The translations under genes and the position numbers were made by a program. A stretch of DNA of 63,466 nucleotides, filler included, from Chrysochromulina tobinii (taxonomy: Eukaryota): the NCBI GenBank assembly GCA_001275005.1. It is 4 parts of 4 records of this genome, joined end to end, with 100 filler letters (N's around TTAATTAATTAA, not from the genome) between each part and the next. Parts side by side here need not be neighbours in the genome. Positions count along the whole stretch, not along the records: positions 11,599 to 27,843 come from JWZX01000314.1; 3 more parts are not named here. The stretch is one strand, 5' to 3'. How positions within the stretch are numbered: position 1 is the stretch's first letter; every line of letters starts with the position of its first letter. Under the pieces are notes generated by a model. It was not told the origin of the DNA and made no database searches. It worked only from the letters and a program-made list of their open reading frames with translations. This document shows positions 1 to 63,466 of this stretch, in pieces.

Positions 1-3000
1 ATGCAGCGAGCAAACTCGAGCGACAGCAGCCGAACAACGCCCTTGCGCAGTAGCTGCAGCTGTCGCGACCGCTCACTCGCCATCTCGACCCATCGCCTCC
101 ATGATGAGGCCACGTGTCGACTCATCCACGTGGCAACCACCCGACACTGCACCGCCAGCCTCTCTGTGCGCCTGTGAGCACATTTGGCCCATGCTCGCCA
201 AGCTTGAGTGATCGAAAGGATCATCCTGCTCGCTCGCCGATGGAGCTCCCTTTTGCGACGATGGGCGTAGTACCCATGCCGCCAGGTACAAAACGCATGA
301 AGCCTGAGCTTGGCCGCGACGCAGCATTGAAAAGACAAGAGCTTTGCTTGGGCTACGGAGCTCGCAAGCCACAACTGCCAACCGCGGGATAGCTGTGCGC
401 CCTGCAAGTGCAGCCATGCACGGCGCCGCATCTTGTCCGTCTTCTTCACGAGGAGACTTCCCACAGACCACCTGCTCATGGCCTCGGCAAGGTAATGAGC
501 ATGGCGTGCCTCAATGCCGTCGTGTACCAGATTGACGAGCATCCTAAGTGCGTACCCACGCTCCGTCCAGCTCGACCAGCCGCGGCGGAGCGCTCGGTGC
601 ATCAGCCGTTGCACCACGATCGCAGCTTTGGACAAAGCGTCGTGCCGAGCGTGTGCGCTAGTAGCAGCCTCGCGCCACGTCGCCAGGTAGCAAAGCCTGA
701 GCTTGGCCGCGACGTAGCATTGAAAAGACAGGAGCTTTGCTTGGGTTACGGAGCTCGCAAGCCACAACTGCCAACCGCGGGATAGCTGCGCGCCCTGCAA
801 GTGCAGCCATGCATGGCGCCGCATCTGGTCCGTCTTCTTCACGAGGAGACTTCCCACAGACCACCTGCCCATGGCCTCGGCAAGGTAATGAGCATTACGT
901 GCCCTATGGCGGATGCGTACTAACCCGACCAGCCTCTTGCGTGCAGACACAAACACCGCCCACGCTGAACATGCCTGTGCTAGATTGCGACGATCACTTG
1001 CCATTGCCGAGTGCTGAAGCTGCTGGACCTTAACAGTGAAGGCCTTTGCACCTTCAGCCCAACAGTGCAGCGCCCTTGCCACAGAGTTGCTCGTCAGACT
1101 TGCAATATGGCGAAGCTCTACGAGATCCGTCACGCCATGTCCCTGTGAGAGAGCGGCAAAAGCGATACCACCTCGCCTCAGCGCTCGTAGCTGATCTTCA
1201 CGGCTGAGTGCGAGATCAGACCACCTCCGCCACGCTCGCGCGAGAGACTGACGCATCAATGACTGGTGGACCTGCCGCACCAACTCACAACTGCGCACCT
1301 CCTCGCACCAGCCAGACACCCAGCTCGACCAGCCACGACTCAGTGACAAGTGCACCAGGCGACGCACCACGATCGCAGCCTTGGACAACGCAGCGCCACA
1401 AGCGTGTTCGATGGTAGCAGCCTCACGCCACGTCGTCAAACAGCGAGCAAACTCGAGCGACAGCAGCCGAACAACGCCCTTGCGCAGTAGCTGCAGCTGT
1501 CGCGACCGCTCACTCGCCATCTCGACCCATCGCCTCCATGATGAGGCCACGTGTCGACTCATCCACGTGGCAACAACCCGATACTGAACTACCATCTCGA
1601 CCCATCGCCGCCATGCTCGCGCGAGCGCTGCATTCGTAAAGGCCGCCATGCTCAGGCGCTGAAGTATGCGGATGCTTCCCTGCGTTGCGACCATCCAATC
1701 GGTATAGCAAGCTCTCAGCTGTCGTCTGAAAAGGTGCTGCGTAGCCATGGAAAGGTTCTGACGCGAGCGAAGATGCACATGCCATGCAGTCCACGCGATC
1801 GGCAATTTCTTGGCCGCGAGGTACGGCTGTGGACGCAGCAGCCTTGCCTGGGTCACGATGCTTAGGAGCCATCTTCTCCAGCTGCGCGAGAGCTCAGCGC
1901 CTATCATGTGCACCAGTGCAAACTGGCGAAGCTCGTCCGACCATCTCAGAAGGTCAGTTGACTCGCACCATATGGAAAGGCCTCTGGCTAAGCATCGAGC
2001 GTTGAACATACTGAGACCCCTTCGAACGACCGATCCTATGTAGGACCGATGTTTCCCGAAGCCCATCCATCGACTCCAGCCATCATCCATCTGCAGTTGT
2101 GTCCAGCCACTCGTGCCTCGATGCAGCAACTGCACCAGCGTACCCTGCTCGGCCACCGTGCTCACCCAGCCCTGCCACGCTCGCGACGCCCTGCGCTGCC
2201 AAAGGTGCCTCGCAGCGCGCACCAGGCGGTGCTTCTGCGTTGCCATCTCACCCTTGATCGATCGCCACGACGCCACGCCACGCAACAAGCTGCTCCGGAC
2301 GATGTGGCACCCGCTTCGCTGCATTGAGCTCAGCGCTCGCGATCGATCGAGGCAACACTGTCGCCAGCATCGCAGGCCGCGCCAGCCTTGGCGCAGCGCG
2401 AGCAGGCTCGCTGCCCTGAACATGTCGTGCCGCGACCAAGTGCTCGCCAAAAGCGCCTTCATCCATGCAAGCCATCCGCGCCGCATGCCATGCTGCATGC
2501 AGCAAGCATCCGCAGCTCGCTCTGAAGCCGCGCGATGCAAACCACGACGCCACGTCACCAGCCATCTGGCTAGTCTGTGGGAGGCCGCCCGACGCATGAG
2601 CGCTTGCACCGCCGTTGCCAGCAGGAGCCTCTGCGAGTTCAGCTTCAGCAGACGAGCAAACGCATTCGAAAGGCAGCGGCTCCTCATCGTCGTCACGCCG
2701 CGCCGAAGCAGTGCCGATGCGCGCCGTGTGCTCACGACCCAGCTCGACCAACCTCGACTTAGCAACCCTCTGCGCAATCGAGCAGTCGATGGCGTTGGAG
2801 GCCCGAGAGGAAATCAGAGTCATTTGGAGGCTATTGCAAGCTATTCAGAATCAGGAGAAGCTATCAGAGGCCATCCGCGTACCTGCGCAGTTGAGCCATC
2901 GAAGCACTCCAGCATGACTCGTCTTGCTCGCGCAACGCAAGTGCAGAGTGCCAGCTCGACAGACTCGTTGCGAGCAGTCGATGCGCCGAGTGCCCGACAC

Positions 3001-4270
3001 CCAGCTGCACCAATCGCACCTGCTCTGCCCGTGCTGTGATGCTCGCAGCCGCCACACCCACCCACGACCGCCACGACTGCGACAGCTCTCGCTCAAGCAT
3101 GCCGACAAGGTGCATCACCGACCGGTGCGTGTTCGCCCGCCTCTGCGTGCGCACATGAGCTGCGGCCACCCACGCTGACCACGCGCGAGCCACGCGCTGG
3201 CACAGAACGCACTTGACGGCAGCGCCGATCCGCTCGGATCGCACCAACTGCAGCGCGAGGCTCCAGTCTCGGAACCCATACGCCAGCCGCCAGTGCACGA
3301 ACGCGCTCGCACCGTTCCGTAGCCGGTTCGCCTGTACAGCGAGCGCTCTTGCTTCATATGCCCACGCACGCCACGCATGTGCGAACAGCTGGCGCAAAGC
3401 GTGGCTTCGCGCGCGGCACGACCAGGCGCGTAAGCGCGCCTCCATCAGCATCGCCTGCATCCACGCCGACCATCCACGCAGCATCTGCCGAAGTGTCCAG
3501 CCACTCGTGCCCCGGTGCAGCAACTGCACCAGCGTACCCTGCTCGGCCACCGTGCTCACCCAGCCCTGCCACGCTCGCGACGCCCTGCGCTGCCAAAGGT
3601 GCCTCGCAGCGCGCACCAGGCGGTGCTTCTGCGTTGCCATCTCACCCTTGATCGATCGCCACGACGCCACGCCACGCAACAAGCTGCTCCGGACGATGCG
3701 GCGGGAACCGTCTCCCGCGAGCCAGCCTGGGTGCATGCGGCTTTGCCACGCATGGAGCGCTCTCCGCACCAAAGAAGATAGCCAACGCTCATGCAGTGTT
3801 GGTCGCAAGCATGAGAGGACGCCAAGCTCCTCTTCGAGACGCTCGAGCTCGGCTCGCATGGCGCGCATCATTGGATGGCGGGCGCCTACAGCACGCTGGG
3901 CCTCGAGTGGCTGCCTCGTGGTCTCGGAGTGCCTCACAGCCTCGAGCTCGTGCACAGACAGGGCGTGCTCTGAGGCTGTACTCCGCAGACGGCTACGGCT
4001 CTGCGGAGGACGAGTTCTGGGCTGCTCTGGCATGCCCCATGCGACGTGCCCTTGTAGCTGCGCGCTCTGCAAGGAGAGGGCAAACTTCTGTGAGCCCGGA
4101 GAGCCCCACTTTGTTTGTCGGCCACCCGTCGTGGAGTCGGGCGCAGCAGCGCTCCCATGAGCGCTTCCGCGCCTTCGCTGCATGGCTCGGCCTCGGCGTC
4201 TTGTGCTGTGAATGATCGAGAATGCTGTGATAAGGGGGTCCAGCGGTCCCCGAGCTAGTGGTGACCGCAT
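1..4270 (-). CDS. Sfi1-like centrin-binding repeat protein; exons 4270(or 4183)-2883 and 2769-<1; runs off the left edge
   Basis: Periodic L..(G/A)W..W motifs (RAWQGW, LRGWSAW, RAWSAW, SQSWRSW). A GT-AG intron at 2770-2882 joins in frame to LLSRGWSSW. The same frame at the window edge reads SSWRRWVEMASERSRQLQLLRKG. The second exon was only spot-checked for stops. Confidence 0.7.
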
Positions 4271-4531
4271 CCGTACGCACGCCGGTCCGGTGTCTTGGGT
4301 GTCGAATTACAACCATTGGCTGTGAATTTCGTCGTCTAAGGTTACATTGTACTTCACAGGTAGTCCGTTCGCACTCATAAGGCTATTTTTGGTAAATCAG
4401 CCTAACATCAACATTACATGTATAACGTGCCAAAGCCCCGAGAGGTGCCCTCATTCACACCACTTTTTGGTAAATCTCCTTGCGCAATCGAGCACCATGA
4501 AGCTGAGGTTCGGCACGAAGGTTCGCATCGC

Positions 4532-5251
4532 ATGGCTGCCTCGAGGCTCACGTCGACATCGTTCTTCACGCATCAGACAATCGCAGCACACCTTGCCGCA
4601 GGCCATCCAATGACCGTGCGGCGCGGCGAACACTGGTGTTGCCTCCTCTGCCAGCGACAGTTCAAGAGCGAGCGGTACCTCAGCCGCCACCTCGACTGCA
4701 GCACGATGCACTCTACTGCTCTCACCGCTGCCATCGCCTCTGGTCATTTGCCTCCATCCACCGTGGCCACGGCCACCGAAGCTCGAGCGGGCATGAAACG
4801 CGAGCGGACCGATGCAGAGGCCGACGGTGGCAGCAGCGGCGGTGGAGGCAGCAGCCTCTCTGCTCTGGAGCAGATGGAGCTCTTCGAGAAGCGACTCAAG
4901 TCGGTGACTCCGCGACCGAGCGCTTCGACGGGTGCACCACATGCCGAGATGGCGCAGGTCGACTCCAACCACGCGCGCTCCATGAATCGGCAGATGGACT
5001 GGTTGTGCTCAGGCTGTGGTAAGCTCAACTTCGCACGCGTCGTCGTCTGCATCGATTGCAAGAAGCATGTGGACTCGACCACGAAATACGTGACCAACCG
5101 CCTCAAGGAGATTAAACACCAGCGTTTCGCGACCGCCTTCCAGCATGACGAGACACTCAGCCGTTTCGCGCCGGCGCCGCCGCCGCATGAGGCACGTGCT
5201 GACGGATCGTTTGGCGACGGTCAGCAGCGTAGAGCCTCTTTCCACTCATGA
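4532..5251 (+). CDS. Zinc-finger protein: C2H2 finger (RBM5/10-like) plus RanBP2-type finger
   Basis: CLLCQRQFKSERYLSRHLDCSTMH and DWLCSGCGKLNFARVVVCIDC; ATG at 4532. Confidence 0.7.
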   Translation: MAASRLTSTSFFTHQTIAAHLAAGHPMTVRRGEHWCCLLCQRQFKSERYLSRHLDCSTMHSTALTAAIASGHLPPSTVATATEARAGMKRERTDAEADGGSSGGGGSSLSALEQMELFEKRLKSVTPRPSASTGAPHAEMAQVDSNHARSMNRQMDWLCSGCGKLNFARVVVCIDCKKHVDSTTKYVTNRLKEIKHQRFATAFQHDETLSRFAPAPPPHEARADGSFGDGQQRRASFHS

Positions 5252-5660
5252 CGAGAGCTGGCGCGCTGCCCAGCGTGTGTGTATGGCCGAGCTGACGGTC
5301 CGATGAGCAAGATCGGTGCGTGGCAGGTGTTTCGTGCATGGTAGTCGTAGTGGGCAGGTGCGTACGCCTTGGCGTACGCGTGCCGTTCTCTCAGCCGGGT
5401 CGACCGACAACACGACCGGACCGAGACCCCGTTTGGCGGGTCCGTTCGGTTCGCGGGCCTCGCGCTTCGGGGCCAATCCCAATCGAGAATCGTTATGGGC
5501 GCGATTTCGCAAGATCGGCGTACAAGCATCGTGCGTACAAGATTCGAGGACGTAACGGTATTAAGCGAACTAATTATAAAGGTCCTTTAAGTTGAAACGG
5601 TTCAACACCGTAAATTGTAGTTTGTACAGAATGCTGGAACCCAGTGATGGTCGTTGTATT

Positions 5661-7522
5661 TTAACATAGTTGCACGCTTTGGGAGATGCTTCCCGCGAGG
5701 TTGAGGAAGGTCTCCACTCTTTGCACCTTGGTGCGCAGCCGCTGCAGGCACAGGTCGAGCATTGAATTCTGGAAGCCCTCGACGGGCTGCCCTTGCCGCC
5801 CAGTCTCATTGGCCTTGCACACCGGACAGTACTTGTATGGGTCCTGTGAGGTCGTCTTCGCCTCGATACCCCGATAGCACGCGCGGCAAACGGAGTGGCC
5901 GCACGGCACAAGGACCTGCGGCTCAAGCAGCGGGTTGAGGCAGCTCAGGCAGCACAGGTCTGTCTTGATGTGCTCCTCGGTCTCCTCCAAGAAGCCGCGG
6001 ATCTTTCCGAGCGCGCCGTTAATCTGTTTCACAGCGCCGCCGACCTTCACCTCGAGCACTTGCAGCTTTTCCATCTTGTCCGCCTCATCCTTTCGCGCCT
6101 TATCGAGCACCGCGAGCTTCTCGGCCGTCTGTGCATGCGCCTCCTTTTCGCGCGCAGTGTCCTTCGCCGCCTGCTTCGCCGCTCGCGTCGCAGCCTCAAG
6201 CTGGTCCCTGAGGCTGCCAATTTCATTCTGCAGCTCCTTGAGTCGCCCCCCTGCCTTCTTCACCTCCTCCGCCGCTGCCGCCTCGAGCCGCCTCTTCTCC
6301 TCGTCCATCTTTTTCTGCGCCTTCTGCCTCTCCCTCTCGAGCGCGTCCTCACGGGCATCTTTCTCGTGGTCGCGCTCGAACCCGCCTCCATACCCTCCCC
6401 CGCCTCCCGCCCCTCCCGCCGCGAGCAAGGCATCCTTGGCCTGAAGCTGCTTCATCAACTGCTCCACAGTCGCAGCGCCATCATCCATCCGCTGCCGCTC
6501 ACGCGCCTCAGCATCACGCGCCGCGTTCTGCGCGATGAGCAGCGCCTGCTTGAGCGCCGCCACTTCCTTTTGCAGTTTCTTGTTCTTATTCAGGATCTCG
6601 ACGGAGTCGCTATTGCAGGCATTCACCGCGCGAACCTGATGAGGGAGGCCATCAGTGGTCATCAGAGGTCTTCAGAGGTCATCAGAGGCAATCACGTCGC
6701 ATGGCAGGCAGTGCTCACGCGCACCCTTTCGATGGCCTCATGCAGCCGCGCTTCGAATGTCTGCTTGAGCAGCCTCACCTCCTTTTCGTGCGCGCGGCTC
6801 TCAGCCTCACGCATCCCTTGCAGCATCGCCAGCTGCTGTGCGAGCCGCTCCTGAAACAGCTTCGTAAGCACCTTTGTACGCTCATCGACGGCCTCGTTGA
6901 TCGCCTCGACGGAGGCGAAGTCTCGCACGCCGCGCAGCGTGCGGGTCGACGTGAGCGCGGTCGGAGACGCGCTCCGTGGCCTGCCGGTACCGCCACCGAC
7001 GGCCACATCAACGTCCTCGTCACCCGGTATTCGTATCTCCGGCGGCAGCAAGTCGCCGTCAACGTCGGCAGGCGCGAAGGTTTGCGCGGGCCGCGGCATC
7101 ACCGCTGAACGTGTCGGTGTGGCCGAAGGTGTCGGTGTGACTTCGTGGCCGAGCTCGTGCGATGGCCGGGACGAGATGTTGAGGCCAGATACCAGCGGGA
7201 GCTCGGGATAGCCCACTGCCGCCTCTACGACAGTCAAAGGCTGACGATGGCGGGGCGATTTAGCCTTGTCACTCGGCTTTGACCCAGGAGGAAAGGCGAA
7301 GCCTCCGTACAGCGTGCGCGCAGCTTGTTGTTGTTCTGGGTCACCGCGTGGGGCAGCCGAGCGAGGCCTCCCAGTCCCTGGGCGCACGCTGAGACTGGCC
7401 GGGCAGTGAGACGTTTCGGCGGGCGCTGCCGTTTGTGGACGTAGCACTGCTTTGCGCTCGAAGAGCTGTACAATGTCGCGCTGCAAGAAGGGTAGCACGT
7501 CCGGCGTCGGCGTGTCGCGCAT
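5661..7522 (-). CDS. Coiled-coil protein with C-terminal RING finger (putative E3 ligase); intron 6636-6724
   Basis: Two ORFs joined in frame by a GT...cctccctcatcAG intron; long coiled coil; CLSC...PCGHSVCRAC...CPVC. Confidence 0.75.
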
Positions 7523-7733
7523 GCTGCAGCGTGGTAGTTGACCTGCAGCAGGAGGGACCGAACTTGCAGCGCCGCCGCCAACTCTTTATGTCTCTTATCC
7601 AAACTCGGAAATGGAAAGAAGGTTCTCACGTCACGCGAAGACGGAGTACAGTGTTCACACTCAACATTGCGCTCCACAGCGGGCTAGAACAGGGAGGGAC
7701 CTATTATACAGTGCCCAACGGGTAGATGCCTCT

Positions 7734-10700
7734 TCACTGCACCTTCTTCGTGCGCAACCGCTTCTTCAGAACCGCCGCGCGAAGCTCGTTTGCCACTCTC
7801 ACGACTGGAGTGCCTTTCGCATGCACCAAATCAACCGCCTTCGAATTCCGCAAGATCTTGATATCTTCTTCGCTCGAGCCCGTCATGATCGATATGACGC
7901 CTCCGAAGCCCTGCTCACGCATGTGCATCGCCAAATCCGAGCCGAGCAGCAGCCGATTCGCCCCGATCTCCGAGTCCATCCCGGCCTCGATATTCTGGTC
8001 GAGCATCACGAGATCGACCTGTCGGGGGATCGAGCCCTGTGGCAGCGGCGCGAGGACAATCGCATCGTCGACGGTCGTCATCACGTAGCGACCCATCGCC
8101 ACTTCGACGGCGTGAGCTAGCTCGGCAGTGCTCGTCCCAATAGAGCCCGATCTCGTCATATCTGCGCCGAGGCACGTCTCGAAGAGGGCCGTGTGGAAGG
8201 CCTTCATGAGAGGGTCGTCCTCCACGCCTGCCCGCAATCAGGGCGGCACTCATGAGCACGCAATCAGGGCGGCACTCATGAGCATGCGATCAAGGAGGCA
8301 ATCCGCCATACCGAGGCAGACGATGGGCTCGCTGCTGCTGCTATGTGCCACCTCGGGGCCCATCTCCAAAGCGGAGGGAGCATCGAGATATGAGGCCTTG
8401 TCAGTGCTGTCACGCCGGCGCATCGAGACACTCTGATGGCGGCGCGCGTGCGAGGACGCCTCGTCGCCCTCATCAAGATGATGCGCCTCCTCCGCCGCAT
8501 CACTCTTGGACGCCGCCGCACTGCTGGCCCTGCTGAGCAGCCTGCCTGCAGAGCGGCTGTGGAAGCTGCCCTCTCGTTTGAAACTGCTCTCTGAGGAACT
8601 CGTCTCGGACCTCGGATCTCGGATCTCCACAGGGAGGATCAGATGAAAAATGGTGCGGTGCCCGCCCGCGTCGTCAAGTGCCGTCGCGAGCCACGCGCGG
8701 CCATGGGCCGCGTGGACCGCCTTGCGCACCGTGTCGAGGCCGATCCCATCGCTCGTTGTCGAGGCGGTATGCGTGCGGTAGCCCGGCTCAAACGCCAAGT
8801 TGCACTGCTCTGGGGTCAAGCATTCCGTACCTGTGGGGAGAGGGTCGGGGCGCCGTGATGAGTACTTGCACTTGCATGCAGCGCGTGCAACTCTCCTTCT
8901 ACGCACCGACGCGATTCGGGTTCTCGACCGAGAGATGAAGCATCGCCCCGCGGCTCGAGCTCGTGATCTCCCCGATCTCCCCGATCTCAACGTTCGCCCT
9001 TACCGTGATCGTGGCGCCAGGCTCGCGGTACCTGATGAGGGAGGCAATCAATTGTGTCATCAGAGGTCATCAGTGGGTATCAGAGGGCAGCAGAAGGTCA
9101 TCAGACGTACTTGTACGCATTGGAGAGCGCCTCGTCGAGCGACAGCCGTGCAATCGAAACGTCGAAGCGGACGGTGGCTGGCGCATCGACGCCGATGACC
9201 GCGATCATAGATCCGATGCGAGGCCTCAACAGCTGCTGCATCTCGTCACCATCTCGTATCTCGTGACCATCTCGTGGACATCTCGTGATGCGAGGCCTCA
9301 ACGGCGGCAGTATTTCGTCACCATGGTCACCATGACCGTTGGGATGGTTGCCGCGGCTGCCGATGGAGACGCCGCTGGTGCTGTGGCTTTCGTTGGAGTT
9401 GTCGATGTGGTGACCGTCGCCGTTGCGCTCTGCCTCGTCGTTTGGGGGCAGAACCGCGTCGTGTTCGGCCACGGAGCGCATGAACTCGTGCAAGTCGCAG
9501 TCCATGCGCACGGTGCGGTAGGTCCCGTTCTCCAGATCGATGAAGAGCTGCGGACGAAGCACCCATTAGATTAGAGTAGAGCCCAGCAGAGTAGATTCGA
9601 CTCATTAGAGAGTGGTTACATGGATTAGAGTAGAGTTGACGCAGGTGGAGGTCATCAAGGAGCGCTCCGCGGCAATCACACCTGCCGACGATGTAACCAC
9701 TCTACTGCTTGGTCGAGCAGCGCAATCGCCTCGTGCAACAGCGTGGCCTGATGATCGGTGACCGGTCTGAGACTCGTGGCCAGCTCGATATTCATACGGG
9801 CCGATCCGCACTTGCCCTTGAAGACGTGATTGAGGCGCGAGTCGGCGGCGCGCGTGGCACGCGCGTGCTCGAGCTTGAGACTGTTCGCGAAGGCTTCCTG
9901 TGCTAGTCTTGCTGCCTCTTCCTCTGCGCGCCGTGCTCGCTCTTCGACTGTCGCGGCGTTGAGTCGATCGAGATGCTGCGAGATGAGGATCGATCGGATC
10001 GTGCGTCCAAGGAGCTCACCTGCCAAATACGGTGGTCATCAGACGCACTCAGACGAACGCGAATCGTACTTGAGAGACTCGTTCGAGTCGGAGCTCACCT
10101 AGACACGTGCAAGCGGCGATGAGGAGGATCTCACTGGTCGTAGAAAGGGCCGTCCACCGCGATAGACACGCGTACCCCACGATGAACACGCCGCACACCT
10201 GCCAAATATGGCTCTCGAACATGCCCGAATAGTGCTCGTGGACGCCCGACACGACCTTCAGTAGGGCGAGGAGGAAGGGAACCTGAGGGTGAGCCTGGAA
10301 ATCCCTTCGAGTGTCCTCATGGACGAGCATTACGATGTTGATGGCCGCCCATGCGCACCCCACGCAGAAGACGTACAGGCGCGAGTAGATCAGCACGGCG
10401 CGCTTCTGGTCCGCGAACGGGCGTAGCCAGATGCGCCCAGCCAACATCACGGAACCGAGACACGTGCCAGCGACACACACAAGGTTCGGACCCAGGATGA
10501 GGATCTCGAGGCTGTGGATGGAGGCCAACACAAACCACCACGTTATCGTGTACGGGCACGCACGCTGGAAGCGGTCCGCGCGGTAATCCTCCTGTAGAAT
10601 TGGCTCGATGTCCACCGAGAAGAGAGACGCGAGCGCGCCGCCCGGCTTGGCGCCGGCGGAAGACTTGACCTGACGCCGGAAGCGGTGCTCGATCGCGATG

Positions 10701-11307
10701 CCGAGACCTTCGCCAACCGCCACTGAGCCTAGAGTAATCATTTTCTCTTGAGCCAGGCTCAGCACCGAGAGCCTCGGCAGCGCTCCGAAGCCAACGCTGA
10801 CTGTGATGAGATAAGCGTAATGCACGTGCGGCACCAGCTGGCTGTAGCGGCCGTACACCGTCATCAGCAAAAGGTTGAATCCCACAACGGCCATGATGGA
10901 TGGCTCCACACTCTCAAGGGCGCTATGCTGGCGCGTTACAAAATTGAGCCCGCTCACAGCCAAGATGGAGACTCCGAGCCAGATCTTAGAAAAGATCACG
11001 CGGGCGCGCCCCAGGTCCGCGCATCGGTGGCACAGCACACGGCCGCAGAGAATTTTCAAGTTGCCAGCGGCGCAGATCTGCAAGTGCGCCAGGTGGAGCA
11101 CATGGTGAGTGGAAAGCAGGGGGCGGCGGGGCATAGGGTCCGAAGCTTGGAAAAGGATATTACCAGGCCAAAGAGCTCGAGACCCGGCACCTGAGCGAGG
11201 AGCAGGTAAAGCACGGAAATTGTGATGAGTGCAGCCACCGTCAAATGGTACGCATCGTCGAATTGGTAGTCCTCGTAGTTCTCAATGGTGTCCTCATCAC
11301 ACGACAT
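7734..11307 (-). CDS. Multi-TM hybrid histidine kinase (TM region, HisKA, HATPase, receiver), about 6 introns
   Basis: Hydrophobic helices at 10100-11250; H-box RLNHVFKG; N-box DEALSNAYKY; G-box DGIGL; receiver VEDD...VMLDQNI...IMTGS. Introns include 11078-11190 and 10020-10098. Confidence 0.75.
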
Positions 11308-11498
11308 TGCGGCGACCGTGTCCTTGGGTCGGCTGCAAAAGGATGCCCAAAGGGAAAACGACGACGTGTCCTTGGGTCGACTTCAAAAAGCGAAGGGACA
11401 TAAATCAGTCAGGAGACGCGGCTCGGCTACTGAACTTCAATATTTTATTCTCCTCGTCCTTGCAGCGGCCGCCACACTAATTTAACGTAGTAGCCCCC

Positions 11499-11598
11499 NN
11501 NNNNNNNNNNNNNNNNNNNNNNNNNNNNNNNNNNNNNNNNNNTTAATTAATTAANNNNNNNNNNNNNNNNNNNNNNNNNNNNNNNNNNNNNNNNNNNN
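11499..11598. other. Artificial contig linker (44 N, TTAATTAATTAA, 44 N)
   Basis: Identical 100-nt spacer occurs three times in the window. Confidence 0.97.
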
Positions 11599-12051
11599 CC
11601 TTGAAAATCAGCTCTTTAGACCTTTCGACCCTGATCAGGGGTCACCGACCCTGAACAGGGTTTGCACCGATTTCCCGGATCCTCTCGTTCATTTTGCGGT
11701 GTGAACGGAACTTTTTGAGAGACGTCCTGTGTTAACTTCAAACTCTCAACTAGACGGGACACAAATGACGATTTGAAATGAGCCGCGCGGCGCGTCCGTG
11801 TCTGTTTAGCTCCGTAGTTTTACCCCAGCATAGGAAATTCCTACGTTTTACTTCGCACTATCCACTAACTACGCACTGGGCTCACTGGAGTGCGTGGAGA
11901 GTGCCCGCGGTACCAACTACCATCTGTCTCGCGTCCGACGTCTCTGCTCTGAGAAGCCGAGGAGTTTATCGCGCGCCCCTGCCTCTTATGTGCATGCAAT
12001 CGGCATCGAAAAAAAGCACCCCTAAAATGGCAAGAAGGCTCTTGGCCGAAC

Positions 12052-14677
12052 ATGGCAGCGAGTGGTGGCCGCCAAAGGCTTCAGCGTAGGAGGCAGCGAG
12101 TGGTGGCCGGTCGCGAGAACATTGCCCTCCTTACTGCAATTTTCGCGACATTGAGTGGCACCAGCGCCATAGCATGGAACGACCCCAATGCGCCCTGGCA
12201 AGTGAAAAAGAACGAGCCCACGGTGCACACGATTCAACAGCTGGACAAGCCTGCTATGCGTCTCTACGGCATTTTCTCGACAGTAGAAGGTCCCTGGGGC
12301 GCAGGTGGAGGCATGACCTGGACGGATGAAGATGTAGCCGCCGCGTCGCATCTCGAGATGGCATTTCCGGTGCGTTGAGCTGCGGCTTCTCACACCACCC
12401 GCCGGCTCCTCGCCCTGCTCGCCACGTTACGCCCATCGTGCTGCTCGCTCACGCTGTGTTACTGATCGAGACTCGCGGCGCGCGCACCAGATGTTTTCTG
12501 ATGGCACGGTGGCGAAGCTCGATAAAACCAGCATCATCAAGATCAAGTACAAGAACTTTGGTGGCAGTGGCCAAGCGGCGTTTGAGCCAGGCTTTGTGGA
12601 ATCGCAACACCACGAAGATGTCGCCTACTACCGCACAGGCTTGCTCTCGGATGGCATCGACGAGGTGCAGACCACCTTTCGCGTGCGGCGCGTAAGGCAC
12701 ACCGACTTTCCGACTGACGCGTCCGTCGCAGCTCCGAGTGGCCTCGACGCCCGACAGACAAGCATCCCTCACAAGAGCACGGTGACCACAATCGACGGAG
12801 TCCCCCAGTGTTCCGAATGCAACTCACGATGTGTGGACGGAGTGCCCTGCCAACACTGGAACCCACTGTCTCCTGGCGGGCTAGTCGCGTCCACCTCGCC
12901 GGGAGATAAATCCGTCCTCAACCAGGAGACCGGCGTCGTCGAGTCGTACGTGACATGGCTGCGCATCGCCGATGAGTACATGAAGATTCTGAAGGTGGAG
13001 CCAGTCTGCGAACTACCTTGCATCTACCCCGATGCGCAAGTCACGGTCGAGCGGGGACTATGGCACTCGCCGAAGCGCTCCCACAACACCGACACCTCCG
13101 TCCTCTCGCCGATTTACCACGGCGAGGGTTGCTACCCTCAGCCGAAGAAGCTCAGCCCCGAAGGATCCTGCCTACGGTATGCCTGGGACCCGGCGAGGCC
13201 CTATGTGGCCGAGTACCTCGCAGATGCCTACAATAGCAGCTACGATGGCCTGTGGCTCGACTGCTTCGGCGCGACGCCCCATCTGGCGTACAATGCCATC
13301 GGCAACGATATGCGCAAGTTCATATGGAACGTCGCCGAAGACGTCAAGTATGGACTCGACGGCTACGTCGCGGCGCAGCACACTCTCGTGGAGCGCGTGC
13401 GGGAGCTGACGGCGAGGAAGGGCGCGACGCACCTGTACGCCAACAACGTCGACCGATGGGTGAGTGCGCCTGTGCTGCTGAAGCCTCGCGTTCTCCTCGA
13501 CGGTGGCGCCAAGGAGAGCTTCGCCATCCGCGTGAATGAAAACGAGCCGTGCACTGCGGGCACTGCGGGCCCGCAGCAAGTGTATCCCGTCGAGGAGATC
13601 GATTGGATTGCGAATATGAACCAGGTGATGAACCTGTCGGCGGCCGGCCTGCCCACCATGCCCATCATCGGCGACGCGGGCTGCAGATCGCCACAGCTCG
13701 TGAGGGCGCCAAATCGCGAAGAGCTCGAGGACTTCGGGTACGCCTCGTTCTTGCTCGCGGCCGGCACGCGGACCTCGATGTACGGCATCGTGCCGTACTA
13801 TTTTCGCAACGCGACGAAAGGACACGCGGGTGGTTACTATGTGGAGATCCACCCTCGCTACTTCCACCCCATCGGCGCGCCTCAAAAGAATGAAATGGTG
13901 GTCGAAGGCTACCGCATCGCTCCGTGCACGTTCGCCCGACTCTTCGAGACGGCGCTCGTCCTTGTCAACCCGACGGCCCACTGCTCCGACGCGAGCGTCC
14001 CGCTCAACGGCACGTGGTACGACCCGGCAGCAGGCCCAGCCAGCCAGCCCATCACGACGGTGGCGATGGCGCCAGGCAAGGGGCGCATTCTGCTGAGGTG
14101 GCACAGCAGCGATGAGGGAGCAGATCTCGAACAGATCTCGAGCGGACCTCGATCAGATCTCGAGCAGATCTCGAGCGGACCTCGAGCAGATCTCGAACAG
14201 ATCTCGAGCGGACCTCGAGCAGATCTCGAGCAGACCTCCCCACCGCTGGCGTTGCGCATCCCAGACGAGCTGACGAACCCGGAGCAGCCCATCGCAGACG
14301 AGCTGACGAACCCGGAGCAGCCCATCGCAGACGAGCTGACGAACCCGGAGCAGCCCATGCGAACGGTGCTGAAAAACACGCTGAGCTACGTCGAGAAGCT
14401 GAACAGCGCCGAAGATCAGCTCACCGCCGTCGAGGCAGCCCTCGAACAGGACCCAACAGACGACGAGCTTCTCAAGCTCAAGTCGAATCTACTTGAGGTC
14501 ATCATGCTCGAGCAGGTCCGACTTGAGCTCGCGCTCGAGGTCACGGATGGGTCCGAGCCGAAGGGGGGCGTCGTCCCGGGCACCCTCGCGCCCGAGCACC
14601 TGGAAGTCGGGTGGGCTCATCTTCGAGAGGCGATCAAGGCGGCGGCGGGATCCTCTTCATCTTCGGCCCGAGAGTGA
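12052..14677 (+). CDS. Putative secreted glycoside-hydrolase-like protein (GHL15-like TIM barrel), paralog 1; intron 12370-12490
   Basis: N-terminal hydrophobic segment; YDGLWLDCFG and ARLFETALVLVNPT motifs; C-terminal 11-aa repeats. Family assignment is from motif recall only. Confidence 0.6.
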
Positions 14678-15194
14678 ACGTATAGTGTGTGCATTTTGCG
14701 GTGCATTCACGTAGCGTGTGCAGAGGTTAGGCCAACATGGGATAGAGCAGGCTCCTGGTCCTGGTCCTGCTGATTTTGCTGTGTGAATTGGAGGATCGCG
14801 CGTTCCGGGTTGAACTTTTAGCGGAGTCCGGACGGGAGATCTTCATTTTCGCTCCACATTGACATTCTCACACAGTGCGGGTGCGGCGCTACCACTACGA
14901 TACACAGAAGTCGTACACAGAGCGGCTGCGACGGTGCGCGTCAACGAACGGCCGACGAGCTGCAGGCTCTACACAGGGATGCGGACGGTGGCAACGCTCG
15001 GCCAGATACTCGCCCACGCCGCGGCCATGTGCCTGAGACTCTACTACATGCTAAATGGAGTCGTGGACACACAGAGAGGACCTCTGTGCGGAGGTTCGCA
15101 GCCATCCCCAGCTCGCCCGTACTTACGCAGCCCCTCGAGGGCCCATGCTCCTCTCCGTCTTGAGCTCTTGAAGCTCTGCTGACTCAGTATAGCT

Positions 15195-18026
15195 TCACAA
15201 TGCAACTGGGCCGAGGATCCCACCCCCACTCGGTGCACCCCCCTTACCTCTCTCCATGAGCGCACGTTGATGATGCCAACGTTGACCCGACGCGATTAGA
15301 CGTGAGAGGCTCGCCACAGCCTTCCCCGGGGCGGGTAAGGGCTCTTCGCACGCCGCACCCTCGCATCCCGGTCTAGGCAAGCCCCCAAACACAGGCTGCC
15401 CTGGCACGGGCTCCTCCCCAATACCCTGCCCGGGCTGTAAGATGGGCATACTACCACTGCAGTCAGGACACTGGCTGCACCCGAAGTGGTGGCACTGGAC
15501 CTTGCCAAAGTCGTAGCACCATGCCCCGCACTCGCCTGTCGCCACTGGCATATGATGGCTCGGCGGTGCCGTTTTGGGCGGCGACGTGCATGGTGGCGAC
15601 GTGCGTGGCGACGACGTTTGTGGCGGCGGCGGCAGGGTGAGGGAGGGCGGCGGCCGTGGCGGCGGCGGCGTCGGCAGGCTGGAAGGGATCGATGGTGACG
15701 GCGGCGGCGGCGACGGCGGCGGCGGAAGCGGCAGAGGCGGCGGCGGCGAAGGAGAAGGCGGCAAAGGAGGAGGAGGCGGCGATAAAGGAGAAGGCGATGA
15801 AGGAGGCGGCGGAGGCGGCGAAGGAGGCGGTAGCGAAGGAGGTGGCGGCGGCGGCGAAGGAGGCGGCAGCGAAGGAGGTGGCGGCGGCGAAGGAGGTGGC
15901 GGCGGCGAAGGAGGCGGTAGCGAAGGAGGCGGCGGCGGCGAAGGAGGCGAAGGAGGCGGCATCGAAGGAGGCGGCGGCGGCGATGGAGGCGGCTGTTCTG
16001 GCGTACCCAGATCTGGTGCGCTAGAGTCGGTCGGTGGCTGCGGTTGCGTCGGCGTGTGCGCTGAAATGGAGTCGGACAACGGCATGGTCAGCAGAATGCG
16101 CCCCTGCCCCGGCGCCATCGCTACCGCCGTGATGGGCTGGCTGGCTAGGCCTGCTGCCGGGTCGTACCACGTGCCATTGAGCGGGACGTTCGCGTCGGAG
16201 CAGTTGGCCGTCGGGTTGACAAGGACGAGCGCCGTCTCGAAGAGTCGGGCGAACGTGCACGGAGCGATGCGGTAGCCCTCGAGATCCATCGATTGGAAGG
16301 AAGTTTGCCCCGCGAGATAGCCTTTAGTCTGCATGGGCGCGCCAATGGGGTAGAAGTAGCGAGGGTGGATCTTGATGAAGACACCGCCCGTGTGTCCTAC
16401 CGTCGCGTTGCGAAAATAGTACGGCACGATGCCGTACATCGAGGTCCGCGTGCCGGCCGCGAGCAAGAACGAGGCGTACCCGAAGTCCTCGAGCTCTTCG
16501 CGATTTGGCGCCCTCACGAGCTGCGGCGATCTGCAGCCCGCGTCGCCGATGATGGGCATGGTGGGCAGGCCGGCCGCCGACAGGTTCATCACCTGCCTCA
16601 TGCTTGACATCCAGTCGACTTCGGCGTTGGGTGAGAGCATAGGATCGCCAGTGCCGTAGCCGCACAACTCATCGTCATGCACGCGGATGGCGAAGCTCTC
16701 CTTGGCGCCGCCGTCGAGGAGAGTTCCAGGCGAAAGCAACACTGGACCACTCTCCCATCGGTCGACGTTGTTGGCGTACAGGTGCGTCGCGCCCTTGATC
16801 GCAATCTTCGCCCGCACGCGCTCCACGAGCATGCGCTGTGCCGCGACGTAGCCGTCATGGCTGTACCGAACGTTGCCGCTCACGTTCCACATAAACTTGT
16901 GCATATCCTCGCCGATGGCGTTGGATGCAAAGTGGGGATCGACGCCAAAGCAGTCGAGCCACAGGCCATCGTAGAGCGGTTCATACGCTTCGGCCAGGTA
17001 GTCGGCCACATAGGGCTGCGCAGGGTCCCAGGCGTAGCGGAGGCAAGAGCCGCCCCCCTTTGGATGGCAGCCCGCCGCGTGATAGATCGGCGCGAGCGTC
17101 GTCGTGTTCTCACCGTGGGCCTGCGGCATGGAGCCCCAATGGCCCCTCTCGACTGTAACGACCGCGTCGGGGTACTTGGTGGTGTAAAGGTAGGTCCCGT
17201 TGGGCAAGTAGACCTCGGCATCGTCCGGCACGACCTTCACAATCTTCATGTACTCGTTGCCGAGGCGCAGCCACGTCACGTACTTGGTCACGTGCCCTGT
17301 GTTCGCGTTGATGACGGACATGTCCTCGGTCGAGGTGGACGCGACTAGACCGCCAGGCGTTTCCGCGCTCCATTGAATGTAGGGATTTCCGTCGACGCCG
17401 CTCGGTTGCATGGCTTGGTCGGGCCTGTTGTCGTACGGATCGTCGGAGTGCACTGGGCGCCTTATCTTGAATGTTTTCGTCGTGGCATCGATGCCAAACG
17501 AGAGTAAGCCGGCGCGGTAGTAGGCAACGGCATCGTGGTATTTATCTTCCACCAAGGTTGCCTCAAACGGACCGCTGCCACCAAAGTTCTTGTACTTTAT
17601 CTTGATGACGTCAGTCTTGTCCTCGAGCTTATTCGCGGTGACCTCGGAGACAAACTGTGACGTGAGTCGCGATCCGTCTCACATGTGAGCAAGCAAGCGG
17701 GGCGAGAGGAGTGGGCGGGGTGCGGAGCCCGCTAGCGGGCTGGCTGCTCAACGCACCGGAAATATCATTTCGAGAGGTGATGCCGCGGCCACATCCTCAT
17801 CCGTCCAGACCGTGCTGTCTCCTAACCTGTCTCCGTCGCCATTCTCAGTGTTAGGCTGACCGGGCAAACCCCAAGGACCCTCTACAGTCGAGAAAATGCC
17901 GTAGAGACGCATCGCCGGCTTGTCCAGCAAGGAAAGCGACTGCGCGTGCACCATGGCGTTCTGATATATTGCGAATGCGAGCAAGGCTAGTCGCCCTCGC
18001 TGTCGCCCTCGCTGAAGGGCCGCCAT
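15195..18026 (-). CDS. Glycoside-hydrolase-like paralog 2 with SPPPP-rich stalk and small Cys-rich C-terminal module; intron 17655-17756
   Basis: Clearly homologous to 12052-14677, with the same intron position (FP|gtgcgttgagc); poly-Pro linker; CGAWCYDFGKVQCHHFGCSQCPDC. Confidence 0.6.
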
Positions 18027-18240
18027 GGTTTGTTCCTTTTTTGGGTAGCGGATTGCTACACGAGTTGCATGCTAAAACTTCCGAAACCGATTTCTCTCTC
18101 ACATCCTGATCCAACCAGTTCCGCCGGCCTTGACTTCCTTGCAAGATTTTGAGCGTCGTATTGGTATCTGCGATTCACACGCACACGCTCATCGATTCCG
18201 CACCCGTCCGGCAGGCGAGAAGTAGGTCGTCCCCGCGCTC

Positions 18241-21200
18241 ATGGCGACCACTGCCGGCGACCTTTGCATGTATGACCGAGCGTACAAGAACGACCGCCAC
18301 CTCGCCGGCGACCGCAACGCGGCGCGTGAGCGCGCGCGCTGTTGTCACACCACTGGCGTCGTGTGCCCTCTCGCTGGCACGACGACGGAGCTAACGCTGC
18401 ACATCCCCGTGTACCATGGCCGGCCTCCGTTGCCGCATCGCCCGCCTGTGGTGCGCGTGCGCGTGCTGCACGGCGGCGACAGCACGTCGGCGCCCGAGTT
18501 CGACGAGTCACAAAACATGATCCGTACGGTCCCGACCATGCGCCTGCACTACGGACCGATTCAGCGTGCGGGCCCCTTTCTGCTCGCAATCGAGGTGGAC
18601 GGAGCGCACGTCATGGGTTCGCCGTTTTCGCTGCACTGTCGACCTGGCGCGGCCGTCGCCAACAAATCCTCCTTTGACGCGGTGGCGTACACCGTGCGCG
18701 CGGGCGAGCCGGCGCATCTGATGTTCACCTGCCGTGACAGTTTTGGAAACCGGTGCGACGAAGGCGGCGCGCTTGTGACGGTGCACAATGCGAGCCCGGA
18801 GGACGATCCGGACGCTCTGGGTGCGCCGGCGCCGCCCGACACGCCCACCCTCGGCCCCCAGGAGGGGGCCCTTCATGTCCTCGATCGTGGCGACGGCTCG
18901 TACGCAGCCGTCGTTACGCACCGACGCTCAGGCATGCGCTGCTTCCACGGGTGCGTGAATGGCATCGCGGTGGCGCGGCCGGTGCGCCTGCACGTGCAGC
19001 CGGCGCCGCTCCACGCGCCGAACTGCGTGCCGTACGGCGACGCTTTCGAGTGCTTCGTCGCCGCCGGCGTGCCCGCCATCCTCAAGCTACAGGCACGAGA
19101 CATGTACGGCAACGTGATCGAGAGCGGTGGACGGAATTGGGAGGCAAAGCTCGAGTACCGCGAGCGCGAGGGCGGGATGTGGTGCGAGGCCGAACGGGCG
19201 CCCAGCGTGCGCGACGGCGCGGGCGCGGGCGAGTACGCGGTGAGCCTGTGTGCGCCGCGTGCCGGCCCAGCGCGCGTGTTGCTCCGGCCGCTCCTTAACG
19301 GGATCCCTGTGCCGGAGCTCTTTACACTCGCGCTGATGGCGTGTCCGTCGCCCGAGGATCCGGGCTCGTTTCGGCTGGCGGGCGCGGCGCTGCGTGTCGC
19401 CGTCGCAGGTGAGCCTGCCGAGCTGAGGCTGCGCCCTCGCTGATGACCGATGATGACCGCTGATGACCACTGATGACCGCTGATGACCGCTGATTGCACT
19501 CCTCATCAGGTGAGCCTGCGGAGCTGACGCTGCGCCCTCGCTGATGACCGCTGATGACCGTTGATTGCACTCCTCATCAGGTGAGCCTGCGGAGCTGACG
19601 CTGCGCCCTCGCTCGTTTGGGAAAGCTCGCACGCTGGCCGCACGCACCTTTGAAGGGTTGCGCGCTTGGCTCAGCATTGGCAGCGCGCCCCATGGCGATG
19701 GGACGCTCGACACGACGCGCACGACGCCCGACACGACGCGCACGACGGTCCCGTTGCGCATCTCACGCCGCTTGGCTGGCGAGGGCACCGTCCTCGTGGA
19801 TGGGGAGGCGGATGAGTTTGGGACGAGATGCGATCTCCTGCCGGATGAGTTTGGGACGAGATGTGATCTCCTGCCGGATGAGTTTGGGAGCTCGTTGCCA
19901 GCGGGCTCGGCGGCGCGTGAGGGCGTCGTCGTGAGCGGCGGCGGTGGCAACGGCGCCTCTGCCGCGAAGGCTGCCTATGCTGCCTGCGCCGCTTTCTCCG
20001 ATGTAGCCGTCGGCGGCAGCGTGAGCGGCGGCAAGCACGCGGTACACTCATGGCATGGCAGCTCCGGCGCCGATGACCGCTGATGACCGCTGATGACCGC
20101 TGATGACCACTGATGACCACTGATTGCACTCCTCATCAGGTACACTCATGGCATGGCAGCTCCGGCGCCGATCGGCTCCTCTGCAGCGACGAGGACACGT
20201 TTGATAGGGAGGAGTGGGCGCTGCACTTCACTTGTACGCAGGCCACACGCAGCGCCGCTGTGCACGTGGAACTCTTTGGAACGCCCATCGGCGGCGCACC
20301 GTATGCATGCACGGTGCTGCCCGGCACGACGCTCCCCTCGAAGACGACGGTGAGCTACTCGAGCGTCCTAATGACCGCTGATGACCGCTGATGACCGCTG
20401 ATGACCGCTGATGACCGTTGATTGCACTCCTCATCAGGTGAGCTACTCGAGCGCCCACGTGCGCACGGGCCAGCCGCTTCGGGTCTTCATCCAGGCGAGA
20501 GACCGGCATGGTAACGCCCGATGGAGCGGGGGCGACACCGTGCATGCAATGAGTACCGTTGATTACCGTTGATTACCGTTGATTGCACTCCTCATCAGGT
20601 AACGCCCGATGGAGCGGGGGCGACACGGTGCGTGTGCTGCTGCTTCGCAAAGGGGGGCATTCCCCCGTAACGACCAACGGCGCGGGCGCTCAGCACGGCG
20701 CGGGCGCTGGTGCTGTCAGCCCGCGGATGGGCGACCGTAAGGGTGCCCAGCACGACGCCCTCGCGGACAGGAACGCGAGCACCTCGCCCTCCGCCACCTC
20801 GCCCCCAGCCACCTCGCCCCCCGCTTCGTCGCGCGCTGCTAGTCCGACGTGGATGGCGCGTCGGGCGCAATGCTACGCCGAGCGCATCTCCGAGGCGACA
20901 GAACGCGACGCACAGACCATCTTTGCCCTCAGTACTTCGACCGCGGCCACGGGAGAGTTGGCGGCGCTGGCGGCGGCGACCAGCGCGGCGGCCAGCGCGG
21001 CGGCGGCCGAGGCTGCAGACGAGCGTGCGGCCATTGTGGCCGCCGAACGTGAGCTCTCCAAGCGCTGATGACCGCTGATGACCGCTGATGACCGCTGATG
21101 ACCGCTGATGACCGCTGATGACCGCTGATGACCGCTGATGACCGCTGATGACCGCTGATTGCACTCATCATCAGGTGAGCTCTCCATCTTCCCAGGCGAC

Positions 21201-24200
21201 CGCGCCGCGCAGGATCTCCTGATCAAGGCTGCCACCAAGCGCCTCGCAGACATCGTGCCCAGCCCGGCGCCACCCTCGACGGACGAGTTGCGAAACAAGG
21301 CAGGCAGTCCGAGGTCCCGTTCGTCCGTTGGCTCGTCATGGGTGCCGCCCGTGCAGAGCTTTGCACGGGCGCTGCCGGCCTGCCTGCCACGACCCGCCGC
21401 AGCAGCAGGAGATCGTATCTCGGCAGGAGATCGTATCTCGCGACCACTCTCGCCCGCAGCGACAGCAGCGGTCATTGCGTCCGCCATTTCGATGGCTGCG
21501 GCGGGGGGCGGCGGCACTGCAGGGACCGAGGGACAAGATGAGCGCCAAGATGAGCGCTCCTTGGTCGAGGAAATGAGCATGACCGACCGGAGTATCGAGT
21601 TACTTGAGCGACGTGGCGCTTCGACCTCGGGGTGCGAGGTCATCGACCACAACGACGGCACTTACACTTGCAATGCGGTGGTACTCGCCACCGGCCGCTT
21701 CACTCTCCACGTCTTCCTCAACGAGCGGCCCGCAGCGCGCCCTTGGCCCTTCACAGTGCGCCCGGGCATGCCAGATGCGGCCACGTCGGAGCTCAAGGTG
21801 TGATGGCCCCTGATGGCCCCTGATGACCCCTGATGGCCCCTGATGACCCCTGATGGCCCCTGATGGCCCCTGATGGCCTCTGATTGCGACCGTCATTGAG
21901 ATGCGGCCACGTCGGAGCTCAAGATCTGTCAAACGCTCGGCACTGTCGGCCGATGGATGCCGCATGCAAGTGCTCACCACGGCGCGCGTCCTACTCACAG
22001 GTCGGTCAAACGCTCGGCACTATCGGCCGATGGATGCCGCTCTGGGTGCTCGCTCGTGACGCGCATGGCAACCTGACGAACGGCGCAGGGCGTGAGCTGC
22101 CGGGGGTGGGGGACGGCGGCGATCACGGCGGCGATGGCGGCGACGGCGGCGATGGCGGCATCGAGGTACACGTCATCGGCGGGGAGGGGCGCGCGATGCA
22201 GGTGCACCGGATCGCCGAGGGTCGTTACGAGTCTGCAGTGGTAGCTATGAACGCATGTCTCCTCAGGTGAGGCCCACTGATGACTACTGATGACCACTGA
22301 TGACCGCTGATGACCGCTGGTGGCCATGAACGCATGTCTCCTCAGGGTGGCGGTGACCATCGGCGGTGTGAACCTGGCTGGCTCCCCGTTCGAGATTCAT
22401 GTGAATGCCGGCAAGACCTCCGCGTGTGCTTCACACGCCGAGGGCAGCGGCTGGCAACGGCGCGTCCTCGTGGGCGACCCGCTCGAGTTCACCATCCACG
22501 CATACGACGCGCAGGGCAACCCGCAGAACCAGCCCACGGACCAATTTGTCGTGACTCTTACCGCGCGCTCGCGCGACGGCTACTCCATCCAGCTCCGCCC
22601 GACCTACCTAGGCAGTGGGGCCACACTCGTCAAGTATGAGGTGTGAAGGGCGGTGTGAAGGGCGCTCCGATCACCCCTTCGCCCCCTGCCCACTCTCGTT
22701 CACACCACGCCATCCGCCATACCGTCGCCCATCCCCTTCACAGGTGCTCCAGCCAGGCTCCTATGTCCTCTCAGTCACCCTCAAAGGCTACCACATCAAG
22801 GAGAGCCCGTTCAACATCGTCGCCGGATCCGGCTTCTTCTCCGACGTCCTCGCTGGGCTCCCCGCCCCCCCTCCCCCCTGGATCCCCACAGGGGAGGGGT
22901 ACGCTTCCCCCCGTCCGACGTGCACGGGCGCCCTAAGTGGCACCCGTGCCACCGCCGCCCCCGCCCCCCCGCGCCTTTCGCGTAACCTCGCGACACCAGC
23001 AGTCCCGTTCGCTCGGGACGGCGCGCCGTCGCCACGCCCTGCTTCCCCACGCCCTGCACCTCCACGCCCTGCCCCGGCACGTCCGGACTCGCCACGCCCA
23101 GCCTCGCCACGCCCTGCCTTAGACGCCTCCAGCTCCTCGCCGCGCTCGCCCGACCGCGTGCTGCAGCTCGCCTCAGCGCAGCTCGAGGCGATCCGCCGGC
23201 GCGCGGCACTCAACGGCCTTGGCATGCCGCCGCCCGTCGAGGCGCTCGTCGAGGCGCTCGACGCAGCGCTCGGCCCGGCGCCACTCGACCGGCCTACCGG
23301 TAACGGTCCGCAAAGGCCTGGCGCAACGGCCGTACCCTCGCCCTTGCGACAGTTTGAGGCCTCGGTGGCCGCGGCGGGTGCGCAGATGTCCCTCGCTGAT
23401 GACCGCTGATGACCGCTGATGACCGCTGATGACCGCTGATGACCACTGATGACCGCTGATGACTGCTGATGACCGTTGATTGCACTCCTCATCAGGTGCG
23501 CAGATGTCCCTCGCTCGTGATCAATCTCGCGTGGCGAGCTCGGTGCTGCCTTCCGCGCGCAGTGCCTCTTTCGGGTCGATCGATCGGGCCTCGGCGATAT
23601 TACTGCTTCGAGACATTAAGATGCCGCCACGCCTTGCAGCAAGTCCCTCGTTTGGATCGCTCTCGGTGGGTGGGCTCAACCCATACCGGCGCTGCATGCA
23701 AGTGCTCACCACGGCGCCTCGCCTCCCTCCCCACAGGTGGATGGGCTCAACCCGACGCGCAGCTCGGTCCGGATGGATGGACACGCGTGGTGCGCGGAGC
23801 TACAGAGCTCCCGCGCGGAGCTACAGAGCTCCCGCGCGGAGCTACAGAGCTCCCGCGCGGAGCTACAGAGCTCCCGCGCGGAGCTACAGAGCGACCGGAG
23901 CCGCCGAGAGCCCGCGCGATGCCCGACACGGCGCGGCGAGCCTTACGGCGCCGTCAAGGAGGCCAGTCCGGGCGCCGTGTCGGGCGCCACCACGGCCGCC
24001 GGCGTCGTGTCCGCGCACCGGGCGCTCGACACGGCGCTCGACACGATGAAGACCCTCGCTCGCGCCAGGAGCACGGTGGACCCTCGCGCGTCGTCGAGCG
24101 CCGTCGTGAGCGCGGGTGTGCGAGGCAGCGGCGGCGCCGCCACCGGCAGGGGCGGTGGGGGCTTGAAAGCAGGCCGAGGCGATGCGCGCGCGATACCCCG

Positions 24201-24243
24201 CCCTGCTTGGGGCGTTGGCTACTCTGGAGGCCGCGCGCAGTAG
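18241..24243 (+). CDS. Filamin/ABP280-type Ig-repeat protein with about 10 introns
   Basis: VDGAHVMGSPF, DRGDGSYAAV, DHNDGTYTC, GVNLAGSPFEIHV, GYHIKESPFNIV. Frames join after removing introns 19409-19580, 20042-20139, 20350-20437, 20511-20598, 21049-21174, 21798-22000, 22267-22345, 22641-22743, 23378-23495 and 23666-23736. Confidence 0.75.
19409..23495 (+). repeat. Dispersed intronic cassette A: (ctgatgaccg)n + gattgcactcctcatcAG
   Basis: Copies end at 19509, 19580, 20139, 20437, 20598, 21174 and 23495, each directly followed by GT. Confidence 0.9.
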
Positions 24244-24627
24244 GAGGCTCTTGAGGGTACAGGCTGCTACTAACAGCCGAGAAGGCGAACTACAGCCGCC
24301 CCCGCCCGGTGAAAAAGCGTTGAGGGTCGCCGGTGCCGCTTCCTGTAGTACGTATACGTTTTAGCCGATTTAGCTGATTGCTATGCCGTTTTTTTGCGCG
24401 GCAGGTCGGGGTTCGGTTCGGGATCGCGCACCACGTTACGGTCCGGTCGGCGGGGGCCCAGCCCGGCCGCCGCCGCGCGCCGTTTTTACGCGGTGCACGC
24501 CCGGGTCTCGGGTCTGTGCACGGTGGGGGCGCGGCGCCCGCGGAAACAACTAAGTTTTCTTTCTCTCGCTCTAGAAGCGTCTAATCATGTGACACCGAAC
24601 GTACTTGGGGCGCCGTGACAGGCGCGC

Positions 24628-25566
24628 TCAGCGCCCGGTTCCCGCGGCCAGCGTGCCCTCACCAGGTTGCCAAACCTTGGGCTGATCGTGGTCGAAGCTG
24701 CCGCCCTCCTTCAACGCAAACGCCTGCTTGCCTAGCCGCCGGTGGAGCTCTTCACGGAGCTTGCGCACCTCCTCCTCAAGCGTGTGCGCGATCACCTCAT
24801 ACAACAGCTCGGGCCGCCTGTCGAATGGCGGCTCCCCGCGGAGGGCAAGTAGCCGGCTGAGGTCGACGGGTGGACCGAAGATGACATGCACGTCGGTGCC
24901 GAGGTTGGGGCGCGTGAAGATCGTCTTGGCAGTGGGCGTGGTGGGCTGGATCGTGCTCGTGCCCTCGTGGTAGAATGGGAGCACCTGCAGCTCCTCGCCC
25001 TCGCCCACGCTCGCCGCGAGTCGGCCCACGCCCCGACGGAACGGGTGGATGCGACCGTCCTGACGGATCTTGCCCTCGGGAAAGTAGTGCACCCAGGCGC
25101 CCTCGCGCAGCTTGGCGATGATGCCCTCGAGCTCTGGCTGCCACACGCCGCCGTGCCGCTGGATGGGCAGCACCTTGGCGCAATCGGCTAACCGGCTCAG
25201 CATCGACCCAGGCCGAAAGCACACATCTGACGCGCACACGCCCCAGCGCATCTCGCTCGAGCCATCGGCCAGGACCCAATAGGGCACAATCGCAGACAAC
25301 AAGTGCGGATCGTCTATCGTCGCGATGTGGTTGCTCACCGAGAGCAGCGCCGTGCCCTTTGGGCGTGCAAGCGCACAGTCCAGGTGGTGAGATTCATGCA
25401 TGGTGAAATTGTTCAAGCCTCGCAAGAAGATGCGGGCCAGCGTGCCAACGACGCCTATGGCGACGCGCTGCTGAGTGTCATCGTCGCCGTACCGCGCGAC
25501 ACCGTACGCACCGGCGCCGGCGGCCACGCTCGCGCCAGCGAGACCACGTAAGCTCGCGCGCATCAT
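24628..25566 (-). CDS. TAZ: Tafazzin-like phospholipid acyltransferase (PlsC family)
   Basis: SNHIATIDDP (HX4D motif), MRWGVCASDVCF, WVHYFPEGKI, FRRGVGRL. Confidence 0.85.
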   Translation of the reverse strand: MMRASLRGLAGASVAAGAGAYGVARYGDDDTQQRVAIGVVGTLARIFLRGLNNFTMHESHHLDCALARPKGTALLSVSNHIATIDDPHLLSAIVPYWVLADGSSEMRWGVCASDVCFRPGSMLSRLADCAKVLPIQRHGGVWQPELEGIIAKLREGAWVHYFPEGKIRQDGRIHPFRRGVGRLAASVGEGEELQVLPFYHEGTSTIQPTTPTAKTIFTRPNLGTDVHVIFGPPVDLSRLLALRGEPPFDRRPELLYEVIAHTLEEEVRKLREELHRRLGKQAFALKEGGSFDHDQPKVWQPGEGTLAAGTGR

Positions 25567-25710
25567 GTTGAATCGAAAAGCACGTCGCCTCGCACAGCGC
25601 AAGTGTGAAGATTGATTGAGTCGAGTTTGAGACAGAAGTTTTGCGGGCCAGCTCAAATGGTGCATTTGGTTGCATGCTACGCATTTCTTCAAATCGCGAA
25701 CTCCTTCGAC

Positions 25711-27545
25711 ATGTCAAGCCCACGATTAGCCCACCCCTCACGCGCAAAGCCTCAAGGCATGCCTGCGACGGGCGCCGACGGTGTCGCGCGGTACGGCAAT
25801 GATGAGACTCGCCCTCCCACCCGCCTTTCAGGCGGCCTGTTCAACCAGCTGTGGGCACTGCAAGGGCTCGTGATGGACGCATATGAGAGCAAACTGCCGC
25901 TCACACTCCCATCTTGGGATTCCCACCTTTTCCCAGCCTCAATGGGGCTTGAAAAGGACGCCCGATTCAAGCGGCCGTTGCAACTCCCGTTTGCCGCACT
26001 GTGGCGAAAGGACGTCTTCACGAACACCCTTCGCAAGCACGGCGTCGTCGCAGTGGCCAGCAACGACTCATGGCAGGCGGCCAACGCAGTGGCGAGCACA
26101 AGCACGGCAGCAATGAGACGATACATGAGGTACATGATTCGGCGTGCCAACGGTACAGAGAACGCCCACCCTCTCGAGGACGTCGTGTACCGCGCGCTCT
26201 TGCCAGCCCCGCACCTCGCGCGCCGCGTCGAGCGGCTACTTCGTCGGCTCCGTCTCATCTCTGCGGGCTCAACCTTTGGCTGCTTGCATGCGCGCGTCGA
26301 GCGGGACATGCAGCGCTGGTGGTATCACGTAGCCAAGGCGCGCCCTCCGACGATGCGCCAGATCCTCGATGCGATCGGCTCCGAGGCGCGCATGCAACGC
26401 TCGCGCGCCATCTACGTGTGCGTCGGCTCCGATCTCAAGCCGCGAGATCGTGAGGTGCTCGGGAATCGGACCAGTTGGGGCGCAGCTCTCTTGCGCCGGC
26501 CGACGCTGCTGGCTGAGGACGCGGAAGACGAGGCGGCGGCTCGCGCTGGCAGCTCGGAGCACTCTAAGGAGGACGATGGCCGGTACGTGCGCGTCGGCTC
26601 CTCCCAAAGGCGCGCGAGCTGCACGCAAGTGCTCACCACGGCGCCGATCCTCTCTTCCCCACAGGTTCTACTCCATCCCTGGGAGCGGTGTGGTGCATGC
26701 AAGTGCTCACCACGGCGCGTGTCCTCTCTTCCCCACAGGTACTCCATCCCTGGGAGCGGGGTGGTGCATGCAAGTGCTCACCACGGCGCCGATCCTCTCT
26801 TCCCCACAGGTTCTACTCCATCCCTGGGAGCGGTGTGGTGCATGCAAGTGCTCACCACGGCGCGTGTCCTCTCTTCCCCACAGGTACTCCATCCCTGGGA
26901 GCGGGGTGGTGCGCCGAAAGATGGGCGCGCACGACACGGCGCTCTGGTCCGAATGGCTGCGCGAGGTGCTGCGCGAGGGAGATGGCGGCCATCATCAGAC
27001 TGATGACGAGGATCATCAACGTGTAGACCCCACCACCGTGTCCACGATCGATTCGCGAGGGAGATGGCGGCCATCATCAGACTGATGACGAGGATCATCA
27101 ACGTGACCCCACCACCGTGTCCACGATCGATTCGACGAATATCTCGAGATCGAGAAACATCTCGAGATCGAGATCGAGATCGAGTGAGGAGCTCGGCCCC
27201 ATCGACGATCCGCCTCGTCACGTGCCGCTCACGTACATTGAGAAGGCGATCCTCGATTTCAGCGTCTGCCGCCATGCCGCGTGGTTTGCCGGCTGGAGCT
27301 CCTCCTCATTCTCCGCCTCGATGGCCTATCTGCGCCATCTCGATCACAACCAGGGATCGTACGCGTACTGCGCGAAGGGCTCGCCCTTCTCGCGCACGCC
27401 GCCGCAGCAGCAGCAACGGAAGCAGCAACTGCAGCATCCCCAGACGGTAGCAAGCACTGGCCACTCATCCCCGGCGGTAGTGCTGCAGCATGAGCACTCG
27501 CGGTTCGTGCGCCTGCACACGTGTAGGACGACGGGCTTGGGCTAG
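25711..27545 (+). CDS. O-fucosyltransferase-like GT-B glycosyltransferase
   Basis: GGLFNQL, GCLHARVERD, AILDFSVCRHAAWFAGWSSSSFS; intron 26583-26883; a second frame change near 26966-27080. Confidence 0.65.
26583..26883 (+). repeat. Tandem array of four intronic cassette-B units (tgcatgcaagtgctcaccacggcgc...ccccacAG)
   Basis: Units 26583-26664, 26665-26738, 26739-26809 and 26810-26883; the same cassette occurs at about 8832-8880 (-), 21962-22000 and 23693-23736. Confidence 0.9.
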
Positions 27546-27843
27546 GCGGCGCGGCAACGAAAGTGTGCGCCTCCCGCGCCCGCGGGCGCGCGCGCGTGCC
27601 CATCCAGGTGCGTCGGTCCAAATTTCTAATTTGTAAAAGGTAAACGGACGTTAGATCAGATTGTTCATTGAGGGCTATTTTGGTATATTTCTATCGTTCG
27701 GAGATTGTATATTCGGAGTATCCGGTATTGGGGTAAGAGGCTTTTCATGGATGGCAGAATGCTGCGTGACGCCCAAAGTTACGCAGCTGTGAACTCAACG
27801 TGAAGGTGCCAGGTCACAGGGACGGTCTCCATCATGGAACCAG

Positions 27844-27943
27844 NNNNNNNNNNNNNNNNNNNNNNNNNNNNNNNNNNNNNNNNNNNNTTAATTAATTAAN
27901 NNNNNNNNNNNNNNNNNNNNNNNNNNNNNNNNNNNNNNNNNNN
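27844..27943. other. Artificial contig linker
   Basis: 44 N + TTAATTAATTAA + 44 N. Confidence 0.97.
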
Positions 27944-30900
27944 GGAGGCGGAGCGGTTTGCGGCGGAGAGGGCGGAGGCGGAGAGGGCTGAGGCAGAAAG
28001 GGTGGCAGCGACTGCCGCTATGCCTGCTGTCTCAGCTGATGGCGCACCCGTTGCCTCGGCGGAAGCGACGCCCGAGGCGATGCCAGAGGCGGCACTCTCA
28101 GAAATGGCACAGCCATCTTCGATGCCGGCGGCGGCAGAGGGTGAGTTGGCGCCTGATGAGCCTGTGATGCGTTTGAATGTCGATGCGGCGGGCGGCGCGC
28201 ATCCCGAGGCAATGCGTACGCTGGAGGAGGAGCTTCATGCTCAGGAGCTCAACCTGGTGGATATGGGGATGGGCATGGATGAGGCGGCTGCGGCGATGCT
28301 CGATGAAGCCTCGCTAGCTGTGCAGAACGATGCAGCGGGCAGCAGTGGTGGCGCCGTGCCGATGGATGCGGTGACGGACGCGACGGCGGCGGCGGCAGCT
28401 GAGCCAGCATCGTCGGCGGCACCGGAGGAAGCGGCACCACTGCCGCCATCCCCTGGTGATTACTTCTCGGCCATGGCTGGTATGTTCTCAAGACCAGGCT
28501 CGACGTCGCCAACGCCATCGAATCTACAGCCAGCATCCACCGACCCGCCACCAGCATTCACCGACCCGCCACCAGCATCCACCGACAGGCCGGCAGCAGC
28601 AGCCACCGACACGCCGGCAGCATCCCCCGAGCTGCCAGCATCATCCCCCGAGCTGCCGGTGGCGGAGGTTCCACCTGCGTATCCTGAGATGCCTGCGGCG
28701 GATCTATCAGCAGCATCTACGGGTGCTGCCGGAACTCCGCTTATGGACTCTGGGGCGATGCCATCGCTGGAACACACGTCGCTATCGCCGCCGCCGCCGC
28801 CTAAATCGGAAATCGGCCTTCTCTCCAGGGAGGCGGCCATGGCTGTGCCAGAGGCAGCAATTGCTTCGCTGGCACCGGATGGGGATGAGTACGCTGCGAC
28901 GTTACCGGCAGAGGGAGCTGCAGCGTCGCCACCCAATGCAGAAGGCATTCTCTCAACAGTTGAAGGCATAGCATCGGTGCTCAAACCAATGGCCGATGAG
29001 GAGGCGATGGCACTAGTCCGCGCGGAGACGGCGCGCTTGGCAGCGGAGAAGGCGGCTGCGGATGCAGCTGCCGCCGCATTGAAGGCCGAAGCCGAGGCTC
29101 TGGCGAGGGCCGCGGCAGCGGCCGAGGCGGCTCGTTTGGCTGCATTGCCTCCGTGCGTGGACGAGGTCAGAGAATGTGCCACATGGGCAGCTTCTATGGA
29201 GTGCGTCAACAACCCCATCTTCATGAACGATAAGTGCCGCAAGTCGTGCGGCAAGTGCCCCACACAGAGCTCTCCGCCGCTGAGCAGTGCGCCGCCCGTG
29301 GTTCGCGACGAGCCGCTGGCACCCGTCAAGGCGGCGGAGGCAGCGATCGGGGTGGCGTCTGAAGCCGTCGATGTGGTGTTTGAAGCTGCCGAGGTGGCGG
29401 CGGTCGACGCAGAGGAGGAGCGACTGTCAAAGGAACAGGCAGCGGCTGAGAAGGTGGAGGCGGATAGGGTGGCAGCGGCGGAGGCGGAGCGGTTGGCGGC
29501 AGAGCAGTTGGTGGCGCAGAGGGTGTTGGCTGAGAAGGCCGAGGCGGAGCGCCGTGAAGCTGAGGGGTTGGCGGCGAAGAAGGCGGAGGAGGAGCGAATG
29601 GCTGCGGAGAAGAAGGCGGAGGCGGAGCGCGAGGCGGCGGAGAAGGCGGAAGCGGCGCGCTTGGAAGCGGAGAAGGCGGCCGCGGATGCAGCAACCGCTG
29701 CATTGAAGGCCGAGGCCGAGGCTCTGGCAAAGGCCGCGGCAGAATCCGAGGCGGCTCGTTTGGCTGCATTGCCACCGCCGCCGCCCTCGCGTCTGTCACT
29801 GTGGCTTGGCACTTTCACCTCGCAGCTAGGGCAGCTGGACACGCGCTCGGCGGCGCTGGTGATGCTTAGCAGTGTCGGTGGACTCGTGACGGTTTCGCTG
29901 CTGCTGGAGAGGCCTGATGCGCAGCTGACAATCGGTGTGGCGGCGGCCCGTGCTCTGCTCGTCTCAGTGGACACCGCAGCGGCGTTGCTCGACAACCCCA
30001 CAGCCCAGGCCGCGCCAGTGGCGCCGTTGAAGGCTTGCACACCGCTGCATGAGAAGCCCACGGCCAGTGCCGACATCATCACCGGTGTCGTGGGCGACGA
30101 TGGCTCGGAGTCCGAGCAGAGTGGCGAGGAGGTTCGTCAGGGTTCGTCACGGAAGGTTGTGCTTGACGGCGCGGCCGTCGCCAGGGGGTGTACGCCGCTG
30201 TGCGCGCTGCTCGAGCAGATCCTAATTTGGACTGGCGTCGCTCTGGCGCACGGCGCGCCAGCCTCGTCAGGCTTTGTGTGGACGCGCCTGGGGGTGTTGG
30301 CCGAGTCGCTTCTCCTGCTGGCGGCCGCTCGATTCTATACAGGTGCAGGCGAGGGACGCTCCGCCTCGGCGCGCCATCGGGTGTTGCTGCTACTGCTGCT
30401 GCTGAGCTCCCTGGAGCCATCTGTGCCCTCGCTGACGCAGCTGCCCCCAGCGTGTTCTGTCGGCGCGGCGCTGCTGCCGAGCATGCTGCTCGCTTTCTTC
30501 GCGCTCGTGCGCCGTGGGCGTCTGGTTTGGGCGGCGCTCTTCCTGGGCCTCGTCCTAGCCGCGCGGCCGCTGCTGCTGCTGCTTGTGCCGCTCGCGCTCT
30601 TCTTCTTCCTTGCCGCCGCCTCAAGCAAAGGCCACGCACTCCTCCTCGTCCTCATCACAGTCAGCACGCCCCTCGTGTCGATCCCCGCGTGCCTCTTTGC
30701 TGTCGGCGCGCCCGGAGGGGCGGGTCCCGTCGTGCTCCTCCGGACGCTCATGCCCCCCGAGCTGTGGCCACCACCGTCGCTTCTAGCGCCCGTCGACGAC
30801 GCTGCTGCCACGGCCGCTGCTGCGGGCGTGGCGATGCCGGTTGGGCCCGCCTCGCCCTTCTCGGTGTGGGCAGCATCGCCGCTCTTGGCGTTGCTGCAGA

Positions 30901-32681
30901 CGGCCCCCGGGGAGTGGAACGAGGTGGATGGCACGTGGCAGTGGACGGCCCCGCTTGCGGCCGCCGACGCACTACCCGTCGATACCGCAGCAGAGCTGAC
31001 GCCGCCGGCCGTTGCGGCGTTGGTGGGGCCTTTGCTCCTGGGGGCTCTAACTCTCCTTGCCGCAATCCAAGCAGCTCGCTACCCGACGCACCGGTCTCTC
31101 TTGAGTGGCTTCGGGCTCGTCGGCGCCGCTGCCGTCTGGTGGCTACCGCACGCCGCGCCGCTCGTGCTGCCCTTGCTCTCCCCTCTGCTCGCGCTCGCCG
31201 CGCCTGAGAGCCGCACCCACGCACGTGCTTACCTCCTGCTGTGCATCTCAATACATGCGAATTCGCTTCACCGTCATCTGGAGGCGTCTGGGAGCCCTGT
31301 GGAAAGCACGAATGCGCTCGACTCTGCGCTTGGGTTGAGTTCCGCGTTTGGCGTGCGCATGCTCGCACGCCTCGGAGCGGCGGCGATGGCCCTTCTGCTC
31401 TCCCACTCGTCCCTGCAGATGGCGCTGCCACCCTCACCGACTGCCGGGGGCACCGCCACGTGGAGCACAGGTCGATCTCTCTTTGCTGGTGGCTGGGTGC
31501 TCTTTGTTGCATTGCTGCTCACAGAGCTGGCCGCCTCCACGTACGCCTACCTTGGGCGCGCCGCTGACGTGGGCGTCAGCCTCGCGCCAGGCGCCGTATG
31601 GGCAGCGGCCGCGACAAGCGGTCCGCTCTCCGCCACCGACGAAAGCCTGTGGGTGCACGCGTCAGATGTGTCAGTCGCCAGGCCGTCGACGGCGATGAGT
31701 GGTGCCAGCCTCAGTGCGACGCTCAGCAAAGTGCTTCCAACGGCGCGGGCGATCGCTGCCAGCAGCCTGCTGACACTCCTGCTCCTAGTTAGCGTCATGT
31801 GGCCGTCGCCAATGGAATCAGAACCTCCCGCTGGAGATGAGATCGACGCTCCCAGTGGCGCCGTGCCGGGCGCTGAGGGCCCTCCGCCTAAGCAGAGCCA
31901 CAGCAACGGGCAGCAGCAGCAGCAGCAGCAGCAGCAGCGGCACGCCAACGGGGGCGCCGACCCGCCGCACACGGCCCAACTGGAGGCACAGCTTGCGCAG
32001 TATGCAGCACGTGAGGGGTTCTACGCGGAACGAGAGGCCCAGTATGCGACGCGAGACGCTGAGATGATGGAGACCATCGCGCGGCTTCAGGAGCAGTTGG
32101 CAGCAGTTTGCGCCGGGGGCGAGGGCGGTGCGAGCGCTCACGAAAGTGGTGCGGCGGTGCCTGTTGATGGGGGGGGCAGGGGTGCGCAGCCGTGCGGGAT
32201 GCCAAGCCACAATGCTGCGGCTGCGCCAACAGTCAGCCCTCGCATGGCGCGTCCGTACGGCAGCCAGGCTCCGCCAACGCCGCTGCCGTGCGAGCTGGCC
32301 ACGTTGGCCTCGGCGGCGCCTTCGCCGGCAGAAGGATTCGCGCCGCAGCCCTTGCGTGCGCCCTTGCGCGGGGTGTTCAGTCCTGCGCAAGGAGCGTCAT
32401 GCGCACCCGTGGCTGCCGGGGCCGCGTGGGCAGGCGTCGGAGGACTACGTCCAGCTGGTCCACGAGCTGGCTCGCCGACAGGCTGCGGGCGCGCGGTGCC
32501 AGGTGCGTGCGCTGCCCCAGGAGCCTTGGTCGTTACAGTTCCGCCCCGAGAAGCAGCCGGACGCAAGGTGCTCAACTCCGTCGTTTCGTTCGACCCGTCG
32601 GCCCGCGTCGTATCACCGCGCCGCAGCGATCGCGCGGCCGCGCCACGCGCCGCGGGGGGCGGCACATGGGGCGGCATCTGA
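27944..32681 (+). CDS. 5'-truncated large protein: Ala/Glu-rich coils, ShKT domain, multi-TM region (ALG6/ALG8-like, divergent)
   Basis: 1559-aa ORF open to the gap; ShKT pattern CVDEVRECATWAASMECVNNPIFMNDKCRKSCGKC at about 29154-29258; many hydrophobic helices at 29800-31800. Confidence 0.65.
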
Positions 32682-32879
32682 GAAGCGGCCGAAAGCGGAG
32701 CCAGTGGTACCCTGGTACGCGGATATGCTTGGTGCAGGATCCGTCGGTCCTTGGTTTGACAATACGGGTCGCACATGCGGCGGTGTGGAGGGGCTGAGGG
32801 TTGGTGGAGACCGACGTGAAGTATGTCTGAAATTTTTCACAGCAAAGCGCCGTTCTGAGCGCAGCGAGTTTTGAAAAGG

Positions 32880-33506
32880 ATGGCGAAGCGCGCGTCGGCG
32901 TCGGGTCACTCAGACCCCGCGTCCAGAGGTAATGCTGCTGCCGCTGTCGTCGACGACAATTTTTACGATGGCGACTGTGACGCGCGCAGTGACGGCAGCG
33001 AAATCCACGATGATGAACAGGGCAACGTGCTGCGTGACGATACGGATTGCGACGATAGTTGCGATGATGGGGCTTCACTGGTTTTGGAGGATCTGGGTGG
33101 TGGATCTAGTGATCTATACATGTGGACCAGAAAAATCTTTGTGGGCCTGCCTTCACCGATGAGCCGTGCGTGTAGGTGCACCGCCCTCATCATTCTTGTT
33201 CTCGCTGCCTTGATACCTCAGTTCATCATCTTTACGACCTTACCTGCACCACCTATGGTACCTCCAACGCCGCCGCCGCCTCGGGTTGCCTTGCGGCGGC
33301 CGCCGCCACGGCGCGATGCTCCACAGCCTCGATCGCCTATACCACCGCCGGATGACGATGACGACGAGATCCTATGTGACTGTGGGTGGACACGGGTGCT
33401 GGGGCAAGACTGCATTGAAACCGAGGGCAGGCAAGGATTTCCGTGCTGGGATCACTGCTGCACATCATTTATAGGTCCTAGGAGAAAGCCGCGCGTGCGC
33501 ACATGA
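32880..33506 (+). CDS. Small single-TM protein with Pro-rich stalk and C-terminal Cys-rich module
   Basis: TM segment ALIILVLAALIPQFIIF; CDCGW...C...PCWDHCC. Confidence 0.55.
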   Translation: MAKRASASGHSDPASRGNAAAAVVDDNFYDGDCDARSDGSEIHDDEQGNVLRDDTDCDDSCDDGASLVLEDLGGGSSDLYMWTRKIFVGLPSPMSRACRCTALIILVLAALIPQFIIFTTLPAPPMVPPTPPPPRVALRRPPPRRDAPQPRSPIPPPDDDDDEILCDCGWTRVLGQDCIETEGRQGFPCWDHCCTSFIGPRRKPRVRT

Positions 33507-33732
33507 CTCAGTGCTAACCCCAGTTCCGGTAAGACACCGGGAGGAGCCGGGAAACCACACGGGACATACGGGGACACACGGGCACACGGATCACACAGAC
33601 GAACCTCACAACCATCCCAACCCACCAACGCACGCGCACCACACCGCACGACAGTTCCGGCTCCGGAAAAAGCGAGCATCAGTTCTGGGAAATTCGTGAA
33701 GATGTGGTCGTCCGCACCTTGTGTGCTGCCGC

Positions 33733-34644
33733 ATGGGAATGTCGATTGCATGCCCTGCCAATGCGATCACGAATGCGCCGCGCACCGATGGCTTCGGAGC
33801 TCAATACGCTGCACTCATCAGTGTGTACAGCTGGAGCAAGCTCCACGGTGTACCGTTTTGCGTGACTACCTGGCAACGGCATGAGCATCGCACACAGAGT
33901 AATAGCAGCGCGCTGTTTGCATTTGTCGGCGGCCACTTCTATGGCCCACCGGCCTCAGCGGATACAACTCGTGCAGTTGAGAAGCACATGCAGCTCGCGA
34001 TCATGCTGAAGCGAGGCAATGGAACGGTCTCTATTTGGAACCCAGTCGTGCGGCAGTGGTACTGGCATGCGACCAAGCCGAGGCTGAGCTGGTTTACGAG
34101 CCACCCCGAGCGTGAGCAGCGGCACGACCTGGTCGTGCACGTCCGCCGCGGCGATGTGGGCGCCCATTCGCAGGGTCGTTTCCTTAACAACGGTCTCACT
34201 GCTGTCTGCGTGATGGGCGCGCTGGCCCAGCTACCTAAGGGCACGCAGGTACATGTGAGCAGCCAGGGACGCATCGAGGACTTTGGCGCTCTCAAGCGCG
34301 TGCCCAACGTGCACTTCCGTCTGAACGAGCCACTGATGGAGACATTCCATCACATGGCAAGCGCTTCCAGCTTGGTGATTGCTGCCTCAACGCTGAGCGC
34401 CACGGCCGCCTTTCTCGTGGCTGGCCGAGGCGGGAGGGTCTTTGCGCACCCTCAGGCATTCACGATGATTGGGTACGCGTATGCTGGCATGGAGGTGACG
34501 GATTGCACGGAGGGCAACCCATTTTACGCCCGGGCCATCGCCGCTCGTCGGCAAGGAAGGGCGACTCCTGCTCTAAGTAGATCTTCGAAGACCACAACCC
34601 AAACGAGGGCCTCGTTCAAGCCGCACGCAGGCGCAAAGAGTTAG
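33733..34644 (+). CDS. Fucosyltransferase-like (GT11/GT23-type fold) protein
   Basis: DGFGAQ, VVHVRRGDV, FHHMASASSLVIAASTLS motifs. Confidence 0.65.
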   Translation: MGMSIACPANAITNAPRTDGFGAQYAALISVYSWSKLHGVPFCVTTWQRHEHRTQSNSSALFAFVGGHFYGPPASADTTRAVEKHMQLAIMLKRGNGTVSIWNPVVRQWYWHATKPRLSWFTSHPEREQRHDLVVHVRRGDVGAHSQGRFLNNGLTAVCVMGALAQLPKGTQVHVSSQGRIEDFGALKRVPNVHFRLNEPLMETFHHMASASSLVIAASTLSATAAFLVAGRGGRVFAHPQAFTMIGYAYAGMEVTDCTEGNPFYARAIAARRQGRATPALSRSSKTTTQTRASFKPHAGAKS

Positions 34645-35011
34645 AGTAGAGTAGCAGCGGCGCGGGTCGTCCGGGAGTAAGTAGTGTACCGGCCACCGAA
34701 CTAGTATAGTAGTGTAGGAAGTGCTCGTGAGGTCGTGTCAGCTTCTTTTAGATTTGCGCCGCGGTCCGGTGTTGCCACAACGCACAAGATACGACGCTAT
34801 CACATGGACTATCGTCTATCCGAACGGACGAACTCGCGTACGAATACGCGGAATCGTCAAATCGTAATTAAAACGAAACGTTCGGCGGTTACAGCACCCG
34901 GCGTCGGTCTCGTGTCGTGATTGTTGGATGCACGTCCGTAATGCGCCGTTTGTTGTTTGTTGACAATGTTGATACGGTACAGGACGTGTACGACACAATC
35001 AGAACGGCCAT

Positions 35012-36298
35012 TCACGAGTATGGAGGAGCCGCCACACGCACTACCTGCGTGCGGGCTGCAGGCACACTCTGAATCCCTAAACCATGACGGTGAAGCACGA
35101 CTTTGGGTTGTACTCCAAAAAAGACGCGCATTTCCAAGTTTAGCAGCTCTTTGAGCTCATTGATCGTATAGCTTGTTCGCGAGGCCTGGGTCGTGCGTTC
35201 GACTACGGTCGTGCAGAAGCTCTTCACCGCATCGCAATGGGTCGCGTTTGCACAGGGTGGCAGATCCTCGGAGCGGAGAGCCTCGAGGACGTGGCATGCC
35301 ATAGCTGCGGCGCTGATGGCATTCAAGTGAATCGTGTCAACATAGTTGCGCCAGACAGCGGCGATCGGTAGCGGTATGATTGGCAGATGCTTGATTGTTG
35401 CTGCCTCGCGCACACCGGAGCGCACGGAAACCAATGCATCGGCGCGGATACATCCCTTGACCTCCATCGTGCCATTCTTGTCGTCACCGCGCACGATGCG
35501 CTCACCAGGGCCACAAGCTGTGCAATGTTCCAGCATCCAGCAGCTAAACTTCGGGTGCCACCTGCAGCGATGGTACGAGGCACATGAGCAATCGTCATTA
35601 GCGGTGTCGAACACCACGTGTAGAACCCCCGCCTCTACTATGGTGCTATTGCGATAGCCCTCCAGGCAGGCGTCCCTTGTCGTCGCTGATGGCAGTCGCA
35701 ACACCGGGCTCTCGCTCATAGTAAGCGGAGGCTCGAGCAGCAAGATCGAGCCCAGCGCTGATGGCTTGTGATCCCTGAGCGCGTCAACCAATAGCTGGAT
35801 TGTCGTAGAAGTCTGTTGCATGACTCTCCAGTCTTTGGCACGGTAGCCATTCTCTTTGCTGATGATGCCCGTGCGATTCAGAGCCAGGTCACTCGCATCG
35901 TTAGTCCCATATCCAACGACGATCACGTGCGGATCGAATGCTGCAACACTGGTGAGGGCGGCAGAGGCTGCCAATGCCTTCATGCACCTGACAAGTACAG
36001 CCGTTTTTGCGTGTGCTTTGAGAGCTGGAGCGCATTCGCTGGGAGGAAGCAGGCCCACCGCTGATTGACCCCCTTTGGCAAATACGGTCACGTTCGCATC
36101 TGAACCGAGCAAGCCTTGCAGCACGTCCGGATAGCTTCCACGGCACATGATGGAGTTAAATGTGTTGCAAGTGTCCGAGGGGTACGAGATCTTTGGTCCA
36201 GAGAAATAAGCATAGCCGGCGGTGTGCGAATCACCGAGCAAGGCGACACGACAGGAACGCCCGCATACTACTCCCGGGCTTCGCGATGCTTCGTGCAT
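35012..36298 (-). CDS. SGNH/GDSL hydrolase
   Basis: LLGDSHTAG (block I), GYGTND (block III), DTIHLN (block V); start uncertain. Confidence 0.75.
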   Translation of the reverse strand: MHEASRSPGVVCGRSCRVALLGDSHTAGYAYFSGPKISYPSDTCNTFNSIMCRGSYPDVLQGLLGSDANVTVFAKGGQSAVGLLPPSECAPALKAHAKTAVLVRCMKALAASAALTSVAAFDPHVIVVGYGTNDASDLALNRTGIISKENGYRAKDWRVMQQTSTTIQLLVDALRDHKPSALGSILLLEPPLTMSESPVLRLPSATTRDACLEGYRNSTIVEAGVLHVVFDTANDDCSCASYHRCRWHPKFSCWMLEHCTACGPGERIVRGDDKNGTMEVKGCIRADALVSVRSGVREAATIKHLPIIPLPIAAVWRNYVDTIHLNAISAAAMACHVLEALRSEDLPPCANATHCDAVKSFCTTVVERTTQASRTSYTINELKELLNLEMRVFFGVQPKVVLHRHGLGIQSVPAARTQVVRVAAPPYS

Positions 36299-36549
36299 GT
36301 GTTGAGCGGAGCCGCAAGGAGAACCTCGCGACGTTTCTATTTTTGTCCCCAATTTCTTTTGGAAACCTCATACATACATGTACATGTACAGTAGGCTTTG
36401 GAAAGGAAGTTCGAAATCTGGATCTAGTACACCCCTTTCTGGGCAACTTTCAGATGCGCAGGGGCTTCTCGCCTCTAGGTCCGTCCTTCTGCAACTCCTT
36501 CGGCGACGCTTTTGCGCGGCCCGCTGGCCGAGAATAGGTCACGCAGGCG

Positions 36550-38752
36550 ATGGACCTCGCCGTCTTCCTCCTCGAAGGTCCGTTGGTTTCCCTTCCCGCA
36601 CCATCGGCAGCCGATCCATCATCGCCGGAGCACACCTCCATCTCGATGCCTACCTCCATCAGCGCTGCATGGCGGGCATTCGTGACGCCATCTGCCGCGC
36701 CGCGAGCTCCGCCGTCCAAGCGCATTTGCGACCGCCGCACCGCGGCCTTGCCTGCTTCTGCGTTCACAGACAAGGAGGTCCACGTGCGCTTTCGGTACCC
36801 AGCGACAGCAGACCCGCCGCCGCGCCTGGCCGCGTTTGCATTTCCCGAGTCCATCGATGAGGAGCTCCTCGACCAGCCGCGCGACGTGTGCTTCTGCTTG
36901 ACGCTCTCGGACGGCAGCCGCGTGCACGGCTCGGCTCTCCAGATGTGTGATCCGGATCCGGCCGCGTCGGACCGTGTTACCGTGCGCGCGCTCGTGCTGC
37001 TCTCGAAGTGGCCTTGTTACGAGGCCTGGAAGACGCTGCTGCACACGATCTTCTCGCGGCGCGATGAGCTCTGGCCAGCGGACGCGCCGCTCTCGCCGAG
37101 CGGGCGGGCGCGCTTTCCAGAGGCCTCTTTGGACGCCTCGTCGCCAAGCCTGGTGACACTACTCGAGCAGACGGCGTCGGTGCTTCGTCAGTCGGGCCAG
37201 GAGCTCGGCTGGATGACGACGCACCCATTATGGCTCCCGACGCCTCTCGCGCCGCTCTTCCGCTCGCTCCGGTGGCAGCCGGCCGAAGCGGCGTACCTGC
37301 TCACCTGCGTACTCACCGACCAGCGAGTGCTGCTTCACTCTGAGGATGCGCACCGCCTCTACTGCAGCGCGTGCGCGCTCAAGGCGCTGATCACGCCGCT
37401 TGAGACCTCGACGATTTTCATACCGCTGCTGCCGCAGCACCTCATGTCGGCCGACGAGGCGGGCACGCTCCTGTGCGACTGCACGAGACCATACCTCATC
37501 GGCTGCTCGACGGCGCTCCTGAGCTCGATGGGACGATCGCCTTCCTCCGAGGTCGTCCTTGTGGACCTCGATCGCGGCCAGGTGAGTCTCGTCAATTGCC
37601 TCTGAGGCCTCTGATTGCCACTGATGACCACTGATGGATCTCCTCAATCCGCGCGGCCTCGATCGCGGCCAGGTGCGCCGCGTACCCGACACGGCGTGGT
37701 TCGACGCGAAGCGGCCGCCCTTTGCGTCGCTCGTCGCCGAGCTCAGCCAGTGCATGGGCAGTTGTGGCCTACCCAAGGGCAGCCCAGGCGGCACCACCCA
37801 ATTCAGAGGGTTGCGCGCGCAGGCGGCGTGTGCTCGCTTTATCGTGGATCTCCTCAATCCTCGCGACGGATTCCTTGGACAGTCTACCGCGGCGGCGGAC
37901 ATGGACGCGCTCTCGCGCCTCGAGCTGCTTCAACGGCTGGCTGACGAGGCCGTGGCGCGCGCGCAGCAGGATAAGACACGCATCGAGGCCGAAGCGCTCG
38001 GAGTGCTGCGTAGCGCAATCCATCTAAGCGTCGGAGCCATGCTTGCAGGCGTGTGCGCCGACGCCGCCGAACGCCTCGCCACGGCGAGCGGCGGAAGCAG
38101 CGGACCCGCTCCGTGGCATGCGGGTCGGCCGATGCTAGTCGACGCGCTCATCGCCGACACAGCGGACGCACGCGAACCGGACTGCTGCGGCGCGCTGGCA
38201 CAGATCTACGCCGCCCAACCATTTCGGGAGTGGTGGGGAGAGCCGGCACGCTCCCGCTCGCGCGCGCCAGAGCGCTTGCAATGGCTTCACTTCCGCGCGA
38301 AGCACATCGACCTGATCGAATACCTTCGTGAAAACCACAAGTCGCTTAAGGTGCTCGAGCGCTCCGTCGAAGAGCGACTCTACGCTGTCTGGGGCGACGA
38401 GGCAGAGATGGAGGCGGACGCGCCCGACGCGCCCGACGCGCCCGACGCCGAGGCTGATGATGTGGCTGATGATGGGGAAGTGGCCGAGGCCGAGACGGCT
38501 CAGGCGGCCCTGGATGAGGCTAAGGCGGCTTTGGCCGAGGCCGAGGCAGCCTTGGTCGCGGCCGAGACGGCTCAGGCGACCGATGCCGAGACGGACGAGG
38601 CCAAGGCGGAGGAAGCCAAGGCGGACGATGCACCGACGCTGCCTGCAGACGATGCCGACACATCGGCCGTGCAGGGTGGCGCTTTGATGGAGCCGCCGCA
38701 GCCGGCTGCCTCACTGCCACCGCTTCCATTGCAGACGGAGGTGGAGATCTGA
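36550..38752 (+). CDS. DENN-domain protein (putative Rab GEF); intron 37582-37672
   Basis: FAFPES, CFCLTLSDGSRVHG, ALVLLSKWP, RVLLHS, FIPLLP, PYLIG, VVLVDLDRG. Confidence 0.8.
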
Positions 38753-39224
38753 GCCGAGCGGAGAGGCGTAGTGCGTACGATGCGCGAAGGGTGGCAACTG
38801 ACAGTGTCGGCCGGCGGATGTCCCTCTTATCCGGCGGGGGAGCGCCGGGCTCAAGGCGTCAACCTCAATCCCGTCAGAACTTCTCACAAAATTACCGCCA
38901 CGTCAATCTATGACGGAACAGTGTTAGGAATCCGTACACCGTCAGGCGGACGCCCCGCCCGGAGATTCATCTTAGTTCGCTTACTTTTCATCTTCTTACA
39001 TCTTAGAAACCCGACCGACCTCGATCCTCGTGTGCTACCGAGACGAGCTACTACTGTACTACACTCTCATGTACACTGTCTCTACAGCATTCAGTCCGGG
39101 GCGCACACGGCAGCAGCTGTACCGTACAGTACCGGGTACAGCACTGGAGTCAAGCTTATACAGATGGTGGTGGACCGCTGACTCGCGCACCGCTCAACTT
39201 AAAGAACCCGCGCCAAGGTCGACG

Positions 39225-40058
39225 CTACTGTGGCGTCATCGGTCGCGTATTATAATAGCCACTGCAGAGAACGCGCGGAGAGCCATGGGCTGTGGCCGGG
39301 CGAGGGCCAAAGTCCATCGCGGTGGTCACCATAAACGACGAAAACTTGGCCGACTCATCGAAGGGAACACCAAAAAGAGGGTTGCGGCCTTCCATCCTTC
39401 CGAAGGACGGCCGTCCGAAGGAGCCTTCCATCGAAGGAGGCGATGCACAATTCTTCCACTGAGGAAGCTGGCGCTCATTGTCGGAGATGGGCAGATGATT
39501 CTTATCCTCGATGGCTTGTGGATATAACCCTAAGTCCGATTCCCATGACCCACGCCTTGGCGACGACGTCGATGGGCGGCCCATAAAAAAGGAGTTGGCA
39601 TTGCGACGAAAGTTCGCAACTGCCGGGTGTGGCTGGCCCAGCCCACTGAAGAGGGTGGGACGGCCGTATGGTAGCGGCGTATAAGGAGGCGCCTGATCGC
39701 CCAGCATCCGAGCTGGACAGAGCCGGTAGGCAGGATCGTGGTAGACCGCTGGCTCCGGGTCTGGTAGAACTCTGGAGGCATGCATGGTGTTGCCCATGCA
39801 CGGGTGAAGCGGGCCGTGACCTGGCTCGACCGTTCGCGGCGAGTTTGGGCGAGGCGTACATGATCTTGTTAGCCGAGCTGCGTTCTCCTGCATTCTCTGC
39901 AGAGCTCGCGATGGATGCGACTCCAGGAGAGCACGCGCCTTCTCTCGCTGGGCCGTCAGTGTGAGCCGTCCGGATGCTCGCCTCTCCACTGCGTCCCTGA
40001 TATCAATGGCACTCATAGGCGTCGAAGGACCCGCGGGAACAAAAAAAGGAGCTGGCAT
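39225..40058 (-). CDS. Hypothetical protein
   Basis: About 277-aa ATG-initiated ORF filling an intergenic slot; no recognised motif. Confidence 0.5.
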   Translation of the reverse strand: MPAPFFVPAGPSTPMSAIDIRDAVERRASGRLTLTAQREKARALLESHPSRALQRMQENAARLTRSCTPRPNSPRTVEPGHGPLHPCMGNTMHASRVLPDPEPAVYHDPAYRLCPARMLGDQAPPYTPLPYGRPTLFSGLGQPHPAVANFRRNANSFFMGRPSTSSPRRGSWESDLGLYPQAIEDKNHLPISDNERQLPQWKNCASPPSMEGSFGRPSFGRMEGRNPLFGVPFDESAKFSSFMVTTAMDFGPRPATAHGSPRVLCSGYYNTRPMTPQ

Positions 40059-40426
40059 TGCGACGAAAGTTCCCGCGGACGCGTGCTGCACACACACGCC
40101 CGCGCACGCGGCCTACGTGCGAAGCACAAATGTGTCGCGATCCCTTGAGTATCCGTCGAGAAAGCGAACAGCTCCGAGACGCACGTGTGGCAAGTTGCGC
40201 GTCAAGTTGCGCACGAAACAAGTTTGAAGCTTTGAACAGAAAAAACCCCAGAAAGTCAAACGAAACCACAACGCAGCGTGGCGGTATGTGCGCGTCGTGG
40301 GATTTGTACAGAAGGCCTTGCGCGTGCGTGCCGGCGAGTGCACAGATTTCGTTTCTTGGTGGAAATTCCCACACAGCGATCAACTGACACAAACGACGAT
40401 GATTGCTCGAGAGGAAAGTGAAACCG

Positions 40427-41596
40427 ATGTCACATGCAACGCGCCGCGTCGCGTCGCCCGCCGCGGCTTCCTTCGAGACTACGGAGAACAGCAGGCCATT
40501 GCGCATCCCGCGAGCGATTGTGATGCGCACGCGCGACGAGCTGTTCGATCTGTTCGCGAGAAAGACTCCTGCATCGATGACGGATAAATTGTTTGAATGG
40601 TCCGGTCGGACAGACGTGATTGACAAGGAGTGCTTCGTCAGGCTCGGAGCAGCACTTCTCGGTGATGATGAAGGCAAGCGTCTACGGGAGATTGAAGCGG
40701 TCTTCGATTATATCGACATGCTAGATGGCGAGCAAGATGATACAATCAACTTTTTGGAACTGATCCGGCGGGCGCGCCATGAAGTGCACTTTGCTGGGAA
40801 GCTGAAGATCAATCTCCAAAAGCCCATCGTCATTGGCAACAAATCGCTCGCCAAATACGAGGAGAACTACAAGAAGAAAACGGATGCACACGTACGAGAG
40901 TACGCAAGGTGGGCCGCTGGCGCGCTTGACAAGGACCATCGCGATGGGTTGAAGGGGATCATTACGCACCGTCGGATGGAGATGGGCAAAATGCAACAGC
41001 GAAATGACGTTACTCAGAGCAAGTACGAGTATCTGCACATGCCCGGTGGGATAACTGCGTCACCGCGCGCCGCGCATTTCCAGAGGCTCCGACCATCCTT
41101 GATGCATTCGGCCTCGACGGGCTCTTTCGCCTGCCGATCGATATCTATCCCCAGCCGGCCCACAACGTCGGGCAGTCTGATTCTGCCTTCAGCTGCCTTG
41201 AATGAAATCGGCACATTGGCACATAGGCACTCTGACCATATCGTAAGAAGCTTCGTGCCCGAGAGCTCGCAGATGCGCAGGGCTACGTCGTCGGCTAGCT
41301 TTTCTTCTTTGCTCGGCGAACTTCCGCAGAGCCGACCGTTGACATCGATGTCGGCACCCGGGCTGGCTTCGATGTCGGCACCCGTGCTGTCTATGCCCTT
41401 TGCACTCCAGGAGCCGACGCGGTCGTCCACGCCATGTTCCAGCATGTCCAACCCAATGCTGAGCCCAACGACTTCTCGTCCGGCTTCTCGTTCGAAAGTA
41501 CCGCCGGAGTATCGGAATGTACCTGCCTCCTACATGATCCTAAAGCCAAGGGAGGGGACGATCTCTCCATCAGGAGACATACTTGGACCCGGCTAG
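40427..41596 (+). CDS. Hypothetical protein with EF-hand-like segment and Ser-rich tail
   Basis: VFDYIDMLDGEQDDTINFLEL. Confidence 0.55.
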   Translation: MSHATRRVASPAAASFETTENSRPLRIPRAIVMRTRDELFDLFARKTPASMTDKLFEWSGRTDVIDKECFVRLGAALLGDDEGKRLREIEAVFDYIDMLDGEQDDTINFLELIRRARHEVHFAGKLKINLQKPIVIGNKSLAKYEENYKKKTDAHVREYARWAAGALDKDHRDGLKGIITHRRMEMGKMQQRNDVTQSKYEYLHMPGGITASPRAAHFQRLRPSLMHSASTGSFACRSISIPSRPTTSGSLILPSAALNEIGTLAHRHSDHIVRSFVPESSQMRRATSSASFSSLLGELPQSRPLTSMSAPGLASMSAPVLSMPFALQEPTRSSTPCSSMSNPMLSPTTSRPASRSKVPPEYRNVPASYMILKPREGTISPSGDILGPG

Positions 41597-41903
41597 TTTC
41601 GCCCCGGGCATACAAACATGCGTCATGCCGTGCCGGGGATGCCGTCCGCTCCTGATACTACGCGCCGGCGGTAACTGCTGTCTGCTCATCATTCCAGGGG
41701 GCTAGCCATCTCTTGGTCACTCTGGCCCCGATGCCGAAATGGACCGGAACGGTGGGGGTCCACCGCCAAGAAATACTGAGCGAGCCACGGTCCCGACGTT
41801 TTACCGATGCAGCCTTCACACTGCACCTTCATTCACACCACCTTTCACACCACCATTCGCGGTGCGACCTCGTCGGCTCGGAGCGTCGGACGGCCGCAAT
41901 AGA

Positions 41904-43070
41904 ATGGGCGCTGGCGCCAGCACCTCGTCGTCCTCTGTGCCGCTTCCGCCCCAGGAGGCCATGGATGCCTACCATGGGTGGACGAAGAAGGCGCTCGAGG
42001 CCCTCTCGACAGCCGATACGAATGGTGACGGCCGACTGCAGGTCAGTGAGCTGGCAGAGGCGCTGCAGAGCTACGGGCATTCATATGCGGAGCGCAAGGC
42101 CAAAGGCCTATGCATAGCCTTTGGTACTGAATTCTCCGGTGAGGCGCTGAGCAAGAAGGAGTTCGTGGCAGCGGTGAGCGAACTGAACACATTCGTACAG
42201 CAACTGGCCACCGCAAAGCCCAAGGAGCAGAAGGGGGACCCTGCAGCAGCGAGCAATGGAGCGGCGTCGCCGGCGGCACCGGCGTCACTCCTTGACGCTG
42301 GCATCTTCGAGGAGATGAACCTTGCACGAACCAAGCCTGCAGAGTATGCCGCATTCATCGAGCCACGCCTCGCATACTTCGACGGCAACGCGTACTTGGC
42401 GCCCGGCCAAAAGATTAAGCTGCTCACCCAGGAGGGCGCGAGCGCGGTGAGCGAGCTGGTCGCCTTCCTCAAGAAGCAGGGCGCGCTCGCGCCCTATACG
42501 AGCGTCTCCGCGGGCATGAGCCGCGCGGCGCTCGAACACGTCTTGGACTGCGGGCCTCTCGGGCTTCTGGGGCACGACGGCTCCGACGGGTCGACCCCGT
42601 TCGACAGGCTGAACCGGCACGGCAAGTGGGAGGAGTCGGCGGGCGAGAACATCAATTACGGGGCGACAGAGGCTCGAGACGTGGTCATCCAGCTTCTCAT
42701 CGATGACGGCGTGCCAAGCCGTGGCCACCGCAACAATATCTTTTCCAAGGACTTTACAGTAGTGGGCGTCGCCTCGGGACAGCATACACAATTTGGCACC
42801 ATGCAGTGCATCACGTTCGCGGGTCGCTTTCACGAGAAGGGCTCGCCCGGCTACAAGTCAGCTTCGGCACCGGCGCTCACTCCCCGCCTTGGGCCCCCAC
42901 CAACCGCCCCCGGTGGCGCGCAGATCGTCGTTCCGCCAGGCGGTAAGAAGGCCGTCTCCATACAGGTATCCATCTCGGATGGAAAGAAGACGACGACCAC
43001 TACGACCACGGTCACCGATGCCAGCGGCGGCACGCAAACCTTTGTCGAGTCGATGGTCGATTCGGCATAG
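41904..43070 (+). CDS. EF-hand + CAP/SCP domain protein with predicted N-myristoylation
   Basis: MGAGAS start; DTNGDGRLQVSEL; GHDGSDGS, GENINYG, LLIDDGVPSRGHRNNIF. Confidence 0.85.
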   Translation: MGAGASTSSSSVPLPPQEAMDAYHGWTKKALEALSTADTNGDGRLQVSELAEALQSYGHSYAERKAKGLCIAFGTEFSGEALSKKEFVAAVSELNTFVQQLATAKPKEQKGDPAAASNGAASPAAPASLLDAGIFEEMNLARTKPAEYAAFIEPRLAYFDGNAYLAPGQKIKLLTQEGASAVSELVAFLKKQGALAPYTSVSAGMSRAALEHVLDCGPLGLLGHDGSDGSTPFDRLNRHGKWEESAGENINYGATEARDVVIQLLIDDGVPSRGHRNNIFSKDFTVVGVASGQHTQFGTMQCITFAGRFHEKGSPGYKSASAPALTPRLGPPPTAPGGAQIVVPPGGKKAVSIQVSISDGKKTTTTTTTVTDASGGTQTFVESMVDSA

Positions 43071-43823
43071 GAGCGGCTCTTTTCAGATTGACATCTAGAC
43101 CACGTGTGGCCACGCCTGTCAGTTCGATAAGTCGGAGGTCGGCCTTCGCGAAGGCTGTACTGACTACTGTCATGACGCGAACGCCCCGCACGGCCCATCC
43201 CAATCCCCATTGCACTGCGCCACTGCCGTATCGAAATCGGTATCGGTGGAGGGTTCGAGTTCCGTTCTGTCGCCGCGCCTGCCGAGCCACAACGCACGAC
43301 GGTCGTCTTTCGCTCGGAACGGAACGAAGATACAAGTAGTCATTAGAACGTCACACACCGCCGTCGCAGATAGAGCCCAGTTGTACACCGGCTCACCGGT
43401 CAACTGACTGACTGTCAGTTGGGTTGACCTCACCGGCCAGAGACATCACACGCCCAGAGACATCACACGGGCAACGCCCACGTGAGAGTCACTCCCTGGC
43501 CGGTGCCCACCGAGAAACGGCTCCGCTTCGCCTCGGCTCCGTCGGCGTTGACGCAACACTCTCCATTGGCGCTGTTTCAACTCCCACTTCGACACGCAGG
43601 CCGAGACGCGGGCGCCATGGCGGGCGCCCAGGGCGGAGGATCCTCAAGACGAGCGCAGCCCGAGTAGCACAGCGTGTGGCGTCCCCGGCGCCACTGACTG
43701 GACTAGACGAGAGAACGTCGCACACCCGACGGGCCATCAACGGCACGCGAGCGTTGACTTGGCATGCCCAGGCTCGGGAGCTCATGCGCAGACCCTGGCA
43801 GCTGAGGCATAGCCTTTGAGGAG

Positions 43824-46630
43824 TTACGCCTTTTGCCACGGGGGCCTGAAGCCAGTCTTGACGACCTCGATCACGGGCTCCGGCACGGGTTGCGCGCTCT
43901 CGCCGCGTAAGACGAACGCCATCAGTAGCGCTCCGACGACGACGTACATGTTGATGTGGTTGAGCAGATGGACCAGGAGCGTGATGACGAAACTTGGGAG
44001 CCCTCCACCGGTAATGAGCTGCAGCGAGCACCACGAGGAGCCAAGGAGGCCATCGACACACACGGCCTCAGCCACCGCTCGATCGCCTGGAGCCGAGAGG
44101 CCGCCTCCCTTGGCGGCTTTGGCGGCCTCCTTCCTCATGATCCCCACAAGGAAGCGCCCAAACCAGCTGGTCTGCTCTATCTCTTCAAAGGTGCTCTGCG
44201 CCGTCACGGGCGTCAGCGGCGTCTCGGGAGGCACCACGAGGCCCCGGGCGGCGAGCGCCACATCGTCGAGCAGCACGGTGGCCTTCTCCACCCGTGGCTT
44301 CGAGGAGCCGGTCTTGCCTGCTCCTCGACTTTCCAGCTCCTCGAGATGAATCAGCTCAAGCTTGGGATCAATGGATGCTGAGACGACAATGAGCTTCGCC
44401 GTGAGACGGATGTCTTCACACGAGGCCCCAACGAGAACGTCAAACTCGCCCGCCTCCACACGCCACTCCTTGGCACCCAGATCGTAAAAGGCAAGCGCGC
44501 GTGGCGTGAGCTCGAGCACGACCATCTGTTCGGCGCCGGCCGCCAGCTCCACCTTTGCAAAGGCCTTGAGTTCCCGATCCGGTCGTGTCACGGAGCACTC
44601 GCAATCGCGCACGTAGAGTTGCACCACCTCCGCTGCGCGCACGCCCCCCGTATTGCTCAGCTTGAGCTGGACACTCACGCTCTCTGACGTGCCGATGCTT
44701 GCGCGCGAAAGGCGCAGCTCGGAATACCGAAAGCTCGCGTAGGTGAGGCCGTGACCAAACGGGTAGCGTACCGGCACCCTGGCGCTGCAAAAGTACCGGT
44801 AGCCCACGTTGAGTGCCTCGCGATAGACGACTTGCCTAATGGAGGCGTTGCGCCCAAAGTTGGCCTGGCAAGGGACGTCGTCGAGCTGCATGGGCCACGT
44901 TTCCGCGAGTCGACCGGTAGGTGAGGTCGCGCCGAAGAGAACGTCGACGATGGAACCGCCGATAGCCTGCCCGGCCAAGCCCATCCAAAGAATGGCCGCC
45001 GCCTTGTCGCATGTGGACAGCTCCATCGAGGAGCCTCCCAAGAGCACGACGATCGTGCGAGGATTGGCCTCCGCCACGGCGCCGACGAGGGCATTCATCT
45101 GGCTGGGCATGCGCATGTGCGCCCGGTCACGCCCCTCCACCTCATACGTGGACGGCAGGCCGACGAAGACGACGGCAGCGTCGGCCCCCTTGGCCGCTTG
45201 TACGGCCAGCTGGATGGCAGCAGGGTCGTCCACGCACGGCTCGCCATAGCCGTCCGTGTACGCCACGGTGGCTAATAGGGTCGAAGAGGCCGATGCCCCC
45301 CAGCCGGACGCCAGATGAGCCCGAATCGACTCCAAGGGCTCCTGCAGCTGGTGTGCATTCACAGCCGCCGATCCAGCCCCTTGGTAGCGTACCGCCGCTG
45401 AGGTCGCCATACGGCCAATCACCGCGAGCTTAGACAGGACACCCGGCAGAGCGATCAGCGGAAGAGCGCCGTTGTCGTTCTTGAGAAGGACGGCCGAGCG
45501 GGCGGCCGCGCGCCGCGCGAGCGCATGGTTCGTCTCGAAGAGGCGTGCCTCGTACGTCGGCGCCTGCGGATAGGCAGAGAGCCAAGGGGAAGGGACAGGG
45601 CGCGGATCTCATCACAGTCTCAGACCATCACAAACCACCAGAGGCCATCAGAGGCCATTACCTTAAGGGCCCGGGTCTATCAGAGGCCATCAGAGGCCCT
45701 TACCTTATGGGCTCGGGTCTGTCGGGCAGCTAGCACTAGAGCGACGACTCGTGTGACGCACTTGTCAAGCTGCGCCTCGTCCAAGGCACCGCTCGAGAGC
45801 GCCGCGAGCAGCTTCTTGTCGTTGACAGTGCCGGACGTGGGCATCTCGAGATCCAGGCCGCTCCCGACCCCCTTGACACGATCCTAGACCGCACCCCAGT
45901 CCGAGACGACCGCACCTTCGAAGCCCCACTCGTTCCGAAGCACGGTCTCGAGTAGCCACTCGTTCTCGCTGCAGTAGGCGCCGTTGACCTGATTGTAGGC
46001 GCTCATGACAGACCACGGCTGTGCGTCACGCACCACCCGCTCAAACGCGGACAAGTAGATCTCGCGCAGCGTGCGCTCATCGACGCGGGTATCGACGCGC
46101 ATGCGCCCATACTCCTGATTGTTGGCCGCAAAGTGCTTGACGCTGGTGCCGATGCCCTTGGCCTGTGCGCCCTTGACATATGCAACGGCCAGCTCCCCGG
46201 CGAGGTATGGATCCTCCGAGAAGTACTCAAAATTGCGCCCGCACAGCGGCGAGCGCTTCATATTCATGGCGGGGCCGAGGATCACGCTCACGTCCTTGTT
46301 AAGGCACTCGTCGGCAAGTGCACTCGCCAGCTCGTGCACTAGCGCGCGGTCCCAGGAATTGCCGAGGTTGACACCCGCTGGGAAGCACGTTGCGGGCAGC
46401 GAGCCGCCAAGGCCGAGATGGTCAGCAGCACTCGCTTGCTTGCGCAGTCCGATTGGGCCATCCGACATGACCGCCGGCTGGTCGAGGCCCAGGTGCACGA
46501 GGGTTTTCGTGGTCCAGAATGAGCCGCCCGAGACGAACGCGGCCTTCTCCTCTCGAGACATTTTTGCCACGAGCAAGGCTGCCTGAGACACAAAGTCGGC
46601 CGGGTGTACCTTGTTCATCGCCTTGTTCAT
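43824..46630 (-). CDS. GH3 beta-glucosidase (N domain, C domain, Fn3-like, C-terminal TM); intron 45564-45703; in-frame TAG at 45884-45886
   Basis: SDGPIGLRK, GRNFEYFSEDP, KHFAAN, VVSDWGAV*DRVKG, GLDLEMP, VLLKND, YPFGHGLTY, EVVQLY, RELKAF. Confidence 0.85.
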
Positions 46631-46993
46631 CGCCGCCGCGTGTATTGAGTTTCGGTTTCGTCACGGAGCGAGCGCACAATCCTCCCATGGTGAGGGACGG
46701 TCGGGTCGGGTCTTCCAACTTTTCATATGCTCGAGCAAGACTTCCTATATGGTAACTCGCGCCCCAGAGCTCGGAGGGTTCAAGTCAAGTCAAGACAAGT
46801 CTACATAGACTTTGGAGGGGCTTCTTTTTCGGTCACGACGCGCTCACGGGTCACGCATTCACGACGCAACGCGCGACAAGCGCGCAACCACAATTGAGCC
46901 GACTACGAGCAACGATGGCTAGCCTGATCTCGTTCGCCTGCCTAGGTCCGATCGCTGTGGCCGGGATGGCATGCCTGAACTACAATACACACT

Positions 46994-47093
46994 NNNNNNN
47001 NNNNNNNNNNNNNNNNNNNNNNNNNNNNNNNNNNNNNTTAATTAATTAANNNNNNNNNNNNNNNNNNNNNNNNNNNNNNNNNNNNNNNNNNNN
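46994..47093. other. Artificial contig linker
   Basis: 44 N + TTAATTAATTAA + 44 N. Confidence 0.97.
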
Positions 47094-47641
47094 TCGCGGA
47101 GGACGCGCGTGCGCGCACGATCAACGGGCGGGCGACCAGGCGCGGGCTGCTCGCGTTCGTTTTGTCGCTGCTCGGACCGCTGATGCTGCTCGCCTTCTTC
47201 GCCCACCGCTCGGGGCTCGCGGCGGCGGTGCCTGCGCACCTCGCCATCCCGGAGGAGGTGCTCCAGATTTGGGGGCAGACATGCGATGCCCTCGTCGCGC
47301 CCGAGCCAGGCGCCGTCGCGAGCGGCCGAGGGGCCCAGAGTGGCGTCAGCTCATCGTCGGGCGGCGGGGGCGGCAGCGACGGCAGCGCGGATGCGCCTGT
47401 GGCGGCGGCGCCTTCGCCCGAGGGCATGCTCACGCTCTTCCAGCTGCTGCTCGGCACGCTGTGCTACTTTGTGAGCCTGCAGCTCCTCTCTATGCTCCTA
47501 TGGCGCCGCGTGCCCAGCCGCACGAACAGGGAGGTCCAGAATCTGCAAGCCACGCAAAAGTACGTGCAGGACGAGATCCTCAAGACCAAGGAGCGCCTCT
47601 ACCGGCGGTACATCGACCAGGTCTCGTCAGAGGTGCAGTGA
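47094..47641 (+). CDS. 3' part of a two-TM membrane protein (5'-truncated)
   Basis: Two hydrophobic helices and a basic helical tail; ORF open toward the gap. Confidence 0.5.
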
Positions 47642-48124
47642 CCGGTACATCGGCCGCGTCATCGGCAGCAGGCAAGTGCGCGGACGGTGCGTACACCAGG
47701 AGAGCAGGGGCAAGCCCCCGGCGCAACGCGACGGCGGTCGGCGCCGGTGAGCGTGCCTGCGTGCTACTCATAGGTTGGGCGCCGAGTTGGGCGCCCGTCA
47801 ACACGAGACTCTCGTACACGCATGGGTGGGTGGTAGCGTAGACACAGTGTCCAGTGTCGGGGTGTGTGTGTACGCACACGACGCGCACACGACGCCCGCA
47901 CACGGCCGCACGTATAAAAACACGGTGCGAGAGCCTCGATACCTACGACAGCGAGCCTGACCACAAGTCCGCGGCGTTGACCGTCGACGCACACACGACC
48001 GTCGACGGCGACGCATCCTCGTGCGCGGGGTGTGAGCTTGGGGTCGAGGATTCACATTCACATTCACATTCACCGCTTGGGGTCGAGCATGGGCACCGGC
48101 ACGTGGCTGGCCATCAGTCGATAT

Positions 48125-50175
48125 CTAACGCAAAAAGGCCATCGAGCGAAGCAAGTTGTGGACTTTGGCCTCGTCGCCTCGCGCCGTCGTAAGCGCTACA
48201 GGCCGTTGGCTGCTCACAACCTCTTGTGAAGCATCCCAGCCCGCCCTGATCATGCACTCTGCCTGCTCAAACGGCAAGCTTATTGGGATGACAAACGGAG
48301 GCCGCACGCCTCGCTCCGTCCCCTGGCCTTCGGATGAGAGGGTGTGGTCGAATCGGAGGCGCTTGGCGCTCTCCGACATCGACGAGATTGACGACATCGA
48401 CGAGATTGACGAGATTGACGAGGTCGAGAGGGTGTGGTCGAATCGGAGTCGCTTGGCGCTCGTGGGCGCCGTAGTGGGCGACGGCGCATCGGCGACACGC
48501 CGCTTGCCATGTGCTGTGCCCAGAGGCGCGGACAGAGGCTCGTTTCGGGGCGTGGCCTCGGAGCCCGAGGAGCCGTCTCGTGCCCACTCGGAAAGGTCTG
48601 GTCGCTGAAAGGCAGTACGACTGCTGCTCGCTCCACCGGCGCTCTGCTGCCCCTGCGCCTCTTCCTCCTTCTCCTCCTCCTCGGCGCAGGTGCCACAGGG
48701 CGCGTCGCCCTCGCTGCCGGCGTCTGGCCCAGGAGAGCGCCCAGGAGAGCGCCCACCGTCGAGGGAGCGGTGGAGAGAGAGGTGTAGGTTGTGCTCCAGC
48801 GTGCCACGCATCACGAGCTGCTCCACGTGCACCGGCCCCGTCGCACCCATCCGGAAAGCGCGCGAGATCACCTGAGATCGAGATTGAGATCGAGATCGAG
48901 AGTGTCATCAGGGACGCCATCAGGAAGGCCATCAGGGAAGCCATCAGGGAAGCCATCCGGCAAGCGTGCGAGATCACCTGAGATCGAGATTGTGATCGAG
49001 AGTGTCATCAGGGAAGCCATCAGGGAAGCCATCCGGCAAGCGCGCGCGCTTCTCTCCTGCTGCTCAACGGCCGGGTCCCAGCACTGGTCCACCAAGAAGA
49101 GGTGCGTGAGCATCGAGAGGTCCAACCCATGCGACCCATCCCGAGTGAGCAAGAGCACGAAGCAGTCGACCTGAGGAGCTCGAGCAGGGGAAAAGGTCTC
49201 GTTAGGGCTCATCAGGGCTCATCAGGGCTCATCAGGGCCCATCAGGGCTCATCAGGGCTCATCAGGGCTCATCAGGGCTCATCAGGGCTCATCAGGGCTC
49301 ATCAGGGCTCATCAGGGCTCATCAGTGGCGCTCACCTCGCGCGAGCTCCAGGGACGATCACCCAGCCGATGTCCACACTTTTGGAAGCTCACCACGCGCC
49401 CCGGCACCCAGACGCCGAGCGACGGGGCGCTGTGTTGGGCGTTCGGGGCGCGCAGGCGCGTCTCGGCAATGGTTCCCACAGTCCAGACGGTGCCCGCCAC
49501 GAAGGTGGGCTGCCCGGGCACCCGGGCATCCTCCTCATTGACGCACACCTCGAAGGTAGTCGCCCCGGCGGGCAGCTGCATCCCGACCGGAGCATGCTCG
49601 GCACCCACCTGCAACACCAGATGCTTGCCGTAGCAGCGCACCTCGGGGAATTCGACCTCGCGCCCAGATTCGACCTCGCGCCCACCGGCGTGATGCGCGC
49701 GCGGCGGGCAGCGCTCGCACCGCCAGTACTGCACACGCCGCGTCCGGAATTTGGTCAGCTCGGAGTTACGGTACTTGCCCCAGAACTGTGCGACTGCATC
49801 GTCGCCGAAGCGCAGGTACAGAAAGTGCCCTAGCTGGTCGAGCATGCGCCGGCTCTCCGCATAGACGGCGACGCGCACCGGCCGGCCGTCGTAACTGCCC
49901 TGGTCACCGCCAGTGCCCGAGGGGCATCGCCCCTGCTTGAGTGCATGCACCGCTTCCCGCTCAATTCGTCGAAGAGAGGCAATCGCCTCGATAATGTGCG
50001 CCGCTTTGGTATGGGTTTGGGCTTGGTGGTGACAATTGGGTTTCGTTAACAATTGGGGTTGGGCTTGGTGGGGAACGACGCTGCCGCTGCCGCCGCTGCC
50101 GCCGCTGCCGCCGCCGTTGCTGCCGCTGCCGCTGCTGCTGCTGCCAACGGCAGCATTGTCGCTTTTGCTGCCACT

Positions 50176-50209
<34 letters not shown>

Positions 50210-52959
50210 TTGGCGTCGTCTGCAAAGGCGACGCGGCGCGATGAAGACGGCAGCGCGGTCGGCGCCACCTTGGCTGCGGCCCGCGCCTCTTCCCTCCGCT
50301 GCAGCTCGTATGCGTGAGCGAGAGCCCGCGCCTCGGCCTCTCGTAATGTCTCGCTCCACTGCAGGTCGATCATCAGAGGTCATCAGTGGTCATCAGAGGT
50401 CATCAGAGGTCATCAGAGGTCATCAGAGGTCATCAGAGGTCATCAGAGGTCATCAGAGGTCATCAGAGGTCATCAGTGGTCATCAGTAGTCATCACCTGC
50501 AAGTCAAACCCGGGCTGCACGTAAGCGAACGCGTCGAGTGGATGGGCTTGCGTGAGCACGCGCCGCTCGCCGTGGCTGCACACGACGTCGTCGCAGCGCG
50601 GGCACTTGAGGTATTCGAGCTCGGGGAGGGCCTCAGCGCATACGGGGCACGCGCATAGCTCGCGAACACCCTCGGCGTGACGGGCGCCTCCCCGAAGAGA
50701 GGGGAAGTCGTCGTGACGGGCGGCCTGCTCCCCGCCCTCCTCCGCAGCTGCGCTGCTAGCTGCACTCGCCGAGTCAACACACTCGGGGCAGCATAGGTGC
50801 CCGCACATGGGCATCAAGAGCTGGAGCAGCAAAGGCAGGCCACACTTATCGCAGGGCGTCGCGTCACCCGACTGGGCAGCCGTCATGAAGGCGCACGCCC
50901 GCTCGACGACCCGCGAGGGAGCCCGATATCGCTCACTGAGCCACGCGCAGCACTCTCGAAAGTAGTGAGGCGAGAGGGTAGCGAGCTGCTTGCCACCGCC
51001 GTTACTCGCCAGCCGTACATTCTCAACAGCCTTGCGCGCCGATTTGAGGTTGTTGTGATGGAGCAGTGAGACGTCCGCGCCAGCGCCCGTCACGGCGCCT
51101 TGCAGGCCGGTGAGCACGAGGTTCGCCTGGAAGAAGGCCACGAGCGAATTGTACGCGAGACGTTCCGCGGCAGAGCACTCGAGGAAGCGTGTCGAGCGGA
51201 TGGGGTGGGGCACTGCGATCTTGCGCTTGAGATTGCGCACCATGATCGGCGCCAGGAAGGCAAGCGCCGCGTCCTCCGCGCCCTCGGCATGGGCGAGCAG
51301 CCGGCGCGCCACGCCTTTCCACAGGCTGTGCTTCGGGTGGCGCAGGAAGCTTAGCAGCCCACCCAGGGTCGCACAACCGTCCGCATCGCTCGTCTCCTTC
51401 GCCGGCGTGCCACTCATCACCCAGCGCCTCTCGACTGAGAGCTCTTGCAGGAGCACCTAGAGAGGGGTCGGGCAAATGGCAGTGGCAGTTCGTGGGAATC
51501 AGCGGCAATCAGATGGCAATCAGATGGCAATCAGATGGCCATGAGTGGCGATCAGCGGCAATTCGTGGTAATCAAGAGGCCATCAAGAGGCGATCATGAG
51601 GCGATCATGAGGCGATCAAGAACACCTTGGTGTGAGTGATCGCGCCGCCACCCAGTGAGCAATCACCGAGATCACAGTGAGTAATCACAGAGAGTAATCA
51701 CAGAGAGTAATCACAGAGAGTAATCACCTCACCTTGGTGTGAGTGATCGCGCCGCCACCCAGTGAGTGGCCCTCGTCGCAAATCAGGCGCACCCACGCCA
51801 CCTCGCAGAGCACCGACGGCCGGCCATCGCCCCTGTGCGCGTGCCGGTGCTCCTGGGAGAGTCGCTCGGAGGAGGTCACCACCACAGCCGCCGCCGCAAG
51901 CTCTGATGCCGAGTACAGATCACGCAGCTCCGCGGGCCCGTGATCGTCGACGATCACGGGGCCGCCAAGGGCCCCCGTGTGCACGTGCCACTCGAGTTGC
52001 TCACGCCAGTGCGGTACCAGCGGCCGCGGCACCACCAACAGCGTTGCGCACGAGCGTAGCGGTCCGCCGACAGAAGAACCAGCTGACCGGCTCTTGCTAA
52101 CTCTCCCTTGGATACCTAATTTGGATCCCTTGCCTGATTTGGATCCCTTGGGACCATGCGACTCAAGGACCGTCTCCAGCACGTCCTGCAGCTCCTTGGC
52201 GACCGAGGCGAGCTCGGCCGCCGCGGCGGGCCCGTGTGGGTGCGAGTGGCTGGCCACGTGGCTTGACCAGTACGTCAGCGCCGCTTGTGGAACTGCGCGG
52301 ACAGCCTCGTCAAAGGCCGAGCGCGAGGGGAAGGCGCCGATGGCTGTATCGCTCTTGAGCGCGGCAAAGTCGGGCGGCGGCGTGGGCACGAGGGCGAGAT
52401 AGCCCTCGAGCTCGGCCGCCGCCTGTTCACCCGAGCTGCCAAAGAGAGCAAATCCTCTCGGGCATCGCGTGCGCACGTCCTTGAGAATGGCGTACGCGAG
52501 CTCGCGCTTGAACGGAAGGGCGAGCGAGGCCCACTCCTCGTCCGCCGCCTCGGCGCGAGCCTGCGCCACGTTGGCTGGCGCGCGCGATCGCAGCCCTGCC
52601 GTCTTGCAGAGGAGCGAGAGAATTGTCACCGTCTTGCCGGTGCCGGGCTCGTCTGCCAAGATGCCGCCGCGTTGACAGCTCGCCTCAGCGGCCATCATAA
52701 AGGCAAGCGAAGCTCGCTGGTGCGGAAACAGCGTGAGGCGTAAGCCGATGTAGGAGCATGCGGCGAGGGCGCGTAGTGAGGAGCAAGTTGAGCCGAGTGC
52801 CGCGAGATCTTGACCGAGCAAGCGCGCCACGATGAATTCGAGCACATCGTGGTCAAGGGTGGCGCCCGTCGGAGTGGTCCAACCGACGCGCTGCGTGGGT
52901 ACTGGGCGATCGATGTCGCCGAGGCGCTCGAAGAGTGCGGCCAGGCGACCCGATGACAT
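48125..52959 (-). CDS. F-box-like + SNF2 helicase + RING protein; exons 52959-51733, 51456-50497, 50358-49336, 49170-49057, 48871-48125
   Basis: LDHDVLEFIVARL..QDLAALGSTCSSLR; GGILADEPGTGKT; RLICDEGH; RWVMSGTP; CDKC..CGHLCCPEC..CPVC; SHGLDL; WDPAVEQQ|VISRAFRMG. Confidence 0.85.
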
Positions 52960-53327
52960 CCGAGCTCACACAAAGGAGAAAATGGCAATGGATGTGTGTG
53001 AAGAGCAAACTTGCGAAACATGCAGAAAGCGAACGAAAACAATCGATGTCGGATCCTCGCACGGAACATCTCTAGTACCGGTACCGGGTATCTGGTTGCC
53101 ACAGCATCGATCTGACGACACAACATCGACGACAGCAGGCAATTTTGTCTCTTGCGAGCACACATGTCTATAGACCCGCGTCGACAGCGAGACTTTCCGT
53201 TCTTGGGACCGGTGGTTGGAAGACGAAGTAACGTTAACGAGACTTTCCGCTTTTGGATTTGCTCGCGCATCACGCCTCCCTGCAGCAGGACTCCAAGAGC
53301 CGGCACCACAGAGGTCGGCGGCCTTCC

Positions 53328-56300
53328 ATGCCTCCGCGCGCTACCAGCGCCACCACGCCACGCCGCCGCCGCGGGCCCTCGCCACCCTCATCCGCACGCC
53401 GGCCGGCTGGCGGCGGTGGTCGTGGTGGCGCGGCAGGCCGAGGTGGAGCTGCAGGCCGCGGCAGCGGCTCCACCTCCGGTGCACGGACGGCTGCTGCCCC
53501 GGAACGCATGGAGGCACTGGTGCGCGAGTTCGTCGAGCTTTGCGACCGACCGGAGCCGCGTGCGGAGGTGGCGCGCCGTGTCCGTGAGGCGCCACGTGAG
53601 CGCAGGCTCGATCTGCTCGGGATGGCGCTCATGGGGCTGCCCGCAGGCCTGGGCAAGCAGCTGCCGATGCTCTCGGCGCTGCTTGTCAACACGAACTCGA
53701 TCAGGACGCTGCCCGACAGCGTGGGCGAGCTGCGCGCGCTCGAGAGGCTCAATGCTCGCTTCAACGTGCTCGGCGCGCTGCCGGCAACGATCGGGCTCCT
53801 CGGACAGCTTCTGAGCCTCGACGTGAGAAGACACGTCGAGCTGCCACTGACGGCTACTGATGGCCACTGATGGCCACTGATTGATCGCCACTGATCGCCA
53901 CTGACCGCCACTGATCGCCACTGATCGCCACCGACGTCCCTGATGGCCTTGCATGCAGGTGAGCAACAACGAGCTCGTCGAGCTGCCCGAGGCACTCGGC
54001 CAGCTGCCGCTGCTGCACACGCTGGACGTGCATGAGAATCAGTTGACGAGTCTGCCTGCGAGTCTGATCCAGCTGCGCAAGCTGAGTCTCCTGGACGCGC
54101 ACCGGAATCGACTTGGCGCGCTGCCGGAGCGGCTTGGCGAGCTTCCCGCGCTCACGTCGCTCGACATCTCGACCAATCTCCTTCGTGAGCTGCCTCTTGA
54201 TTGCCTCTTGATTGCCTCTTTGATTGCCTCTTGATCGCCTCTTGATCGCCTCTTGATCGCCTCTTGATGTATCTTGATTGTATCTTGGTTTATATATTGA
54301 TTGCCTCTTGATCGCCTCTTGATTATCTTGATTGCCATTGTCCCCCCACTAATGGCCGTATCGCTCCGTGACTTGACTTGACTTGACTTGACTTGAGTTG
54401 TTTTGACTTGACTTGACTTGACTTGACTTGACTTGAGTTGAGTTGAGTTGAGTTGTTTTGACTTGACTTGACTTGACGTGACGTGACTATGGATTCGCTC
54501 GATGAGGACGACTATGCACTGTTTGCGTTGCATGCAGGTGAGTTGCCCGACTCGATAGGCCACCTGAAGACGCTGATTACGTTCGACGTGCATGCCAACC
54601 AGCTGGTCGCACTCTGCGACTCGATTGGGCAGCTCGCATGCCTACAGAAGCTGCATGCGTCGGCGAATCGTCTGGTGAGCCTGCCCTCGATTGCGGGTAT
54701 GGTCTCCTTGCGCCATCTGGACATTTCCGAGAACGTTCTGGCGGAGCTGCCCACCGTGACGAACGAGACGGCGCTGTCGTTACGCGAGCTGCTGTGGAAG
54801 GGCAACCCGCTCCAGCGCCCGCCCGTCTCGGTTGCCAACCAGGTGAGCGACGAGCTCGAGGCCGCTTGATGGCCTCTGATTGCCTCCCTACTTAGATTGA
54901 TTGCCTCCCTCATCAGGGACTCGAGGCCGTGCGTCGCTACTTTGACGAACTCTTTGATTGCCTCCCTTCTTAGATTGATTGCCTCCCTCATCAGGGACTC
55001 GAGGCCGTGCGTCGCTACTTTGACGAACTTGAGCGCGCGGGAGCTACAATCTCGTGGTCCGCACGGCTTGTGCTGCTCGGCGACGGGATGGCGGGCAAGA
55101 CGAGCTTGCAGCGCGGCCTGTTCTATGGCACTCCGAAGCCCACGCACGTCGATGCGCGTACGATCCAGGTGCGATCTCCCTTGATTGCCTTTGATCGTAC
55201 TTGATTGCCAGCCCACTTGATCGTACTTGATTGCCAGCCCACGAATGAGCTTCGTCGCGTCGACTCGCGTGCGACCCAGCTCGACATCACGACGCTCACG
55301 CTGCGTGCTGCCTTTGGGGGCGCCCGACACGGCGTCGGTGGAGGAAAGGCGAGCGCGGAGGGCGCCCGACACGGCGCCTTCGGAGGGGCGAGCGTGGAAC
55401 GCGAGAAGGTCGGCGCCCAACTCGGCGCCAAGGGCGGGGGCGGGCGCAGCGGTGACGGCGTGGGCGGCGGCAGTAGTGCCAACAAAGGCGTCAGCAGCCA
55501 CGCAGTCGGCAGCAATGGCGCCAGCAATGGCGCCAGCCATGGCGGCAGCCATGGCGGTTACAATGGCACCGGCCACGGCGTTGGCACCAGCCACGGCGTC
55601 AGCGGCACCAGCGGGCAGGCCACTGACGACGCTCGCGACGTCACCATGTCAGTGTGGGATTTGGGAGGACAGATCGCCTATGCCGCCGCGCAGCAGCCTT
55701 ACATTGTGCCTGGGTCTCTGTACATCTTGGCGGTGGCGGCGCCGCGCGCCTCGGTGAGTTGTGATGGATGCTCGCTTCTGATGGCCCCTGATGGCCACTG
55801 ATGACCACTGAGTGCTTCTGAGCGCCTCGATGAGTTGTGATGGATGCTCGCGTTTGACTGTTGGTGGCCTTTGATGGCCACTGAGTGCTTCTGAGCGCCT
55901 CGATGAGTTGTGATGGATGCTCGCGTTTGACTGCTGTTGGTGGCCTTTGATGGCCACTGAGTGCCCCTGAGTGCTTCTGAGCGCCTGTGAGTGCCTCTGG
56001 TGGCAGGACGCTCACTACCCTGACGTCCTCGGCCGATGGCTCGACTACTTGCAAAGCAGCGCACCCGGTGCCGTCGTGCTCCCGGTGCTCACGCAGTGCG
56101 ATAAGCTCCTACCGAAGGCGGTCTCGCCACTGGAGGTGCACCATTTGGAGCGCGTGGTCGAGGAGCAGGCGTCGTGGGTGCGCCGTGCCATCTACTGGCA
56201 TCAGGTGTGCTGATTGCCTCCCTAATTGCATGCAGGCAGGGGTCGTGGGTGCGCCGTGCCATCTACTGGCATCAGGTGATTGCGGCTGATGGCGGCTGAT

Positions 56301-58351
56301 GGCGACTGATGGCTATGCGTGCAATTAGGGAGGCGGATTTGCATGCAGAATCATCAGGTGATGGCGGCTGATGTCGATGCGTGCCTATGATTGGCCTGGC
56401 GTCGCGGGTGCGGCATGCCACCGTACCCTGATCCCGATTGATTGCGTCGCATGCAGGTGCGCCAGCCAGCGGGCGCCGTGCGGCTGCGCATACGACCTCG
56501 CGTCGCGTGCGTCTCGTCAGTGGCGGGCGGTGAGAAGACCCTCGAAGCCCTCCGAGCTCAGCTCGAGGAGATTTGCTCGTCGTCGCCGCCGCTGCTGCTC
56601 TCCATCGGTCAGACTATCCCACGCAGCTGGTCCTATGCGGGCTCCATGCTCCGGGCGCTCCGTGATGGACGAGATCCGCTCGCGACGGCGCGCCACGTGG
56701 CCGAGCTCCTTGACGGCGCCCGGGACGGCGCGGTGGGTGGCACGAACGGTCGCCACCGGCCGCCGCCGGCTGTCTGCGAGGCACGCGCCCGGCCGTACAT
56801 GACGTGCGTGCTCCCTGATGGCCATGATTGCTCAATCTGGCTACACTGAGTGCCACTGTGAGCCACTGAGTGCCGCGGAGTGCCACTGATTGCTTTCAGG
56901 TACGCGGAGGCTCTCCAGTGCTGGCTCACCATGATTGCCACTGTTTGACATGATTGCCACTGATTGCTTTCAGGTACGCGGAGGCTCTCCAGTGCTGGCT
57001 CACGGCCGTGGCGCCGCCGCTGCGCGTCCCTCCAGACTCGCGTGTGCTCGCGGACGTGCTGCAGCTGCTGATTAATCAGGGTGAGTCTCTTCGTGAGCTA
57101 TGAACTCATCTTCTTGCACTGATGACCTGATTGCAATGATGGCTTCCTTAATCAGGGGAGCTCTTCGCGAGCTGCGGTCTCATCTTCTTGCATCCGGATT
57201 ACGTGACCCAGCTACTCAAGCCGCTCGTCGACCATCGGGTAAGCCATGACTGCTACTGATTACTGTTGATTGCGATGGATCGGCACTGATGAGTGCCACC
57301 ATTGCATGAATGCCAGCCGCGAGTGGGCGATCCCGCGCCTAATTGCATGCTGATTGCCTCCCTAATTGCATGCAGGTGAGCCGCGAGTGGGCGATCCCGC
57401 GCGCATACGAGCACACGGGCGAGCTGTTCGAGGAGTCACCGGGCGTTCGGCTGCTGCTGCACGCGACCGCGGTGCTCGTTGGCTCGGGGGAGTTACGGGA
57501 GGAGCTGCTGCCCATGCTGTGGGAAGATGTGGGGCTCCATGCGGACGACTACGGCGATGTGCGCTTGATTGAGTGTGAGTGTGAGTGTGAATGTGAATGT
57601 GAATGTGAATGCTTTGGGGCTCCGTGCGAACGACTTCGGCGATGTGCGCTTGAGAGTGATTGCGATTCATTGCAACTGATGGATGGCACTCATTACGTCC
57701 TAATGAGACCCCCAGGTGCTACTGATGTTGAGCGAGAGTGCATGCTGATTGCCTCCCTAATTGCATGCAGGTGCTCCTCATGTTGAGCGAGAGTGGCGTT
57801 CTCTTCCTCTCCGAGTTCACGCCGCTCGGCCGGCGCTGGGTGATGCCCCTGCGCTCGCCCGAACGTCGGCCTCTCGAGCTCCTCTTGAATGGCATGCTGA
57901 TTGCCCCCCTAATTGCATGCAGGTGATGCCCATGCGCTTGCCCGAACGTCGGCCGACCTCCGTAGACACTTCGTGGGCCGCCGCCCGACACGGCGCGCAG
58001 GTGAGCGTCTCAGCGGACGTGTGCTTGAATGCCACCGTTGGCGTTTCACAACTCTGGTTGCCACCCTGAGATTGGCTCCCTTGATTGGCACAGATTGCGC
58101 TGCGTGCGCCCTCCCTTGATTGGCACTGACGGCGCGTCCCGCCCGGCATGGCGCACGCAGGTGAGCCTCGTCTACGCGCTCGGCCGTATAGCACCGCCCG
58201 GTTTGACGGAACGCTTGATGGCGTCCTGCTTCGGGCTCGGCGTGTACCATCAATTCTGGCGCAAGGGGGCGTTGATCCAGGCGCGCGTGACGGATGTCGC
58301 CGAGCGTGAGCGCCATGCTGCTGCTGCTGCTGCCGACAACGACGCCGACGC

Positions 58352-58402
<51 letters not shown>

Positions 58403-60256
58403 CCTCGGGACGACTCAGCCCGGGACGACGCGTCTGCCCGGGACGACGCTTCTGCTGATTGAGCTTGAGAGCACTGAGGCCGTGGCCCACGCGTACAGCC
58501 ATACGGCGGGCGCTCCGGCGTGGACTTTGGGCTTGACGAACCCCGAGCCGCTTGGTGTGAACGAGGCCGACATGCACGGCGCGCCGCCGGCGCACGTGAC
58601 GGCGGCGCCCGAGCACACGCTTGCATGCACGCTGCGCGGGCCGGCGGAGGCCATCGAGGAGTTGTGTGAGCTGCTCGCGCAGGTGGCCTCGGAGCCGCTG
58701 ACGACACCCCGGAGTGCCTCTGACGTCACCTCGGAGTGCCTCTGACGAAACCTCGGAGTGCCTCTGACGACACCTCGGAGTGCCTCTGACGAAACCTCGG
58801 AGTGCCTCTGACGACACCTCGGAGTGCCTCCCTCATCAGGTGCGCGCCCGTGCCGACCAGCTGCTAAGCGACTTCCCCGGATTGCATGCGGAGGCGCGCG
58901 TGCTCGGCGTCGGTTATGACGGGCTTCGTCCCGCCGACGCTGTTTCGTCACGCCCGCGCCTGTCGCTCGCCTTGCCACGTACAGCGGCGGTGCGCCCGCC
59001 GGCTCACGACAGCGCTTCATGGACGAACCAAATTAGGCAGGCCGAGCGGTTCGTCGGCCAATTGCGCTTCGGCAAGCCCATCGAGGCTGCGCAGCGGGTG
59101 CACCGGCTGGTAGGACTGGAGGCGGAGGCGCTCGCAATGCATGCAGCGGCGGGTGAGAGAGCCATCGTTGCGGAATTTGCGGCATTTGCGGCCTGCGGCG
59201 CACCCAGCCGTGATGCGCTCGGGTGGACGGATCTCGATTGGCTCGAGTACGTGAGCCATCAGTCCGCGACGGAACGCCCTCTACCCCCCGGCATGCCCTG
59301 CGGCGTACTCGATCTGGGCCATCAAGGGCGAACCCTCGACGACTTCCACAGCGCACCGGCGGCGCAGGCGGCCAATCTGAGCCGGGCAGATGTGCTCGCG
59401 CTGCGCCTGTACTCGGGTGAGTCGTGCTGATGGCCTCTGATGAGCTCTGATTGCAATCTGAGTGCCCCGGAGGAGGGGCTCTAATGAATTTCGTGGCTCG
59501 GGCCCGTCCGCAGGCTCGACGCACCTGAACATCAACGGGCCATTACGCACCGGGTGCACACCGGAGGCTCCACATCCATACGCCTCTGACGAAACTGTTG
59601 AGTGCCTCTGACGACACCTCGAAGTGCCTCCCTCATGCAGGTGCACACCGGAGGCTCCTCATCCTTATGCCGCGACGGTCACTGTGCTCATCCAAGCGTG
59701 CAACAAGCTGCGCAAGGCCGCTGGCGCGGCGGCGGCCATCAGTAGTCCTTCGGCTGCCTCGGTGGCTGCCTCGGCGACTGATTCGGCGGCTGCAGTGCCG
59801 CTGCAGCCGCCGCAGCCACCGCCGCTGCGCACCCTGTGGCGAGGGGTACGGGACATGGCGCTCAGCACGGCGCTCACGGGCGAGTTCCTGCAGCGCGGGG
59901 GATGCGAGCTCGGATTCTTATCCGCTTCGACGGAGCGGGCGGTGGCCGAGCGCTATGCTGCGCGCAGCCATGCCGCGACGCCATGCGCGACGAGCCATGG
60001 TGCGCTGCTGCTGCTCAAGCTGAGCGCCCCCGACTTGCCACAGCACAGGGGCGCTGTCGTGGGCTTCCTAAGCGCCTTCCCGGGCGAGTCCGAGTGCCTC
60101 TTCCCCCCGGGCACGTACCTCCGGCCGGTGAGCCGAGAGCCGAGTTTAGTCGTCTCCGCGAGCGCCGTGCCGAGCGGTGGCGGCGGCGTGCGGTTGGTTC
60201 TGAGGCTGCTCAAGATTGTCGAGGTCCTCCCAATCGTCCAATGCACAGTTGTGTGA
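53328..60256 (+). CDS. ROCO protein: LRR-Roc-COR with C-terminal ADP-ribosyltransferase-like domain; about 15 introns
   Basis: LxxLxxxxNxLxxLP repeats; LLGDGMAGKTSL; VWDLGGQ; LTQCD; COR-like IFLHPDYVTQLLKPLVDH and PPGLTERLMASC; LWRG..FLSAST..FPGESECLFPPGTYL. Confidence 0.8.
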
Positions 60257-60956
60257 GGGCAGCGAGAGGGTGAGAATACACAGTCACGCTCACCGGCCTC
60301 ATCCACGAGAACACTACATCCAAGGACTCTCATTCGAAGACAAAGACGCGGGTCCTGAACGGATACTCCGCTCGGCTCGTCATATGACTTTTTTTCAATC
60401 ACTGAATTTACCCTCTATTATATATATTTTTATCGGCTTCATTCTTCCATGCCTACTATGAGGCCCAAACCCCCGAACACCCGTCCAAGAGCGTCTCCAA
60501 CAGATGCATCACTCCCGGCACTCAAGTGGCCGTGCCTCGTTGAAGATCGGTGACACATGGTGTCTGATGCACACTTCCGCCACGCGGTGCTGCTCACCCG
60601 ACCCAGACGGGAGAGCACATCTCGCACACAGCTGCTCGCTCTAAGCGGTCCGAACCCACGGCCTGTCCTATCCCACCGGCTGGTGCTGCAGAGCGCTCCC
60701 CATCATCACATTTCTGAGCTCCGCATTTCTGAGCTCCCCCGTTCCCAGCAGCAAATCCCTCCTAGCTTTCTCGCTCCCAGCACATCCCTCCATTCTCGCC
60801 GCTCACGACACCCACACCAGTCAAGCCCACATCCGTCGCAATGGGGCTGAGGCTCGCCCCCGCCTCGTTGCCGAGTCATTCGACCATGCTGTTACACACT
60901 TTGCATAAGAACATCTGTGGCTTCCGCCATGGTGTGATGCTCACAGAGCGCGCCTC

Positions 60957-63466
60957 TCAGTCTGCTTCCAGCAGACGGATGGGAGACACTACACCCTGCT
61001 CTTGCTGCAGGTCAAGCCCACTGCTCTTCGGAGTTGCGTTCATTCGGCGCAGCTTCCACGCCAGCCCGCAGAGGCCGGCCAGGAGAAGGAGACCGCCGCC
61101 AACACCTCCTGCGATACGGCCAATGTCCATGGCCTTGTCGGGCGGCAGCGAGGGCGGCGAGGGCGGCGCCTGGCAAGTTGAGACTGTGCCAAGAACGCCG
61201 ATGAGGGTCGTTGCCCAAGAGCAGACTGTGGCTCCACAGCAGCCATCGACAAAGACGTTGGGCCCCTGCGCACGGAGCGCGAGGTCACAGTGGTCACTTC
61301 GGTGCTAGGTTGGCACGAGAATCTCTTCACCACACATGAGGGCATGAGATTATGAGCATGAGCACGCACGAACGTAGCTCGATTGGAATACACTTGGGAG
61401 TTCACGATAGAAACTGTGCCTTCTTCGACATAGACACCGCCTCCCTGCAAATAACGAGCAAAATGTGAGCTCCCATGAGGGCGGTGGGAACTTTGGAAGG
61501 TCTCTGCAGCACTCACCCACTGTAGTTGACCGAAGCGCTCGCAGTTGTGCAAGCGAGAATCAAAGCAAGCGCGTCAGCAATCTTCCCATCGGGCGATGGG
61601 AACTTTTGAGTCTCTGCGGCACGTACAGAAGCCTGTAGTTGACCGGAGCGTCGGCCGCAGTTGTTTGAGCGAGAGTCGAGGCAAGCACGTCAGCAACTTG
61701 CCCATCGAGGCGATGGGAAGTTTTCAAGTAGTTTTCAAGGTCTCTGTGGCACGTACTACATTATACTGTAGTTGACCGAAGTATTCGCAGTTTAGCAAGC
61801 GTGAGTCGGGGCAAGCACGTCAGCAACTTTCGCATCGGGGCGATGGGAAAATACAGGTCTCTGCGGCACATACATAAGACTATAGTTTATCAGAGTGTCG
61901 GCCGCAGTTGTGCGAGCGAGAGTCGAGGCAAGCACGTCAGTAATTTTCCCATCGGGGCGATGGGAACCTTTGAAGGTCACTGTGACACGCACGTTCTGTA
62001 GTTGACCAAAGCGTCGTTTGCAGAAAGAGTCGAGGCATAAGCACGTCAGCAATGTTACCATCGGGGCGATGGGAAAAGTTCAGGCCTCTGCGGCACGTAC
62101 ATACTGTAGTTGACCGGAGCGTCAGCCGCAGTTGTGCGAGCGAGAGTCGAGGCAAGCGCGTTAGCATTTTTCCCATCGGGGCAATGGGAACTGTTGAACA
62201 TGAGCGCGCACTTTGGCAGCTGTGTTCCCACTGATGGTGCACGATGAGATGGACACTGTGCCACCCACGACATGGACACCGCCGCCCTGCAAACAACGAG
62301 CCAAACGTGTCTCCCATAGGGCGATGGGAAACATTGAAGGTCTCTGCGGCACGTACAACCTGTAGTTGACCGGAGCGTCGGCCGCAGTTGTGTGCAAGCG
62401 TGAGTCGGGGCAAGCACGTCAGCAACTTTCCCATCGGGGCAATGGGAACTTTTGATCATGAGCATCACGCACATTGCTCGCTGGATTCCCGTAGATCGAG
62501 GAAGACGTTATCGTGACCGTGCCGGAAGAGACGTAGATACCGCCGCCCTGCAAACAACGAGCAAAACGTGAATCTCTTGGGGTGATGCGAATTTTTTTAG
62601 CGTTGGCACGCACATTGCCAGCTGTATTGCCAGTGATGGTGCATGATGACAAGGTCACTGTGCCATTGTTGATATAAACACCGCCGCCCTGAAAGCACAA
62701 TCGCAAAACATATCAAATCCCATCGGGGCTATGGGAACCTTGCAAGGTCTCTGCAGCACGCACCACCTGTAGTTACCGAAGCGTTCGCAGTTGTGCAAGC
62801 GTGAGTCGGGGCAAGCACGTCAGCAACTTTCCCATTGGGGCATTGGGCACTTTTGGGGATGAGCGCGCACAGCGCTAGCTGTGTTCCCACTGATGGTGCA
62901 CGATGAGATGGTCACTGTGCCTCCGAAGACTGCGACACCACCGCCCTGCAAACAACAAGCCAAACGTGAGTCTCACATAAGGGAGATGGGAAACATTGAA
63001 GGTCTCTGCGGCACCTACATTCTGTAGTTGACCGAGCGTCAGTCGTAGTTGTGCAAGTGTGAGTTGAGGCAAGCATGTCAGCAATTTCCCCACCGGGGCG
63101 ATGGGAAACATTGAAGGTCTCTGCAGAACATACTTGCTGAAGTTGACCAAAGCGCCGGCCGCAGTTGTGCAAGCGAGAGTCGAGGTAAGCACGTCAGCAA
63201 GGTTCCCATCGGGGCGATGGGATAGTTGCAGGTCTCTGCGGCACGTACCCCCTGTAGTTGACCGAAGCGTTCGCAGTTGTGCAAGCAAGAGTCAAGGCAA
63301 GCACGTTAGTCATTTTCCCATTGGGGCAATGGGAACTTTTGAAGTTTCAGGCGCAGATGGCACGTACTGAATACTGTAGTTCGAGGCAGCACCCATCATA
63401 AAAGATGAGAATCGAAATGCACATGTCAACAAGGCATTTCCCCATCGGGGCGATGGGAAGTTTGCA
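60957..63466 (-). CDS. Type-I membrane beta-helix (PMP/pectin-lyase-like repeat) protein encoded by 75-nt repeat exons plus microexons; 5' part lies outside the window
   Basis: 75-nt phase-0 exons at 62871-62945, 62614-62688, 62473-62547, 62212-62286 and 61370-61444 (GGG(V/I)xVxxGTVxIxxxxIxGNxAxx). Terminal exon 61265-60957 encodes a Cys-rich cap, Pro stalk, TM helix IAGGVGGGLLLLAGLCGLAW, KLRR and a short tail. Confidence 0.8.
61445..63466 (-). repeat. Array of about 105-125-nt conserved intron modules with a cccatcg-ccc-cgatggg hairpin, flanking 12 microexons
   Basis: Repeated GTacgtgccgcagagac...ttcccatcgccccgatggg...gctgacgtgcttgcc...ggtcaactacAG on the minus strand. Confidence 0.9.

What the first reader, a model, noticed from the sequence alone, without database searches (positions are those of the whole stretch)
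19409..23736. Introns that start with a copy of the next exon and end in a shared acceptor cassette: apparent ongoing intron gain
Seen in sequence: the intron 5' end duplicates the start of the downstream exon, beginning at the GT. Examples are 19409 (32 nt), 20042 (33 nt), 20350 (16 nt), 20511 (28 nt or more), 21049 (12 nt), 23378 (20 nt) and 23666 (17 nt, 1 mismatch). The pattern recurs at 10020-10098 (-, 9 nt), 57840-57922 and 59554-59640. The duplicate is followed by a cassette with a fixed 3' end and variable 5' length (A: (ctgatgaccg)n gattgcactcctcatcAG; B: tgcatgcaagtgctcaccacggcgc..cacAG; C: gcatgctgattgcctccctaattgcatgcAG). Splicing restores the coding sequence exactly. Established: typical introner DNA transposons have short fixed TSDs and often TIRs; none is evident here. 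Inference: acceptor-bearing intron ends are pasted at staggered breaks, by target-primed reverse transcription or templated repair, and the long variable duplication supplies the donor.
Basis: partly seen in the sequence, partly recalled or inferred. Interest (0 to 1): 0.8.

Follow-up and report, generated by a model that had tools for sequence, protein, structure and literature searches.

The report
New introns patched from neighbouring introns
In a haptophyte alga, many spliced introns are bracketed by a 9-40 base copy of the gene's own coding sequence and end like other introns of the same gene, which suggests that new introns likely arise when a DNA break is patched with the end of a nearby intron, a route that published intron-transposon screens would probably miss.

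Summary
Confirmed and wider than reported. The organism groups with Chrysochromulina tobinii. All ten cited introns begin with a copy of the next exon. RNA contigs show exact GT..AG removal for 6 of the 7 cited in 19409-23736. Of 40 catalogued introns, 22 carry a junction copy, 9-40 nt long. Intron ends are shared mostly within a gene (18 of 166 same-gene pairs against 3 of 614). Of 45 cassette-motif hits, 44 are sense inside introns and none lies outside. Orthologs at 41-52% identity lack five of the introns. A sister lineage at about 90-95% has two extra cassette-ended introns. Gain is therefore supported; 'ongoing' is not shown, and one position is shared with a 63% relative. An Emiliania-like contig shows the same anatomy. 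Best reading (0.5): offset breaks repaired with a patch copied from an existing intron end. LINE-driven insertion is the main rival (0.22). This scan noted one such intron elsewhere in this genome (e1-2577349).

The parts
18241..24243 (+). Host gene, filamin/Ig-repeat-like protein, 1618 aa after removal of 10 introns
19409..19580 (+). Intron: two stacked units of (33-nt next-exon copy + cassette A); removed as one 172-nt skip
   Evidence: absent in 5 of 5 distant orthologous proteins, present in sister lineage
20042..20139 (+). Intron: exact 33-nt next-exon copy + cassette A
   Evidence: absent in 4 of 4 orthologs
20350..20437 (+). Intron: 16-nt copy + short filler + cassette A
   Evidence: absent in 2 of 2 orthologs
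20511..20598 (+). Intron: 28-nt exact copy + filler + cassette A variant
   Evidence: absent in 2 of 2 orthologs
21049..21174 (+). Intron: 12-nt copy + cassette A with long 10-nt array
   Evidence: orthologs not alignable here
21798..22000 (+). Compound intron: donor-side array, then a copy of previous-exon end (25 nt) joined to next-exon start (39 nt), then cassette B
   Evidence: absent in 1 of 1 ortholog
22267..22345 (+). Mirror-class intron: array-borne GT donor, ends with 28-nt copy of previous exon end (2 synonymous differences) that supplies the AG
   Evidence: no RNA joint seen
22641..22743 (+). Intron without detectable junction copy
23378..23495 (+). Intron: 20-nt copy + cassette A
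23666..23736 (+). Intron: 17-nt copy (1 mismatch) + filler + cassette B
   Evidence: no RNA joint seen
10020..10098 (-). Intron with 9-nt next-exon copy in a histidine-kinase gene
26583..26883 (+). Intron with own donor and four cassette-B acceptors separated by next-exon copies (stack)
   Evidence: host gene not fully modelled
37582..37672 (+). Mirror-class intron (16-nt previous-exon copy) holding a 16-nt piece identical to exon sequence at 37845
48872..51732 (-). Four introns of a SNF2/RING gene: donor-side duplication (51732-51457), mirror class (50496-50359), array only (49335-49171), acceptor stack with GA start (49056-48872)
53823..59640 (+). Fifteen introns of an LRR-repeat/Roc-like gene, including 57840-57922 and 59554-59640 (next-exon copies), 55169-55279 (mirror), stacks at 54843, 56205, 56804, 57239, 57559; cassette C confined to this gene in the window
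   Evidence: Roc label read from the translation, not from a family search

Best explanation
These introns are real and are spliced out exactly, and each likely arose when a DNA break with ends offset by about 9-40 bases was repaired with a patch likely copied from the end of an existing intron, most often one in the same gene, leaving the offset stretch duplicated on both sides. Shown: the duplication, the shared intron ends, their clustering by gene, exact splicing, and presence in some lineages and absence in others. Inferred: offset nicks, templated end-joining, and selection as the filter. A patch that ends in an acceptor survives in an exon only if the duplicated stretch starts with GT, which becomes the donor. 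A patch that starts with a donor survives only if the duplicated stretch ends in AG (mirror class). The same duplication process acting on an existing junction gives the stacks, so it both creates and remodels introns. The template could be the gene's own intron RNA or the same DNA strand; the sense-only, gene-body-only distribution fits either and does not fit random insertion.
For: Copies of 9-40 nt with no fixed length (28 copies). Both polarities occur: 10 of 40 introns start with a next-exon copy, 3 of 40 end with a previous-exon copy, 16 and 6 hold such copies anywhere. Last 20 nt are >=18 identical in 18 of 166 same-gene pairs against 3 of 614 other pairs, permutation p=0.0002; for 8 of 11 introns tested the top-ranked AG-anchored match of real length lies in the same gene. 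44 of 45 motif hits are sense in introns (5.6 kb), 0 in about 16.4 kb between genes. 34 of 40 introns sit in 4 of 19 hand-delimited genes. Joins show 3-4 nt overlaps in 2 of 5 A-type introns tested. One intron holds a 16-nt piece of an exon 173 nt away and one holds an inverted cassette C. Orthologs lack the introns; a sister lineage has extra cassette-B- and A-family-ended introns absent from the window and outgroups. Offset nicks give tandem duplications, and polymerase-theta repair of 3' overhangs gives them with microhomology and occasional in-cis templated inserts (PMC5730883, passages). Direct repeats flank 43% of gained Daphnia introns (PMC3443670, passages).
Against: No break, enzyme or template was observed; no genome was available to look for repair genes or a mobile partner. 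Cassette B occurs in 4 genes on 2 contigs with shared start and end, and a second acceptor variant in 4 genes, and cassette bins reach depth 760-16,700 against about 40 for unique DNA, so long-range spread also happens. Within-gene likeness could come from later gene conversion rather than from the source of insertion. Three of 5 A-type joins showed no overlap. The nearby-template scan gave only 2 hits, one at chance level. Cassette A has a 7-nt inverted match to its own end. One SNF2 position is shared with a 63% relative. 18 of 40 introns show no clear copy.
Confidence: 0.5

Rival explanations
1. Short non-autonomous retroelements, or excised intron RNAs, are inserted by a LINE-type enzyme through target-primed reverse transcription; the fixed AG end is the RNA 3' end and the copy is a target-site duplication.
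For: Variable copy length and a fixed 3' end; sense orientation if the RNA is an intron; high copy number. Non-LTR introners are about 5% of classified families (PMC12130899, passages), and one Pavlovales family is listed as non-LTR, co-opting the 5' and carrying the 3' site (its supplementary file 8).
Against: The mirror class has its fixed end at the donor. No A-rich tail. No copy between genes and one antisense copy in 45. Subtypes cluster by gene. Most copies are 20-40 nt, longer than the 7-20 nt I recall for L1 (recalled, no call). Array length can vary by slippage, so it is weak evidence of 5' truncation.
Confidence: 0.22
2. The positions are old. Local tandem duplication across an acceptor, followed by loss of the original donor unit, replaces the intron's 5' end with exon sequence; gene conversion makes neighbouring intron ends alike. 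No intron is gained.
For: Stacks with locus-specific units show that duplication across junctions happens (19409, 26583, 49056, 54843, 56804). The SNF2 intron at 51732 lies at the same site as an intron in a 63% relative. 19409 is shared with the sister lineage.
Against: Five filamin-gene introns are absent from orthologs, one on a 200-kb contig. Three of four SNF2 introns are absent from all orthologs that reach them (10 of 10, 8 of 8, 6 of 6) and from Emiliania-like DNA. Two cassette-ended introns are private to the sister lineage.
Confidence: 0.13
3. A MITE-like DNA introner with short terminal inverted repeats, whose left end has expanded into the 10-nt array.
For: The last 7 nt of cassette A are the reverse complement of each repeat unit (8 of 40 introns have such a match, 0.3 expected), and in 2 introns the cassette starts on that match. 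Cassette B has shared ends. Other Chrysochromulina genomes have introners with 4-bp duplications (PMC9860276, passages).
Against: Described DNA introners have fixed 3-9 bp duplications; here 9-40 nt. B and C lack such inverted ends. No antisense or intergenic A copies.
Confidence: 0.1
4. Assembly artefact: repeats caused false duplications.
For: Arrays break contigs; no listed DNA contig spans the 19409 stack; raw reads were not seen.
Against: One DNA contig in each of two runs spans both copies at 20511. RNA skips have exactly the predicted lengths, including 172 nt for the stack. Three other assemblies match contig 4 except inside one array. Proteins from other assemblies read into the same copies. 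Copies carry 30 mismatches in 687 nt.
Confidence: 0.02

Closest known systems
Introners that carry one splice site and co-opt the other from the target-site duplication (Symbiodinium; Polarella glacialis classes 4/5 and 6/8/10; Chrysochromulina sp. family in Gozashti 2022 Fig. 2C)
   Same: One site carried, the other taken from duplicated exon sequence; mRNA unchanged; both polarities are described.
   Different: Those have fixed 3-9 bp duplications and often inverted ends. Here the copy is 9-40 nt and variable, the insert is an intron end plus 10-nt array, and subtypes cluster within genes.
Emiliania huxleyi introner family 24 and Pavlovales family 1 (Gozashti 2025, supplementary file 8)
   Same: Haptophyte; listed as co-opting the 5' and carrying the 3' site; family 24 is noted as having 10-bp terminal direct repeats, family 1 is classed non-LTR. 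They may be the visible tip of the same process.
   Different: Families of 5 and 7 copies; only table rows were seen. The same study lists C. tobinii with 0 families (file 7).
[quoted passage not shown]
   Same: New introns flanked by direct repeats, read as filled staggered breaks (review PMC3443670, passages).
   Different: There the repeats are called short and the filler is mostly of unknown or organelle origin. Here the filler is recognisably the end of other introns and brings the splice signal with it.
Tandem genomic duplication of an AGGT-bearing exon segment
   Same: Duplicated exon sequence supplies splice sites; explains the stacks.
   Different: In the cited introns only one site comes from the copy; a foreign, shared cassette lies between the copies.

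Membership tests
Introner (Gozashti 2022 definition) | At least four introns alike from within 10 intronic bases of both ends | tested here: not met
   The first 12-33 nt of each A-type intron are site-specific exon copies; criterion read.
Introner (Gozashti 2022 definition) | Insertion is spliced without changing the mRNA | tested here: met
Introner (Gozashti 2022 definition) | One splice site carried, the other co-opted from a duplication | tested here: met
   Both polarities.
Introner (Gozashti 2022 definition) | Lineage-specific, recently gained positions | tested here: met
   one shared position.
DNA-transposon (MITE-type) introner | Fixed short target-site duplication (3-9 bp) | tested here: not met
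   28 copies of 9-40 nt.
DNA-transposon (MITE-type) introner | Terminal inverted repeats | tested here: inconclusive
   7-nt inverted match in cassette A, at the cassette start in 2 introns; none in B or C.
Non-LTR retroposon (LINE/SINE-type) | Variable-length target-site duplication | tested here: met
Non-LTR retroposon (LINE/SINE-type) | Fixed 3' end with 5' truncation | tested here: inconclusive
   True of A, but array length can slip; B has a shared start; mirror class has the opposite polarity.
Non-LTR retroposon (LINE/SINE-type) | Copies in both orientations and outside genes | tested here: not met
   44 of 45 sense in introns, 0 outside; window only.
Non-LTR retroposon (LINE/SINE-type) | Autonomous reverse-transcriptase partner sharing the 3' end | not testable with these tools
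   No genome held; collection scans for the cassettes found nothing real.
Intron gain by break repair | Direct repeats flanking a novel intron, above background | tested here: met
   with mismatched-pair null.
Intron gain by break repair | Presence/absence polymorphism within a population | tested here: inconclusive
   None among 15 listed of 55 (19409) and 15 of 15 (23666) cluster members; clustering may drop intron-less forms.
Intron gain by break repair | Dependence on an end-joining polymerase | not testable with these tools
   Needs genetics.
Tandem genomic duplication (AGGT) | Both splice sites from the duplicated segment, no foreign insert | tested here: not met
   Shared cassette lies between the copies; exon ends before the cited donors are mostly not AG.

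The most novel reading that the evidence does not exclude
Introns beget introns in cis: in haptophytes a gene's own excised intron RNA serves as the patch for offset breaks in that gene, so intron-bearing genes keep gaining and rebuilding introns without any transposon, and have done so in lineages as far apart as Chrysochromulina and Emiliania.
Probability: 0.3. Interest if true: 0.9.

Novelty: new variant of a known kind. Interest (0 to 1): 0.75.

Why it matters
How a new intron gets working splice signals at once is a long-standing question, and recent surveys credit transposons with most gains. Here the signal appears to come from existing intron ends, largely of the same gene, and the other site from a long duplication. 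The published screen needs likeness at both intron ends, removes pairs in similar proteins and removes low-complexity families, and it lists C. tobinii with none, so this class would likely be invisible to it. The footprint is simple to scan for in any haptophyte genome, the organism is in culture, and sister lineages differ in intron content, so the mechanism can be tested directly.

Tried and rejected
Cassette patterns found nothing in viral contigs (the one hit is a chance match in coding sequence) or prokaryote genomes. The first homolog search for the host gene gave only generic filamin-like proteins and one partial match; orthologs came. Helical periodicity of copy length was tested and rejected (p about 0.45-0.8). 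An excess of synonymous differences between copies, which would point to two alleles as source, was not found: 13 of 30 mismatches are synonymous, as expected from neutral decay plus purifying selection in the exon (p=0.40). Recursive splicing of the 19409 stack was not seen; only the whole 172-nt skip. The joint table was swamped by other cassette loci and was not used. L006-L011 are distant or unrelated; L006 has one intron six codons from a window intron, at a different site. The formin-like gene of L005 was read by eye and by an automated repeat scan but was not modelled intron by intron, so no k-of-n count is given for it. The E. huxleyi genome paper was not held. Literature: ten searches found no description of long variable junction copies with gene-local cassettes; subscription journals are mostly not covered, the bioRxiv supplements were closed, and two supplementary files of PMC12130899 were not searched.
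Full report
Setting. The window is four contigs joined by N linkers, about 62% G+C. Proteins read from it cluster at 90% identity with Chrysochromulina tobinii proteins, and a tafazzin's named relatives are haptophytes. The finding lies in one gene, 18241-24243, a filamin/Ig-repeat-like protein.

Observation. All ten cited copies are present at the stated places. Removing ten introns gives one 1618-aa frame, and keeping any one of them stops it early. I catalogued 40 introns in 10 genes by reading the window and checking that frames open (the gene at 25759-27545 was not fully modelled). Ten of 40 start with a copy of the next exon at score 8 or more; 0.3% of mismatched pairings do. Six RNA runs were laid. 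One search shows GT..AG joints for 19409-19580, 20042-20139, 20350-20437, 21049-21174, 21798-22000, 22641-22743 and 23378-23495. One search gives 20511-20598 from one contig. No joint was seen for 22267-22345 or 23666-23736. Several RNA contigs run into introns, so retention, pre-mRNA or DNA is also present. DNA contigs of two runs match without differences and one spans both copies at 20511; these runs may be the source culture. Three other assemblies match contig 4 except within one array.

Anatomy beyond the finding. (a) Mirror class: 22267, 37582 and 55169 start with a cassette-borne GT and end with a 16-28 nt copy of the previous exon end; 50496 and 9681 are weaker cases. (b) Stacks: repeated units of intron end plus exon start, or exon end plus donor, at 19409, 26583, 45703, 49056, 51732, 54843, 56205, 56804, 57239, 57559. 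(c) 21798 holds a copy of the previous exon end joined to the next exon start. In all, 22 of 40 introns carry a clear copy. The 28 copies measured are 9-40 nt, nine of them 30-35 nt; 13 are exact; 30 mismatches in 687 nt. (d) Intron ends cluster by gene: 18 of 166 same-gene pairs against 3 of 614 other pairs match at 18 or more of the last 20 nt, p=0.0002. The A variant is in six introns of this gene only; cassette C only in the LRR gene. Cassette B and a second acceptor variant each occur in four genes, and cassette depth is far above unique depth, so long-range spread exists too. Loose ends point to another locus with cassette B flanked on both sides by the same sequence. (e) Of 45 motif hits, 44 are sense within introns, one is antisense within an intron, none is outside, although about 16.4 kb lie between genes against 5.6 kb of intron (gene limits set by hand). 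(f) The last 7 nt of cassette A are the reverse complement of each array unit.

Are the positions new? Metagenome protein calls are unspliced: P0012 reads through one intron and into another. A protein that runs through a junction therefore comes from DNA without that intron, unless the contig is a transcript. For the host gene, orthologs at 41-52% identity run through the sites of 19409 (5 of 5, two probably one species), 20042 (4 of 4), 20350 and 20511 (2 of 2) and 21798 (1 of 1). Their contigs are 200 kb, 17 kb, 6.8 kb, 5.1 kb and 1.3 kb. The annotated Prymnesium protein was left out as uninformative; 21049, 23378 and 23666 could not be aligned. For the SNF2 gene, ten orthologs run through three sites (10 of 10, 8 of 8, 6 of 6 that reach them, one annotated protein included), and an Emiliania-like contig has none of the four introns but two others, one starting with an 8-nt next-exon copy. 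Against: the fourth site (51732) has an intron in a 63% relative, which also begins with the residues of the next exon; seven proteins run through it. A sister lineage at about 90-93% identity shares 19409 with a decayed copy, and has an extra intron at aa 288/289: 6 of 6 proteins stop there and 14 of 15 listed start with the translation of cassette B. Four SNF2 pieces at 93-96% start with an A-family acceptor at aa 886. Both sites are empty in the window and the outgroups. This rests on protein translations, not DNA. Among close members no presence/absence difference was seen. Gain since the lineages split is supported; gain today is not shown.

Breadth. The neighbouring formin-like gene on the Emiliania-like contig shows, by reading, a 21-nt next-exon copy at about 6050-6120, previous-exon copies at about 6390-6570 and 9565-9650, stacks, and one acceptor motif repeated within the gene. 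It was not modelled formally. I recall that the E. huxleyi genome paper reports 10-11 bp tandem repeats in introns; the paper was not held.

Mechanism. A stretch duplicated around an insert is what repair of offset nicks leaves. In mouse cells such breaks give tandem duplications, and polymerase-theta repair of 3' overhangs gives them with microhomology and occasional in-cis templated inserts (PMC5730883, passages). If the insert is copied from an intron end, the product is spliced only when the duplicated stretch starts with GT or ends with AG, which yields the two classes. Gene-local sharing, sense-only orientation, concentration of 34 of 40 introns in 4 of 19 genes and a 16-nt piece from a nearby exon fit a template close to the break. 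The break, the enzyme and the template are inferred. Overlaps at the copy/array join were seen in 2 of 5 tested. I give this 0.5; LINE-driven insertion 0.22; remodelling of old introns 0.13 (true for stacks, unlikely for the cited introns); DNA introner 0.1; artefact 0.02.

Comparison. It works like an introner that carries one splice site and co-opts the other (PMC9860276, passages and supplement rows; bioRxiv 10.1101/2020.10.14.339549, parts 1-2 of 4; review PMC11282704, passages). It fails the both-ends likeness rule and the fixed short duplication. PMC12130899 (passages and supplement rows) lists C. tobinii with no family and two small haptophyte families with the same polarity. Break-repair gain and tandem duplication are reviewed in PMC3443670 (passages). 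The C. tobin genome paper mentions introns once, as one per gene on average (PMC4580454, passages). Ten searches found no account of this pattern (listed under Tried and rejected).

Verdict. Real, spliced, and gained at the sites that could be tested. New variant of a known kind. Interest 0.75.

Noticed in passing
window 49056 (-): The last SNF2 intron appears to start with GA, not GT; orthologs support the junction. Not checked in RNA.
   Followed up: partly
window 45884-45886 (-): In-frame TAG in an otherwise intact beta-glucosidase-like reading frame: pseudogene, error or read-through. Family label read from the translation.
   Followed up: no
window 12029-14677 (+) and 15990-17965 (-): Inverted pair of paralogous genes that share one intron position (12370 and 17756) without junction copies.
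   Followed up: partly
window 61500-63466: Degenerate repeat family with a period of about 115-117 nt, interleaved with other units.
   Followed up: no
window 11499-11598, 27845-27944, 46996-47094: N runs with a 12-nt AT-only linker join separate contigs.
   Followed up: yes
window 19409-23736: The 10-nt arrays put stop codons in all three frames in 8 of the 10 introns, so retained introns would truncate the protein; several RNA contigs retain them.
   Followed up: partly
window 56320-56350: Inverted, partly changed copy of cassette C about 100 nt from a sense copy in the same intron.
   Followed up: partly
window 55754-56006 and 21798-22000: Inner duplicated donors read AT instead of GT, as if disabled.
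   Followed up: no
window 26972-27190: 82-nt duplication and short arrays, probably a second intron of the gene at 25759-27545 that I did not resolve.
   Followed up: no
window 1-4300: Region built of several repeated blocks of hundreds of bases, possibly a decayed mobile element.
   Followed up: no
window exons, e.g. 19809-19889, 23792-23892, 14118-14358: Many in-frame tandem repeats with periods of 18, 21 or 33 nt, suggesting a high general rate of small duplications.
   Followed up: partly
L005 5000-10010 (-): Intron-dense formin-like gene on an Emiliania-like contig with junction copies of both classes and a hairpin-like acceptor motif repeated within the gene.
   Followed up: partly
L004 15868-24833: Nine kb beyond the window's contig hold several genes with no obvious introns or cassettes.
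   Followed up: partly

What the first reader, a model, noticed from the sequence alone, without database searches (positions are those of the whole stretch)
60957..63466. Candidate diversifying surface-receptor gene: beta-helix rung exons interleaved with 12 variable one- to three-codon microexons
Seen in sequence (minus strand): each conserved repeat reads acceptor ...caactacAG, a short variable insert, then donor GT(a/g)cgt/GTatgt/GTgagt/GTaggt. In transcript order the inserts and exons are 63368-63373 TATTCA (YS), 63249-63251 GGG (G), 63134-63136 CAA (Q), 63019-63021 AAT (N), 75-nt exon, 62764-62766 GTG (V), two 75-nt exons, 62357-62359 GTT (V), 75-nt exon, 62101-62103 TAT (Y), 61993-61995 AAC (N), 61874-61879 TCTTAT (SY), 61757-61765 TATAATGTA (YNV), 61627-61632 GCTTCT (AS), 61517-61519 TGG (W), 75-nt exon, then a stalk/TM exon. 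All 12 inserts are 3, 6 or 9 nt, stop-free and different from each other, while their flanks are conserved. All five large exons are exactly 75 nt and phase 0, so any subset stays in frame. The microexon residues fall in the loop between N-x-A-x-x and GGG(V/I) of successive rungs and are rich in Y, S, N and V. Inference: alternative splicing and/or genomic shuffling builds variable loops codon by codon on a cell-surface beta-helix, for recognition or for evasion of viruses or grazers. Known analogies are Dscam, schistosome micro-exon genes and exon-shuffled LRRs of brown-algal ROCO genes. I do not know a description of this architecture.
Basis: partly seen in the sequence, partly recalled or inferred. 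Interest (0 to 1): 0.95.

Follow-up and report, generated by a model that had tools for sequence, protein, structure and literature searches.

The report
Algal receptor with single-codon exon cassettes
In a family of predicted cell-surface receptor genes of a freshwater alga (likely Chrysochromulina), exons as short as one codon are spliced in order into the protein's variable loops, and near-identical exon cassettes are shared between genes, which likely renews the recognition surface by DNA shuffling rather than by alternative splicing.

Summary
RNA contigs join four and six consecutive microexons in genomic order, letter for letter. The gene has 18 microexons and 8 rung exons and belongs to a Chrysochromulina family of right-handed beta-helix membrane proteins; two paralogs end in a kinase or an ADP-ribosyltransferase domain. 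Across related loci, 205 of 205 called microexons are multiples of three and none is a stop. Every intron is two half-modules meeting at a shared 21-nt palindrome. The halves flanking one exon travel together (1.18 bits); the halves of one intron do not (0.05 bits). Near-identical cassettes sit in different genes, and microexon codons diverge about four times faster than held-out intron triplets (53 non-synonymous, 1 synonymous). Diversity therefore likely arises at DNA level, by homology-driven cassette exchange plus selection. No skipped isoform of this allele was seen, but contigs drop rare forms. No recombinase was found, and replicate assemblies are identical, so programmed rearrangement is unsupported. 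Verdict: new variant of a known kind; the ligand is untested.

The parts
63368..63373 (-). microexon YS (class M3 cassette)
   Evidence: in RNA joint 3653-4193 of L009
63249..63251 (-). microexon G
63134..63136 (-). microexon Q
63019..63021 (-). microexon N
   Evidence: also joined to the next rung with the upstream intron retained
62871..62945 (-). 75-nt rung exon (4th of 8)
62764..62766 (-). microexon V
   Evidence: lake-RNA joint skips 179 = 182 minus 3, read as inclusion
62614..62688 (-). 75-nt rung exon (5th)
62473..62547 (-). 75-nt rung exon (6th), joined directly to the 5th
   Evidence: GT..AG joint skipping 66 nt
62357..62359 (-). microexon V
   Evidence: no clear RNA joint seen
62212..62286 (-). 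75-nt rung exon (7th)
62101..62103 (-). microexon Y
61993..61995 (-). microexon N
61874..61879 (-). microexon SY
61757..61765 (-). microexon YNV
61627..61632 (-). microexon AS
61517..61519 (-). microexon W
61370..61444 (-). 75-nt rung exon (8th, last)
60957..61265 (-). terminal exon: helix cap, proline stalk, predicted membrane helix (about 61059-61115), short tail, stop
   Evidence: GT..AG joint skipping 104 nt in RNA; hydropathy
61946..61966 (-). one copy of the 21-nt palindrome at the centre of each intron; 14 copies within 5 mismatches in this gene and none elsewhere in the window
61445..63466 (-). array of 66-124-nt phase-0 introns, each a donor half set by the upstream exon class plus an acceptor half set by the downstream exon class

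Best explanation
This is one gene of a family of predicted beta-helix cell-surface receptors in which one-to-eight-codon microexons are spliced in series into the loop between rungs, and the loops are likely diversified over generations by recombination that copies and reshuffles whole exon cassettes between and within genes, followed by selection. Shown: microexon inclusion in order; cassette structure (acceptor half-intron, exon, donor half-intron, bounded by a shared palindrome); near-identical cassettes in different genes; excess non-synonymous change; kinase or ADP-ribosyltransferase tails in two paralogs. Inferred: ordinary homologous or microhomology-driven exchange does the shuffling. 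The palindrome is the main sequence shared by all cassette classes, so unlike classes would be joined there, and every product stays phase 0 and spliceable. Also inferred: a distant branch point (about 55-58 nt before microexons against 22 nt before rungs) makes room to splice a 3-nt exon; intronless paralogs are reverse-transcribed or intron-loss copies; the stacked loops and the outward residues of the next strand bind a variable partner such as a virus, bacterium or other cell.
For: RNA joints carry exactly the 15 and 29 letters of the four- and six-microexon runs (X11; the second joint also in X14). Part-spliced contigs L019 and L052 differ from L001 and L051 only by missing GT-AG introns and keep 3-nt exons. 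205 of 205 called microexons are in frame and stop-free; flank class is linked across the exon (1.18 of 1.61 bits), not across the palindrome (0.05). The class signal switches between palindrome positions 0 and 14 in 192 introns. L009 and L053 share 279 nt with 3 mismatches, two cassettes from palindrome to palindrome; L006 and L030 share one cassette. Microexon divergence is 0.38 against 0.084 mean and 0.236 maximum for held-out intron triplets; 53 non-synonymous to 1 synonymous change in 76 neighbour pairs; rung variation peaks at positions 5, 7, 24 and 25. A paralog folds as a beta-helix. Kinase and ART tails follow a hydrophobic helix.
Against: No ligand or function was tested. RNA evidence is assembled contigs, which drop rare isoforms. 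One X13 junction fits skipping as well as another allele. Within-class linkage across the exon is weak (rho 0.12 and 0.18, p about 0.02; 0.03 and not significant in a 57-intron subset). The lack of synonymous change may partly reflect splice-site constraint on the exon's last base. Cassettes are related copies, so counts are not independent. Mosaic lake contigs could be assembly chimeras. The fold is of an intronless paralog (P0048), not of this gene's product. This gene's tail has no signalling domain.
Confidence: 0.68

Rival explanations
1. Combinatorial alternative splicing is the main source of variation, as reported for truffle nank genes: each cell makes many loop variants from one gene by skipping microexons.
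For: All exons are phase 0, so any subset stays in frame. Part-spliced forms with retained introns are common. One X13 contig joins a rung end straight to AS-W and the last rung, without Y, N, SY and YNV. There is precedent in Tuber (passages).
Against: The runs of four and six microexons are complete in X11 (the six-run joint also in X14); no skipped joint of this allele is listed in the five RNA runs from culture or the one from a lake, though both joint tables were cut. The X13 contig has 4 substitutions and a different rung end, so it is another allele or paralog. Splicing does not explain cassette linkage or shared tracts.
Confidence: 0.15
2. The palindrome is the target of a dedicated site-specific recombinase, and cassettes are rearranged in a programmed, integron-like way during growth or infection.
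For: A conserved palindrome lies in nearly every intron (352 of 388 centres within 6 mismatches). The class switch maps to its first 13 bases. Some shared tracts end at it on both sides.
Against: No covariation: 20 compensatory pairs against about 17 expected, G-U 86 against A-C 98. Switch points in L010/L017, L032/L064 and L005/L062 lie inside like-class half-introns. No recombinase in 67 window ORFs or 61 of 100 listed flank ORFs. All cassettes are identical among 2-5 loci (mostly separate assemblies) for each of 10 genes. No inverted cassette among the pattern matches.
Confidence: 0.07
3. The arrays are a by-product: an introner-like or self-duplicating intron unit spread through tolerant loops of a structural adhesin, and the codons drift.
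For: Introns are homologous and short. Introners are reported in a Chrysochromulina sp. (passages of bioRxiv 2022.06.06.494994). Intronless paralogs exist on long contigs, so the introns are dispensable.
Against: The unit that travels is the exon with its two flanks, not the intron. All introns are phase 0 at one loop position. The palindrome occurs nowhere else in the window. Codons change faster than introns and almost only non-synonymously, with G, Y, S, N, C, D and W enriched.
Confidence: 0.1

Closest known systems
[quoted passage not shown] 2012; paper not held, known only from passages of PMC4986451, PMC3689799, PMC13449251)
   Same: Tens of codon-sized exons in an expanded family of candidate non-self receptors.
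   Different: Haptophyte, not fungus. Extracellular beta-helix with a membrane helix, not an intracellular NLR. Microexons are interleaved with one-rung exons. Inclusion in series was seen, whereas alternative splicing is reported there. Several cassette classes are joined at a palindrome and shared between genes. I could not check whether Iotti et al. describe similar intron homology.
Brown-algal ROCO LRR and NB-ARC-TPR exon shuffling (passages of PMC3341825 and PMC11378527)
   Same: One repeat per fixed-length exon (72 nt there, mostly 75 nt here); intra- and intergenic recombination; candidate immune receptors.
   Different: No microexons in the passages seen (0 occurrences in PMC11378527). 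Those proteins are cytoplasmic and have inverted spare exons; none was seen here.
Fungal NWD/het-e type NLRs with high internal repeat conservation (passages of PMC13449251, PMC4986451)
   Same: Concerted evolution by unequal crossing-over and intergenic repeat exchange, with selection on a few specificity codons: the closest match for the inferred mechanism.
   Different: There the repeats are coding sequence. Here the homology that drives exchange lies mostly in introns, and the variable codon is its own exon.
Schistosoma micro-exon genes (passages of PMC10526429)
   Same: Runs of short exons, mostly multiples of three.
   Different: Exons are mostly 15 nt and introns reach 5 kb, and the products are secreted. 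Here exons are mostly 3 nt, introns 64-143 nt, in a folded scaffold.
Right-handed beta-helix / Chlamydia PMP-repeat proteins (PF13229, PF02415)
   Same: Fold and repeat; paralogs pass both Pfam cut-offs; C. tobinii Ctob_005283 is an intron-poor member.
   Different: The microexon cassette gene structure is not annotated: a genome-derived model reads through the introns (P0110).

Membership tests
Tuber nank-type codon-sized microexon arrays | many consecutive codon-sized exons that reach the mRNA | tested here: met
   18 microexons, runs of up to six, in RNA contigs
Tuber nank-type codon-sized microexon arrays | NACHT-ankyrin NLR protein | tested here: not met
   Pfam gives Beta_helix and Chlam_PMP for paralogs and nothing for this gene's first and last exon
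Tuber nank-type codon-sized microexon arrays | extensive alternative splicing of the microexons | tested here: inconclusive
   only full inclusion for this allele; one ambiguous lake joint; contigs only
Brown-algal ROCO/TPR exon shuffling | one repeat per fixed-length symmetric exon | tested here: met
   85 of 132 rung exons are 75 nt, 129 of 132 multiples of three
Brown-algal ROCO/TPR exon shuffling | intergenic exchange of exons with flanks | tested here: met
   shared tracts between different genes
Brown-algal ROCO/TPR exon shuffling | LRR/TPR with ROC-COR or NB-ARC; inverted spare exons | tested here: not met
   pattern matches lie on one strand in each of 73 loci
Schistosoma MEG | long introns and small secreted products | tested here: not met
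   introns 64-143 nt; folded beta-helix with a membrane helix
Introner elements | the whole intron is the copied unit | tested here: not met
   the halves of one intron are unlinked
Introner elements | target-site duplications and spread through unrelated genes | tested here: inconclusive
   palindrome absent from the rest of the window; no genome held; duplications not searched
Site-specific cassette systems (integron-like; features recalled) | linked recombinase and a structurally constrained hairpin site at which all exchanges occur | tested here: not met
   an unlinked recombinase is not excluded
Dscam-type mutually exclusive exons (features recalled) | one exon chosen per cluster | tested here: not met
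   all exons of a run included together
Right-handed beta-helix / PMP-repeat surface proteins | parallel beta-helix fold | tested here: met
   paralog P0048: PF13229 E 6e-23; model pLDDT mostly 85-98 over residues 121-350; top PDB and atlas hits are beta-helices
Right-handed beta-helix / PMP-repeat surface proteins | surface location and ligand binding | not testable with these tools
   only hydropathy and domain order

The most novel reading that the evidence does not exclude
A single-celled alga runs a cassette-based receptor diversification system in which a palindrome in every intron is an active recombination point. Antibody-CDR3-like loops are built codon by codon on a beta-helix and coupled to kinase or ADP-ribosyltransferase outputs, and the repertoire changes fast enough to track its giant viruses.
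Probability: 0.15. Interest if true: 0.95.

Novelty: new variant of a known kind. Interest (0 to 1): 0.78.

Why it matters
It gives an RNA-supported, culturable case of serial one-codon exons outside fungi, and shows that the diversifying step can be DNA-level cassette exchange with intron halves as the homology. That makes two open questions testable in a microalga with known viruses: how protists diversify non-self receptors, and how a spliceosome joins six tiny exons in a row. Current annotation misses these genes' true products.

Tried and rejected
Viral contigs: no pattern match and no protein relative. Rfam: no match in 60800-63466. Hairpin as a selected RNA structure: no covariation and no G-U excess. 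Linked recombinase or reverse transcriptase: none by Pfam. Matching database proteins to parsed genomic arrays to test skipping gave 1 uninformative hit. First parser mis-called many exons and served only to group loci; the hairpin-distance test missed hairpins and was used only to find tracts. One search had three mistyped upstream coordinates, corrected. DNA runs X1 and X9 gave repeat-hopping joints that say nothing on rearrangement. Small-share and same-study runs (X17-X19) were not used. Paper searches with no relevant hit: microexon+haptophyte 0; microexon+exon shuffling+receptor+unicellular+diversif 0; haptophyte+beta-helix+receptor kinase 0; four of five microexon/codon/algae terms gave 1 plant paper; none of the 40 listed of 1,074 contains microexon; C. 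tobin genome paper passages do not mention the family.

Full report
Observation. A two-sided pattern finds 6 matches against 0.00 in 100 shuffles. No whole genome is held. A strict acceptor-side pattern found 76 stretches, 73 loci, in metagenome contigs and none in viral contigs. Twelve loci from four contigs are 100% identical to the window over 4345-5466 nt and extend it upstream; one may be the window's own source. The full gene has 28 exons: a long first exon, 18 microexons, 8 rung exons and the terminal exon, with no internal stop. The start codon is uncertain; a signal-like hydrophobic stretch lies near residue 310 of the first open frame.

The microexons are spliced. RNA contigs laid on L009 give a joint from the third to the fourth rung with 15 letters between, equal to microexons YS, G, Q, N in order (X11). 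A joint from the seventh to the eighth rung has 29 letters between, equal to Y, N, SY, YNV, AS, W with a one-base shift (letters listed for X11; the same joint stands in X14). Five further joints have GT..AG ends. A lake RNA run shows the first exon, microexon G and the first rung joined, and a joint that skips 179 rather than 182 nt around V. Contigs L019 and L052 differ from L001 and L051 only by three missing introns each, and keep 3-nt exons joined to a rung or to each other; I read them as part-spliced RNA. No skipped form of this allele was listed. Limits: these are contigs, both joint tables were cut, and one X13 contig with 4 substitutions joins a different rung end directly to AS-W, which is either another allele or skipping.

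Family statistics. Of 370 segments between hairpins, 349 were kept after dropping those with a missed boundary; 12 of these stayed unclassified. Exon limits were called without using frame. All 205 microexons are multiples of three and stop-free (148 are 3 nt, the longest 24 nt); the set includes one 6-nt entry that is two already joined exons from L019. Of 132 rung exons, 129 are multiples of three; the three exceptions end in an ambiguous GTGT. Residues are mostly G 68, Y 46, S 26, N 26, C 23, D 18, A 14, W 13. The copies are related, so these counts are not independent trials.

Introns are modular. Each has a donor half, a 21-nt palindrome and an acceptor half. There are four microexon cassette classes and one rung class. 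Acceptor class predicts donor class across the exon (1.18 of 1.61 bits) but donor class does not predict the next acceptor class across the palindrome (0.05 bits). Column by column in 192 introns, the upstream signal ends at position 0 and the downstream signal starts at position 14 of the palindrome. Within a class, linkage across the exon is weak (rho 0.12 and 0.18, p about 0.02; absent in a 57-intron subset) and absent across the palindrome. Branch-like motifs lie 22 nt before rung exons but mostly 55-58 or 37-40 nt before class M1 microexons; that this eases splicing of 3-nt exons is inference.

DNA-level exchange and selection. This gene and L053 share 279 nt with 3 mismatches, exactly a rung cassette plus a microexon cassette, bounded by palindromes and flanked by different classes; one mismatch changes the microexon from YS to YL. 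L006 and L030 share one cassette in the same way. These four genes are each recovered unchanged in two or more loci (for three, for L030), so chimerism is unlikely there. Other pairs switch inside like-class half-introns (L010/L017, L032/L064, L005/L062), which points to ordinary homologous exchange; lake contigs could be chimeric. With nearest neighbours chosen by intron flanks, microexon codons differ at 113 of 297 sites (0.38) against 0.084 mean and 0.236 maximum for held-out intron triplets. Among 76 pairs, 53 changes are non-synonymous, 1 synonymous, and 31 of 54 involve two or three bases. In 82 rung exons, variation peaks at positions 5, 7, 24 and 25.

Against programmed recombination. 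The palindrome shows 20 compensatory pairs against about 17 expected, and G-U equals A-C (86, 98). Pfam finds no recombinase in 67 window ORFs or in 61 of 100 listed flank ORFs. All cassettes of 10 genes are identical across 2-5 loci each.

Protein. Homologs of the N-terminal cap number 257, and the named ones are from Chrysochromulina tobinii and C. parva, so the source is likely a freshwater Chrysochromulina. Contiguous paralogs hit PF13229 and PF02415. P0048 folds as a right-handed beta-helix, with the variable segment between the last strand of one rung and the GGG of the next. The best PDB matches are beta-helical lyases, tailspikes and adhesins at low identity and weak E-values; atlas look-alikes are PMP-like proteins. 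This gene ends in one membrane helix and a short tail. L001 continues into a protein kinase and L022 into an ADP-ribosyltransferase domain after a hydrophobic helix, a receptor layout. Intronless or intron-poor members lie on contigs of 29-112 kb, with loops such as glycine-, tyrosine- and cysteine-rich stretches of up to 14 residues; their origin by intron loss is inferred. That the loops and the neighbouring strand face form the binding groove follows from recalled beta-helix structures, not from a call.

Comparison. The nearest gene structure is the truffle nank family with tens of alternatively spliced codon-sized microexons; I saw only passages of three citing papers, and the original is not held. 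The nearest mechanism is repeat exchange with selection in fungal NLRs (passages) and brown-algal ROCO exon shuffling (passages). Schistosome MEGs, plant microexons and introners were also seen as passages and fit less well. Searches found no description of this family's microexons; subscription journals and supplements were not covered. Earlier scan notes list similar arrays in other genomes, unchecked; they suggest the layout recurs.

Verdict. Real and expressed; not a member of the nank, ROCO or MEG families, but it works like a blend of the first two. New here: serial one-codon exons on a predicted extracellular beta-helix, multi-class cassettes joined at an intron palindrome, evidence of intergenic exchange and selection, and signalling tails in paralogs. 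Interest 0.78.

Noticed in passing
L001:2406-5063 and L022:5501-7717: Paralogs whose terminal exon carries a membrane helix followed by a protein kinase (L001) or an ADP-ribosyltransferase domain (L022).
   Followed up: partly
L010:135-4403, L022:2-4075, L031:3255-7052, L065:3-4541; P0013, P0074: The long first exons or upstream frames of paralogs carry pieces of unrelated genes (acetyl-CoA carboxylase, insulinase, laminin G repeats), which suggests gene-fragment capture.
   Followed up: no
L010, L017, L022, L030, L037: Cysteine-rich microexons of 4-8 codons (CxxC-like) that could form disulfide-closed loops.
   Followed up: partly
P0144, P0158, P0163 (Ctob_005283), L068: Intronless or intron-poor family members on long contigs, some keeping only the last intron; P0048 and P0128 share their last rungs but differ upstream.
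   Followed up: partly
L009:3017-3019: One upstream microexon has a GC donor.
   Followed up: no
window 26620-26912: Four copies of a 71-74-nt unit containing a pyrimidine tract and CAG; possibly another duplicated exon-intron unit.
   Followed up: no
window 11499-11598, 27844-27943, 46994-47093: Three spacers of 44 N, 12 bases, 44 N; the window is probably several contigs joined.
   Followed up: no
window 18226-53867: Ordinary neighbours by Pfam: filamin-like, acyltransferase, GDSL lipase, DENN, CAP, glycosyl hydrolase 3, SNF2, LRR. Many 10-nt CTGATGA-type tandem repeats also occur across the window.
   Followed up: no

What the first reader, a model, noticed from the sequence alone, without database searches (positions are those of the whole stretch)
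61445..63466. Introns built from two interchangeable halves joined at a conserved hairpin (possible shuffling hub)
Seen in sequence: there are two donor-side halves (GTgcg(c/t)gctcat after 75-nt exons; GTacgtgccgcagagac after microexons). There are also two acceptor-side halves (gctgacgtgcttgcc...caactacAG before microexons; cgtttggctcgttgtttgcAG before 75-nt exons). All four combinations occur, and the switch lies at the palindrome ttcccatcg-ccc-cgatgggaa, which is degenerate in the large-to-large intron 62548-62613. Microexon number per loop varies (at least 4, then 1, 0, 1, 6). Inference: recombination at the hairpin adds, deletes or swaps exon cassettes, or the RNA hairpin assists microexon splicing.
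Basis: partly seen in the sequence, partly recalled or inferred. Interest (0 to 1): 0.75.

Follow-up and report, generated by a model that had tools for sequence, protein, structure and literature searches.

The report
Palindrome-bounded single-codon exon cassettes
A predicted surface-protein gene of an alga spells its variable loops with exons only one to three codons long, which RNA shows are spliced in, and these exons are likely copied between related genes at a short palindrome sitting in almost every intron, a likely way to vary what the cell surface binds.

Summary
The window ends in a minus-strand gene of a Chrysochromulina-type haptophyte. It encodes a predicted membrane-anchored Pmp-like beta-helix: 75-nt exons give one coil each, and 3-9-nt exons fill the loops. 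RNA contigs from two runs join all four, and all six, microexons of two loops in genomic order; no skipped form was listed. The family is large: 388 cassettes parsed, 197 of 218 type-B microexons are one codon. There are at least four kinds of half-intron, not two. The unit that moves is the exon with its two half-introns, palindrome to palindrome. Types assort freely across the palindrome (V=0.07) but not across the exon (V=0.94). In 47 recent sharing events, breakpoints fit palindrome-focused exchange and reject my simulation of uniform homologous exchange. The stem shows no covariation or G-U bias, so an RNA splicing role is unsupported. The locus is identical in four other assemblies and keeps its last loop in two 94% alleles, so change is evolutionary, not seen within the culture. 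Codon-sized exon arrays (truffle) and repeat-exon shuffling (brown algae) are known; my searches found no palindromic intron hub. No recombinase could be sought.

The parts
63368..63373 (-). microexon, 6 nt (YS), loop 1; flanking halves unlike the common B type
   Evidence: spliced in, X11 and X15
63249..63251 (-). microexon, 3 nt (G), loop 1
63134..63136 (-). microexon, 3 nt (Q), loop 1
63019..63021 (-). microexon, 3 nt (N), loop 1
62871..62945 (-). 75-nt exon, one predicted beta-helix coil (GGGV..N motif); a copy 1.6% different lies in L136 with another downstream neighbour
62764..62766 (-). predicted microexon, 3 nt (V)
   Evidence: no RNA joint seen
62614..62688 (-). 75-nt exon with a variant acceptor half
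   Evidence: joined to next exon in X13
62548..62613 (-). 66-nt large-to-large intron with decayed palindrome (62572-62591)
   Evidence: spliced in X13
62473..62547 (-). 75-nt exon
62357..62359 (-). predicted microexon, 3 nt (V)
   Evidence: no RNA joint seen
62212..62286 (-). 75-nt exon
62101..62103 (-). microexon, 3 nt (Y), last loop
61993..61995 (-). microexon, 3 nt (N), last loop
   Evidence: joined to next microexon in L125
61874..61879 (-). microexon, 6 nt (SY; PY in allele L057)
61757..61765 (-). microexon, 9 nt (YNV; NHV in allele L057)
61627..61632 (-). microexon, 6 nt (AS)
61517..61519 (-). microexon, 3 nt (W)
   Evidence: included in X11, X14, X15, X16 and L125
61370..61444 (-). last 75-nt exon
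61266..61369 (-). 104-nt final intron: A-type donor half, decayed palindrome, its own acceptor half
   Evidence: spliced in all 4 runs
60957..61265 (-). last exon: Cys-containing cap, Pro linker, predicted single transmembrane stretch, short tail, stop
   Evidence: hydrophobic stretch read by eye; nearest named clusters are single-pass membrane proteins, scores under 0.9, a lead only
63439..63459 (-). palindrome copy (9-bp arms, CCC loop on the sense strand)
63315..63335 (-). palindrome copy (both CpG positions changed)
63203..63223 (-). palindrome copy
63087..63107 (-). palindrome copy
62972..62992 (-). palindrome copy, decayed, before a large exon
62829..62849 (-). palindrome copy
62717..62737 (-). 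palindrome copy
62428..62448 (-). palindrome copy
62311..62330 (-). palindrome copy before a large exon
62170..62190 (-). palindrome copy
62055..62075 (-). palindrome copy
61946..61966 (-). palindrome copy, perfect consensus
61829..61849 (-). palindrome copy
61699..61719 (-). palindrome copy
61583..61602 (-). palindrome copy, one base short
61470..61490 (-). palindrome copy before the last large exon
60957..63466 (-). 3-prime part of the whole gene (28 predicted exons in L031, frame open to the final stop)

Best explanation
This is one gene of a haptophyte family of predicted surface beta-helix proteins whose loops are built from spliced-in one-to-three-codon exons, and whose exon cassettes are likely copied between and within family genes by DNA recombination that starts or ends at the intronic palindrome. 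Shown: the microexons are joined in genomic order in RNA; near-identical cassettes sit in different arrays with different neighbours; types assort freely across the palindrome; the codon changes far faster than its flanks. Inferred: the palindrome acts in DNA. As a stem-loop it would stall or break the DNA, and repair by template switching or short-tract gene conversion would use the roughly 10-25 bp that every junction shares, inserting, deleting or replacing whole cassettes of 90-125 bp. All exons are phase 0 and multiples of three, so any product stays in frame. Frequent exchange would itself keep the palindrome uniform. Inferred function: a diversifying repertoire of cell-surface binding proteins (viruses, bacteria or prey), varied over generations and not, as far as seen, by alternative splicing.
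For: Splicing: in X11 and X15 the letters between large exons are exactly the four microexons of loop 1 (15 nt) and the six of the last loop (29 letters listed, the 30th taken as the first base of the next piece). Partly spliced forms occur in X14, X16, X11 and contigs L125, L044. Frame: 217 of 218 B, 24 of 24 C and 131 of 136 A exons are multiples of 3, while half-intron lengths are not so confined. Hub: donor type versus next acceptor type V=0.07, p=0.57 (282 of 293 junctions, types A-C); across the exon V=0.94. Distance-matched linkage at 22-70 nt is -0.005 to 0.022 across the palindrome, mostly under 0.008, and 0.009-0.047 within cassettes. Of 101 near-identical anchor pairs, 71 have a different neighbour. 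In 47 spanning-tree events the neighbour is of another type in 26, and identity runs 30 nt or more into a same-type neighbour in 3 of 21. Palindrome-only exchange with 8-12 nt homology predicts 0.45-0.57 and 0-0.01; uniform exchange predicts 0.13-0.28 (P at most 6e-5) and 0.34-0.57 (P 0.0001-0.04). Shared blocks in L043/L034, L073/L008 and the L034 internal duplicate begin at a palindrome. Diversification: in 20 cassette pairs whose introns differ 1.7% per base, the codon differs 23% per base, 8 of 9 changes altering the residue; large-exon positions 5, 7, 22, 24, 25 show 97 amino-acid-changing against 2 silent codon differences. Family and fold: nearest named relatives are Chrysochromulina tobinii and Chrysochromulina gene models; relatives hit PF13229 and PF02415; stand-in P0112 folds at pLDDT 87.5 with repeating strands, and its best PDB matches are beta-helix proteins, weakly.
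Against: The register scan (15-17 events palindrome-to-palindrome against 1 straddling) does not by itself show a hotspot: passive short-homology exchange gave the same bias in simulation. The discriminating test rests on 47 events and my own simple model, which has no repeated events or selection. About 1 in 7 same-type events end inside a cassette, linkage also decays inside exons, and codons are swapped without their flanks, so exchange is not confined to the palindrome. Deletion ends at the loop are only weakly enriched (6 of 32 against 2.7, p=0.052). No change was seen between assemblies of this locus or in two 94% alleles of the last loop. The protein of this gene was not folded, and its 25-aa exons give no Pfam hit alone. 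Ligand and function are untested. All DNA is short-read assembly.
Confidence: 0.62

Rival explanations
1. A dedicated site-specific system, integron-like: an enzyme recognises the palindrome (inverted arms, asymmetric CCC core, all copies in one direction) and excises and inserts cassettes, possibly as circles and possibly on induction.
For: Site anatomy: arms better kept than the centre. Loop always read one way; 0 antisense against 1699 sense motif hits. Single cassettes turn up in distant arrays, and adjacent near-identical duplicates are 1 of 202 neighbour pairs. The data fit palindrome-only exchange.
Against: No recombinase was seen in the 12 window ORFs scanned, of 80 listed for 44-60 kb, and no genome was available. 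Junctions are often imprecise or decayed. The variable central positions are a CpG, which mutates fast anyway. No within-culture variation was seen. The motif is absent from viral contigs.
Confidence: 0.13
2. Passive hub: the palindrome does nothing mechanistically. It is simply the only sequence shared by all cassette types, so ordinary unequal crossing-over and gene conversion pile up there.
For: Simulation puts 40-58% of tract ends in the palindrome with no hotspot and reproduces the register bias. Tandem and internal duplications exist (L008, L019, L034).
Against: The uniform model predicts far fewer type switches and longer identity runs than observed. It does not explain why the shared sequence is a palindrome or why it is better conserved (0.93) than the rest of the intron (0.81-0.87).
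Confidence: 0.13
3. The hairpin works in RNA, spacing or presenting splice sites so that 3-nt exons are included; recombination at it is a side effect.
For: The stem is predicted in most microexon-flanking introns and lost in the introns between or before large exons that were folded. Pair 8-14 is intact in 74% of junctions before microexons but 26% before large exons.
Against: No compensatory change above chance: pair 8-14 reads CG 95, TG 18, CA 16, TA 2 of 156. G-U-tolerated and G-U-breaking single changes are about equal at inner pairs (38 versus 32, my sum). The arms are unlinked. Whole-intron folding z-scores run from -2.9 to +0.9. Free exchange at the loop would also erase covariation, so this test is weakened.
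Confidence: 0.08
4. The introns are Introner-type transposons that inserted repeatedly between codons and so created the microexons.
For: Introners are reported from a Chrysochromulina MAG (10.1101/2022.06.06.494994, passages). Intron-free repeats exist in the family (L042; P0001, P0032).
Against: Whole introns are not the shared unit; their halves are unlinked. All 249 palindromes in loci of 3 kb or more lie in arrays, none isolated. All insertions are phase 0 and in one orientation. An ancient single insertion as the seed is not excluded.
Confidence: 0.04

Closest known systems
Codon-sized mini-exon arrays of Tuber melanosporum nank (NACHT-ankyrin) genes (Iotti et al. 2012, not read; cited in PMC4986451, PMC10197012, PMC13449251, passages read)
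   Same: Runs of 3-bp exons inside an expanded family of candidate non-self receptors.
   Different: There the reported mechanism is alternative splicing in an intracellular NLR of a fungus. Here all microexons were included in the complete RNA contigs seen, the variation lies in the DNA, the host is a predicted surface beta-helix, and a palindrome marks the exchange point; none is mentioned in the passages read.
[quoted passage not shown]
   Same: One solenoid repeat per symmetric exon (72 nt there, 75 nt here), reshuffled between paralogues, with diversifying selection on exposed residues.
   Different: There, inverted and dead exons lie in introns, no microexons are described in the parts read, and no site or mechanism was identified ('palindrom', 'hairpin', 'inverted repeat' do not occur in PMC3341825). 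Here there are no inverted cassettes and a defined junction sequence.
Schistosoma micro-exon genes, MEGs (10.1101/2023.06.21.545858 abstract; PMC4350168 passages)
   Same: Symmetric exons down to 3 bp in fast-evolving interface proteins.
   Different: MEG introns are 0.2-5 kb, most of the coding region is microexons, and variation is by alternative splicing. Here introns are 66-124 nt paralogous modules and microexons fill only the loops.
Concerted evolution of highly conserved WD/ANK/TPR repeats in fungal NLRs (PMC4986451, passages)
   Same: Constant exchange of repeats within and between family genes, with positive selection at binding positions.
   Different: There the homology is in the coding repeats. 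Here intronic modules carry it and allow single codons to be added or removed.
Bacterial integron cassettes and tyrosine-recombinase sites (recalled, no call)
   Same: Cassettes in one orientation, each bounded by a palindromic site, moving as single units.
   Different: No integrase, no circle and no precise crossover point is shown here; the cargo is an exon; the site is 21 bp.

Membership tests
Codon-sized microexon arrays (Tuber nank type) | Consecutive 3-nt exons that are spliced into mRNA | tested here: met
Codon-sized microexon arrays (Tuber nank type) | Diversification by alternative splicing | tested here: inconclusive
   No skipped form among the 8 joints listed; contigs drop rare forms and depth is 2-10
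Codon-sized microexon arrays (Tuber nank type) | NACHT-ankyrin host gene | tested here: not met
   Relatives are PF13229/PF02415 beta-helix proteins
Brown algal ROCO/NB-ARC exon shuffling | One repeat per symmetric exon, reshuffled, with diversifying selection | tested here: met
Brown algal ROCO/NB-ARC exon shuffling | Inverted exons stored on the non-coding strand | tested here: not met
   0 antisense against 1699 sense motif hits
Brown algal ROCO/NB-ARC exon shuffling | LRR or TPR repeats with ROC-COR or NB-ARC | tested here: not met
Schistosome MEG | Most of the coding region in microexons separated by long introns | tested here: not met
   18 of 28 exons but only about 75 coding bases; introns 66-124 nt
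Introner elements | The whole intron is the copied unit | tested here: not met
Introner elements | Copies dispersed in unrelated genes | tested here: not met
   0 of 249 isolated in loci of 3 kb or more; 11 of 11 window matches in the array; loci were fetched by an array motif and no genome was held
Integron-like site-specific cassette system | Directly repeated palindromic sites bounding single-cargo cassettes | tested here: met
Integron-like site-specific cassette system | Breakpoints concentrated at the site | tested here: met
   about 1 in 7 same-type events fall elsewhere
Integron-like site-specific cassette system | A dedicated recombinase and excised circles | not testable with these tools
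   No genome held; only contigs, no raw or long reads
Pmp-like right-handed beta-helix (PF13229, PF02415) | GG-x-x-V...N coil repeats forming a parallel beta-helix | tested here: met
   Tested on relatives P0032, P0001 and P0112; the spliced protein of this gene was not submitted

The most novel reading that the evidence does not exclude
A unicellular alga runs an integron-like, enzyme-driven cassette system in its nuclear genes: a recombinase recognises the intronic palindrome and rewrites receptor loops one codon at a time, possibly within a clonal population under viral attack.
Probability: 0.13. Interest if true: 0.95.

Novelty: new variant of a known kind. Interest (0 to 1): 0.76.

Why it matters
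It shows directly, with RNA, that runs of up to six consecutive 3-9-nt exons are spliced faithfully through introns of about 110 nt, a hard case for exon-definition models, and the partly spliced forms give a handle on the order of splicing. It gives repeat-exon shuffling in algal receptor candidates a defined 21-bp junction, which the brown-algal work lacked, so the question of targeted versus passive shuffling becomes testable. The cassettes let a gene add, remove or swap single residues in a binding loop without breaking frame; the commonest residues are G, Y, N, S, W, D, a mix I recall as typical of antibody binding loops. A public gene model reads through these introns (P0104), so such arrays are probably being missed.

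Tried and rejected
No whole genome was held, so no recombinase search and no family census. Pfam on single exons gave nothing; Rfam gave nothing; the palindrome has no exact match in viral contigs. A Mantel test on 77 B-B units was weak: r 0.11-0.19 across the exon, -0.04 to -0.10 across the palindrome, and only 0.08 within one half, so I moved to site-wise linkage. The register scan looked decisive but failed its null and is not used as hotspot evidence. Deletion-end enrichment was not significant. Of 12 short junction motifs from paralogue RNA contigs, 6 had no match in the fetched loci and most matches were chance or uninformative. Intron-to-intron RNA joints (for example 62448/62743, 4035/6059) and 'goes back' joints were treated as paralogue pre-mRNA and not as rearrangement; no DNA run was laid. 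Parts of the gene without RNA cover, including both single-V loops and the five-microexon loop upstream of the window, are not evidence either way. The atlas search gave only leads under 0.9. Earlier-finding look-ups by sequence, place and a long word list were empty. Literature searches with no relevant hit: microexon + haptophyte, 0 papers. No supplements were read, and subscription papers such as Iotti 2012 and the Chrysochromulina genome papers' supplements could bear on novelty.

Full report
What is there. The last 2.5 kb of the window is the 3-prime part of a minus-strand gene. Parsing by splice motifs alone gives five 75-nt exons, twelve exons of 3-9 nt, introns of 66-124 nt, all GT-AG and phase 0, and a last exon of 102 codons with a cysteine cap, a proline linker, a hydrophobic stretch and a short tail. 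A 21-bp palindrome with 9-bp arms and a CCC loop lies in every intron but the last, where it has decayed: 17 copies allowing decay, 11 at up to 3 mismatches against 0.02 expected, none elsewhere in the window. Four other assemblies are 100% identical over the parts they cover, and three extend upstream. The whole gene has 28 predicted exons, 18 of them microexons, with the frame open to the final stop (one of my coordinates there is off by one base). The first exon's best named relatives are Chrysochromulina tobinii proteins and Chrysochromulina gene models, among 239 hits. Relatives carry the right-handed beta-helix and Chlamydia PMP repeat families. A stand-in, P0112, folds confidently with the loop position as a turn between strands, and its best PDB matches are beta-helix proteins at weak E-values.

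Are the microexons real? Six metatranscriptome runs hold the stretch; four were laid on the window end and four on the whole array at 97% likeness. In X11 and X15 a contig joins large exon to large exon across loop 1, and the 15 letters between are the four microexons in order. In the same two runs the last loop is joined and the letters between are the six microexons in order. X14 and X16 show the last two microexons joined to the next exon with the upstream intron kept. Contig L125 matches a predicted partly spliced form over 442 nt. No skipped form is among the 8 joints listed, but contigs drop rare variants. The two single-V loops have no joint.

The family. These hold 462 unique stretches between palindromes; 388 were parsed and 74 left out as too short, too long or below the motif thresholds. 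Four cassette types emerge: A (72-78 nt mostly), B (197 of 218 are 3 nt; 217 are multiples of 3), C (24 of 24 are 6 nt) and D (8 of 10 are 15 nt). No 3-nt exon is a stop; TAG cannot be seen by construction, and about 3.5 TAA or TGA would be expected (my sum). Culture-type contigs fall in 28 groups, some surely fragments of one gene. The codon is hypervariable: 23% per base against 1.7% in the flanking halves of 20 pairs that were chosen for similar flanks, which biases the flank figure down. Five positions of the large exon carry 97 amino-acid-changing and 2 silent differences.

Is the palindrome the hub? Across the exon, acceptor and donor types are locked (V=0.94); across the palindrome they are independent (V=0.07, p=0.57). 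At matched distances of 22-70 nt, linkage is lower across the palindrome than within cassettes in all four junction classes; at 71-100 nt the B-to-A class reverses. Near-identical cassettes usually have different neighbours (71 of 101 anchor pairs). Named cases: L021 shares one large exon and a 6-nt cassette with this gene amid other neighbours, and RNA supports that arrangement too. L043 lacks two cassettes present in L034, identity resuming at the loop. L073 and L008 become identical from a palindrome onward. Isolated identical windows peak in the palindrome-to-palindrome register, but passive exchange needing 10-24 nt of homology gave the same peak in simulation, so that result only shows that the cassette, not the intron, is the unit. 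The sharper test asks what follows a shared cassette. In 47 spanning-tree events the neighbour is of another type in 26, and identity runs 30 nt or more into a same-type neighbour in 3 of 21 (median 10). Palindrome-only exchange with 8-12 nt homology reproduces the type fraction and median run; uniform exchange does not (P at most 6e-5 on type, 0.0001-0.04 on run length). The model is simple, and some events clearly end elsewhere.

DNA or RNA? The stem is more conserved than the rest of the intron (0.93 against 0.81-0.87) but shows no covariation and no sense-strand G-U bias; its variable positions are a CpG. The two arms are unlinked, and the 3-prime arm travels with the next acceptor half. 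Introns with a decayed stem are spliced, though these lead to large exons. Deletion ends lean towards the loop without reaching significance. This favours action in DNA, with an RNA role not excluded.

Time scale. The locus is the same in every culture-type assembly. Two alleles at 94% keep the order and number of the last loop over the parts they cover (six and three microexons), with three amino-acid changes in L057's microexons. Other members differ between samples in cassette content. Exchange is thus frequent in evolution but not seen within the culture at consensus level.

Comparison. Codon-sized exon arrays are reported for truffle nank genes, with alternative splicing as the mechanism (passages in PMC4986451, PMC10197012, PMC13449251; the original paper was not read). 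Two earlier scan notes led me to that case, and others describe similar arrays in other protists without RNA proof (unchecked). One-exon-per-repeat shuffling is reported for brown algal ROCO and NB-ARC genes with no site identified (PMC3341825, PMC11378527). Schistosome MEGs have symmetric microexons and long introns. Introners are reported in a Chrysochromulina MAG, but the unit here is not the intron. My ten searches found no report of this family's structure or of an intronic palindrome as an exon-cassette junction; the library lacks most subscription papers.

Verdict. Real, RNA-verified, and a new variant of a known kind: it works like brown-algal repeat shuffling combined with truffle-type codon exons, with a defined palindromic junction that neither description has. 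Most likely mechanism: palindrome-stimulated, short-homology copying of whole exon cassettes in DNA (0.62). An enzyme-driven integron-like system is not excluded (0.13). Interest 0.76.

Noticed in passing
window about 55200-60256, + strand: The gene facing the array tail to tail has a weak Roc hit (E 9e-4, below the Pfam cut-off) and a last exon that by eye resembles an ADP-ribosyltransferase fold (recalled; not detected by Pfam). It could be a ROCO-like defence gene next to the receptor-like gene.
   Followed up: partly
protein P0104: A Chrysochromulina gene model joins the beta-helix cap, translated intron text and a kinase domain: the microexons were missed, and some family members may be receptor kinases.
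   Followed up: partly
L042:1-460 (minus strand); P0001, P0032: Intron-free repeats with long variable loops occur in the family; L042 has a cassette-built domain followed by an intron-free one. This suggests intron loss through cDNA, or an ancestral state.
   Followed up: no
L125, L044; joints 5022/5370, 5488/5562, 6880/7062: Partly spliced forms show two microexons joined to each other while both outer introns remain, and progress from either end of a loop.
   Followed up: partly
L031:4386-4388 and 4723-4728: One upstream microexon has a GC donor; another has two possible acceptors, only one of which avoids a stop.
   Followed up: no
L008 and L073; L015 and L019; L034 and L106: Whole codons differ between cassettes whose introns differ at only 1-2 positions, suggesting very short conversion tracts across the microexon itself.
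   Followed up: partly
L023, L029, L034, L043, L069, L071, L082: 15-nt CxxC cassettes and longer Cys-rich exons drop disulfide knuckles into the loops.
   Followed up: no
proteins P0011, P0016, P0018, P0030, P0054, P0096: The beta-helix cap appears fused to acetyl-CoA carboxylase or insulinase domains in several predicted proteins; real fusion or gene-model merger was not checked.
   Followed up: no
window 6645-59630: Many introns of other genes carry 10-11-bp tandem repeats, a different intron style from the array.
   Followed up: no
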